From Azolla caroliniana (taxonomy: Eukaryota > Plantae > Polypodiophyta): 64,000 nt of DNA. The stretch spans positions 3,348,001-3,412,000 of the forward strand of contig JBHGNT010000011.1 of assembly GCA_043228905.1 (NCBI GenBank), given 5' to 3'. Of the stretch, positions 1 to 64,000 are shown piece by piece (position 1 is the first letter of the stretch; each line of letters opens with the position of its first letter). The notes beneath the pieces are model-generated. The model had not been told where the DNA came from and ran no database searches. It saw only the letters and a program-made list of their open reading frames with translations. A program made the translations under genes and the position numbers.

Positions 1-2855
1 ACCAGAAAAAATGATAATGCACCTCGATGTGCTTAGTCTAGGCGTGAAAGACGGGGTTGTCGCAATAGATCGTCGTCGGATCAGACACCTCCACTCGCAA
101 ATTCTTCAAGAGCCTTTTTAGCCATATGGCTTCATCTGTTGTGACAACTGCTCCTCGGTGCTCGACAGTGCTATTGTCGGTTGCTTCTTATTGCTCCATG
201 CGACCCCGGTGCTTCCAAATGAAAACACATATCCGGATGTAGACCTGCAGGCATCGGTATTTCCGTCCCAATTGGCATCCGTAAAGCCGACAAGTTGTTC
301 GGCTACACCGGCCTAATATAGCAACCCTCGGTCCATAGTGTCGCTGACATATCGCAGGATTCAGTGAGCGCACTAAAGGTGCTCCACGATTCAATGCGCA
401 ATAAATTGATTGATCAATCCGACCGGATAACTGAGGTCCGACCGGGTGATGGTCAGATAGATAAGGCTTCTGACTATCTGTCATAACCTTTTCGAGTCGC
501 ATGCCGGTCCGGAATCGGGGGGAAGCTTCACATTCTGGTCTAGAGGAGTCAAGACGGATTTGCATTCCTTCATACCAAATTTGAAGAGCATACTCAACAC
601 ATAGTGGCGTTGACTGATTAGTATGCCTTCGGGGGTTTAGGGTTTAGGTCTCCTAGATCCTTCATTTCAAATGATGTCGCGAGCTGGGATTTGACGTGGC
701 TGATTTCGTCTAGGTCGGCATCGGCGATGACTAAATCATCAACATAAAGTAAAATACTAACCGGCATCCTCCAACCTTGCCAGATGAAAACTGAAGAGTC
801 CGATTTCGATGGAGCAAACCCCTCCGACGTAGTCTCTGCGTGATCTTGGCGTTCCATGCGCGCGGGGCTTGCTTGAGTCCATAGAGGGACTTCTTCAATC
901 GGCATACAACCGATGTGTTCACTCCAGACTCAAATACGGGGGGTTGAACCATAAATACATGTTCCTCAACATCACCTTGCAGGAACATGTTCTTTACATC
1001 CATCTGATGTAGATGCCACCCCTTCGCCACTGCCACCGCAAGCAAGACACGGACGATCGTCATCTTTGTGACCGGCGCGTACATCTCATCGTAGTCGATG
1101 CCGTGTTGCTCCGTGTAGCCCTTCGTCACTAACCGGGCCTTGTACCGTTTGACGGAGCCGTCGGTGTTGTATTTAACCTTGTATACCCACCAGCAACCGA
1201 TTGACTTCCTCCTATCGGTACATTTTCATAGGGTTTTTCTGGCGGGTGGATCGACGCAATTCCTGATTCACTGATTTCGTAGCCCTCTTGGCCAACGTGG
1301 ACTTCTCTTCCAAAGATCCGTCACTATTTTTTCTGTAGTCGGATTCGCTCCGATCTGACTCGTCTATGCCGATGGCGTATTCCAGCATCTTCTTCTTCCC
1401 CTTCTCTTTGCACAGGGAGAGCACGGCCGAGTCGTCACTACTCGTCGGCTCGTCATCCAGTTGACCACTCCAACTTAATCAGTCCAGATTCGGTCCACTC
1501 ATCCGGAGAGAAGTCTGACTATCTGATTGTTTGGATTCCACGACACTTCTCTCTATTCCAAATTCCATCGGATCATCTACAATAATCGGCTCGGGTTCGG
1601 GCGGAGAGAAGTACCAAGATGCCGATTCATCAAAAAACACATCTTGGCTAACTCGGACCTCTTTCGATCGGGGGTTATAACACTTATAACCCTTCTATTC
1701 ATCCGAGTGGCCAACGAGAATGCACTTTTCGGCTTTCGCGTCTAACTTCCTCCATTTTTTCTTCGATACATGCACATATTGAATGCTACCGAACGCTCGA
1801 AGGTGTGCCAAATTTGGCTTCCGCTCAAAATACAGTTCGTGCGGCGACACCTTTGTCCCTGAGGCAGATATCCGAATTGCTTCGGCCCAATAAAACTTGG
1901 GCATGCTTTTCTCACCAAGCATCGCCCTTGCCACTTCTACCAGCATCCCGTTTCGACGCTCAGCCACACCGTTTTGCTCCGGCATGTATCTGCAAGAGAA
2001 TTCCCGTTGGATTCCCTTCGTCTGCAAATAACTCGTGAACTAGCCGGAAAAGTACTCTTTTCCGCCATTTGATCTTAGACACTTAATCTTTCTTCCAGCT
2101 CACGTTTGACAAGGTTCTTCAAATCTCGGAAACCTGAGAAGACTTTGTTTTTCTTCTCGATTAGATAGATCCAAGTGTGTTGGGTGAAATCGTCGATGAA
2201 GGAGATGAAATACCGACTCCCATCGATATTCACATTTTGTGTCCGTCCCCAGACATCAGAATGGACAAGATCAAGCCGATTCCGACTCTGATTCTTCTCA
2301 TCGGGGAACGGAAGCCTATGTTGCTTCCCGAGCTAGCAAGCTTCACATATTTGGCCTTTCCTGCCACTGAACTTCGGCAGTCTGGAAACTACGTGTTCCG
2401 ACTAAAGCTCGTGAAGCTTGCGGAAATTGATGTGGCCAATCCGCTTGTGCCACAGGTCGATGTCTGAGTCGACCTTATGCTCTTTTGCAAACATAGCGGT
2501 GCCAACATCATTCATCTCGAGGATAAACATCCTCCCGTCTCGACGCCCTTGCGCCTTGCGCAATGACTTTGCCCTCTTCTTCGATGAAGCACTCGAGGTG
2601 CGTGAACCGAACCTGCATCCCTTGATTGACAATCTGTCCAACCGACACTAGATTCTTTATGATTGTCGGGGCATGCATAAAGTTCATCAACTTTCCCTTC
2701 TGCCCGACATGGTGTAGGGGAACCTCTCTTATCTTCTCGATGGTATGTGGGGTGTCGTCTCGGGTTTCGACCACCCCCGGTTGTTCAGGTTTTCCTAGAT
2801 AAGCAAACCACTCCGCGTGGCTTGTCATATGGTTTGACGCTCCGGAATCAACATA
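1..2855 (-). mobile_element. Degenerate Ty1/copia element A (PR-INT-RT-RNaseH remnants); continues at 14277-~14347 beyond the nested element B
   Basis: ORF fragments with copia motifs: LWHKRIGHINF, EQNGVAERRN, KLDAKAEKCILVG, HQMDVK, LYGLKQAPRAW, LYVDDL. The protease motif NEVWYV|DSGASNHM is split by element B. Many stops and frameshifts. Confidence 0.93.
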
Positions 2856-3297
2856 TGTAAAGAGTAGCGTGCGGAAGCAAGTATGAAGACCGAACAGAAG
2901 GGAGGAAACTCAGGTTTAATGGAGAGCTTGAGCTTACGCAGTATATGCGGAAGAGACAAAGACAGAGAGAGTGAGAGAGAGAAACACAAGAACTATATTC
3001 AAAAAGGTACTCAATCTCTATTCACCACTCTATACATATGTGTGTTCAATGAACACTTTTATACAAGTCCTAGAAGGACTGACAGAAGTACTGATAGTAC
3101 TTCAATGCTCATTAAGAGCTCCTACACTAACTCCCAAATATATTCCTCACGGCCTCCCGGTTTACGCACCGATCCGGCCCTACCCACGCACCGGTCTGCG
3201 TACCGGTTTACGCATTTGGCCTAACCGATCGGTCCCAACCGATCCGGTCCTCGGCTTCTTCAGCCGATCCAGCCGATGTTGAGCTTGTCTCTCAACA
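2856..3297 (-). repeat. 3' LTR of copia B (442 bp)
   Basis: TGTAAAG...CTCAACA. Near-identical to 13818-14276 apart from a 17-bp indel and scattered substitutions. Confidence 0.96.
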
Positions 3298-4628
3298 CTC
3301 CCCCTCAAGCTCAACTTGAGGCTCTTCGGGATCTTTGGGCTCACAGCTCCGGTTCCTCCTGGCTTCACGCCTTGCTCGCACTCCTCGACCTGTTCGACTC
3401 CGCGCGCTTCGACCCTTTCGGTCGGCTTGTCTGCTTATGTGGCCCTTATCAACTCTTCTGTTGTTGCAGTGTTGACGCTTCTCCTGCTGCCTTTTCTTCC
3501 GCTTGGGCCTCGGTTGATTCAGCGTATCTAAACCAAACATCCGAACCGACTCGGCTACCTCCGATCGGTTTTCGCTCTCATCCAAGTTGGCTGCCTCCAA
3601 CTTGTCTTCGGTCTTCTCACCCTTGATGGTGTCATCTTCCCTAGGCGTGGTTGGCTTCGGCTTTCTCCTTCGGCTACTCCCCTTCTGTCCGCTTCCGGAC
3701 TTTTCCGCGGGTCCGCCCTCTCCTTCTTCAGCCGATCCGAAGTCGAACTCGACAACCGACTCGGTGTCGCGGTCTCCGCTCCTTTCCTGCTGCTTTGCTT
3801 GGTCTTTGGGGACTGTTCTCCCCCTCAAGTTTGGCACGTCGAGGTGACGCAATCCGAGCGCACCTGAGAATTGCCGCAACTTGTCCAGACCAAGAGGCTT
3901 GGTGAAGATGTCGACAGGCTGCCGATCCGTCGAAACGTACTGAAGTTTGACTTCACCGAAAAGGACACGCTCACGGACGAAATGGTAGTGCACCTCAATG
4001 TTCTTGGTCCGTGCGTGGAAAACAGGGTTTTTCGCGAGCTGGATGCTGCTAAGGTTGTCGCACTAGATCGTCGTCGGATCTGACACCTCCTCTTGCAGGT
4101 CCTTAAGTAGCCGCTTCAACCATATGGCTTCGCATGCCACGACAACCGCTCCTCGGTACTCAGCTTCGGTGCTCGACAGTGCAACTGTTGGCTGCTTCTT
4201 ACTGCTCCATGCGATCGCGGCACTCCCGAGGGAGAACGCGTATCCGGACGTGGATCGGCGATCGGCGGCGTTGCCAGCCCAATCAGCATCGGTGTAGCCG
4301 ACTAACTGCGCGGCTGCACCGGTCCGATATAGCAGTCCCCAGTCCTTAGTGCCGTTGACATACCGAAGTATGCGCTGCGCACACTGAAGGTGCTCCTCGG
4401 TAGGTCGCGCCATGAACTGACTGGTCACTCCGACCGGATAACTGAGGTCGGGTCGGGTGATGGTCAAGTATATGAGGCTTCCGACAATTTGTCGGAATCG
4501 AACCCATGACCTTAGGTTATATGGGTTGAGCTCTTGACCATTAGATCATCTATTGTAATACGTAGGATTATATCTTATTTTCATTTACATTTTATTATAG
4601 GAAATTAGTGTATATTCCAGATTTCTCT

Positions 4629-4648
4629 GGAACATTCTAGAAGCTTCA
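4629..4648 (+). promoter_or_regulatory. Heat-shock-element array in gypsy LTR U3 (repeated in the 3' LTR near 9886-9905)
   Basis: gGAAcaTTCtaGAAgcTTCa gives four perfect alternating nGAAn units about 20 bp upstream of the TATA box. Confidence 0.7.
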
Positions 4649-4923
4649 GGATTACTCCTGAAAACACTATAAAAGAGGGCACTAGGCATTATGTTGAACC
4701 AAATTGGTTCAACGCCAGTCTTAAGCCTTTTAGCCACCATTGTATATTCTCTTCATATAATACATATCTTTCTTATCATCACTCTCTCTCTCTCTCTCAA
4801 TCTCTCTCTTTCTCTCTGTCTCGCTCACTTCTTCCTTCTCTCGAAGAAGTTCCACACCTCTCATAGTACTAATCCTTCGTTTAGTACTAATTCCTTCTCT
4901 GTCTCAGTACTGTTCATGACAGC

Positions 4924-4935
4924 TTGAACCAATTT
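4924..4935 (+). promoter_or_regulatory. Self-priming-type PBS (no tRNA PBS)
   Basis: TTGAACCAATTT, 2 nt after the LTR end, is the exact reverse complement of AAATTGGTTCAA at 4701-4712, about 30 nt downstream of TATAAAA (4668). Confidence 0.75.
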
Positions 4936-4994
4936 TCCTACCTTCTGTCTCTCTCATTTCCTATTAATCTTTTATTCCTCTTTTCTTTCATCCC

Positions 4995-6156
4995 ATGGCC
5001 ACTGTTAGCGCTGAAGAATATCAATCTGTTTTCTCGGAATTTCAATGCTTGAAGGAGAAGTTCCATGCTTTGGAACAAGAAAACCAACGGTTGCTGGGGG
5101 GATCTTCAGCAAATCTCCTTAGAAAAGCAGCAAACGCAACAACAACATGGGGAACTTGCGTTACGCGTGCAACAACTCAAAGCAACCATCATAGCGATGC
5201 AACAACAAGGGCCCGGAACACAAGGGATTCATAAAGAACCCAAGATTGGCCTTCCCACGAAGTTCGATGGAACGCGATCGCAGTTTAGAGGGTTCCTTAA
5301 CCAGGTACGATTAGTTATTCAAATGCATCCTTCCCGATATCCCACTGATGCATCACGAGTGGGTTTAGTAGGCACTTTGTTAAGTGGCTCAACGTTGTCA
5401 TGGTTCGCTCCACTATTAGAAAAGGAATCTCCGTTACTCAACAATTTTGAAGAGTTTCTAGGTAAGTTTAAAGCATGTTTCGGAGATACTGACAGCATCA
5501 GGACCGCAATCAACAAAATCCGGCGATTACACCAAGGTGACCATCCAGCCTCCGCATACGCTGCAGATTTTCGCCTACTCACCGCCGATATCCCTTGGGA
5601 TGATCAAGCGTTGATGGAGCAATTCCGTTATGGTTTACGCAACGACGTCAAGGATTTACTATTGACCTTCCCCGAAGAGCCAAAGTCCTTAATAGAAGCA
5701 ATCAGTCGTGCGGTGAGATGTGACAACTGCCTCTTTGAGCGACGTTCGGAACAACAGCTACAGATGCCGAGGGCAAGATCAGAGCCCACCTACGCCTCAG
5801 TGGTAGCAAGACCTTTTCCGAGGGAGTCATATAATGCGCCTCTAGTGAATACTCCGACTCCGATGGAGATTGACACTACACATCGTCGAGGGCCATTATC
5901 CGAAGAAGAAAAGCAGCAACGCCATACAAATCGACTATGTCTTTACTGCGGTGGACCAGGACATATCGAAATAAATTGCCCCCATAGGCCAAGAAGACAG
6001 GTAAACCAAATAGTCGCTAGTTCTAATTGTACTAAATCCGAGCCTATTTCAGTAGGGATATCTGATAGTCCTAATAGTACTAATAGTACTAATATCCCAG
6101 ATCTAGCAAACAAATTTGATGTCCTTAGTCAGTTAGAAGAAGAGTTAAACGACTAA
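4995..6156 (+). CDS. Gypsy Gag (Ty3/PEG10-like capsid plus CCHC knuckle), apparent 1-nt frameshift in the G run at 5096-5101
   Basis: ATG at 4995 (MATVSAEEY...) switches frame into ORF 5065-6156, which has KFDGTRSQFRGFLNQ and CLYCGGPGHIEINC. Confidence 0.88.
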
Positions 6157-9100
6157 GTCCAGCAAAAATAGGAGCCGTTTGGTTGGACAACCCTAGATCT
6201 GTGCAGCCCATTAGTGGTTCCATTCCCTCTAAGCAAGTTAGTGATGTGTTCGTAGCCCAAGTAATAGTTAGTACTAAAAGTACCCCTCTAGTACATGTCC
6301 TAGCACTCCTAGATTCCAGAGCTAACTCTTGCTTTATGGATAAGAAATTTTCTCAAGCTCATAAGATATCCCTAAGAAAACTCCAGTGTCCAGCCTCTGT
6401 AGTAGTCATTGATGGACGTCCCATTGCTTCCGGAAATATCAGAGAAGAGTCAGAGCCCATTAATATTGTCCTAGATTACTTAGCATGTGTAATATCATTT
6501 AATATTATTAGTATCCCAGAACATCCTATAGTTTTAGGATTACCGTGGTTCGAGTTACATAACCCAGACATAGATTGGAGAACAAGAGAAATCCGGTGTC
6601 GACAAACCCAAGGGTCAACTCAGAAGATGGCAACCATTTCGCTATGTCAGTTGCGTAAAGAAGGGCGCAAGGAGGAAATGTTCCTCTTTGCAATATCAGT
6701 AAACCCCTCCAGCACCACTAAAGAAGAATCCACCGTTCAACTTCCCGAGAAGTATCATCATTACGCCGATGTGTTCGATAAAGTACAAGCCAACACACTT
6801 CCTCATCATCGACCGTACGATTGCCCCATCGATTTACAACCGGGAAAAGAGCCGCCATGGGGACTGATCTACAATTTGTCACCAACCGAGCTGGAAGTCC
6901 TTCGGGCCTATATAGATATATAGAGGAGAATTTGGAAAATGGTTTCATTCGGCATTCGAAATCTCCAGCCGGCGCGCCCATTTTCTTTGTCAAAAAAAAA
7001 GATGGATCGCTTCGTCTCCTTGTAGATTATTGTGGCTTGAATAAGGTTACAATCAGGAATAGGTATGCTCTTCCCCTTATCTCAAGTCTTTTAGAACGGA
7101 TCAATGGTGCCAGGTTCTTCACGAAGATCGACTTACGGGGAGCATATAACCTCGTACGGATCCGACCAGGAGACGAATGGAAGACCGCGTTTCGCACCAG
7201 ATATGGGCACTTCGAGTATACGGTCATGCCGTTCGGCCTCACTAATGTGCCGGCAGTCTTCCAACACATGGCTAATGATATATTCCGAAATCTATTGGAT
7301 GATTGTTTGATCATCTATTTGGATGATCTACTGGTTTATTCAAAGACCCCAGAAGAACATGATTCTCATGTACCATTAGTACTAAAACGACTTCGAGAAC
7401 ATGGTCTGTATGCAAAGCTGGAAAAATGTAGTTTCGGGTGCAACCAAGTGGAATTTCTCGGCTACATCATTTTGTCAGAAGGCATCTCCATGGACCCAAC
7501 TAAGGTCAAAACGGTGGTAGAATGGCAGACTCCGCGTTCAGTGTGGGATGTGCAATGCTTCTTAGGCTTTGCCAATTTTTACCGGAAGTTCATACAAGAT
7601 TACTCAAAGATCGTTCTACCTCTCACACAACTTACCAGGAAGGGACAACCGTTCATCTGGTCTGAAGAAACGAACATGGCTTTCGAGAGTCTTAAAAAGG
7701 CATTTACATCGGCTCTAATTCTAGCTCATGTCGATCCGGAAAAACCATTCATTATCGAAGCTGACGCATCGGATTTTGCATTGGGGAGCATTCTGTCACA
7801 ACAGGGGAATGATGAGAAGCTACATCCTATGGCTTTTCACTCACGCAAGTTTGACGCCGCCGAAATCAACTACGAAATTCATGATAAGGAGCTATTGGCA
7901 ATAGTGGATTCTTTTATGCAATGGAGGCATTTTCTGGAGGGATCCTCTCATCCAGTCACCGTATTTAGTGACCACAAGAATCTTGCCTACTTTCAGGATG
8001 CTCGTGTGTTGAATCGACGTCAAGCTCGGTGGACCCACTTCCTCACGCATTTCGACTTCAAAATTACATATCGTCCGGGGAGGCACCAAGGGAAGGCAGA
8101 TGCATTATCACGACGTTCGTATCTAGCACCCCGTCCCGGCGAGCCAGCTTTCGATAACCAAAAACAAGTCATCTTGGGACTGGCACGACTACAAGCAACA
8201 CAGATCTTTGACATGCCTATGGATTCCCACGTTATCGATACCATACGTGAAGACTTGAAGACAGATGCGTTCGCCCAAGCTATACTAGCACAAATTGATC
8301 CCTCTCGAGCGTCGTGTTCACAATCGCAACCACCAAGTACGGACTATCGGCAATTCAAATACCATGATGGATTACTCTTCTTTAAAGAACTTTTGTATGT
8401 TCCTAATGGTTCTTGCCGCCTTCGAGTAGTACAAAACTGTCATGACACATATACAACTGGGCATTTTGGTAGTACTAAAACATTACATTTAGTACAACGA
8501 ACATTCTGGTGGCCCTGTATGCGACAATTTGTTGAGGATTTTGTTCGGACTTGTGATACATGTTGCAGAGCGAAAATGCCAAGGCATCATCCATATGGTT
8601 TATTAGAACCATTACCAATTCCAAGCAAGCCGTGGCAATCCATTGCTCTAGACTTCATCACAGATCTTCCAGTCTCTAAGGGGTTCAATGCGATTCTAAC
8701 GGTGGTCGATCGATATACGAAGATGGCTCATTTCTTGCCATGTACTAAGGAGATCTCCAGTGAAGACACTGCCGAAATTGTCATGCGTGAAGTATGTCGG
8801 CATCATGGACTTCCCGATAGTATCATCAGCGACCGTGGACCCCAGTTCGTGTCAAAATTCTGGAAGCACCTTTTTAACATGCTCAAGGTCACTTGTAACC
8901 TCTCCTCCGGTTACCACCCACAAACCGACGGCCAAGCTGAACGAACAAATCAAACGTTGGAGCAGTATCTGCGGTGCTTTCTCAGCTATCATCAAGATGA
9001 TTGGGTAGATATTCTCCACTTTGCCGAATTTGCCTATAACAACTCTATCCACGCATCCACTAAAGTTACGCCATTTTATGCTTATACGGGATGTCAGCCC

Positions 9101-9748
9101 CGGTGGAGTGTACTTGAAACCCCAGAGGTGTCCACAAATCCGTGCGCGGAGGATCGTTTGGAGCAGTTACGCAAGATACAAGCGGATTTATCTACTCATC
9201 TCCAGCAAGCTCAACAAACACACAAGGTCTACGCGGATCGTCATCGACTTCCATCCAGTTTTAATATTGGAGATCGGGTGTGGCTGCTACGACAACACAT
9301 CAAGACTACTCGTCCATGTGAGAAGTTAGATTATCGGCGATTAGGTCCTTTCCGTATTATTGGACAGATTAATGATGTCGCTTTTCGTCTCGATCTACCT
9401 CCTCAACTTCGGATACATCCGGTGTTTCATAGTTCTCTCCTCGAACCCTACCATGAGAGCACCATCCCAGGACGTCTTATCCAACCTCCACCCCCGATCG
9501 AGCTTGAAGATGGGCCGGAGTACGAGGTTGCCGCCATCCTTGATTCCAAGATTGTTCGCAACAAGCTCTACTATCTAGTCAATTGGCTAGGCTATAGCCC
9601 CAACGAACGTACTTGGGAACTGATCGAGAATGTGACCAATGCTCGTGCTCTTCTTGAAGACTTCCATCGTCAATATCCACACAAACCAGGTCCTCAATCC
9701 AAGACGACTCGTGACACTCGTCGTTTTAAAGGGGGGATAGTGTCATGA
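6150..9748 (+). CDS. Gypsy Pol: protease (LDSR, degenerate DSG), RT, RNaseH, integrase, chromodomain; frameshifted at 6909-6924
   Basis: ORFs 6183-6923 and 6821-9748 with motifs KIDLRGAYNLVRI, YLDDLLVYS, DASDFALG, HDKELLAIV, SDRGPQF, HPQTDGQAER, GPF, HPVFHSSLL. Confidence 0.95.
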
Positions 9749-12700
9749 TATGGCAAGACTCGAACCCATGACCTTAGGTTATATGGGTTGAGCTCTTGAC
9801 CATTAGATCATCTATTGTAATACATAGGATATTATTTTCATTTACATTTTATTATAGGAAATTAGTGTATATTCCAGATTTCTCTGGAACATTCTAGAAG
9901 CTTCAGGATTACTCCTGAAAACACTATAAAAGAGGGCACTAGGCATTATGTTGAACCAAATTGGTTCAATGCCAGTCTTAAGCCTTTTAGCCACCATTGT
10001 ATATTCTCTTCATATAATACATATCTTTCTTATCATCACTCTCTCTCTCTCTCTCAATCTCTCTCTTTCTCTCTGTCTCGCTCACTTCTTCCTTCTCTCG
10101 AAGAAGTTCCACACCTCTCATAGTACTAATCCTTTGTTTAGTACTAATTCCTTCTCGGGACGAAGCTTAACGGTTCTGTCCAGAGGAGTCGAGACGGACT
10201 TACAGTCGGCCATCCCGAATTTAAAGAGCATACTCAACACGTAATGACGTTGGCTTATCAATATGCCTTCAGGGGTACGGATCACTTCGATCCCGAGGAA
10301 GTAATGAAGGTCCCCCAGATCCTTCATGTCGAACGATGCCGCAAGCTGGAGCTTCACGCGGTCGATTTCACCTAGGTCGGCGCCGGTGATGACCAAGTCA
10401 TCAACATATAGTAAAATACTAACCGGTCCGAGTCGACCTTTCTGGATGAACAGGGAAGAGTCCGATTTTGACGTGACGAAGCCCAACTGACGCAGTTGTT
10501 GCGTGATCTTCACGTTCCAGGCACGCGGGGCTTGCTTCAGTCCGTAAAGGGACTTCTTCAGTCGGCATACTGCCGAGGAGTTCGTTCCGGAGTGAAATCC
10601 GGGAGGCTGTACCATGTACACCTGTTCCTCAAGGTCACCTTGCAGGAACACATTCTTTACATCCATCTGATGTAAGTGCCACCCCTTCACCACAGCTACT
10701 GCGAGCAAAACACGGACGGTCGTCATTTTCGCGACCGGCGCAAATGTCTCATCATAGTCGATGCCGTGTTTCTGCGCGTAGCCCTTTGCCACTAGCCGAG
10801 CCTTGTACCGGTTGACTGAGCCATCAGTGTTGTACTTGACCTTGTACACCCACCTACACCCGATCGGTTTTACCCCCCTTGGTGCGTCAACCAGGTCCCA
10901 GGTCTCGTTCTCCGCCAATGCGTGCATCTCTTCCTCCATCGCGGCACGCCAATTCGCGTCTTTAGCCGCTTCTGCGTAGCTCTCCGGCTCACGCACTTCC
11001 GTTACATGGGTCATGTACGCATAATGATGCGCCATGTACTCGTTGTATCCAAACCGCAAAACAGGATTCTTCTGACCGGTAGATCGGCGTAATCTCACAT
11101 TAGCCGATGTCGAGGCCTTCTCGGTCGACGCGGACTTCACCTTTAAAGACCCGTCACTGGTTCCCTCGGAGTCGGACTCGCGTCGGTCTGACTCATTCCT
11201 ATTCACGGCAAAATCCGACACCTTCTTCTTCCCTTTCTCTTTGCGCGTAGGCCGTCTCCTCGGCTTCCTGCACGGGGAATGCACGGCCGAGTCTCCACTA
11301 CTCGCCAGCTCTTCATCGGACTAGTCGTACCGACTTAGTCGTCCAATCGATCCACTTAAACGGAGTGAAACCGGACTCTCTTTGCGGGTCTCGATTTCGG
11401 GCTCATCCGGAGGCATCTCGGCCTCGCTGACCTCATCGTCAGAGCTCGGATTGGAGTCGGGGTTCGGAGTCGGGGGCTGGTACCAAGACGCGGACTCGTC
11501 AAACACAACGTCGTGGCTAACACACGCTTGTTTGGTGCGAGGGTTATAGCACTTATAACCCTTCTACTCGTCCGAGTAACCGACCAAGATGCATTTCTCG
11601 GCCTTTGCGTCCAGCTTCCTCCTTTTCTCCTTTGGTACATGCACATACGCAATGCTACCGAACACCCTCAAGTGTCGCAAGTTCGGCTTCGTTCCGAAAT
11701 ATAGCTCGTGCGCCGACACTTTGTCTCCGATTCGGTTCTAGATGTATACCACGGTCCTTACCGCCTCGGCCCAGTAGAACTTGGGCAAGCTCTTCTCCTC
11801 CAGCATTGCCCGTGCCACTTCCACAACTGACCAATTCTTCCTCTCGGCCACGCCGTTCTGCTCCAACGTGTATCTACAATTGAATTCGCGCCGAATTCCC
11901 ATTTGTTGTAGATAACCGATGAATTGACCGGAAAAGTACTCTTTCCCGCCATCCGACCGCAGGCACTTGATCTTTCGTCCCATTTCCGTTTCCGCGAACC
12001 CTTTGAGGTCCCGGAAATAGTCGAAGACTTCGCTCTTCCTCTCAATGAGGTAGATCCACGTGTGCCGCGTGTGGTCGTCGATGAAGGAGACAAAATATCG
12101 GCTCCCGCCAAGACTAATGTTTTGTGCCGGCCCCCATACATCGGAGTGTATAAGGTCGAGCTTGTTCCGGCTCCGGTTTCGCTCGTTGGGGAAAGGAAGT
12201 CGGTGTTGCTTCCCGAGCTGGCAGGCTTCACAAATTTGTGCCTTTCGCCACTAAATTTGGGCAATCCGAACACTACCTGTTTCGATTGCAGATCTTGAAG
12301 CCGCTGGTAGTTGACGTGGCCTATCCGCTTGTGCCACAAGTCGATGCCCGACTCGGATTTTTGTCCCTTCGCGAACATTGTGGTGCCGTCGTCAGTGGAG
12401 TCGAGGATGAACATCCTCCCGTCTCTACGCCCCTGCGCAATCACACGACCTTCTTCCTCAATGAAGCACCCAAGGTGTGTAAACCGAACCTCCATCCCTT
12501 GGTCGACGATCTGTCCGACCGAGACTAACTTCTTCGTGATTGTCGGAACATGCAGCACGTTCATGAGTTTCCCTTTCTGCCCGACATGGCTAAGGGGAAC
12601 TTCTCCGACATTCGCGATCGGATGCAGAGTGTCGTCTCCAGTTGCGACTACTCCAGGTTGTATCGGTTTTTCAAGGTACGAGAACCACTCCTTATGGCTC

Positions 12701-13805
12701 GTCATGTGGTTTGATGCACCGGAGCCTACGTACCACACCTCTCCGATCTCGGGGTGGTCTGTTTCATTGAGTTTGCTTCGTGTCTCGTCACGAAGGCAGA
12801 CCCTTCTCCGGCTCTCCCGGAGTCTTCGGCGTAGTGCGATCGCTGCCGATTTCCCTTGTCGGTATGTCCGGAGCCGTTTCCGGAACCGGTTCTCTCCGAA
12901 TCGGCGCGCTTCTTCCAGCACTCACTTTCCCTGTGGCCTTTCTTGCCACAGTACCAGCACTCCGCGATGGCCTTCCCTTGCCGGTTCTCATCGCTTCGAC
13001 TCCCCCTGTTTCCGGAGGGTCCGGAGTTGCTGTCGGCATCACTTCGGTGCCTTCTTCCTTGATTTCGTCGGCCGCCTCCATTGCGCACCGACTCGCCTCG
13101 TCCTCCACGTCCGCGGGGCCTATCTCCCTCCGTGTACAGCATTCTTCTGTCGGTGTGCGTGCTTGTAGACGCACCCACGTGGTTCTCCTCTACCAGGAGC
13201 ATTGACTGTAAGTCGAAAAAGGACGGCGTATTCTCCCGGGTACACACAGCCGTTCGGAACGCTCCGAACTTCGATGCCAAACCTCCGAGAGAGATCTTGA
13301 CCATCTCGCTCTCCTCGATGTTCACCTCTATCGAGGCGAGGGAGTCACAGATATCCTTGATCTTCGAGGTATAGTCCGCCACTGACAAGTCGCGTTGTCG
13401 TAGGTTGCTCAACTCCTATCGGAGCTGAAGCTTCCTGGTTGTGGTGCTAGCGGCAAAAATCTTCTTTAGATTTTCCCACGCACCCTTCAGCGTCTTTGCA
13501 TCCTGAACATAGCTCAATAGTTGTTCGCCCACACACGACGCGAAGCAGTATAATACCCTGCTCGCCGATTACTCCCACGATGGGAAGTCTCTGTGTGTCG
13601 ATTCGGGTGCCGCATCATTAGCTCCTTCGACATAACTCCAGTAGCCGTGCCCGAGTAGGTACTGGTGCATCTTGTAGGACCAAGACGCGTAGTTGGTTTT
13701 GTTGAGCTTCTCTGTTGGAAGCGAGCTCGCCATGCCTCTATCCATCGTTCTTCTTGTTCTTCTTCGTCAAGTTGTGTCGGCTGCAGAGAGGTTCTTAACC
13801 CTCGC

Positions 13806-13817
13806 GCTCTGATACCA
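13806..13817 (-). promoter_or_regulatory. Primer-binding site (tRNA-iMet) of copia B
   Basis: GCTCTGATACCA is the reverse complement of TGGTATCAGAGC and lies directly inside the 5' LTR. Confidence 0.95.
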
Positions 13818-14276
13818 TGTAAAAAGTAGCGTGCGGAAGCAAGTATGAAGACCGAACAGAAGGGAGGAAACTCAGGTTTAATGGAGAGCTTGAGCTTACG
13901 CAGTATACGCGGGAGAGACAGAGACAGAGAGAGTGAGAGAGAGAAACACAAGAACTATATTCAAAAAGATACTCAATCTCTATTCACCACTCTATACATA
14001 TGTGTGTTCAATGAACACTTTTATACAAGTCCTAGAAGGACTGACAGAAGTACTGACAGTACTTCAATGCTCATTAAGAGCTCCTACACTAACTCCCAAA
14101 TATATTCCTCACGGAATATCTTTCCTAACGGCCTCCCGGTTTACGCACCGATCCGGCCCTACCTACGCACCGGTCTGCATACCGGTTTACGCATTCGGCC
14201 TAACCGATCGGTCCCAACCGATCCGGTCCTCGGCTTCTTCAGCCGATCCGGCCGATGTTGAGCTTGTCTCTCGACA
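13818..14276 (-). repeat. 5' LTR of copia B (459 bp)
   Basis: TGTAAAA...CTCGACA, adjacent to the PBS and flanked by the ACATA TSD. Confidence 0.96.
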
Positions 14277-14349
14277 ACATACCATACCTCATTCGGTTTC
14301 GAGGTGCTTGTCTTCATCGAATTGGCCTTGTGTTTCATCACAAAAGCTG

Positions 14350-15100
14350 TGTCACGGACATGACAACAGTTATGTCAAGATTTGAACTCTTGACCTCTTG
14401 TATTATAGTCAAGTGTTATATTATAACCAACACATCCAAGTACATAATCATGTTATGTATATCTTCATAGATTATCTATTCACGTTCTAGGAGTTTTTAG
14501 AAAGTTCTAGAACTAGAAGGTTCTAGAGGGTTCTAGAATATTCTCCAAAATATTCTCAAGAATATTCTAATGCATGTACTTCAACTCACAGTATAAATAC
14601 TTGTAACTTCCTTGGTCCCTTTCAAGGGATTCAAACTGTCACGGACACACCATGCACGAACTAGGACGGAGCACATATGATGGGGCTACGAGCGACAGAT
14701 GAACTTGGAGCTAGATGTGATGAGGCTAGAAAATCTAGATGTTGTGAGCGACATGAGGGCATGAAGACAGAAATAAAGATCAAGGAGACAAGATGAGGCG
14801 AAATGAGAATACTAGATTGATGTGTCAATGACTGGTGTTGAATCCCTTGAAAGGGACCAAGGAGGTTACAAGTATTTATATTGTGAGTTGAAGTACATGC
14901 ATTAGAATATTCTTGAGAATATTTTGGAGAATATTCTAGAACCCTCTACAACCTTCTAGTTCTAGAACTCTCTAAAAACTCCTAGAACGTGAATAGATAA
15001 TCTATGAAGATATACATAACAATTATGTACTTGGATGTGTTGGTTACAATATAACACTTGAGTATAATACAAGAGGTCAAGAGTTCAAATCTTGACTATA
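14350..15100. repeat. Two truncated copies of one LTR family in inverted orientation (about 260-bp inverted repeat)
   Basis: 14374-14634 is the reverse complement of 14838-15096. Both 14350 and 14637 start TGTCACGGACA. Related to the solo LTR at 41303-41751. Confidence 0.9.
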
Positions 15101-15104
15101 ATAT

Positions 15105-15640
15105 GATCCCTCCGGATGGGAGGAACATAAGTCGGAGAGAAGAGTAAGCTGAATCGGTCGACAACTTCTCGGCCAAGGCCGAAAAAGCGACCAATTCCCA
15201 AATTCAGTCAAGGTCGAAAAATCGAATGATAATCAAGTTGGTTAATAGCTGAATCGAGACTATATTTGTAAATAGTCATATATGAATATGAGTATAAATA
15301 TATCTAGAGCAAGTAGTTAGCTATGATGATCATTATTGTTATAAAAGGATATAGTGTGTAGTTGCCTCTGTAATTAGAGAGAAAAGAGAGAGAGTTGAAG
15401 CTCTATAACCGTCTATAGAGGAAGAAGAGCTTGAGGTAGTCGCCTTAGAGTCTCTTATTGTATTCCTCTCGATATAGGGATTATGTTCGGAGTGAGTGGG
15501 CTCTCGTGGTTTTCCCCATTTCAGGGTTTCCATGTTAATATTTTGTCTCTCTATGTTAGTGCATCATTTTATGTGATTTCAGTATTTTTGTCTTTCTCTT
15601 TTGCGCTTGGTAATCGGTTGTGGACGATTCTATATTCAAT
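15105..15640 (+). repeat. Copia-type LTR remnant (boundaries approximate)
   Basis: TATAAAAGG at about 15340. The segment GGGCTCTCGTGGTTTTCCCC...GGGTTTCCA resembles the reverse complement of 36220-36257 in the LTR of copia E. Confidence 0.55.
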
Positions 15641-15659
15641 AGTTAATGCCCTATGATAC

Positions 15660-17516
15660 ATATTCAATAAGTAGTTAAGACTCCATCTCTTTCCCAAGAG
15701 GCGGTTCTAGTGAGAGAACTTAGAGAGAAGGTGTTTACATAAGCACCTTCTCCTTCTCTTTGTAACTATTGGTTATTCTTCTTGTTAATACAGTTTTACT
15801 ATTTTCTGTATACTCTATGTTTTCTCTCTCTCTCTCTCTCTCTCTCTCAAACACCATAGCACCATTGATCACCTTGTCACCCTTCGAGTATTAATGGAGG
15901 AAAGTCGCCTTAGAGGTAAAGGTTTATATATTGTTGCTTTGTAGACTTCAAGAAAGCTTTTGATATGGTACCTCGTGAGCATCTTTGGAAGCAAATGGAA
16001 GAACTTGAGGTGCCAAGTGAATATATGCTTGTAATTCCGAATTTATAAGAAGGTTATATGTTGTGTGCGTATGAGAGATAGACTTTCAGATTTTTTCAAT
16101 AGCACTATTGGTATTAAGCAAGGATGCCCACTCTCACCAACACTATTTGGTCTATGCATTGATGAATTGGAAGAAATGGTTATCAAGTTTGCAAAGGAAG
16201 AATGTGTTGAAGAAGTTGCCATTGGGAATGTTGTGATTATGCTTTTGCTATATGTAGATGATGTAGTGCTTTTTGCAAATACTTTAGGAGATGCACAAAA
16301 GCTTATGAGGTATTGAAAAGATTTTGCATGGATACTAAATTAAGTGTCAATAGCTCTAAAACAAAGATTATGCTTGTGAAGGGCCAAAAAACAACAATGA
16401 GCCACTTAAATGTGTGGAAAGCTTCAAATATCTTGGCCTTGAAGTTCCGTCAAATCATAGATGGAATGAATGTGCTACACGCCGCTTAGAGGCGGGTAAG
16501 GGAGCATACTATGCCTTTGAGAACACATGCAATCTTGGACAAAGTAAGTGTCGAGTCCTCAAGAAATATCTTTTCAACACTTTGGCGACACCGGTTCTTC
16601 TCTATGGGGTGGAAGTATGGGGCGGTAGCATCCCTAAATCTATGTGGAAAGAGTTTGAAAATGTCCAAAAACATTTTGTTACAAAGTTTCTACAAGTTAA
16701 GAAACAAACACCCTACAATCTCCTCCTCCTTGAGATGGGATCGCTTCCCATTGAGATCATGGCCATGAGAAGGGTTGTTGAATACATGCTTAAGGTTCAA
16801 AAGAGTCCCTTACATTAACTTCCTAGAATTGCATGGGAAGCAAGCAAAAAGATCCAAAAGACGCATAAAAGCAAATTTTTGTGTTCCGGTTAGATACAAG
16901 ATATGGAAAAATGGTTTGGTAGATGGGATGCGAGACACTTGCTTCATGATGCATCACTAGATTCCTCTATAAATGAGGCATTTTTGCAACGCCAATGTAT
17001 CATGACATGGGACAAATGTGGATCCCACACTTCACACATTATACTACACATGTTGCACCTAACTACAAAACCATATTCTTTGCGGAACGGGGAAACCGTA
17101 CACATCGATACATGTTAGAGCCCATCCCGTTATCTGCCATTCGAACCATTTCTTCCATGCGACTTAGTTCACATGCATTGCAATGTGAGACAGGGCGTTG
17201 GGGCACAAGTGATGAGAGTGGTCGGTTATGCACACTTTGCCCTAAACAAGTTCGCGAGTCTAAGCATCAAATTTTGATACAATGCTCTACCTTTGATCAT
17301 ATTCGACCATGCTTTCCACATCCCTTCGACCGAGCCCAATCCTTGCACGAATTTCTCTCACAACCACAATGTGCACTCTCAATTACAACATTCATTGGTA
17401 AAGTTCTTGAACATCGAGAGTCACTACTCACTTTCACACGTATCATGTGAAATGTAATATTTTTGGCCTTGTAGGTCATATTTTACCTCTGAAGACAATA
17501 ATATAGTCTCTCTAGA

Positions 17517-17547
<31 letters not shown>

Positions 17548-17607
17548 ACACACACACACATACATACATACACATTCCGCTACACAGAATCACTCTCAAT
17601 TCTTTAC
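15660..17607 (+). repeat. Copia-type LTR split at its (CT)n tract by a LINE
   Basis: 15720-15848 and 17517-17607 (...ATTCCGCTACACAGAATCACTCTCAATTCTTTACA) align with consecutive parts of the reverse complement of LTR 43683-44062. Confidence 0.65.
15849..17543 (+). mobile_element. 5'-truncated non-LTR retrotransposon (LINE; RTE/RTEX- or CR1-group-like), degenerate
   Basis: RT motifs FVDFKKAFD, GIKQGCPLSPTLF, LLYVDDVVL, FKYLG; C-terminal RLSSHAL.CETGRW..CTLC..H....C; 3' end runs into (CT)n. Confidence 0.9.
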
Positions 17608-20321
17608 AAACATTAACCAAAGGATACCTCCATTGAGCTAGAGGGTTATAGGTTTGGAGGAAGGATATTCTTGGGCTTCTACAAAGTAGTAGAAGAAACT
17701 ACGACCAACAGAAGCATTAATGATGATATAGCCTGTGTATTGGGCGAAAGATATGGTGGGTTATCCAGGAAGGGAGGTGATGAGGTCTCCATCAAGTGCA
17801 CAAGAAACGAGTGAACAGAGAATAACCCACAAATTTGCTGCAGAAAACAAGATCGTTGCCCTTGTCGTCATTGTCCACAGAGATGGCCTCTATAGAGCTC
17901 TACCAGACAAATGAGAGGAGAGAGGAGCTTCTTCTATATAAATAATAGGAGAGGTTTTTTAAACTCTCTTCTTCGTCTTCTTCTTCTTTTCTAAAAACCT
18001 CATTTTATGGAGGTTTTCCATTATTTTCCAAATACCCCTCCCTATATACATTATACTTTTGTTACGGGCATGACCATTTAATATCCCGTGGTGAGAATTT
18101 ACCGTAGTATTCTATACACGTGGATAAGTGTGAGGGTTAAATGAGAGTGTAAAGAAGGGGAGGATTACTTTTAATTCTCGGGATTGAGAGAACCCATTAG
18201 GTCAAGTGTGAACTTGCTTGGGGGCCTTGGGTATCGCTATAAATAAGAGGCCTAGCTACCCTCATTTCATCATCTTTTGACTATATCGAGACTCTGCTCT
18301 TGTGGTGGGTCAACTCTTGTAGCGAGCGCGCCAGCACCAGGTACGACTCGACGCCACAGCGGTGGTATGGGACGTCGATCGAGGTTCGAGTCCGTCTCGA
18401 TCCCTTCGCTCGGGGGTGGTCGGGTGGATCGGCACCCTTTTTTCTCTTTCTCCTTTCTATCTATCATTTGTTTATCCTTATCTTAAGCTTACTTTAGTAC
18501 CTAGATCTCTAATATTTGGTATCAAATTTATGTACTAATGTTTCTTTGTTTTTCATTTGTCTTTTGATTGATGGTGATCGATCTATGTGCGGTCGGCCTT
18601 GATCCAGACAACGATCAACAAAGAACTTCGGTAACTCTTTCCGTAATTATTTTTTTTCTCTATTCTCTCTTTTCCCATCTAATCATGTGTTTAGTTTATA
18701 TGTCATTTTTTTCATTAAGTCAATGATGTTGTAGTGGTCTTTAATTGATTATCTAAAACGTTTACATATGTGCACGAGGTCAATACCTCATTTGACATAT
18801 AAATAATATGTGATGAGTGCCGTATGCGTACGAGGTTAATACCTCAATTACGTATTACGTTCACGAACATATGTTACGTTTGCATATGAGTTTAATACCT
18901 TGATTTGTTGTAAAGGATATGCGTAAGAGGTCAATACAATTGCGTATTACGATGATCTCTTATTTGTGGATGTTTCGTGTGCGTAGAGGTATATACCTCG
19001 ATTACGTATCTCGATCACATCATTTGTGGCTATTTAATATAACGATATGTTTAATATAGGCATATGTGGTCACATATATACGTATTTGATCGTATATATG
19101 TGATAAGTAAACATATGTGTATATTCATTATTACGTGATTATATCGAAAGTTGTCCTTGTCGGGAAAAGGATGTTGGTGGCCGTCCTCACATTTTTGTGA
19201 GAATGGCGTTGTCACCATCCCTTTTTCAACAATTTTTTATTGTTGACAACCCCGTTGATGACCTCGATTTCATTACGTAAAGAAAGGCCTATAGCCATAA
19301 TGATGTTGAGTACGTAGGGCTTGACCCACTTCAAGTGAGGTCGCTCCAATGACACACGTATCCAACATCCCTCCCTCGTTACATGGATATGATGCCACCA
19401 TGAGCTCGTTCTTACGAGAGGCATTCGTAATGACGTGACCATGTGATGGGCCACGTGAGCCTACTACGAAATGAGGGCTCATTTGGCTTGACCATTAGGT
19501 TGCACTTTGACGTATGCCATCATAATTACAAGACTTGAGGTTGGGTAACGTACCAACATAGTTTTGGTAAATGAGGGCGAAATAAGGACCCTTGACATAT
19601 ATGTTCTTTTAAAAAAAACACATATGATCAAATGCCTCGCATATCTCTTATACGCATCATTCAAACATTAAGCATTCAAGAAGAGCAACTTACTTGGTTG
19701 GCTCAAGTGTTTAATGTATTTGTTCTTGAGGTCTCGAGTTCAAATATGACCAAGACCATACAACATCCTTGATACATATGACTATAACACATGTTTAGAC
19801 TTAAGGTCTAAGTGCAGTTCGGGGTCCTCGTAATAGGACTTAAAGAGCCGAAACCACATATGTGGGCAAAGAAACATAGTTTATTGTTAACATTTTTTTT
19901 GTGTATAAACTACTCATGACACGAACATACATGGTTGAGCCTCGGGGAGCCGCCATGAAAAAATCGATATAGAGATCAGGGAAAGACATTAAATTGTCAC
20001 CCCCATGGTTTTTAAAACGCCTTTGTGTTACCATAGTCACCTGATTTTGAACCTCATCTCATACGTCTAGAGGGGTATTGACGTGAGATCATGATATCGA
20101 TTAATGTTTGCCCATGATATGTTTACATCACGACATGATGTTATGACTATTTCTCTGATTTTATCCTATTTCTTTTCCAGAAATAATCTTTAATGGCTCA
20201 AATTAACGACCCGATGTCATCCGCTCAAGCGGAAGGAACTCAAGGGAATCCTCCTGGACAAATGTCCACTGAGATGTATTTGGCACAAATAACCCAATAC
20301 CTTAGTTTCACCGCTCAATAG

Positions 20322-23300
20322 ATGACCGAACTTCATGTTTATAATATCGATAATGTCTCGGTTCAATTAACATATTTTGAACAACAACTTGATGAAATCT
20401 TAAATGATTTTCATGATGTTTTTCCAAGTGAACTACCTGATGGGTTACCTCCTAAACAAAATATAGACCATCGTATAGATATTGTACCTAGAGTTGCACC
20501 AATAAGTATACCTCCATATCGCTTAAGTCGATCCAAAGAAGATGAGGTATCTAAGCAACTCAAGGACTATTTACGAATGGGTTATATACGTTATAGTAAA
20601 TCTCCATGGGGTGCACCAGTTCTCTTGGTAAAAAAGAAAGAGGGCACATGGCGTATGTGTATTAATTACCGACTCTTGAATAAAGTGACGATCAAGAATT
20701 CGTACCCATTGCCCCGGGCTGACGATCTAATTGACCGTCTCCAGGGAGCTCGGTATTTTACGAAACTTGATCTCCGTACTGGCTATCATCAAATACGAAT
20801 AAGTGAGGACGATGTTCCCAAAATGGCATTTCGTACACGTTATGGCCATTATGAGTTTTTGGTTATGCCTTTTGGTTTGACCAATGCTCCGGCTACATTT
20901 CAACATGAAATGAATGACATTTTCCAAGAACAACTTGGGAAATTTGTCGTTATTTTCTTGGATGATATTTTAGTTTATAGTCGTACATTAAAAGAATATG
21001 CTAGACATGTTCGCTTTGTTTTACAAACATTGCGTGACAAACAGTTTTATGTGAAGATCTCAAAATGTGAGTTCTTCAAGAAATCAATTACTTATCTAGG
21101 ACATCTCATAACCGAACGAGGAGTTGAAATTGATCCTTCTCGCATTGAGAAAATCAAGCTTTGGCCCACTCTTCGGAATATTCGAGAAGTTCGATCATTC
21201 CTTGTTTTTGTCGGGTTTTTGCGAAAGTCTCTTCGTAATTACTCCCAATTGACGACGTCGTTTACTGATCTTTTAAAAGGTCAAACGCGTAAGTCTACAA
21301 AACCTATTGTGTGGAATGCTACACTAGACCTCGCCTTTAAGGAACTCAAGGACCTGGTTTGCAAGGCTCCTTCACTTCTTTTACCTGATCCTTCAAAACC
21401 TTTTGAGGTTGAAACCGATGCAAGCGATTATGTTATAGGTGTTGTCTTGTATCAAGATGGTAAACCAATAGCATTCGAGAGTAAGAAACTTGATTCTACT
21501 CAATGTCGGTACACCGTTCAAGAAAAGGAATTATTTGCAGTTATACATGCGCTCAAAACATGGCGCCATTATCTTTATGGAAATCGCTTTGTGGTAACTA
21601 CGGACCACAAGTCCTTGAAATATTTTTGTGACCAACAAGACCTGAAAGGTCGTAAGGCACAATGGGCTGATCTCATCCAGAACTTTGATTTTTCCATACG
21701 ATATCGTAAAGGTTCCATGAACACTGTCGCTGATGCACTAAGTCGCATCCGTGAAGTTAACATGCTTAGCTTCACTGAAATAACATCAGATCTTTATGAT
21801 CACCTTCGAGGAAAGTATCCTGATGACATTTATTTTGCAAAATACTCGGCAAGAGTTGAGTCTGGAACAGACACCACCACATCCTCGAAGGAATACTTCC
21901 ACATTGCTAACGGTTTGCTCTACCGTAATGGGAAGGTTTGTGTTCCAGATTTACCCGAGGTCAAAAAGAGGATTCTTTTTCAATGCCATGATGCACCCTC
22001 AACAGGGCACCCTGGAATACATCGTACACTCATTCTCATCTCCACTCAATTTTATTGGCCTAAGATGCGTCCTGACATACATAGCTATGTGACTAAATGT
22101 CACCAGTGTCAGCTTAACAAAGCCGAGCGACTTAAAGCCGCAGGACTTTTACATCCCTTGGACATTCCCAATAATAAGTGGGAAAGCATATCCATGGATT
22201 TTATTGTTAGCCTTCCTCGCACCCAAAAAGGCCATGATGCCATCTGGGTTGTCGTTGATCGACTAACTAAAATGGCCAGATTTATTGCTACTAAAACCAC
22301 GGTAACAGCTCCTGAATTGGCTTACCAATTTGTTGATAAATTGTTTCGTTTTTATGGGTTACCGATGGATATTGTGAGTGATCGAGATCCAAAGTTTACT
22401 AGTGACTTCTGGACGCAAGTCTTTAAGAAGTTAGAAACTACGTTGAGCATGAGCTCCACGGATCATCCTCAATCCGATGGACAGACAGAACGAGTAAATC
22501 AAATTATTGAGGACATGCTTCGAGCATACGTTGGTGCAAAACCAACAAAATGGGAACGTTATCTCCCAATTTTGGAGTTTGCTTATAACAGCTCCAAGCA
22601 TACGTTGTCGTAGTGTATTTTGTACACTACGTGAAAAACGTATATAGTATTAGATTCAATAAAAAATGAAGAAATAGAAGAAAATAGCAAAATAAATGGA
22701 ACATGTATAGGGCAAGATTCGAACCTTGCACCTCCATGTTAATAATGTAATGTCTTACCATTACACTAGCATTTCATTAGTGTTAAAGCATAGATGTCCC
22801 ACATAGAAAGGTAAATTCACGCTAGGATAAACATTAGAAAAACGCATAACAAAAGAAAAAGCTACACATACACATCTAGCGTGCATGATAAAAAACGCAC
22901 AAGTTAGAAAAAAGCATGATCACTTTAGATAAAGCATATAGTCTATCTATAGGAAAAGCATGGGGTCTATAGTTAGAGAAAAAGCATGGATTACTAAGAC
23001 TTCCTCATCACTACATAAGGATGGGGAGCACAATGTAATTGTGTGTGAAATATTTGGGAAATTGGATATATTTCCTAAAACACCAATTAACAAACTATAC
23101 TCGTGGGATTCACGAGATTTCTATATCTTTCTCTATCAATCTAAATACATATTCTTACATAAATATTAATCAATAAAATACATTATACTTGTGGGATTCA
23201 CAAGTTTCTAATAATCTACTCATAATTATAATAGTCTCAAATTCTTCCTCCTCCTAGTCCAAAACCTCGGCGGTTCCCACCCGACTCACGCAACGATCCG

Positions 23301-23982
23301 GAGCCGAAAGGCACGACAACGTCGACGGGATATGTTGATGTATGGTTTTCAGCCACGAGCCCCTATTGATGTTAATATACATCATGATGAGTTGCGAAGT
23401 ACGCAAAACTTTCTTCAGGATATGCAAGATATGTTGCATATTGCACGAGATAATATAAAAACAGCTCAAGATAGAGCGCGTTTTTATGCCGATCATCATA
23501 GGCAACCTCGTGTATTCAACCCTAGACAGAAGGTATTTTTACGTGTACCTCACAATTCTAAGACATTGTCTACGGGTAAGTGCGCTAAGTTAGCCCCACG
23601 GTTTTGTGGACCTTTTACAGTCCTCAAACGCATTGGGTCATCAGCCTATCGTCTCGCTCTTCCCGATGGTGTTGGAATTCATCCAGTCTTTCATGTGAGT
23701 CGTCTAAAAGAACTTCTAGGTTCTAGCGACAATACAGTTACAACTGAAACTCTGGTTACTTCTGAAGAATTATCTTCTAAACCACATGTACCAGAAAGAA
23801 TTCTCGATGTTAAAACAAAAAAATTACGTACTAAAGAAATCCGAGAATTTAAAATAAAATGGATGGATAAATCAATAAAAGATGCCACATGGGAACGTGA
23901 AAATACTCTCAGAACTAATTTCCCTAACTTTCCATTGCAAGAGTGCAATGTTTTAAAGAGGGGGAGTATGTTACAGGCATGA
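20322..23982 (+). pseudogene. Gypsy Pol (RT-RNaseH-INT-chromo-like), split by solo LTR 22606-23318
   Basis: ORF 20322-22613 ([34 protein letters not shown]) and ORF 23332-23982 (KLAPRFCGPF, HPVFHVSRLK, PERIL..KW...ATWE). Confidence 0.94.
22606..23318 (+). mobile_element. Solo LTR (713 bp) with 4-bp TSD, carrying an antisense tRNA-like module
   Basis: TGTCGT...ACGACA termini, ACGT on both sides; removing it restores SKHTSTG in the host integrase. Confidence 0.9.
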
Positions 23983-24469
23983 CCATTTAATATCCCGTGG
24001 TGAGAATTTACCGTATTATTCTATACACGTGGATAAGTGTGAGGGTTAAACGAGAGTGTAAAGAAGGGGAGGATTACTTTTAATCCTCGGGATTGAGACA
24101 ACCCATTAGGTCAAGTGTGAACTTGCCTGGGGGCGTTGGGTATCGATATAAATAAGAGGCCTAGCTACCCTCATTTCATCATCTTTTGACTACATCGAGA
24201 CTCTGCTCTTGTGGTGGGTCAACTCTTGTAGCGAGCGCGCCAGCACCAGGTACGACCCGACGCCACGGCGGTGGTATGGGACGCTGATCGAGGCTCGAGT
24301 CCGTCTCGATCCCTTCGCTCGGGGGTGGTCGGGTGGATCGGCACCCTTTTTTCTCTTTCTCCTTTCTATCTATCATTTGTTTATCCTTATCTTAAGCTTA
24401 CTTTAGTACCTAGATCTCTAATAACTTTGATCTCCAATAGTGCCCTTTTGTTGAACCCTGTAGAAGAAG

Positions 24470-25150
24470 AATGTGTCTGGTGTTGCTTGATATTTGATCC
24501 AATCCCTTGTCTCTTCTCTGTTCCTTGGGCTTTATCCATGCATTTGGGTCAATAAGTAATGAAAGGTCATGGGCATTAATAATAAGACTAGCTAGTAGAT
24601 TCCTTCACTTAAGGTGTAGTTGACCCATGTGTAGAGAAAGTATGAGTCACACTCTGGCGACACACTCCTACATGCATGTCAAGAGAAGTTGTTTGTTCAA
24701 CCAACAAAAGAGTGTTTTGTGTTGCTTGATCTTGATTCAATCCCTTGCCTCTTCTCCATTCCTTGAGCTTGATCCATGCATTCGGGGAAGTAAAGAAGCA
24801 TCAGTGGCAATCATAAGGGTACCTACCGAGTATCTCCCTTCATTGGATACATCATTGACCCACATGTAAAGTATATGTCACACTCTAAGTAATCACTCTT
24901 ACATGCATGATGGCACCATTGTGTCTTTATCTATGTCTCAGCAACCGTTTCAACAAACTTGGTTGGTTTGATCCTTCACTAGGCCAAGCGTTAATAAGGC
25001 TACCTATAGCTCCCTTTGTTTGAAACATCATTGACCTACATGTAAAGTTTATGTCACACTTTGGGTACTAATCACTCTTAGATGCATTGTGGCTCCCCTT
25101 TGTCCCTATCTACACCTCAGTAGCCGTTTCAACTAACTTGGTTTATTTGA
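24470..25150. repeat. Degenerate local direct repeats (about 180-240-bp period)
   Basis: TGTTGCTTGAT...ATCCATGCATT at about 24481 and 24720; CATCATTGACC.ACATGTAAAG..TATGTCACACT at about 24850 and 25026. Confidence 0.6.
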
Positions 25151-28100
25151 TTCTTCACTGCGCAACTCTGACACATGTTCCTCAACCATTTCCCACTCAG
25201 TTGTTAGGTTGCTTTTGCGTACTACGCTTTACATATATTTTTTGGGTAAGGGAGTACATTTTACATGATGAACAACACCTTCTAACATTTTTGTTTAAAC
25301 CTTGGCAACTAGATTTCTTGTCGTGCTATTTGGTAGAATTTGTATAGAGCTCCCATACTTAAAATTTCAATAGTACTACTTTTTTTGTATACATGTTTGG
25401 CACATTTTGAATTGCTTGTTCACTTCTATTTCTGCATGCACTACATTGTAGAACATGTGAATATTCTTGGGGGATTATTCTCTTGTAATTATTTTTTAAG
25501 TTAATCGTCGTGGAGCCATACCACGGATTAGTTAGGGTCAAAATTCATGAGATGGAGCAAAAGTAAGAGATATCACACAATATTACTATTGTGTCACAAC
25601 CAATTATTTGATTCGTTCTCACGAGTTTTGTGTGTACTTTATTCTCAAACTAGTAAAGATTAGGATATGGCAAGGTAAGCCATTGCTTTATCCATGTTCA
25701 TTTGTTATCTATAATATAATTCACACTAACTCTAATTTCAGAAAAGACAAAATGGTCATTTTGCGCAATGGTGGAGCATATGAGAATAATAGATTGGGCC
25801 AATTGATGAATTTGCATTTATTATGGGGAATTCCACGCTATACGATAACTAAACATTGGGAAATTTATTGTGGTGACCAAGTGGTAGGTGAGCTTCTTGA
25901 TTTCAACGGTGAGCTTTTTTGTATGGAGGCGAGCTTTCAACCAATATTAGCGAGCTTTTAAAAATTCTATTGATCTATCTTCATGCCCCATGCACACCTT
26001 GTACATGATTCTGAACGACCATACATGACCCTACTAAGATACCTCCGTGATGTTGTTTCTCCCTTAAAATTTTGTTGCAAATGTTGTATTTACTTAATTT
26101 TGCTAAGTAGTTAAGTGTTCGAGTTCTAATTATTGATGAAGCTTGATACTATGTGTATCCCACCGCAACCAAAGCAACATTAGTATTATATAGCAATCTT
26201 CTAAATGCAATAGTTTATTATGATATAATTGCTCATGCAAACATTCATGACAACAAACAACATCACATCTTCCATAATTCAAGGCCCTACTTGTCCCACT
26301 TGGATCTTCCACACCCTTCTCACACATTCTCACGTCAACAATCTCTGACGAGCTCTCAATGGTTCACACTAATGTTAAAACTAAATTAATTTCTTCACAA
26401 TGACCACATAACATTCTTCTTCTACATTCTAAGGCTAATATAGTCGAACTTAGTATTTGATACCACTTACTAGAGTTTAATTAACACATCACTTGTGTAA
26501 GATAACCAAATGTTGAAGTTGTGGGAGGGGGCAACCATGAGTTGTTTGAACCTAATGTTGTTGACATTTATAAGATACAACCATAGATTGACACATGCGT
26601 GAGATTCGTCATATTCTCCATCCGTGATATTCTCAATATTCAAGAATACAAAATGGCCCTAAGAATATTTAAAAACCATTCGTTTTGTAAAATAAATATA
26701 CAAAAAATTAATTAATTAATTTAAAAATAAATCAATTTAATTCCCTAAAAAAAAGAACAATTATTCATTAATAAATTATAAAAATATGATTAGTATAAAC
26801 TCTCCTTTCTAGTGTCAAATAAAAAAAGAGGAGAGTTTATGAACCTTTATTTGATTTAAATAATTGATTTTTTATTTATAAAAAACGAATAATTTTATAT
26901 TTACTATGAAAACATGATTAATGTGAAGTCTCAATTTTAATGTCAGGTAGAAATATCCATAAATTTTGGGAAAAGAAAAGGTGAACAATTAATGAACCTT
27001 TATTTTATTTTATTTATTTATTAAAAATAAAACGAAAATTTATTTTATTTTATTTATTTATTTAGTAAAGAATCAAGATCTCCAATGAAAATTTATTACT
27101 GTCAAGTCTCTCTCTCAACTCCCTATTTTATTATCCCCTTTTTATTGTCAAGTCCCCCTTTCTTTCCTAAGAAACTAAAAGGAGGGGGTTCATCTCCTTT
27201 TTTTTCCTTTTTTTTTAAACGAATACTTGACCACCCGAATGTATGCGTATTCGTTTGCATTCGAATGGAAAATCCCACGAATGCGAATATGTCAATCTAT
27301 GGATACAACGATGTTACACGTATTATCAAAAACGAATTAAAATATCAAAAGTCACAAGGTCACGGTTATCTTTGTTGCCAAAGCGTATGTAAGAACATAC
27401 ATGAAGAGTTGCATTGTAAATGTGTCTCATAACCAATGTTGATGTTTTGAAGAACATGACAAGACTTCTCTTGGTCACAAATGGACATAAATTAGACTCT
27501 CATCCTTCACTTTGGAAGCATTGACACATTTAAACACTCATTCATCACAAATTCCACACCAAAGGGGAGAGAAGAAGTAGATTGAAGTTGACTTTAACAA
27601 ATCTCATTAACTAAACACTATAGCATTGGTGCTCATGTTGTTGAGACTTTCCATATGGAAGACTGACTCATTTAACTAATATCAATCCAAGACTAATTTG
27701 GGGAACTTTGTTGTTGGACAACCATGTTTAATATACAAGATGGGACAAGGTCTTGTAAGCTAAGAAACCACGTGACCATAAAATTCATTTCCTTCTCTTT
27801 ACATGTGTAGAAATGGTCAACCGAGAACACCATGTTGTACTTGGACCTTTTTTTGTTGTGGCTTGCCATCAGTATGGAGTGCCAAAAGCTGGATTATCAT
27901 TCAATCATAAGCTGACATGTATCAATTAACCATAACCAATCTATGTTAGATTCTAAAAAGTGCCAAATACATTTGGACAATACCACTTGAATGTGCTTCT
28001 TTTGAGTGGCATGTTCTTCCTTATTATGTACAAACATTCTCTTGGTAGTTTGAAGCCAATCACATCCCTAACTATTTCTTGAAAGAAAGTTTTAGACAAG

Positions 28101-28830
28101 TTTGTGTGATCCAAGTGTCTAGGCAAGTTTCTGATCCAAGATACAATACATTGTCCCTCGCATGTCCTCCGATGGTATTCAATGTTATGAGCTTTCATAG
28201 ATCCTACCCCAAGGCTCCATCCATATCTATGGCATCTAGAAAAGAAATGGTATTGGCACATTTTCACGCCATGAGAAAAGACTCAACTTCCCCTTGGCTC
28301 TACGTTCACCCAAGGAGCTTTCAACATTGCTCTATATGTTGGCATACAAAAGCTCATATTGTTCCTTGCATATGCCTAAAACTTCATGTGATTTCTAAGA
28401 TGCATGTTCCATGTCGACACCAAAAGGTGCTCACAATGTTAAGACCTAATCGACACGTAATGCGACCAATGTGAAGACGAGGCACGAGGTTGGTGTCATG
28501 GAAAGAGGCCCATAAGAGTTCCTCTATCCTTTCACACCCTAAGCTTGTCTTTGGAGGAAGTGTTTGACCTCCTTTGAAGGACTATGGCTACCCTTTTGGT
28601 TCAGTAGTGGAGCATGGTGCTAAGTGTTGATGGTGGTTATAAAGGATAGCAACAGCACTTGCAAAAGCTTCCAATGGTGATATGCTTTGCTTCTGGAAAG
28701 CAAGTTGGAAAAGGCCACGTTGAACAATGGATAAGTTGAGCACTAGATCTTGCTTGATTCCCTGCATGTTGATGATAACAAAAATAAGCTAACCATTGGA
28801 AGAGACTTACAAGTTTGATAGATTAAAGCA

Positions 28831-29027
28831 CCAATAATATGTGACAAGATCTTTATATGTAAATATGCATGTTTGCAAGTATATAGAGAGATAGATATAT
28901 TTGCAAGTATACCAAAAGTGGTTCAGACTGCCAATAATATGTCACAAGATCTTTATATGTAAATATGTATGTTTGCAAGTATATCGAGAGATAGATATAT
29001 TTGCAAGTATACCAAAAGTGGTTCAGA
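28831..29027. repeat. 100-bp tandem duplication (x2) in the DUF3527 intron
   Basis: CCAATAATATGT...GTGGTTCAGA starts at both 28831 and 28931. Confidence 0.9.
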
Positions 29028-29285
29028 ATCTGTAGAAACATGCATACAACATACAATGGGGAAAATGTGGTTGAACATGATTGGGAGCATGCAACAAATA
29101 ATGATTTGATTATACATTTGGGCATGTCTGTCTGTCTGAATGAATGTATGTATGTATATGTATGTAAGTCTGAATGAATGTATGCATATGAATGTATGTA
29201 GATGTATATCTGTCTGAATGAATGTATGTATATGTATGTATGTCTGAATGAATGTATGTGTCTGAATGAATGTCTGAATACATAC

Positions 29286-29288
<3 letters not shown>

Positions 29289-29318
<30 letters not shown>

Positions 29319-29904
29319 TGTATGTATGTATGTATGTATGTATGTATGTATGTATGTATGTATGTATGTATGTATGTATGTATGTATGTATGTATGTATG
29401 TATGTATGTATGTATGTATGTATGTATGTATGTATGTATGTATGTATGTATGTATGTATGTATGTATGTATGTATGTATGTATGTATGTATGTATGTATG
29501 TATGTATGTATGTATGTATGTATGTATGTATGTATGTATGTATGTATGTATGTATGTATGTATGTATGTATGTATGTATGTATGTATGTATGTATGTATG
29601 TATGTATGTATGTATGTATGTATGTATGTATGTATGTATGTATGTATGTATGTATGTATGTATGTATGTATGTATGTATGTATGTATGTATGTATGTATG
29701 TATGTATGTATGTATGTATGTATGTATGTATGTATGTATGTATGTATGTATGTATGTATGTATGTATGTATGTATGTATGTATGTATGTATGTATGTATG
29801 TATGTATGTATGTATGTATGTATGTATGTATGTATGTATGTATGTATGTATGTATGTATGTATGTATGTATGTATGTATGTATGTATGTATGTATGTATG
29901 TATG
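29289..29904. repeat. Perfect (TATG)n microsatellite, about 154 units, intronic, with degenerate flanks 29130-29980
   Basis: Directly visible. Source of the spurious YIHT and MYVC ORFs. Confidence 0.99.
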
Positions 29905-32900
29905 CATGTATGCATATGTATGCATGTCTCTATGTATGTATGTATGTGTGTATGTATGTATGTATATGTATGTATGTGTGACAAATTTGGTTCACTTACA
30001 TGTGAGAATATGCTTACTGGTTGGACATGGTAGGGAGCAACCTTGCTGCTCTGCTCTGGGTTGGGTAGATGAGTGCTTGAAACTTTCAGGCCACACCCAA
30101 GATCCCACCCACCACACTCGCAAGATCGGCCATCGGATCTCCACCGTTCGATCAAAGAAGAGGGGCCTTTGCCACCATTGGATGGCAATCCATGCTCCCC
30201 CATTGGCAAAACAAGTGTCACATTGGGCTCCAAATCAGGTGCAATGCACCCCAAATCCTGTGCAATGGGCCCCAAATCACACAATTTTGACACAAAATCC
30301 TGTTTACTGGGCCTTAATTCCTGTGTAATGCACCCCAAATCATGCCCATAATTATGTGCTAATGATGCCTTGTCTTCAGAATTATACATCCATGGATTAT
30401 CTCTCACCATGCTTATGTTTGAAGATGTCCTGTTGATTAAGCTGTTTTCTGAACCTAAAGTGTGACCTTTAAGATTGCAAATGGTGAAACCATTCTGCTT
30501 CACCATGCTCTTCCTACCATGATTGGCATGGTTTAATGATGACATGGTTCTTGATGCTCCTCGATCCCTAGCTGCTGCATCATATCCCACCATGCTAGGG
30601 TTTAGAAACTTTAAACCCCATCCTAACCTTGGCTGGATTTCTTCAATGCTGCCATGAAACCTGAATGATCTGGCTGGACCTACTGATACAGTTTCTTGGA
30701 TTACCATTGCAGCAATTTCAGGGTATGATGGTGGTGAGGAATCAGTAACAGAGTAGTTTGGATTAATCTCTTGTGGATTGATAGTATTTACATCATGGAT
30801 AGACCTCTTTTGGCAGTATGAGAATGCAGTAGTGGTATTATTGATCGAGCCATTGTGATGATGATGATGATGATTATGATGATGATGACCATGGATTGAT
30901 TCATGAGCTCTTCCATCATAGAGAACAAACTCTGATACTTTCCTGCATTGTTCTGTCACTTCTCCATGGCTGTTCCTAACCATCTGTGGCTTCGTGAGAG
31001 TTCGAGTTACAGACATTAAACCTAATAATAGATCAGAGGTTGAAACGTTCTAGCCCTCTTTGTGTCTGATCCATCTCCTCCATTTGCCCTTCGATTTGAT
31101 CTTTCCTGAGTGGAATGTATAAAGAAACTCATCCATGGAATTATGATCTCTTGAGCAGCGATGGTGAAGACCTTGTGTGTAACTGCAAGAGCTAGCTACC
31201 ATCATTTCTTGAAAACCTTCCATAGCCATGGTGATATAACAAGGGAACCCATCTTTCCACACGCATTGCAAATAGGCCTCCTGCAGAGAAGGCGATGGGA
31301 TTGAAGAAGAAACAGAGCAAGTTCTGACACATTGATCCTTCACATATCGAGTGCCTCTTGCGATTGGAAGCATATCAATAGTATGTGGATTAATTTTCTT
31401 CAAATTTGTCGATCTTCTCATCCATGAAAGCTCTGCATTTGATGAGCTTCTTCTGCAGTGCTTGCTCAGCATGGAAGATGGACTCTGACGGTTATGGCGA
31501 TCGTGGTGAAGATGGCGATGATCATCATCATGCCTTCTGATTGATCCACTCTCAAATACAAAACATTCCTCAGAGAAATCAGGGCTAACATTTGGTGACT
31601 GTCTTGGCATGGATTGTATGCAATTTAGGGATGATTTTGGCGTGGATTTGGCCCCATTGGGAGATGATTGGGGCATGAATTGGGGGAGATTTAAGTTCAA
31701 TTGTGGCACAGAATTGAGACAGGCAGTTTGGGTACTGAGTGTTCTCATAGAATGCGAGATACTGTGAGAGCCATTTTTAGGTCTAATTCTATGCAGACTG
31801 AGATCGCTGCTGCCATCATCGTTACTGTTACTAAAGTGAGAAGAAGAAGAAGAAGATGGAGATGAAGACGCAGATGAAGAGGTAGCTGCCAGAGAAGTAG
31901 AATGATCAGACGAGAAAGGCGAAGAAGAATCGGTCTCAGAAGAAGATGACACAGATTTACGCGTACTTGGATTCGAGGTTTCCATAGCTTCGTTTTTCTG
32001 AGAGAATCCTTTTGCTTGTTTCGTCTTCAAAAGTTCTTTCTGTCTTCTGCTTGAGTGGGATCTCTCTGATTATGAATCTATCTCATCAGCCTTGATCCAA
32101 ACTCTGATTAGGCGATTTTGCGTATGAAACGGATCAAAATCTGCAATGAAACCTAATAATCATGATGGAGACTCTAATTAAGGTCTTAATCATTATGATG
32201 TGTCCTGTAATCCGCCCCTGGAGATGCAAATGAGTCCTGTAATCAAACCCTAATACGCAAATGGGCTCTTCACAGATCCTCTACACAAGCCTACTACTAT
32301 TCCGCGGAGACATGCAAATTATGTCATTGAGCTAGGTGAAATCGTGCAATTGGACAATCTAATTGGGCTTCTTTTGGTCATGGATCCTCTAATTAGGCCT
32401 AATTATAGGGAGATGGGCTCATTGATAAGGATTTAACCTAATAATTTTGTATATAAATATCTATATATACGCCCGTGCTCTATGTCATCAATGATCCGCT
32501 TAATGGAGATTGTGCAATCCATTTAAACAAAAGTGCCGAGCTCCTTAACTCCATAGCTGTGCAGAAAAATGGGCAATAAACAGGGGAAGGGGCAGGAGGG
32601 GTCATTTTCGGTGCCGCCTGGCTCTGTGCAGAAATTTGATAAACAGAATAAATTTTGATTCATGTCAATGAATGGAGGGGGATATGCATAAAAGTTGAAA
32701 TGCATAAATCTGATTAATTAAATCACGAAAACCTGCAAAAGCAATTGATTTGTTAAATTTAAAAAAAAACAATTGAAACACTAATTACTCCATTGATACG
32801 AAAAGTAATCGAAATTAAAACGATGTCTAAAGTTTAATGGTGTGAGATTGAATTCATTAATTGACAAAAATATATATATGCGTAAAATCGATAATGTTAG

Positions 32901-33286
32901 AGATTGAAAACTAATTGAAAGAACTGCGTAAATTCAATTAAGTTAATCGAATAGAAAAATGCAGCGAATTAAACATTAATTGGGAAGAAAATCCGCATGA
33001 ATGAAACCGATTAAAATAGAGGAAAATTAAACTAATCGAATGCAATAATAGGCATAAAATTAGTTGGACGAAATATACAAAAATAATAATTTGCATTCAT
33101 TTACAATTACTATATCATTTCAATATGGAGCATTGGTTCCGTAAATTTTCCTTTTTGGCTTTCCGAGGATTTGAGGTCACCACCATTTCCCAAGCAAATC
33201 AAATTCCAAAGCATTTTATTTAATGTGATGATATATGTAGCAGGGATTTGGTGCCATTACATCCACTAACTATAAATATATGCATT

Positions 33287-33318
<32 letters not shown>

Positions 33319-33474
33319 TTGATCAATCATTAAAGGATGAAAACGCTGGTAGTTAATGATCTGCTGTCTCCTTAATCAAGCATTAATCCAACCACTAATT
33401 ATTACTTACGCCCTCTATCGCCCCCCTAATCAAGCGTGAAGGCTCTTCCTTTCTTTTAGGGCTTTTAGGAACTC

Positions 33475-33912
33475 CAGGGTAACAATCGGCAACGGTTCGG
33501 TTCAGTTCGAGAGGGTCCAAACCGAACCGTTTAAATGTTTTGAAACCTACACCGAACCACGAAACCGTTGAACCATTAAATCATAAAAACCGCGGTTTCG
33601 TGGTTCAGTTTCGGTTTTTCAACATAGGTCAAAATTTTAATTTTTTAAAATTTATAATATTTCAATTTTTAAAATTTTTAAGATGTTCCCAAAATATAAG
33701 AATAAGGTCTAACAATGAAAAGATTGTTTAAAAATAATTTTTAAATTTTTTTAATAATTTTAATAATTATTTTTTTTAAATAATAATAATCCGTTTAAAC
33801 CGCGATTTCTAGCTGTTAAAACCAAAACGAATCGTTGGAAATGTTAAGCCGTTAAGCTATGGTTTCTCGATTCGGTTCAATTCAAACTGAACCGTTGCCA
33901 ATTGTTACTCAA
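33475..33912. mobile_element. MITE-like non-autonomous DNA transposon (hAT-like subterminal AACCG/CGGTT motifs)
   Basis: Imperfect 23-bp TIR: GGGTAACAATCGGCAACGGTTCG (33477-33499) against TGAACCGTTGCCAATTGTTACTC (33888-33910). AT-rich core; TSD not evident. Confidence 0.7.
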
Positions 33913-33974
33913 GGGTTTCACCAAGCTTTAGGGTTCGGGGATTTGTAGGGCTGATTATGGTTCTAGGGTTTAGG

Positions 33975-34993
33975 GTTTGCAAACTTGAACTGAACCAAAC
34001 CAAACTGATTTGGTAGGGCTCAAGACAAACCAAACCAAACCAAACCTGAACTGTAGGAATCAACAACAGTTCGTTTTGGCTTAATTGGTTTGTGCTTTGT
34101 CCAAGTCAAACTGGTTAAGCCTTATTCGGTTTAGAAGTTTGCATACTTGAGCTGAACCAAACCAAACCGATTTGGTAGGGCTCAAGACAAACCAAACTTA
34201 CCTCGAACTTGTTAAAAAGGAAGCTCAAGCTTGAACCAAACCGATCTATCAAACCATTTGAAAATAGTTTAATGGCTTGGTTCCCACTTGAGCCAAACCA
34301 TCGCCAACTCCTACGGTATAGTAGCATGTTTCAAAGCTTTTCATTGCAAATCCAAAAAGGAATGGTAAAGGTCTACTACGAATGAGCTCTCTACATTTAG
34401 GTGTGGAGATAGTCCTTTTAGGAGTTTGCAAACTTCAACTGAACCAAACCAAACTGATTTGGTAGGGCTCAAGACAAACATAACTTACCTCGAACCTGTT
34501 AAAAGGAAGCTCAAGCTTGAACCAAACCAAACTGTCAAACCATTTGAAAATAGTTTAATGGCTCGATTCCCGCTTGAACCAAACCATCGCCAACTCCTAC
34601 GGTATAGTAGCATGTTTCAAAGCTTTCCATTGCAAATCCAAAAAGGAATGGCAAAGGTCTACTACGAATGAGCTCTCTACATTTAGGTGTGAAGATAGTC
34701 CTTTTCGGAGTTTGCAAACATCAACTGAACCAAACCAAACTGATTTGGTGGGGCTCAAGACAAACAGATTTGACCTCAAACCTGTTAAAAAGGAAGCTCA
34801 AGCTTGAACCAAACCAAACTATCAAAACATTTAAAAATAGTTTAATGGCTCGGTTCCAGCTTGAGCCAAACCATCGCCAACTCCTACGGTATAGTAGCAT
34901 GTTTCAAAGCTTGCCATTGCAAATCGAGAAAGGAATGGCAAAGGTCTACTACAAATGAGCTCTCTACATTTAGGTGTGGAGCTAGTCCTTTTA
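33975..34993. repeat. Tandem repeat, about 287-bp unit x3 plus a partial upstream copy
   Basis: Units start GTTTGCA.AC at 34137, 34424 and 34710; partial copy at 33975-34050. Confidence 0.92.
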
Positions 34994-36143
34994 AGTTCTC
35001 ACCAATGTGCAAAGCAGACAATCTCAAGTACACTATAGTGCATGGGGTGGTGCCTAGATTTGAGTCTTTCCTTTACATGATGCTAGAGACCAAGCCTTTT
35101 TTGTTGTCTTACTTGTGGCTCCTTGGAACTCACAACAAAGCTAACAAGACAATTGCCTTGTTATCATATCATTGCAAATGTTGGGAAGCACCCCGAGTGT
35201 GTTCTGTGTGTGATTTGTGGTGCTCTTTAGCTTGTAAGTTCTAAACCATTGTGATTTTAGTGTACATCAAGGGTCCTTCATGGCTCATGTGTGTATTGTA
35301 TTGTATTGCCCCTTTAAACTCAAATTTCTATGATAACGCAAAACTTGTCGTACATTACTTTGGATAATAATAATTTGGCAAGCCAATGGTAGTTTTGAGT
35401 TGCCTAGTTCGAGAGGCCTCATGCAACCATCTCTATTTTTAGGCCGATGCTTTGACCCAATTTGGTGAGAGCTTTCTTTCACAAGTTTTTACATATTTCC
35501 ATTAATGACCCATTCCATGACATTCATTGCCCATGTCACATCCACGACATACCCATGACCACCTATACCAACTTCACTATTTCCCAAGAGATCTTTACAT
35601 ATCCATGATCTTGCCACAACCCTTTACACCCTTACTTTCTATATGTAATCGAGATTCTCGTAATCAATACAATTTTTTATATGAGATCCTTTACACATCC
35701 ATGGCATACCCACGAAAGTTATACCTTGGCATTCCATGCCTACCATTCAGTGAGTCTTTTGCATAGAGATTTGCATTTGAATCTATGGAACATATCATTC
35801 ACACAATTTCATCATATTGTCACTCGACAAGCCATTACCAATAATAACTCGTTATCCTATCATTACAAAAAGCTCAAACGTGGTGTTCCATTGACATAAA
35901 ACTTAAATTATTGGAATACCATGAACATAAAGCCATTATAATAAACGTAAGCCCCCACCCATCATTTCAAATTTCAATCTCATTAGTATTGGGCTTGTCA
36001 TTAACATCACAAAAGTTTATGTTCTATGAATGTCTACCTAGAAAGGAAGTTTCTACTTAGCATAATGACAAAGAAAGACCCCCTTCATCACCACGAAGAA
36101 GACGCAGAGATTGAAACCAGCCCCAACCGGTTATGCTCTATCA

Positions 36144-36747
36144 TGTAGTGGTGCAAAGATTCGAACAAACAGAAAACGGGAAGCAAAACACACAAATACA
36201 GTGACACAAGATGTTTTATGTGGAAAACCCCAACTGGGTAAAAAACCACGGGAGCCCACAGACTCCAAACAAATCACTATGAGAAGAAATACAAAGTGAA
36301 CTCACATTCACCTACCTTGAGTTCGTTTGCTTCGCCCACAGGCGGTTACAACAGAGATCCTAGAGCGCTCTCTCTCTCTCTCTCTCACGCTATGTGTGCA
36401 ACATATGCATTGGGCAACGACCTCACACTCACTATACAATGAAAAATTAACTCATAAATCTTTTGCCCTAGTTATATTTATACTCCTATAACTTTCATGC
36501 TTATTTACAAGTAGGGCCTAAGCAAGCGTAGCACAAAATCTATTTACATATGTGGCCCTTTCTTGATGGTTATACGAGCTTGATTCGAACACCGATCCGG
36601 ATCCGGGTCCGACCTTTCTTCTCCTTCTGATCCAACTGATCCGGCTCGTGTTCTCCTTCCCATCCAGATGGACTCGTTTCATAACAAACTCCCCCTTTGC
36701 TTCGGCATGGGGTGCTTCGTCAAACCGACCGACTTCGACACTCGTTC
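36144..36747 (-). mobile_element. 3' end of copia element E (LTR 36144-36686, PPT, RNaseH end); continues at 42718-~42904
   Basis: TGTAG...TAACA followed by AACTCCCCCT. RNaseH text (DNQSAIHLAKN..YHSRTKHI..RYH...DMLTK) continues across the element C insertion. Confidence 0.85.
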
Positions 36748-39568
36748 TGAAGGACAGATATGCGCGGAAACGTATGTGAGGATCTGTCGGTTATGCTCAG
36801 CAAACAACACAGAAGGAAGGCAAGGAGATATAGACACACAGATGAAGCTTTAATGGAAAGTCTCTTTATATCTCTCTCTCTCTCTCTTAAAGACTCGACG
36901 TACAGGATGATCAAAAGATTATCTCTTACAACGTTGAGTTATTGCTTATATACTAAGCCCTAGCTATATGGACGAGTTCATACTAGGATACAAAGTGGAA
37001 GGAGTTGGCCTTTTATGCCAACAAACTCCCCCGTAAAAGGACTACTCTTTCCTACATGTACATGTGTTTGGGGTTGTCTCCCCCGTAAACCTAGATTACA
37101 ACACTAATTTAATTTATGTTACAAGTTGGTCGGCATATAGTCAAGTCGGTATAGGTGAGGTCCGTGTCGAGCCCAACATGGCTCATTATCATGATTGATT
37201 CGGTTGACTCTTACCTTTTGCTCCTCGTTCGGCTTTCTTCTACTCAGTTGCTTGTCGTAGTCCCATCTTTGTCCTTAGTGCTCTGAAGCGTTGATCTAGC
37301 AGTGGCTTTGTCAGGCAATCGACGATGTTCACCTCGATGTTGATCTTCCAAACTTCGAGCCTCTTCTCAATTATGAGCTCCCGAATGTGATGATACCGTA
37401 CCTCAATGTGCTTCGTCTTTGCGTGATAGACGAGATTGTTAATGAGGTGAATTGTGCTCTATGAGTCGCAATAGATGGTCGGCATTGTTCGGTCGATTCG
37501 GCTTGTAGATGAGAAGTTGGCAGATAGTCGGTGCAGCCAGATCGCTTCCTTCGCTGCCTCCGATGCTGCTATCTACTCAGTCTCTGTGGTTGATAGGGTC
37601 GTGCACACTTGAAGCTTTGACCCCCATGATATTGCACCGCCACCATAGGTGTAAATATAGCCTGATGTTGACTTCCAATTATCTGTATTTCTGGCATAAT
37701 CGGAGTTAGTGTAGCCTTCGACTTCAGCTGAGGTTGTCAAACCGAAAGTCAGCTTTGTATCTTTGGTCCCTCTCAAGTACCTGAATATGTGCTTGATGGT
37801 CTCCCAATGCTTCTGTCCTGGGTTTGACATGTACCAGCTGACCACTCCTACGACATAGGCTAGGTCGGGTCGGGTCGCCACCATTGCGTACATGATACTT
37901 CCTACTGCTAATGCATAGGGCATCTTTCCATTAAGCTCTCTCTCCTTGTCCATTGAAGGAGAGTCTCTATCCGATAGTCGGATTGACGTTGGAAGCGGTG
38001 TTGGTGCTTGCTTCGCATTCTGCATGTTGAAGCGCCTCAACACCTTCCAGATATAGTCGAACTAGGAGAGTTGGAGAGTCTTGGTCGTCCGATTTCGCTC
38101 GATCCTCATGCCCAATATGTGACGGGCTTGTTTGAGTTCCTTCATCGCAAACTTGTCGTGAAGGCTCCACTTCAGCTTTCTGATCTTTGCTTGATTTCTT
38201 CCTGTGATCAACATGTCGTCGACATATAGGATCAAATAAATCCTAGACTCGTCGGCCAGTTGCCGAATATACATGCATGGGTCGGAGTCAAATCAGCGGT
38301 ATCCAAGTTGCCTGATGTAGGAGTCAAACTTCTGGTACTACATCCTCGATGCTTGTTTCAAGCCATAGAGGCTTTTCTTCAATCGTCATACGAGGCGCCT
38401 TTCCTCCCCCTTCGTTGTGCAGCCTGCCGGTTGAGACATGTAAATGTACTTCTTCCAGATCTCCGTGTAGGAATGTCGAGCTCCAGGTCTTCTGTTGCTA
38501 CAACCCCTAGTAAGAGTCAGAGGGTGGTCATCTTGACTACTGGTGGGAATATCTCGTCTTAGTCGACCCCGTGTGCTTGTTTGAAACCTTTCGCGACAAG
38601 ATGAACTTTGTACTTGGGTTTCTCTGAGTCAGATACATATTTGTATCGGAAAACCCATTTGCAAGGTATCGGCTTTCTTCCAACTGGTAGTTCGACCAAC
38701 TCCCATGTCTGATTCTTGTGAATCGAGTCCATTTCGGATTTCATGGCTTGTAGCCATGTTTTGGCGACCGTTGCGTCCATAGCTTCTTCATAAGTGCTTG
38801 GTTCACCTGCATTGGTGTAGTTGAAGTAGTTGACGCAAGGTTGGTAGAACTTTGTCGGCCTTCGAGCTCGTCCAGATCTCCTAGATGCCGAGATAAGTGG
38901 CTCAGATTCTTCGATCGGCTCTATTGGTCAATCGGTATTTGTTGAACCATTTGTGTTAGGAGTCTTGTTAGGTGACACGCCCCCAAGTCGGGATTTCAGT
39001 GGTGTCACGTTGTCCTCCCCTATGAACTTTGTCGACTCAGTTTTGTTTCCTACTCGCATCTTGTTGACTTTGCCTTCTTCAACTCTTGTTGAATCGGCTC
39101 TGTCTTTGATGGCTTTGTCTTCGAGTTCGACTAGTGGACTTCCTACCGATTTGGAGTCGGTAGGTATGTTGTCGGCTTGGTCGAGTTCAACTGTTTGTCG
39201 AATCTCTGAGTCGGCCCGGTGGGTTGGTCCTTCTACAACGTCTCTGTCGTCTTTGAAGGATACCTTTTTACCAACTATTTTCTTTTGGTTTCGCTGAGAG
39301 AAGATAGAGTCTTCATTGAAGACTACGTCACTGCTCTAGATCAATTTCCGGTTCTCAGGATCCCATATCCATTAGCCGAAGTTCCCATCGGTTCCATAAC
39401 CGAGAAATATGCATTTCGTCGCATGGGGTGCCAACTTGGTCCTTTTCTTCCTGGGATGAACGTGTAGCCTTCGCATCCAAATACACGAAGCCTATCGTAG
39501 GTCGGCTGTTTGCCTGACCATAGTGCCTGTGGCCCTTCAAGCTTGATTGCCTTCGACGGTGATAGATT

Positions 39569-40009
39569 TGTTACTAGTTAGGAACACAGTCCACCCTCAG
39601 TCCTTCGAGGTAGCTTACAAGGTGATCGTGCTGCAAGGGAATAGGATGCGTAGTGCGTGATTTGTAAGGCGTAAGGGGGGGACGACTACAACCGAACCTC
39701 CATATGAGCGTAGTTACCCAACGCGTACTTACCTGGTGTTTACTGCAACACAATCTTGTACAGAGAACGAGAAATGAAAACAAGAGACCAATAGACAGAA
39801 TACCAAGATCAGAGAAGATAAAACTATATTAAAACGACGCTCTTACAATACGCTCCCTTTTACAGTGGTCTTTCACCCCTTATATACACAGGGCTTCTAA
39901 TCAGTTACGCTCCATGCGTGAACCGTTACCCGCGTTACTTTAAAGCTTCTAATATAATACTCTATTTTCCATGCGTTATGTCCGGCGGTTACAATTCTGG
40001 CTGACAACA
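39569..40009 (-). mobile_element. Solo LTR (441 bp)
   Basis: TGTT...AACA termini with TSD AGATT; inserted in the integrase of element C. Orientation inferred from a TATA-like motif. Confidence 0.9.
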
Positions 40010-41302
40010 AGATTTACCAAGTATATTGTTGTCTGCAATGCCTCAGCCCAGAACTCTAGCTTCAATCCAGCTTGTTGGAGCATTGTCGTCACCCTCTCCT
40101 GGATCGTTTGGTTGATCTGTTTTGCCACTCCATTTTGCGTGGGTGTGTAAGGAACAATCTTTTGATGCCAAATCACTTTGTTGGATAGGTATTGCTGGAA
40201 GGCTCTGGAGGTATATTTGCCTCCGTTGTTGGATTGGAGTGTCTTCACTCTGTGTCCCGACTGGTTCTCCACTTTAGATGTCCACCAAGTGAAGACCTCT
40301 CGCGCTTCTTCTTTGGACCTGATCGACTAGGCCCATACCTTCCATCTACAGTCATCTACAAAGGTGATGAAGTATCTGGAGCTTCCTAGTGATTACTCTA
40401 GCATGGGCCCACATATATCTATGTGCACGAGCTATAGGGGCTTTTGTACCATATCCTAGTGGAGAGTGTGCAGACTTTGGGTCTATTTCCCGTATCGACA
40501 ATGGTTGCAGAAGTCCATCTTTGCTTGGAGTTTTGGGATGTAGCCTACTGACATTAGTCGATCAAGTTCGGCTTGAGACATATGATCGAGTTGGCCATGC
40601 CAAGTTTGGGTCGGTTTTTTCGGCTACGTTCACGACCCCTTCTAGATTGATCGCCATCATTGGGTACAAGTTATTGTACTTGTGCTCGCCTCCTATCTTC
40701 AGGTTTCCTTGGTTGATCATCCATACAGATTTACTTAGAGTCTTTTGTACCTGTCCTTGGCTAGCATGCCGATGGAGACCAGACTCCTTTTCAGATCAGG
40801 TATGTGTCGAACTCGGTGCAGGGTTATTGTGTTGCCGTTTGGCAATCTGATGGGAACCTCTCTGGTCCTTGCTATTCTGCACGCCTGCCCATTGCCTAGT
40901 CGGACTGTGTCGCTGGTGTCGGCTAAATAGTTCGAAAACCATTCAATGTTTGGGGTCACTTGGAATGTGGCACCAAGATCCAGTAGCCACGTGTGTGCAT
41001 CCTGTGCACTGTAGAGGAATTATCCGATCATTGAATCCTTTATTGATCGGGAGAGTGGCCCGAGTTGGGCTATCCTCGATTTCGCTTAGATCACCGACCA
41101 CTCTCTTTCCTCTTGATCGACCAACAGTCGAAAACATTATGGACAGCTTTTCTGTAGTGTGTGCAGAATTCGCCTAATCGGCCCGTTCTCGACTTCGATT
41201 GTTCTCGTTTTTTATCATTTGGTGTTCCGACCGGTTCTGTCGGCTTGTTCTCTCGTTCGACTCAGTCGAGTGATGGGCTTCTGCCGATTCATTGATGGTA
41301 AG

Positions 41303-41751
41303 TGTCATGACACATTGACATCAAATATATAGTTAGTAAGGATTGAACCTGCAACCTCACATCAACGAGATGTCATGCTCAACCACTTTGACATGACCAT
41401 ACATTTGTATAAGATGGTGTAGTATTCTATAGTCTAGTGTACAATACATTTCAGAATAAGAATATTCTACTCGTTAGTATATTCTAGAGATATTGTACGA
41501 TATATTCTAGATGAGTATATTCTAGAGATATTCAATCTTGTAACTTGTATAAATACTTGTAACCTTCTTGGTCTCTTTCAAGGGATTCAACACCAGTCAT
41601 TGACACATCAATCTAGTATTCTCGTTTCATTCCATCTTGTCTCCTTCTTCATCTCTGTCTTCATTCTCTTTTGTCGTTCCTAGCTTCTTAAGTTCCTTGT
41701 AGCCTTGTCATCCGTGCTCCGTCCTAGTCTGTGCTTGGTGCGTCCATGACA
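41303..41751 (+). mobile_element. Solo LTR (449 bp) carrying an antisense tRNA-like module
   Basis: TGTCATG...CATGACA termini, TSD GTAAG, TATAAATA at about 41548. Same family as 14350-15100. Confidence 0.93.
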
Positions 41752-42559
41752 GTAAGTCCCATTGATTTTCGCCAAATGTCCTCTGTGAGAACTTGGTTGA
41801 TCGTCTCATCCAGATTTAGGATCGGTCGGCTATTGGTGTATGTCGTGTAGAATACCTCCTAACTCGCCGACAAGCTCGATAGGAGGGCAAGGGCTTTCAC
41901 TTCTTCTTCGAAGTTGATCCCTTGTGAGAAGATTTCTGACAACACCCGGCTGAAGGTGTTGTTGATGTGAGAGGTAGTTGGATCGATCTCTCTCATCTTC
42001 ATGTTGAACAGTTGTTTGATCAAGATTAGTTTTGAAGATGAGGACTTTTTCTCGTACACGGCTTGTAACTTCTCCCACAATGAAATCGATATCGTCTCTT
42101 TTGCCATGTTGCAGTAGAAGTTTTTGGCTAGATCCATTCGAATGGTGGAGCGTGCGATTTTGTCCATTGATCTCCACTCATCGACTAACATTGAAGCAGG
42201 CTTTTCAGAGTGTCGAATGGCCTCGACCTGTCTTTGAATAATTAGTATGTCCTGCATCATCTCCTTCCATAGGGCAAAGTTTTTGCTGTTGAAATTTCGG
42301 ATCTAAACTCCTGTACCGGATGTTGATGCCACAATTCTTTTGAAAGTGAGATTTGTTAACCTGGTCTTTTTTTTTGCTTTCAACATTTTCTGTTGTTTGT
42401 TGCCGCCGAGCCGCGGATCGCTCTGATACTTGTTGAAGGACAGATATGCTCGGAAACGTATGCTCAGATCTGTTGGTTATGCTCAACAAACAACACAGAA
42501 GGAAGGCAAGGAGATATAAACACACATATGAAGCTTTAATGGAAGCTCTCTTTATTTCT

Positions 42560-42608
<49 letters not shown>

Positions 42609-42900
42609 GAGACTCGATGTACAGGATGATCAAGACATTATCTCTTTACAACGTTAAGTTATACTAAGCCCTAACACTAGGATACAAAGTGGAAGGAGTC
42701 GGCCTTTTATGCCAACACGTTCAACCTCTCCGCCAACAACACCTTTGTCAGCATGTCTGACTCATTCTCTGATGTGTGCACCTTTACTAGAGCAAACTTC
42801 TTTTCTTCTACCCTCCCTCTAAGACAATGGTATCTTCGTTGGATGTGCTTAGTCCTCGAGTGATAGGCAACATTCTTCGCAAGGTGGATGGCACTTTGGT

Positions 42901-43682
42901 TGTCGTTTTCAACACGCGGTCAAGAGAAAACGATAGGGGTGTTTAGATACAACTAATAGTCAACACGCAAACAAGAGAAAAGATAGAGTTTTTAGTCAAA
43001 GCGAAATGGTGAGATATTTATTATTATAAAGAGAGAATGTTACAACTAGGTTAGAGAATTAAGAGAATGAATGATAATGTAGGCTAGAGGGCTCGAGGCT
43101 GGTGTTGAAGAGGAATGACTTGAAAATAGTGAGGGGCTTCAATTTATAGGAGTACGTGATGCAAGAGCAAGCAATGCCACATGTCATCCCTGCATGAGTT
43201 TCAGAATGTTTTATAATGTTGTATGCATACATCTCTTAATAATGACAAAAATTATTATCACATAATCTAAATGACCCAACGGGTAAGGTGTTATAAGATG
43301 AGTGCCAGGGTCAAGGGTTCACGCTTTGGCATGACCAGTATTTATGACATTATCCCCCTCTTAAAACGACAAGTGCTACAAGTCACCAGGGACGAAAGGC
43401 TAGTTTTGTCCGGATACTTGCGATGGAAGGCATCGACAAGGGCTTGAGTATTAGTAACATTGTCGACAAGCTCCCAAGTACGATTGTTGGGACCGTAGCC
43501 AAGCCAATCCACCAAGTAATATAGCTTACTATGGATGATCTTGGAATCAAGGATAGCTGCGACCTCATATTTTGGGCCATTAATGAGTTGAACGACCAAT
43601 GGAGGTGGCATAACACGATGTGGAATATTGCTAGTAGCACAAGGCTCGAGGAGTGAACAATGAAATATTGGGTGAAGACACA
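42901..43682 (-). mobile_element. 3' fragment of a chromovirus related to 4498-10156 (chromodomain, PPT, 3' LTR starting at 43349)
   Basis: LHPIFHCSLLEP...YEVAAILDSK...YYLVDWLGY...RFKRGIMS; LTR starts TGTCATAA; distal LTR end approximate. Confidence 0.88.
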
Positions 43683-45156
43683 TGTAAAGAATTGGGTATG
43701 ATTCTTGTGTAGCGGAATAGGTGTGAATTGTGTGTGTGTATGAGAGAGAGAGTGAGAGAGACAAGGAGTAAGACACAGAGTATATGCAAGGTAGATTATA
43801 TTAACAAAGGATAAAGACTCAACTTCTACAAGGTGGGAGGAGGGTGCGTTATATAGTCACCCTCTCTCTTCATTAACTACAAGACTCATGGAGCATGGGG
43901 AATGTGAAAGCTCATAAGTTATGTGTCATAGAATATGATATGACTCATACTAAATGCTAAAATACAAAGTGGTGACATAGTGGTGACTCTTGACCGTTGG
44001 AGTGTCTATTCACTCTCAAGGTGAGTTCACACACTAGACCAAGTTGAGCTTGATTCTCAACACGCCCCCTCAAGTTGAAGTCGGGTCGGTTCAGACGGTA
44101 TCCGAAATCCGCTTTGACTCCCGTTCCGGAGTCCGCGTCGACTCGCATTTATGCGGAATAGCGTTGCGGAATCCATGCTCCAACTTGCGTTGTGCGTAGT
44201 TGCGAAATCCACGCATTATTGCGTAGTGTCTTCAGTACTCCCCCTCAAGCTTGGCAGGTCAAGGATCGTCAATCCGAGATCAGTCATGAATTGCCATAGC
44301 TTGTCGTTTCCTAAGGCTTTAGTGAAGATGTCGGCCGTTTGAAGATTTGTGCTAATGTGTTGTAGGTCGACATTGCCAGCTAGAACGTGCTCTCGGATGA
44401 AGTGATAGTGCACTTCGATGTGCTTTGTCCGCGCGTGGAACACCGGGTTCCGAGCCAGATAGATACTGCTCATGTTGTCGCAGTAAAGGGAAGTCGGATC
44501 CTTGATGGGTACGCCCAGATCCTTGAGTATCCTTTTGAGCCATACGGCTTCACATGCGGCCACTGCCGCGCTCCTGTATTCTGCCTCTGTGCTCGAAAGA
44601 GCGACGGTTGGTTGCTTTTTACTGCTCCAGGATATTGCTCCACTGTCGAGGGAAAAAACAAATCCGGAGGTTGCTCTTCTATCAGCTTTGTAGCTGGCCC
44701 AATCGGCATATGTGTACCCCTCGAGTCGTATTGGCATCGCGATCTTGTAGAGGGTGCCGCAATCCAGTGTGCCGCTCACGTATCGTAGAACTTGCTTAGC
44801 GCAATCCAGTGTGCCGCTCATGTATCGTAGAACTCGCTTAGCGCAATCCAGTGTGCCGCTCATGTATCGTAGAACTCGCTTAGCGCAATCCAAGTGAGTA
44901 TCACGCGGTGTTTGCATGAATTGACTAAGGAGACCGACGGATAACTGAGATCGGGTCAAGTGATCGTGAGGTAGATGAGACTCCCGATGAGTTGCCGATA
45001 CTGAGTCGGCTCACACGCTTTGGTGCCGGAGTTCGCATCTAGTTTGAGATTGCGATCGAGCTGGGTTGCCGCGGCTTTGCACTCAGTTATACCAAACTTG
45101 TATAACAAGTTGAGGATGTAGTGTCGTTGAGAGATCATGATTCCGGTCGGAGTCTG
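43683..45156 (-). mobile_element. 3' fragment of copia element F (RT end, RNaseH, PPT, 3' LTR 43683-44062)
   Basis: ORFs 44956-45138 and 44216-44959 (SWSSKKQPTVALSSTEAEY, HARTKHIEVHYHF); LTR TGTAAAG...CTCAACA. Confidence 0.92.
44759..44892. repeat. In-frame 42-bp tandem triplication within copia F
   Basis: LDCAKRVLRYMSGT appears three times in ORF 44216-44959. Confidence 0.93.
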
Positions 45157-46812
45157 TCCTTATCTTTCATACATCGTCCTGAGTTAGGAGTAAATGTCAC
45201 CTAATCCTCTCTCATAAACTAGTTGAGGTATTTGGATCATATGTATACTTGGGAGTCACTTTTAGTGCTTGCTCAGGTAAATTCTCGATGACCCAGGCAA
45301 CCAAAGATAGGCTAACGAGAGGGTATGCATCCCTCTCACTCTTAGAGAGACAATGCCACCAGGCATACTTTCAAGAGCCACAAACTAAGGGATGGCTCTT
45401 CGACTCATTAGTGATCCCTTCCCTCATGTATGCATTAGTAGTATGGGCTCCAGGTCTACCATCTTTCATGTGGATGCAATTAGAGAGACCTTTGGTGACG
45501 ATGTTATCATGTCAACTCCGAAGCAAATCGACAGTACCACATGACATTATTAGAGTAGAGTTCAGTTTGCCCCCGATGTTAGTAGAAGCATTGTTTCAAG
45601 TGGTAGTTTTTATTCATCGGATACATAGCCAACCACAAGATAGGATATCCCGTCGAGCCTTTGAGGCATCCCGATCCCTACATGCGTCTGGAGACACCAA
45701 CTCTTGGTATAACATTGTGGTGAGTTGGTTACTTGCAAACGGCATAAACATTCATAACCTACCCCCCCTTAAATACAACCATGGGACTGACCAAACTCTA
45801 ATATCTCATGAAGACCATAATAAAGTGATATGCCAAGAAATATGGCAAATATACACTCGATATAAATGGATCACCCCATGAGAGCCACTCTCATCTAAAA
45901 TGTTGTACTATAAGGAACACTTATTACACTTCTCTCAATTAGGTTTTATTACATGACCAAGATATCTAGATACATTCTTATCAAATGCACTAAGGGTGGC
46001 CATTGGACAACTTAGATATCATCTCACGAACTTGAGATTGAGAATGGTCGGGCTAATAGAGTCCCTAGGGAGGAAAGGCCATGTAGGTTGTGCCACATAA
46101 AGATAGAAGATGTCTATCACTTCACATGCAAGTGTCCAACTTATGTCGAGATACGAGTGGAATAACAAGACATATTAGGACCCTCTCCAAACTATTAGAT
46201 GCCCCGGATGTAAAGAGACTAGGTAGGTATATCTTAGAGATAAAACAACATAGGGAGAATAAATTACAAAGTGTTAACCATGACCCTTTTACTATTTATC
46301 TACTTGTAACTAGTGCAATTTTTCAGGAACAAGGAGAGACGATGAATGTGGATACACTTACGCCGCTCTGCCTCTCTCTTGAGGAAGTTGAAATGCAAAG
46401 AACAACCAAACGCCCTTGGATGTTGGGTTTCAAAACAAGTCGACACATAGTAGAAAGGATTAAGAAGATAAGGGAACGTGAGCTACGTCGATTAGAAGCT
46501 ATGGTTGGGGTACCTTTTACATTGGGGCCATGGGCCACATCCACATCGAAACCCTTTGACCTCCCGCTTCTCTTCGAGAGACCTGGATGGAAATGAAATT
46601 AGGCCTAGTATAACATCATTTTCATTGTAGAACATCGTTGTTATTTTATTTTACTAGAACTATTTAGCTTAAAACTCTATTTTTATTTTTATTTTTTACT
46701 TTCGATGAATGGGTAAATATCCCATTTTTTGTTGTAAACCATTTGTCTCATGGGCCAATTTTGGCCTTAGAAGACGTTAATATATCTTTCTTTCTCTTTC
46801 TCTCTCTCTCTC
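45157..46812 (+). mobile_element. 5'-truncated LINE, same superfamily as 15849-17543
   Basis: YVYLGVTFS, LFDSLVIPSLMYA..VW, SHELEIENGR...PREER.C.LC motifs; 3' GAAGAC..TAATATA followed by a CT-rich tail. Confidence 0.82.
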
Positions 46813-49800
46813 ATTCAGTTCTCTGATCTTGCATTCAATTTGTGTACTCGGTGATGTTCATATCGAAGTGTTGTTGATGTTTCTGCTTTGACAATCTCAA
46901 ACTCCAACATCTGGTATCAGAGCAGAGGTTCTTCAAACCGCTGCTAGCCGTCATTTATTTTGAACAACTTTCTTGCCCTTGTCTTCCATGAAGAACCTGA
47001 GTTCAAGATCTCATCTAGAGGAGAGAAAGAAAACTGAAGATTCGCACTCTACTTCGCTAGGTCACTCTTAAGGTAAGCCAATTGGTTGTGCCTTGCTTTT
47101 GTGATTGGAGTCGCTAGGAGTGGAATCTCCATCAAATCTGCCTTGATCGTGCTTTACCAGGTTAGACACTTTCTACTCATTTGTTGTTACATCTCAAAGC
47201 AGATCTAGCTCTAGGGAACAACCCCAATCCGTGTTTCATTCGGCTAAACGACCCTCGGGAGGACCAGTCGGCTCCATCCCTCTCATCGTGACAGTCATCC
47301 GAAGCTGGATCGGCCTGGATCATCGGCACATAATCTGTGATCGGCATCTTAAAATCGACATTCGACATCAAATCGGTAAATTCAAGCAGTTAAGTCGATT
47401 GATTGTAGTCACATCAGACAGAATCCACCAATAGTCAAAGTCGATTCGACTTGTGTCCAAATCCGACTAGAACAACATTGAGTGAACTAGTTGGCTGCAC
47501 TCCACCACTGTTCGTATTCGACTTCAGACAAAGTCTAGTAAATAGACATAGATGGCATCAACATCTAGCTCGTCAGAGATGAGTCAAGGAAATTTGACGG
47601 ATCGAATTTCAACTTTTGGAAGGAGCAAATGCAAGACTATTTGATAGTCCAAGGTAAGATAGATCCAATCGAGAACGAAAACCCTCCAGAAGGAATCAAG
47701 CCGAATGAGTGGATGAAACTTGATAGAATTGTCCGAGCCACCATTTAGATGCACCTGTTGGAGTCAGTGTACTTCACAGTGCAATCGTGTTCGACCGCCT
47801 TTCAACTGTGGAAGACATCATTGGACACCTATGAGAAGAACATTGTCGCCACAAAGATATACTTGATTCGGCACCTCTACAACCTGTGGATGAAAGAATC
47901 CGACTCAGTCCAAGCACACCTGAACAAGTATGAAAGTTTAACCTCCCAGATCTCAGCTCAGGGGACGACAATCGAAGATGAATTGAGAGCAATGTTGCTC
48001 ATGAGTAGTCTCCCCCCTTCGTGGGAAAATTCCGTCACAACTGTGTGCAATGCTTCTACTATTGCGGTGAAGTACTCCGAAGTTGCGAGCGCAATATTGA
48101 CTGAAGCAACTCGGAAGAAATCATTCACAAAAGATTTGATAGATGAAGCTTATGTAGTACAAGGTTTGATTGATTGATCGAATAGTCAAGGAAGAAGTTC
48201 TTCCCGACAGCCGAACAATCAGCGAAGTTGGAGCAAGTCTCGGGACAACCGAATATGCAACTATCGCAAGAAATCCGGGCACATCAAAGCCGATTGACAT
48301 GCACTCAAAGCCAAGAATGATAAGGCTCAGCGAGTTGATCAAAAGAGTGGCTGGAATGAGGAGGTCAACTACGTGGGCTCTTCAGCCGAAGTATTGTCGA
48401 ACGACCTGAACATACTATCCTAAACCCAGTCAAATCAGAAGTTCTACTTACGATCGAGGAATCGAGCACATGGCTCTTGGATTCAGGTGCGTCCTACCAA
48501 GTGACCCCTCACAGATCCCAATTTCGGCAATACTCGATCCGACACTCCAACTTAGTCCGAGTCGGAAACTCGCAACACTACGCTATTATCAAAATCGACA
48601 ATGTAGAACTCAACTTCCCAGGTGGTTCTACATTAGTACTACACAATGTCTGACATGTACCTAAGCTCTCAAGACTTTGATCTCAATCGAAAAATTGGAC
48701 AAAGATGGCATTCGTGCCGGGGTCTCATTAGGAGGATGGACACTCCACATGGGAAACCTCCTGCTTGCTTGAGGACCAAAAGTACATTCGTTGTACCCGT
48801 TATAGGTCACGCTCAAAGAGGGTGTCTTGTTCCTGGTTGACAATCCCGTATCATCACTATGGCATGGACGACGTGGACACCTCAACAAGGTCGGCATCAT
48901 GCATTTATCTAGATCCGAATACATTCACAAACTCTACTTCTCAGATCACCAGTTCTGCGAGCATTGCTAATATGGCAAATAGATAGCCGCATCACACTTG
49001 ACATCAGCACCGAGAAAATCGAGTCCAGTTGATTTGGTCCACTCAGACGTTTGTGGTCCTATGCCACATCAGTCTCTCAACAGTGCCTTGTACTTCGTCA
49101 GTTTTATCGACGACTCGACTCACAAGGTGTGGGTTTATCCGATCAAAACCAAAGTGCTCTCGATTTTTTCTGAATGGCTCGCTATGGAAGAGAACCAGTC
49201 CGATTGAAAGCTGAAATGCCTTCAAACCGATAATGGAGGAGAGTTCAAGTCTGAAGAATTCGTCAGATTTTTCCGACAACGCGGCATTCGACGTGAATAT
49301 ACAACACCTTATAGTCCAGACCATAATGGAATTGCCGAGCGTATGAATCAGATGATTCAGGAAAGGATAATATCCATGCTCCAACACTCTGGATTGTCGG
49401 ATGGCTTCTGGGCAGAGGCCCAACTTACGACAATACACATAATCAATATGTCGTCGAGTAGACCTCTAGGACTTCGAATACCTCAGGAATTATGGACTAG
49501 CAGTAAGCCAACTTATGACAAGTTGAGGATTTTCGGATGTGAGGCATACACCCTCATATCGAAAGATGACCGCCGCAAACTTTCACCAAGGAATAAGAAA
49601 TGCATTTTCCTTGGTTATGGTCCAGGCGACAAGTTTGGATACCGACTCTAGGACCCTGAGCATAGACAGATCGTCTGAAGTTCAGACGTAATGTTCAATG
49701 ATTCGGCTATGCATAAGACGGTTGAAAGGCCTATTGAAGTCCGAAGGGTAGTTTTCTCATACATGCCAACCCTTCACTAAGGCCTAGCCCATAACACAAG

Positions 49801-51395
49801 GTCAACTTCACAGGTAGCCGAATCCTTAAGCCCCGACTCAGCACAACCGAATGACCCGGCTTTGGACCATTCGACTCTGACACCCGATGCGACTAGTCCA
49901 GTCATACCTTGAAGATCCGAGAGACTGTCGCAACCCCTGGAGAGGTACTCTCCTGGAATCTTCTTTATGGACGTCGGCGAACCAACGTCATACGAAGAAG
50001 CATCCGCATTAGCCGATTCGACCACATGGCATCTAGTGATGGAGTCGGAAATGAACTCCATTCGGGCAAACAAAACTTGGGACTGGGTCAAACTACCGAA
50101 AAATCGACACGCTCTTCCATGCAAATGGGTCTATAGATAAAAAGAGATGTCTGATTCAGCCAACCCCAAGTATAAAGCCCAATTAATCGCGAAGGGTTTT
50201 CGACAACAATATGGCGTTGACTTCGACGAGATTTTTTCACTAGTGGTGAAAATGACCACCCTTCGATTTTTCCTCGACGTAGTGGCAGTCGAGGACTTGG
50301 ACCTTATTCAGTTAGATGTGAAGACGACCTTCCTCCATGGCGACCTAGAGGAGGAAATTTACATGGAGCAGCCGAAAGGATTCATTGCAACCGGCCAAGA
50401 GAATCTAGTCTATCAACTCAAGAAGAGTCTTTACGGCCTTAAACAAGCACCGCGGCAGTGGTATAAGAAGTTCGATGACTTTATCCAGTCGATCAGCTTC
50501 TCTAAGAGTGATGAGGACCCCTACCTCTTCACGAAAACAGCTGAAGATGGGTCACCCATCTTCCTCATCTTATATGTGGATGACATGCTACTATCTGGGA
50601 GGCATGCTAGAGAGCTTTGTCGATCTTGTTCGACAACTAAGGTTGAAGTTTGCAATGAAGGACCTAGGTCATGTTCGACACATTCTCGGTATGAAGATTA
50701 CTTGGCTCCGTAATCAATGACAACTATTCTTGTGTCAAGCCGACTACATCAGACGTGTCTTAGAGCGCTTCAACATGCAATCGGCCAAATCTGCTTCGAC
50801 CCTACTCCCCATTAACCTTCGGCTATCTCAGTGAGACTGCCCGACATCCGGTCCGAAAGGGGAAGATATAAGGTCGGTACCATATGCATTGACAATTTGC
50901 TCCTTGATGTACACGATGGTTGTGACACGGCCTGTCATTTCTCATGCCGTAGGAGTCGTTAGGAGATTCATGCACAACCCAAGCCGATCGCACTGGAATG
51001 CAGTTAAGCATGTATTCAGATACTAGGTGGGCAAACCAGACCTTGGCATTCTCTTCGGTCTGAACAAAAACTCAGGCGTAGTCGGTTACACTGACTCAGA
51101 TTTCGCTGGCTGTGTGGACAGCCGAAAATCAACAACCGGATATTGCTTCAAATTCGGCAATGGAGCAATTTCATTGAAGTCAAAACTTCAGGAGTGCATT
51201 GCCACATCAACAACCGAGACTGAATACGTAGCCGCGTCCGATGCGGTGAAAGAGGCTTTATGGCTCGGTCGGCTGGCACACACATTTCGACAAGTCGACT
51301 CTGACTAAGCTCCAGTGGTCTACAACGACAGTCAGGGTGCTATTGTTGTATCCAAAAATCAGGTTCATCACAATGCCTCCAAGCATATCAATGTT
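46813..51395 (+). mobile_element. Degenerate Ty1/copia element D (partial 5' LTR to RNaseH; no 3' LTR found)
   Basis: LTR end CTCCAACA at 46909, PBS TGGTATCAGAGC at 46912-46923, and gag, WLLDSGAS, LVHSDVCGP, QLDVKTTFLHG, LYVDDML, YTDSDFAG remnants. Confidence 0.93.
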
Positions 51396-52505
51396 CTTGT
51401 TGTAATCATTGTTTGGGGTAGGTGATGAGCTTCTCTAGTTTTCATCTTCTTTAGTGCTAGAATGCACATTGTTCTCCTCACCTAGTAGATTGGTTCTTGG
51501 GTACTCTAGTTTGTGTTGCTTGTTGAGACCTTAACCTTTTTCCTTGTAATTGACACACTAAAAAAATGCCCTATATGAATTTGGTCAAGCGGTAAACAAA
51601 AAGGAACAAAAGAGAGAAACATACAAATAGTATTCCTATTAAAATGAATAAACTCCTCTGGTTACGAATGCATTAGCCTTTTTATGGGTTGTCAACATAT
51701 GGTCGTTATGTAAGTCATGATGGTATGAAAGGGCTAGAGTTATGGATTCATTACAAAGCCCTATAGGGGTGAAGTTATTACAATGTCTTAGAGTGTCAGT
51801 GTTCCAAAACTACGTGCTAGATACTTCCAAAGTCCTTATGTAACCGAGGAAGCTTAGTTACACACGCTCAACTACATTGGGCAACTCTATTGGATTGATA
51901 TTAGTCTAAGGCCATATAAGGCAGAGGGGTTAGTCGATCAATGGGCCAACTTACCTGTTAAAAAAAAGTCAATTAAAGATCACCAAGGGAGCTAATTTAC
52001 AAGCAATTGAGCACATTACCGACGAGGCAAAGCACACAAACTTTCCCCTTGTGCTGATTCCAAGGAAGCACATCTTCCGAATGTACAAGCTTTCTTTTGA
52101 TTCCGATCTCTCCTTGCTTGTAGTCATGTTTCTCACAAACCAATCGAGGGTCGGACTTGATCTGCATGTACTCTTTAACGACCAACATATGTACCGATAA
52201 TCCATCGGGATTGATCAAGGATTCTTGCTTCGATTTTCTTTCCCATCAATGGGGTGCGATTTTCAGTACTAATTGTATAGATCCACGATCATCCATTCCT
52301 GTTTCTCAAATCTCATTTGAGACACGAGAGTATCGATACATGGACAAATGAGAAACATATTTTGGTGAAGCCAGAGAGAGAGAGAGAGAAGGGCTTATGA
52401 GAAGAAAATAGGAGAAACAGGGGAAGGGTAATTAACATTAGCATTAAGATTTGACATTAATCACATGTCAGAAATTTTTGGAGGAGCTCAGAGCTGCTTG
52501 TGGCT

Positions 52506-52575
52506 ATGGTGTTTGGCTTGTCTTATGGGGAGGTCTTCGTTCTCCTTGCTGGCTCAGTCATTCTCCTTGGTAAGA

Positions 52576-52608
<33 letters not shown>

Positions 52609-55600
52609 TATCCCTCTCCCCTGTTTTAAATGCATCTTTCCTCTGTTTTGTTTGCATTTGTTATCTGTTTTAGATGTCAGCTTTTCTTCTCCACTGGCAG
52701 TGCATATTTTGATGCACTCGCTCTTCTTCTCTGTGAGAAGGTTGACCATCTTTCTATTTTTATTGCATCTTCAGCACACAAGGAAAGAATCAGTTTTTTG
52801 TTTCTTCCACAATTCTTCCCCCCTCCCCCCCCCCCCTTATTTTTGTTTGTTACGTTATTTGAAGTATTTTTATCTTTGCCTCTCTCAGAAAGTCTATCGA
52901 ATTTCTATTTTTATCTTATTTTTCAGAAGAAAAGAAATGGATATCCTCATTTTTTCTTCGTCTTTTCTCTAATTTTATTGCATGTATACTAGAAGATCTA
53001 TCAAATTGATCCTTTTTTATTTAATTTGTTGTAGGCAATAGAGGAATCAAAATTTTCTTCATTTTATTCTTCTCCAGAAGGGCGTGATAATTTTCAATAT
53101 ATCACTTTCTTCTATATTTTATTGCATCTATATGCTAATATCTTTTTTTCCCTCTATCTGAAAGGTCAACCAAGTTTGAGTTATTTGTTGCATTTTTGAG
53201 AAACAAAAAAGAAGAATAAAATCTATTCGTAATCCTTTTACAGGACCTAAAGATCTACCTATCATAGCGAGAGCAGCAGGTAGGATCACTGGAAGAGCCA
53301 TTGGATACCTCCAAACTATGAGAGGTCAAGTGGACACAATTATGCAACAATCTCAAGTTAATGATGTAAGTAGCAATAAACCCCTCTGGCTTGGTGTTCT
53401 TGATTTTCTTTGTTAAGAGTTAGCCCAAATCTACACTTCCATTAAGAACCTATTAATTATCCAATGTTATTGGCAGTGTCGATAACCAAGCTTGACATTA
53501 GGCATTGCCCCAAATTTAGGTACTGGAGGTATTTTTATGTAAGTAGACTATATGGCCACTAAACAGCAGAATCTAGGATCCGATATGGACTAATAGTCCA
53601 GGAAATTGGGGTTTTGAGCAACAGTTCCAATGGTGGAACTCAGGGGCTCTGGGCAGAAGTCAGCCCATGATATGCGTGATGTATGAGCTACTGCGTAACC
53701 AACACATTGACTACTGTAGGGACTACATTAAGAGAGGACAAAGCTGGTACGAGTTGAGATTCACAGTCGGAAGAGTCTGTGTTATGCCTCTGTTTGATCT
53801 TAGTATTGTTCCTTGCATGAATATTTCCAATCAGTAAGTTAAAAAAATTTGGCATGCATTTTTATCGTGAACAAGGGCACCTTTTCTCCAAATAAAGAAT
53901 TGGTTAGAACAGATAGAGACGTGGGGTGAGTTGATTTATTTATACTCTGAAGAGTCATTGGGATACTGCTAGCAGCTCTTAATTTCATCCTTCAATAAAC
54001 AATTTCAACAAGCACGCTCAATAACTGAACCTTTAACCTTTTCCCAAGAGTGAATAGAATAAACAAGAGATGATGGATACAGATGTGGCATGAATTGATT
54101 CATATTTGAGGAGTCAATGGGATGCTTCTACCCAATCCTTGTGTATATGGGAAAGTAAGCACACATCACCACTTTTTTACTTCTTTTTCAACTTTTATCT
54201 TTTTGACATTACATGGTTGTACATACACAACAGTGGGTTACTATGCAGGCTCATCACAGACTATGTACTCAATTAATTATCTTTTGGATTGGAAAATCAA
54301 GTTTGCCTAGCTCCTTGAAAATTGATATTTGGCTTTTCTTGAAAAAGGTGCAAAAGGAATTACGTGAGGCAATGGCACAACTTGATGCAATCCGTCATGA
54401 GGTTCGATCAGGCATGTCAATAATGCAACCTCGGCCACTTGTGAGAGAGAGTTTTGAGGACCCAGGTGCACGCCTACAACAAGGTTCCTTTTAAACCCTC
54501 TTAAGCAAGCATATATAGTGTACGAAGAAATATATGATAATGGCATTGTTAGTGCGTTAAATGTACTTGTATATACCTTCTCCTGATTAATTAGCCTTTT
54601 TTCAGTAAGAGCTAAGTTGGGCAAAAGTGGAAATTAACGTGGCGTTAGATTAATACTTGAAAATAGTGTCATGAGTTGCTTGAATAATTTTATGTACTAC
54701 CAAATACAGATTTGCTAAGGTTAAATGGTCAATGATGGTGATGTGTGATTGATATGGTATGCTAAGGAGTAAAAACATAAGGTGGGGCTGAACTAATCCA
54801 ATGGATGTGCCAGTATGATGAATTATTAAAAACTAATAATAAAAACTACTGTATTTGGTCTGGGAACTGGCATTCATATTCTGAACATGAATGATAGGGC
54901 AGGTTTGCCTATTGCTTATAGTCTTACATATTTCATCTTATAATGCATGTGTATTGTGTAACTAACTATAAATTCTCTGGTTAGAAGTAGCAGCTTGCAT
55001 TTTATATATAGCTTACTAGGACTGCGTATACAAAAACTTAATAATCCTTGTTTGAATAATTACTCTAGATGGGGGATCTGACAATAATATTCTACAACTT
55101 TTTAAGATGAGAAAGGGCTTGACTAACCTAGAAACTGGGAAAACTTAATCCAAACCTTCTTACAGCTTCTGGATTACATCCTACATGTATTTACATTGCA
55201 TAATGTGATATCTAATATGCAAGGACATTCTTTAGGCTTTTTGACTTTAGTCTTGTGTCTTGAGTTTTGAGTCTCAATTAGTTTTTCATTGTGTCCGCTT
55301 TCCCCACTTTTCATTGTAATTGTTTCATTCTATTTATCTGCAAGGACAGCGTTCTATGAGCCTTATTGATGTTCTTGGATAAGGAGGAGAGCTTTTCATT
55401 GTAATTTTGAGTATTCTATGTCAGATAATCTAACAGTAAGGATAAGAAGCAGAAGATCAAGCCTGCATCATCAATCGATTCTCTAAGAATCCATTCTCTT
55501 ACAGGTACTATACCACCTTGGAGAGTCACTAATGTTTGGGATATACATAAGATGCTATCAATCATGGGAGATACTCCAAATGTTTTACCTCTTCTCTACT

Positions 55601-58600
55601 CTGGATATTTTGATGGAGGTTTTGAGTTCAGAGTATGAGTGGAGAAATGCAACCTATTGTCATGGGTATACTTCCTGGAATTTCATTTGCTTTCAAATAT
55701 ACTTATTCTGCTTCTGGCAGTTCTTTCGGATAGAAACTGTATTTCACCATGTTGTCAAAGTCGACAACTTAACCTTTGACTAGTTCTTCCTAACATAAAA
55801 TATAGAAGCAATATAATTTGTTATGCATCTAACTTTGCTGCAACGGCAATGCCATCCTACTGTTCGCTGCTCATTTCCTTCCATCAAATCACCAACACTG
55901 TACAAGATTGATTCTCTCTTCTTAATCCTTTGATTTGGTTTTCAGCACTCATACCCAAAATCACTCATGACAAGGGCAGTCACTACCTATCAGTCATAGT
56001 AGTCATTCACTGAGGCATTACAAGACATTTGTGGCTTTTATTTTATTTTGTTAAATATCAAATTGTGTTTTCTACCTCGTGAACCATTCTGCTTGTGTAC
56101 TTTAGTAGACGTTCATATGAATCTTTCAAACATGTTATTTTTGTAGTGACAACACTGGCACGTAAAGTGGAGACTACCTTGGATCGATTTGCAGCGTCTG
56201 ATAGTGTCAAAGAGAAAGATGTGAACATAGAGGTACTTCTGGCTTTGTGTTAATTTTTCCCTTTAATAATGTAATATTGCAATAAATGATAAGGAGTGCA
56301 TTTGTTGTATCACTGTATCATAATGATGTATATATGTATAGAGAGGGAGGGTGAGCGAGATGAATGAAGTGAAATAGATATGGGACACAATCCAAAATGA
56401 CCTATGATACAGAAGTCACTATAATAGTGAGGTATTCAATACACAATAATAAGAACCCTAAAGTCGAGGAACAAATAGTTGGGTATAATGTATAGAGGTG
56501 CTGGAGAGACGTCACTGTGGGGGTTCATGCTTGATCTTGGGTAATGATACTTCTATGTAGACAAGTCTTCTATTTGATAATTCACATACCCACCAGCATC
56601 TGGAGCATCATAATGTTTGCCGCCATCTGGTCTGTCCTCTTGTGAGCAGTCTTGGAGTATCTGAATCTGATCTCTGTGATATTTCTACAATTGGACTTGG
56701 AGGCCCTTAATCTAGGGGCCTATACTCGTCTTTGTCTCAAACTGTCTGTACCTCACCATGAGATGTCAATAGTATCTTCTTTGTATGTCTTTCTGAGTTT
56801 AAAGGCCATTATGCAAGATTTATCAATGGAGGAACTTCTAGAAATTTTATCCAGCTTTGAAGTTCAAGCCAAACTTGGGAGAAACTTGAAGCATTCATTC
56901 ATTGAGATTGTAAGAGTCAAGGAATGATGTGCTATCACTAGCTTCAGATTGTGCTAATTCCATTGGAGGACGATGTTAAAGAATGTTATGAATATGAAGC
57001 AAGGAAGAAGGCAAACAAACTTAGAAGTCTTTGGTGAAAGGTTTTCAGTATTTGTTCGGGGAAAGTGATAACAGGAATGGGCAATGAAGAAAGGTTTGAC
57101 AACTTTTCCAAGGGAAGTCCAAGATGTCATAAAGAATTTTGAAGATATACTTGGTTGATGGAAAGCAAAATATATGTTACCGGAATTTCGTGGGAGTTTT
57201 TATCAGGCTATTTGGAATGAATAGATGGCCTAGAACTGCAACCTTTTGAACAAGCTCCTGTACATGCTATAACCCTTTAGAGAAAATAGCAGAGATTGGA
57301 GGGTTATTTCTGAAGGTAAACAGATAGAGAAAGAATTTGGAACTTCGGAAAATGTGTCTCATACAATACGGAAGAATTTTTGAATGAACTAAGTTTATCT
57401 CTCCAAAGTTGTAAGACAGAAAGGAGGCCATCAAGGAGTTAAGGGTCCTGAGTCAATTAATGAAGGACACAAAAATGCTGGATTGTATGGAGATGGGACC
57501 TAATTCTCCTCTTCTTGGAAGGGATACACAAGGGTTAGTTCTTTTTCTAAGGCTGATGGCGAACACAAGTGCACATTCTTCATTGAATAATGTTTCTGAT
57601 CCTTCGTCTTTGTGAAGTCTGAATGTAAAAGAGTCGGTTCTAATGGGAGGGATTCTTGATGCACATCCCAGTCTTATTGAAGATTTGAATAAACAAAACT
57701 TAAAAAGTTTGAGCAAACATTTAACGTCCTCTAGAGTCTGGACAGAGGCCCTATCCAATCATACTAGATGGATAACATCTATTAGCATAGTTCCAGGAAG
57801 GGGAATAGCCATTTTCTTCGACATTCCCAAAAAATCACTTCAGAAATGTAGAAGAAAATTCTGTTCCAAGATTTTTGTTTATTTGGGGGGTTTGCAGCAA
57901 TTTTTGTGTTTTACCATTCTTCCAAAATTTTAGGAACTCCAAGAAATTGTTTCTCCCATCCCTTCCCACTAATTCCATTCCCTACATGGTTTTAATCTCA
58001 GTCAAATGCCGTTTAAAGGCGATTCACTGACATTATCTCAAGGGCAGAAAGATCAAGCTAAAGTTATCCATTGGTATTCAGTTAAATTTTCTGTATTACT
58101 CCATGAATGAAGATTTATTAGACCCATTCTAGGTTTTTCCTCGATACTTTTCTTGTAGAGGAAAGAGTAGTACGAGCTCTGTCATTGTCTGGTGGGTACG
58201 GGAAGGTTTATTTCATAGAGCTCTCTTTTAATTAGAGGTCACTTAATGATAACATTGGTTTTCATCCATGGTGATGCTTAGTTAACAGTATAGATGCTAG
58301 TGGGGTTTCTATAATCTTTGCATTAATGGTCATAAAATTTTTAGTGAAATTCTCAAAATTGTAATGATGACGTTGTGCTTATGGGAATCACATGGTATAT
58401 GGGAGATGCTCATCATTTATGAATTTATGATTTATTCTCTAGGGATTCACGAAAGGAATTTGCAATGAGCCATTTCTTGGCCATTGATCTTTCTGCTGTC
58501 AATAAGACTCAACAGTTTCTGACAACTCTCTGTATGCAGAGACGAGACACTGCTAGAAATAAATATTTTCAATAATTTGGACAATATTTTTTTAAACTAA

Positions 58601-59281
58601 ACTACCCCTGTAGATATTCTTGTAGTAGTAGCAAAACACTATCCTAATAATCTTGTAATAGATTCAAGCCAGAATTATACATCTGAATGGTTTTCAAATA
58701 ATGATTAGTTTGCTGATATCCCTCTATTGTTCGGAAGTAATTGGATTGTTACTGTGATAATGAATAAATTTATATGGTCGGATAAATTGAAGGATAGAGA
58801 ATGTAGTGACATTATCTTCCTTTTATGTAATGTTGATGCATAGTAATAAAAGCTATTTCTTCTTTCTAGGGTAATTGTAAAAGATCGGTTGAGTTACAAT
58901 GCCAAGCAACATCATTTGCTCGATTTGCCGGACATCTGGGTAGTGTATCGAATCCTGTGGCTGTATCAGGTATTGGTCCAACTAAGAAAGAAGCAAATTC
59001 ATCGCCACAATATGGAAAACAAATTGCCACTTTGCCTATTTCTGCTGTCAGTATGGGCCTCTTCCCATCAAGGACAGGTATATATATATATTTGTTTGTT
59101 TTTCCTTGGAGTAATTTCCTTTGGTTTTTTTATAAAAATTTTGCCATTAATTATTTGATTAGGTCCCATTCAAGGAGGCTCAGATATTGTGTTAGAATCA
59201 TTAGCGGAAAGAAAGGTGGCACAGCAAGCACTTGAATTCCTCCAGCAACCTAATGAATCGCCATCTGATCCACCGACATGA
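52506..59281 (+). CDS. TatB: Sec-independent translocase TatB-like protein (plant mitochondrial type), multi-exon
   Basis: Exons 52506-52569 (MVFGLSYGEVFVLLAGSVILLG), 53244-53365 (PKDLPIIARAAGRITGRAIGY), 54348-~54465/54483, a possible exon near 55437-55504, 56147-56232, 58870-59077 (QATSFARFA...LPISAVSMGLFP), 59163-59281 (GSDIVLES...). GT-AG sites are phase-consistent except in the uncertain middle. Confidence 0.88.
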
Positions 59282-60821
59282 CATGTTGCAAGAAAGGAAC
59301 ATATGCTTATACACAACTCAAGCATGGATGGTGTATAGGACTTGACATTGAGCAAAATATGGTCTCACATTTGGCCATGGATTTTGACTGCCAAATCTGC
59401 CCCTATCTCATAGTTTATATTGTAACTATCTTAGGTCTCGAGAGACCGCTGTAATATCTTTAGAGATCTCCTATATATAGAGAATATTTGCACAAATTTC
59501 ACATTGCCACCAAAAGGTTTCCCCCTTCTTGCACAAATAAAAAACATGAATAGTTGCACTGTCACATTGCCACCAAATGATTTTCCCCTTCTTTGCACTG
59601 TATATTGTTGTGGATCTCCCATATGCTGTCAATTGATTTGGTATCGCCCTCTATGATTTTTTAATGTGGCAAATATGCCTGTATGCTGAGATGAATGTGA
59701 GATATCTTGGGATGTACATAGGGATGCCGTTGCATTACTATGCTCCTAAGCTGCATAATGTATTAAACAACACTTTCTTAGTTTTGTGCAGTATCTATCA
59801 CCAGGTAGCTTGAATTTTATAACTACAACCAGCATTCCCAGTCCTATAGCTATGATGGATATCATACGGTAATGTGTTTGTAATGTTTGTGGGTCTCATT
59901 AGCAACTTAGCCTCTTTAGAGACAGTGATATTATCTTTTTAGACTACTGGCCACTCTTCACACAATCCCCTTTGCTATTGATTTCTTATTCGTTTATTAA
60001 ATACCTCACTGTTAAAATTTGCCATCATCTTTACTTTGCTCTTTTAATACTATTCAATTAATTTATCAATTAGATTTTCAAAAATAAACTTGAACTCCGA
60101 TCAATATCAAATGGCATATACATGCTGAAGTACTATTGCTTTATTGAAACCATGTTAGAAAAATGGGGTTAGAGACAGATTACTACAATGCTAGTGGTTG
60201 AAGCTGCATGCCTCAAGAAGATTATACTGCAACGGGACAAAATGGTAACATGCTTGGAAAGTTGAGAAAGATAAGTTAAATTCATTGTTACAACCCCTAT
60301 TTCTGCAATACAATTTTACATTACATTGAGAAAGTTGTCCAGTGATCCATGGAATTACGAGGGGCAACTTAAGATCGATATTTGCTACATATATGCCAAT
60401 GAATAAGGATACTAATGGGAGTTTGTCTTAAATGTCAATTAATAATGAAACAAGGTCAAAATGTGAAACACCTAAAATGGAACAAAACTGTGTAGAGCAA
60501 CAGCTACCATGAATAGACTTTAATGTGCATATAACATGTTTAGAAAAGCCAGCGAGAGCTTTTCAAACTAATTACACCATACAAGTATTTTCTCTGCTGG
60601 GTAGTGCAATGGTAGCTGCCATGGCAACCTTACAATTAACATAGCATGTTTAAAAAGGTCGGAAAGATCATTTTAAACTAAATACACCATAGGCCATCGG
60701 CTGTACTAATGTTTCAAAGAAAGTAATTGTATTTTACCATTTGCATGACATTGTTCGAGGAAGAGAGTGTGTATGTATGCCCTTATGTTATTGACATATA
60801 TATATGGTCTTTAAAAGACAC

Positions 60822-63667
60822 TTAATCATTCAGTGACATATAGACATGGGGCCTTGAGAAGCGCTTGATAGCATTCTCAATGTCTTGAAGTTCAAGGTCC
60901 ATGTTAGCTCTTGTTTTGATTTGACTTGGTGTGTCCCACATCAATGGAAGAGCACGCAATTTCTTTTCTAAGAGAGCTTTATCTGTTTTGTAAAAATATA
61001 TTAAAGAACAAACAATTGGGAATGCTTAATAACTTAAAAGTAAGTCAGAAATAATATTAAGATTCGACTTGCAAGGATACTTGCTCGAAGAGTTTTCAGA
61101 ACTTCTTCCTTGTCGTCCTCAGTCATCTCAACATAACCAGGGGGTAATCGATGAGCTTTATCGTTCTGTAACCTGCACAAAATATAACTTCAAGTATATG
61201 GTATTGCATGGTTTTCTTCCAGTAACCATTTTATACAAGCTCATGCGAACCAGACTTGCTTTTCTTTCCCAATGGAGGAAATTGATCCAAAAACGTTAAT
61301 GTCTTAATGTGGCTCATAACCTTACAATTCACTACCTAAGAATTTCAAAGACCTTCATTGTCTTTAAGAGGCAATAATAAAACATGAGATTACAGAAATC
61401 AATTCATTTGTTCAAAATAAGCCGTATGTATTAAACAGTTGCTGCTAGCAGTGAGGATAGGCATCATCCAATATATTAAGTTGCTTTGAAATTTCTGTGC
61501 ACTGTAGAGTGTTCTATACATAGCTCTATCTAAGACATGCACAGCGTCGACAAAAAACGAACATGATTTTGTTTGAGTGATTGCGTTTCTTGAAATGCAA
61601 GAGATTACTAGACCTTTGACCTGTTTGAGTTGCCAGTGATAATATATCCTTGTGTACAAGGATCCTGATTATTGCTAATACTTTGGGCTTGATTTCTTTG
61701 TACTCGAAATGCAAGAGATTACTAGAACTTTGACAAGTTTGAGTTGCCAATGATGATATATCTTTGTGCACAAAGATCCTGATTATTGCTAATACTTTGG
61801 GCTTGATTTCTTTGTACTCGAAATGCAAGAGATTACTAGACCTTTGACAAGTTTGAGTTGCCAGTGGTGATATATCTTTGTGCATAAGGATCCTGATTAT
61901 TGCTAATACTTTGGGCTTGATTTCTTTTTACCTAACAAACACATAGTCAGGCAGTCTATATACCCACTTTCCTTTGATGGCATATGCGACTAGCTCTAAA
62001 CTCCCTCAGCATGCCCAAGGCAAAGAGGTGTAGATCAATAGAGCAAGATGAAAAGAACTAAAATGTTACATTCATAATGAGTGTGTGAGACAGACAAATA
62101 CAGAGCCCAGACAGTTGTAGCTCAATTGGTAAGGTTGTTCTGTGGAGATCAGAAATTCATGTGTTCAAACCTTACATTATGCGTTAGCATCTCGTAGTAA
62201 ACTAGTTCAGATAATGAGATTTGAACCTGGGTGCATGGTTAGTAAAAACAATTGGCTTGCAACTAAGGTATAGTCCTCAGAGAGAGAGAAAGACTTACTT
62301 TTGTTCCACTGCATGAGCAAGCTCAATTTTTCTTTTGATTAGGCTGTAAAGGGAAAATTTAGACATTTAATATCTTCAAAATTTGATTCCAAAGTGTATA
62401 AAAGCAACACTTCCTGAGATTATTATTATTCTTACTATGATGGTATCTTTCCTAAATTCTCCTTGTATTTATCACCACCGGTTTCGGGTTCCTTAGCACG
62501 GCGTGCAGCAGCAGCTGCTTGAGCAACCTCTTTCATATTTTTTGCTACGAAATCAACGGCATGTTCCTTGGGTGGTCTGACAGCATGCTGAGTCTGGAAT
62601 GAATTTGAGATCAGCTTGAAGGAATCGGTTGCATTCTCTATAGGAATAAAGGGAAAAAGAACCCCAAATGAATGTATATAACGTTTCGGATTCCCTTAAG
62701 TGCGATTTTAAGCTCAAGGGACACTATTAAGAGTAAAATAAATAACTTATTATAGGTATACCTCATATTTTGGTTTGACTTGTTTAATTATTGGTTCTGG
62801 TGCACTACTGATAGCAACCTGATTACATCAAATTAGTATTGAGAAAACTTGCAACTACAATAATTATTCCCATTGTCACACATAAATAGGAAGGATGAAT
62901 CTAACTGCTTTCTTTGTCATGTATTCGTTTCTTTTTAGTCTTTGATACAAGACTAATTATTTTCTACCTATTGTAGTATTTATTAAGATGAGGGAGAATC
63001 TAACTACTTGTTTCATGGCGTGATTTAAAGCACTCTTTTTAGAAATTGCAGCTCTGTTGTCCTTGAAATGGTTACGTGGTCTGATCCCTTTTCGGATCAT
63101 TATTTCTCTGCAAAGATTGAAAGTAGATTACCTTCACTAAACGTGTGATTCAATCCAATTAAGCACTCAATACATTTATCTTCCATCATTAACAGACCGC
63201 ATGTCTATCATATTACCATCCATTCTATTCAAAAAGCCATAAAGATCCATTCCAACTTTATAACTCAATTTGTATAAGTTTGAAGTTAATTTAGTGTATT
63301 TATTAACCACATCAGCAGTGTACAATCAGTAATTTCCAAATTCAGAAGGGGTTATCTTCTTATACTCCTGGTTAAACGGTGATAGTCCCCGTGGTTCAAT
63401 TTCCATAAACCACTAGGAAGAAAAGCAAAGAAAAAATTTCCATAAATCTGAAAACTTTAACGAAAAAAAGATCCTCTTAGGCTGCATGTATGAGAGTAAT
63501 AAACTTTTAACTGATATACACTGGAATGCTAATTTCTTCTTTAAACAGATTTACCTGATCCCAGGTGGTGGACATAGCAATTCACAGATTTGAGAGCTGT
63601 CAATGTGGCTTGGTAGAGGACCCCATCTACATTTGAATCTCGGCAACGCTGTTGCTTCATCCGTATT
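60822..63667 (-). CDS. Enkurin-domain (ENKD1/enkurin-like) ciliary protein, multi-exon, 5' end not located
   Basis: Exons 63667-63555, 63107-~63008 (IRKGIRPRNHFKDN), an uncertain short exon near 62818-62762, 62637-62436 (DFVAKN...LGKIPSY), 62343-62299 (LIKRKIE), 61172-61081 (PPGYVEMTEDDKEEVLKTL), 60982-60822 (LPLMWDTPSQIK...IENAIKRFSRPHVY). Confidence 0.85.
61592..61927. repeat. 114-bp tandem repeat x3, intronic
   Basis: GAAATGCAAGAGATTACTAGA starts at 61592, 61706 and 61820. Confidence 0.95.
62110..62275. other. Two degenerate tRNA-derived (SINE-head-like) sequences in convergent orientation
   Basis: Plus copy: A-box TAGCTCAATTGGT at 62118-62130 and B-box-like GTGTTCAAACC at 62161-62171. 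Minus copy: GGTTCAAATCT (plus-strand 62217-62227) with a weak A box. Confidence 0.5.
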
Positions 63668-64000
63668 CTGAAATTTTTTGTACACACAACACAACGGCCT
63701 CAAAACCTTACACATATTGACCATAGTTTTCACATGTAAAATCTGAAAATTTTAGTAATCTGCTTACACCCATGTTACTCTGAGCACCTATATAAAATGC
63801 CCTATAATAGATGTTCCCTCCACTCTGAAATTTACTCCCAATCCTAACATAGTTTTGGAAAGAACGGAAAAAATGGACATTAGAGATACTCAAAATAAGA
63901 GTAACAACAAGGTTTTCTAGCATGGCTATAGTGCTACATGTTCGAGGGGAAAGATAATGTTGGATGCATCAGTTTGCAGTCAAGTCTAAATAAATTGTTG

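Follow-up and report, generated by a model that had tools for sequence, protein, structure and literature searches.

The window, that is, the whole 64-kb stretch of DNA analysed, contains an LTR retrotransposon (element A, 4495-10156) with gag, a split pol (RT, RNase H, integrase, SH3, and a chromodomain matching PF00385 with E 1e-12), a polypurine tract (PPT) and a self-priming site (Table 1). It is nested inside a copia element, both of its ends are clipped, and its LTRs differ by 4 substitutions in 397 columns. Its open reading frames (ORFs), PPT and 12-nt self-priming site make its direction certain. An earlier note on this DNA had quoted an antisense pair of A and B boxes at the left edge of the 3' LTR starting at 9741. 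We confirmed this pair on the minus strand (A box 9800-9810, B box 9756-9766), and its antisense direction held when the LTR orientation was set by PPT, ORFs and self-priming site instead of the TATA box. The copy in the 5' LTR was also recovered, although the clipped LTR end near 4495-4498 cuts through its B box, and the further units named in the LTRs at 14350 (and its inverted copy), 22606, 41303 and 43349 were all found. Antisense tRNA-derived A-box/B-box units are thus a real component of these LTRs. Their scores were uneven: the units at 9741, 22606 and 41303 beat 60 of 60 shuffles, whereas those at 14350 and 43349 were weaker (2 of 60 shuffles reached their score). The tRNA model RF00005 matched only at 14368-14436, with 25.4 bits, below the 29-bit cut-off, and ARAGORN called no tRNA within the 64-kb window.

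Table 1 Positions of retrotransposon features and tRNA-derived units in the window.
Feature	Position	Strand	Remarks
5' LTR, element A	4495..4922	+	left end clipped in B box; antisense unit about 4494-4555
Self-priming site, element A	4924..4935	+	complementary to LTR 4701-4712, ~33 nt past TATA box; 12-nt match
gag, element A	5053-6156	+	coding region overall 5053..9748
Intervening frame, element A	6129-6923	+	between gag and pol frame
RT-RH-IN-SH3-chromodomain, element A	6782-9748	+	pol split into two frames in this copy
Polypurine tract, element A	9728..9740	+	before 3' LTR
3' LTR, Tcn1-like element A	9741..10156	+	right end clipped
tRNA-derived unit, element A 3' LTR	9745..9817	-	T8-G52 spacing 44 nt; score 22.6, 0/60 shuffles
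Heat-shock-element-like array, element A 3' LTR	9887-9904	+
TATA, element A 3' LTR	9925-9930	+
Unit in truncated LTR starting 14350	14367..14445	-	spacing 50 nt
Unit in inverted copy of 14350 LTR	15025..15103	+
Chromovirus B LTR	18060..18527	+	partner at 23969; control family without unit
Unit in Phygy-like solo LTR 22606-23318	22704..22775	-	score 26.4, 0/60 shuffles
Unit in solo LTR 41303-41752	41328..41400	-	5-bp TSD; family includes short non-coding elements
Unit in minus-strand chromovirus 3' LTR starting 43349	43265..43337	+	B box damaged here, intact in sister copies
Decayed SINE-like repeat copy	62102..62285	+	head matches unit of two LTR families

The carriers belong to two lineages, whose diagnostic features we took from sections of Neumann 2019 (PMC6317226, including Additional file 5). 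Element A and its relatives are Tcn1-like, as assigned by chromodomain, self-priming and 5-bp TSD, features shared with Tcn1 as characterized in passages of PMC6317226 and PMC2864245. Self-priming matches of 12, 12 and 11 nt were found in three of four elements tested, and 5-bp TSDs at L140, L299 and L301, element A itself being clipped. Family 0 includes a copy with both LTRs and pol, and pol frames near 1199 aa occur in this family. The LTR at 22606 (713 bp, 4-bp TSD, inserted in chromovirus B) is not a chromovirus LTR. It belongs to a tRNA-Trp-primed lineage with a 4-bp TSD. Its family, which includes gag-only elements of 3.5 kb, has a PBS matching a host tRNA-Trp gene. The Phygy-like elements (22606 LTR, L081 and L297) have a tRNA-Trp PBS and a 4-bp NCGN TSD, as Phygy does in the corresponding sections of PMC6317226, and L081 lacks a chromodomain match. 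On PBS, TSD and absent chromodomain, the 22606 lineage bears the marks of Phygy. Tcn1-like and Phygy-like elements occurring together would suggest a moss as the source plant. In the LTR of chromovirus B, a sense B-box look-alike at 18383 had no A box and was changed in the partner LTR.

Occurrence, position and strand in the genome sample

The genome sample consisted of the window and 100 stretches of 10 kb (1.064 Mb in total) from a 523 Mb plant assembly. The 3' LTR starts were chosen by their position downstream of chromodomains, so that LTRs were not picked by motif. They were scored with A-box and B-box matrices built on host tRNA genes (21 groups, part of them organellar) and called positive when 3 or fewer of 60 shuffles reached the LTR score. 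In the 1.06 Mb sample, the chromodomain-anchored Tcn1-like 3' LTRs carried the antisense unit in 17/17 cases and a sense unit in 0/17. With 30 more chromodomain loci added, the counts were 43/47 antisense and 0/47 sense, which bears out the bias in position and strand suspected from the window. The anchored loci represent 9 families, 8 of them with the unit. Family 10 kept a relic with decayed boxes (0/10 copies significant), while in family 9, with L377 left out, 9/9 copies were at 2/60 shuffles or better (L336 was left out of the per-copy scoring). The LTR end lies 5-36 nt beyond the B box in most Tcn1-like copies. A scan of the whole 1.064 Mb found 87 units, compared with 20 in shuffles, and among those assigned to LTR families 35 of 38 were antisense.

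In the Phygy-like lineage, all four PPT-anchored elements carried the unit in antisense, 65-276 bp separating its B box from the left end; one of these units, at the edge of the 300-nt window, was detected by the longer scan only. In one coding Phygy-like family, U3 contains two antisense units, and a further unit, in sense, lies 75 nt past the TATA box and was kept in 16/16 copies. The second chromovirus type (9 copies, 2 families) had no B box, 2 of the 9 copies passing through an A-box-like match alone, and none of the eight copia LTR pairs scored was at the positive level (best 4/60). Counted as about three independent gains, the units give the strand bias little statistical weight. The sense unit behind the TATA box of that one Phygy-like family also weakens the argument from strand.

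Box conservation and stem decay

Among 17 family-level units, T8, G18, G19, G53, T54, T55 and C56 were found in 17/17 and A58 and C61 in 16/17, a conservation that is partly circular at the matrix positions, as the same positions were used in the search; G46 of the variable loop, outside the search matrix, was also present in 17/17. Conservation was 0.79 for the variable loop overall and averaged 0.44 in the anticodon arm of the same 17 units. Boxes were spaced 43-44 nt apart in 13 of the 19 parsed copies. Stems retained 43/119, 23/56, 22/70 and 23/68 Watson-Crick pairs, far from a tRNA and slightly above permutation (p 0.006-0.08). A functional tRNA gene was rejected on the decayed cloverleaf stems, the missing ARAGORN call and the Rfam score below cut-off. 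The suspicion that boxes were better kept than stems was therefore correct across the 17 family-level units, favouring a promoter or binding role over a tRNA.

Individual copies of the CpG-type families had lost C56 in 7/65 cases and G57 in 2/65. No family majority had lost C56 (one two-copy family was tied), and position 57 varied between G and A only, as allowed in B boxes. Family A, followed in four runs, had no variant at or above 10% at 9741-9774 or 9800-9803, compared with 12 of 50 positions in the adjacent U3. This box-versus-flank contrast alone gave p of about 0.06, and the boxes of this family are inseparable from its hairpin because the invariant stretch coincides with a long hairpin and with the integrase end. 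Transitions in inserted copies were equally frequent in boxes and in other U3 sequence, with 15/163 vs 41/376 at CG, 6/42 vs 61/547 at CHG and 48/1484 vs 259/7880 at CHH. Given these equal rates, the conservation of boxes between families does not result from slower mutation. Equal rates together with kept boxes indicate selection in the replicating lineages, and they are also evidence against a methylation protection of ordinary inserted copies.

Origin and number of gains

In families 3 and 5, 74-76 nt of the unit can be aligned to the head of a ~235 bp SINE-like repeat, which sits in (GA)n tracts, has variable A-rich tails and was without internal T4 in 14/14 parsed copies. We read this ~235 bp repeat as a probable SINE. 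It holds a second, opposed tRNA-like unit, whose match to Phygy-like LTRs was not above shuffles. The possibility that the LTR modules were independent SINE insertions, raised by the earlier note, stood in one respect, as one unit shares the SINE-like head. It failed in the other: the homology covers the head only, and the unit has no tail or TSD of its own inside the LTR, with which it is inherited. Either a SINE may have donated the unit to an LTR, or the SINE may have arisen from an outward LTR transcript. The shared head would hint, indirectly, that this type of sequence works as a Pol III promoter in this plant. We infer that the unit was probably captured, more than once, from tRNA genes or from tRNA-headed SINEs. 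The 14 host tRNA types compared, which are incomplete as a set and in part organellar, included no clear parent.

Units were also present in other sequence collections. Among metagenome elements, the three nearest (59-74% identity in pol) had one, with 0, 0 and 4 of 200 shuffles reaching its score. Among the metagenome relatives, no unit was found in L194, L195, L197 or the more distant, probably fungal, elements. Of 79 metagenome loci of distant relatives, 29 were scorable, with 2 antisense and 1 sense unit at 5/100 shuffles, which is about chance, and 3 distant loci matched in a viral collection. Three studies, under four organism labels, yielded runs containing family A and its unit, and the best carrier among them may be the window's own source. 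These runs consist of contigs without strand, the RNA-labelled ones yielding 2 and 4 pieces.

We placed the carriers on a 33-row tree built from RT-RH-IN, with the second chromovirus type as root. Twelve rows had been removed after an earlier tree was distorted by the Phygy-like outgroup and by nested neighbours, two short ones being kept as 3' parts only. Carriers formed two clades, both of which have sisters without the unit (support 98-100). This topology suggests either two gains in the Tcn1-like history or one gain followed by three losses. Two carrier clades plus the Phygy-like lineage imply two or more origins, probably three. Several gains are thus suggested, although U3 exchange by recombination may be an alternative to separate ones.

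Relation to known systems and possible roles of the unit

Pol III promoters in LTRs were previously known from tiny non-coding elements that need them for transcription. In the nearest known counterparts, Helenus/TRIMp3, as presented in parts of Kojima 2024 (PMC10886601), and Cassandra, LTRs contain tRNA-derived A and B boxes as they do here. The same parts of that paper describe for Helenus kept boxes, a lost cloverleaf and several origins, as in our units, and propose SINE insertion into the LTR. However, Helenus is non-coding and 311-1263 bp long, whereas the present carriers include coding elements of 5-7 kb with TATA promoters. Likewise, the Helenus promoter is argued to transcribe the element (from which argument its sense direction is read), whereas the U3 unit described here faces out. 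By size, coding capacity and direction, the unit-bearing elements are therefore not members of Helenus. Passages of PMC10886601 also expect that autonomous partners rely on Pol II and would not share LTRs of this type, and they note a resemblance to tRNA in "not a few" Repbase LTRs, the analysis there covering only short ones. Tcn1 LTRs are described with TATA and CAAT boxes and, in the relevant passages of Neumann 2019 and Novikova 2010 (PMC2864245), without a tRNA-like unit. The tRNA copies at a PBS described in a section of PMC3286476 are distinct from the LTR unit, and the portions consulted of a paper on transposable element expression in moss (PMC7466625) do not mention tRNA. In the freely readable full-text literature, we found no account of such a unit in autonomous plant LTRs. 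A conserved outward-facing unit in coding elements that already possess a Pol II promoter needs another explanation.

Being on the wrong strand with respect to PBS, ORFs and PPT, the unit cannot make the genomic RNA. In the reading that we prefer, for which the case looks evenly balanced, the unit of Tcn1-like and Phygy-like LTRs would be selected as a TFIIIC site (type 2 Pol III promoter) that aids the neighbouring Pol II promoter. The unit lies between the LTR's left end and the remainder of U3 and reads outwards from the element. TFIIIC would bind its boxes and position TFIIIB on an AT-rich part of U3, where it would adjoin the heat-shock-like array and the TATA box back to back, and the few replicating copies could thereby keep this part open. 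With the boxes facing outwards, any Pol III transcript would run away from the Pol II start, and the unit would be helpful to the element, not essential. According to parts of PMC11346459, TFIIIC binds A and B boxes at 30-60 bp spacing and loads TFIIIB upstream, and it can act without Pol III; the same source treats relief of nucleosome repression and ETC sites. Our units combine an A box and a B box at a spacing workable for a type 2 Pol III promoter. Their upstream flanks are AT-rich (0.64-0.88), like those of host nuclear tRNA genes, and 8 of 18 have the CAA leader motif; AT-rich flanks, CAA and T-runs mark plant tRNA genes, which are silenced when methylated, in the sections of PMC7544208 that treat them. 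A T4 run occurs within 33 nt in 5/6 Phygy-like units, and T4 is absent inside the LTR in 11/12 Tcn1-like units. The distance from the tRNA +1 to the TATA box is 107-166 bp in Tcn1-like families, a spacing that may simply reflect how long U3 was in the ancestor (about 100-177 where an LTR has no unit). Family 10 reached at least 40 copies despite its decayed boxes, and three close relatives from other genomes have no unit, both of which count against a TFIIIC site. A wider generalization is possible, if doubtful: autonomous LTR elements of two unrelated lineages may have repeatedly captured tRNA-gene promoters and exchanged units with a SINE, and may use host TFIIIC/TFIIIB as a portable outward device that activates or insulates the Pol II promoter of the element itself. 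For the 11 families tested, a landing pad for other elements was rejected, as a unit lay within 300 bp in only 1 of 177 host flanks of LTR ends.

Alternatively, the units may be neutral relics, tRNA or SINE pieces beside the LTR end that are tolerated only there and in antisense and that hitch-hike without function. We consider this unlikely. The SINE-like head, the residual cloverleaf pairing, the apparent addition of the unit to the left of a U3 of ordinary length, its decay in family 10 and its absence in close relatives are all consistent with relics. However, box bases and the 43-44 nt spacing persist between families whose inter-box sequence is at 55-65% overall identity, C56 is lost in copies but not in family majorities, and the unit was gained repeatedly and even duplicated in tandem in one family.

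Less probable still is a barrier against heterochromatin or methylation, with TFIIIC at the LTR edge stopping silencing that spreads from the insertion site. The edge position of the unit and the presence, in one family, of units on both sides of the TATA box would fit a barrier, and tDNA or SINE barriers exist in yeast and mouse (sections of PMC9540200 and PMC8136502, the bound factor in the latter being CTCF). As in tDNA/ETC sites and B2 SINE boundaries (parts of PMC11346459 and PMC8136502), the effect of A/B-box DNA would here come from the factors bound to it, with no tRNA product involved. Those systems belong to yeast and mammals, whereas the present units are built into a retrotransposon promoter and leave no barrier footprint: C-to-T decay, an indirect mutational test, was not lower at or inside the unit. 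Moreover, parts of PMC7544208 report methylated plant tDNA clusters that are silenced despite intact boxes, and the 2022 review PMC9540200, in the portion dealing with plants, considers a barrier of yeast or animal type not demonstrated there. The proposal of the earlier note, a shield suited to chromodomain elements in heterochromatin, was not supported. Boxes in inserted copies decay by C-to-T changes as the rest of U3 does, the unit has no link to the chromodomain, being present in a chromodomain-less lineage and lacking in the second chromovirus type, and one Tcn1-like family multiplied with decayed boxes.

It is improbable that the selected feature is a hairpin, in RNA or single-strand DNA near the genomic RNA 3' end or cDNA end, instead of a promoter. 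Family A does form a long rod in which the B box pairs with sequence following the A box (z -4 to -5.7) and whose stem holds the invariant positions, and for families 3 and 5 the folding z is about -3. A rod common to all families was nevertheless rejected because six of them (4, 6, 8, 9, 11 and 14) have no excess folding (z above -1), and a shifted T-arm register was not above permutation (p 0.14).

We give least credence to RNA pairing between the anti-tRNA stretch of the 3' U3 and host tRNAs, or to the outward transcript as a regulatory antisense RNA. Binding of host tRNAs has been proposed for HIV-1 U3-R and for the bipartite primer site of Ty3, and sequences complementary to the D and T loops would fit any tRNA. 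The strand logic resembles that of HIV-1 U3-R, where Piekna-Przybylska is said to have described in 2010 a tRNA-Lys3-like sequence, also a tRNA-related sequence in the U3 of an autonomous LTR element. However, the HIV-1 sequence matches the primer tRNA, whereas the units here do not and most of their carriers use no tRNA primer. A primer role was rejected: Tcn1-like elements self-prime, and Phygy-like units are no closer to the primer tRNA-Trp (0.38-0.47) than unrelated tRNAs are among themselves (median 0.47). Conserved long antisense read-through was rejected as well, the first antisense T4 behind the 3' LTR lying anywhere from 36 to 1050 nt away.

If TFIIIC binds the units as in the preferred reading, potential Pol III or boundary sites would be spread in their thousands by abundant retrotransposons, and a short LTR fragment would offer a direct test of tDNA-type chromatin organisation in plants, unresolved according to the 2022 review. 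In the wider generalization, every new insertion would bring a Pol III site with it, adding up to thousands in a genome, and plants would gain a boundary of the tDNA type. The units also inflate calls of tRNA pseudogenes.

Phygy-like LTRs and divergent tRNA-like units

In a Phygy-like LTR of a non-chromodomain lineage sampled outside the window (L081), tRNA-like units flank the TATA box on both sides, all of them pointing away from it. The solo LTR at 22606-23318 is likely a recombinant: over the left 300 bp it matches many very young copies exactly, while the whole LTR aligns at ~92%. Insertion sites of its family are ACGT-like and often lie inside other LTRs.

Chromoviral LTRs: arrays, box look-alikes and junctions

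Many Tcn1-like LTRs carry heat-shock-element-like arrays of alternating nGAAn repeats between the antisense A-box/B-box unit and the TATA box. A published report (PMC7466625) describes induction of moss RLG2 by heat. The LTR of family B, a chromovirus lacking the unit, contains two unpaired look-alikes: an A-box-like match on the antisense strand that lacks a B box, and a B-box-like match on the sense strand that lacks an A box.

Element A, a Tcn1-like chromovirus, is inserted in a copia element; both its ends are clipped and it lacks a TSD. At its left junction (4495), flanking letters restore a perfect B box by chance. A separate fold-back structure consists of a truncated LTR and, immediately after it, an inverted copy of the same LTR.

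Feature positions
Feature	Window positions	Other sequences or families
SINE-like repeat, ~235 bp	62102-62285	L327-L342
nGAAn arrays	9887-9904; 14484-14560	families 1, 4, 5, 6, 8, 11
Long (TATG)n array; 286-bp and 114-bp tandem repeats	28850-30000; 33960-35070; 61589-61931	
Family B LTR	18060-18527	
Element A insertion in copia element	4495; 10156	
Fold-back structure	14350-15103	
Solo LTR	22606-23318	
Phygy-like LTR with flanking units		L081:6244-7115

Host tRNA genes and repeats outside LTRs

Nuclear genes for Lys, Ile, Arg and Trp tRNAs occur in tandem clusters (G000 C5, C8 and C16; L031, L048 and L049). Rfam microRNA matches in the three intervals of (TATG)n and tandem repeats were rejected as simple-repeat artefacts. 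The SINE-like repeat, with 2885 candidates at first look, is housed in (GA)n tracts and contains two opposed tRNA-like units; the sequence following its head faintly resembles the left end of an LTR.
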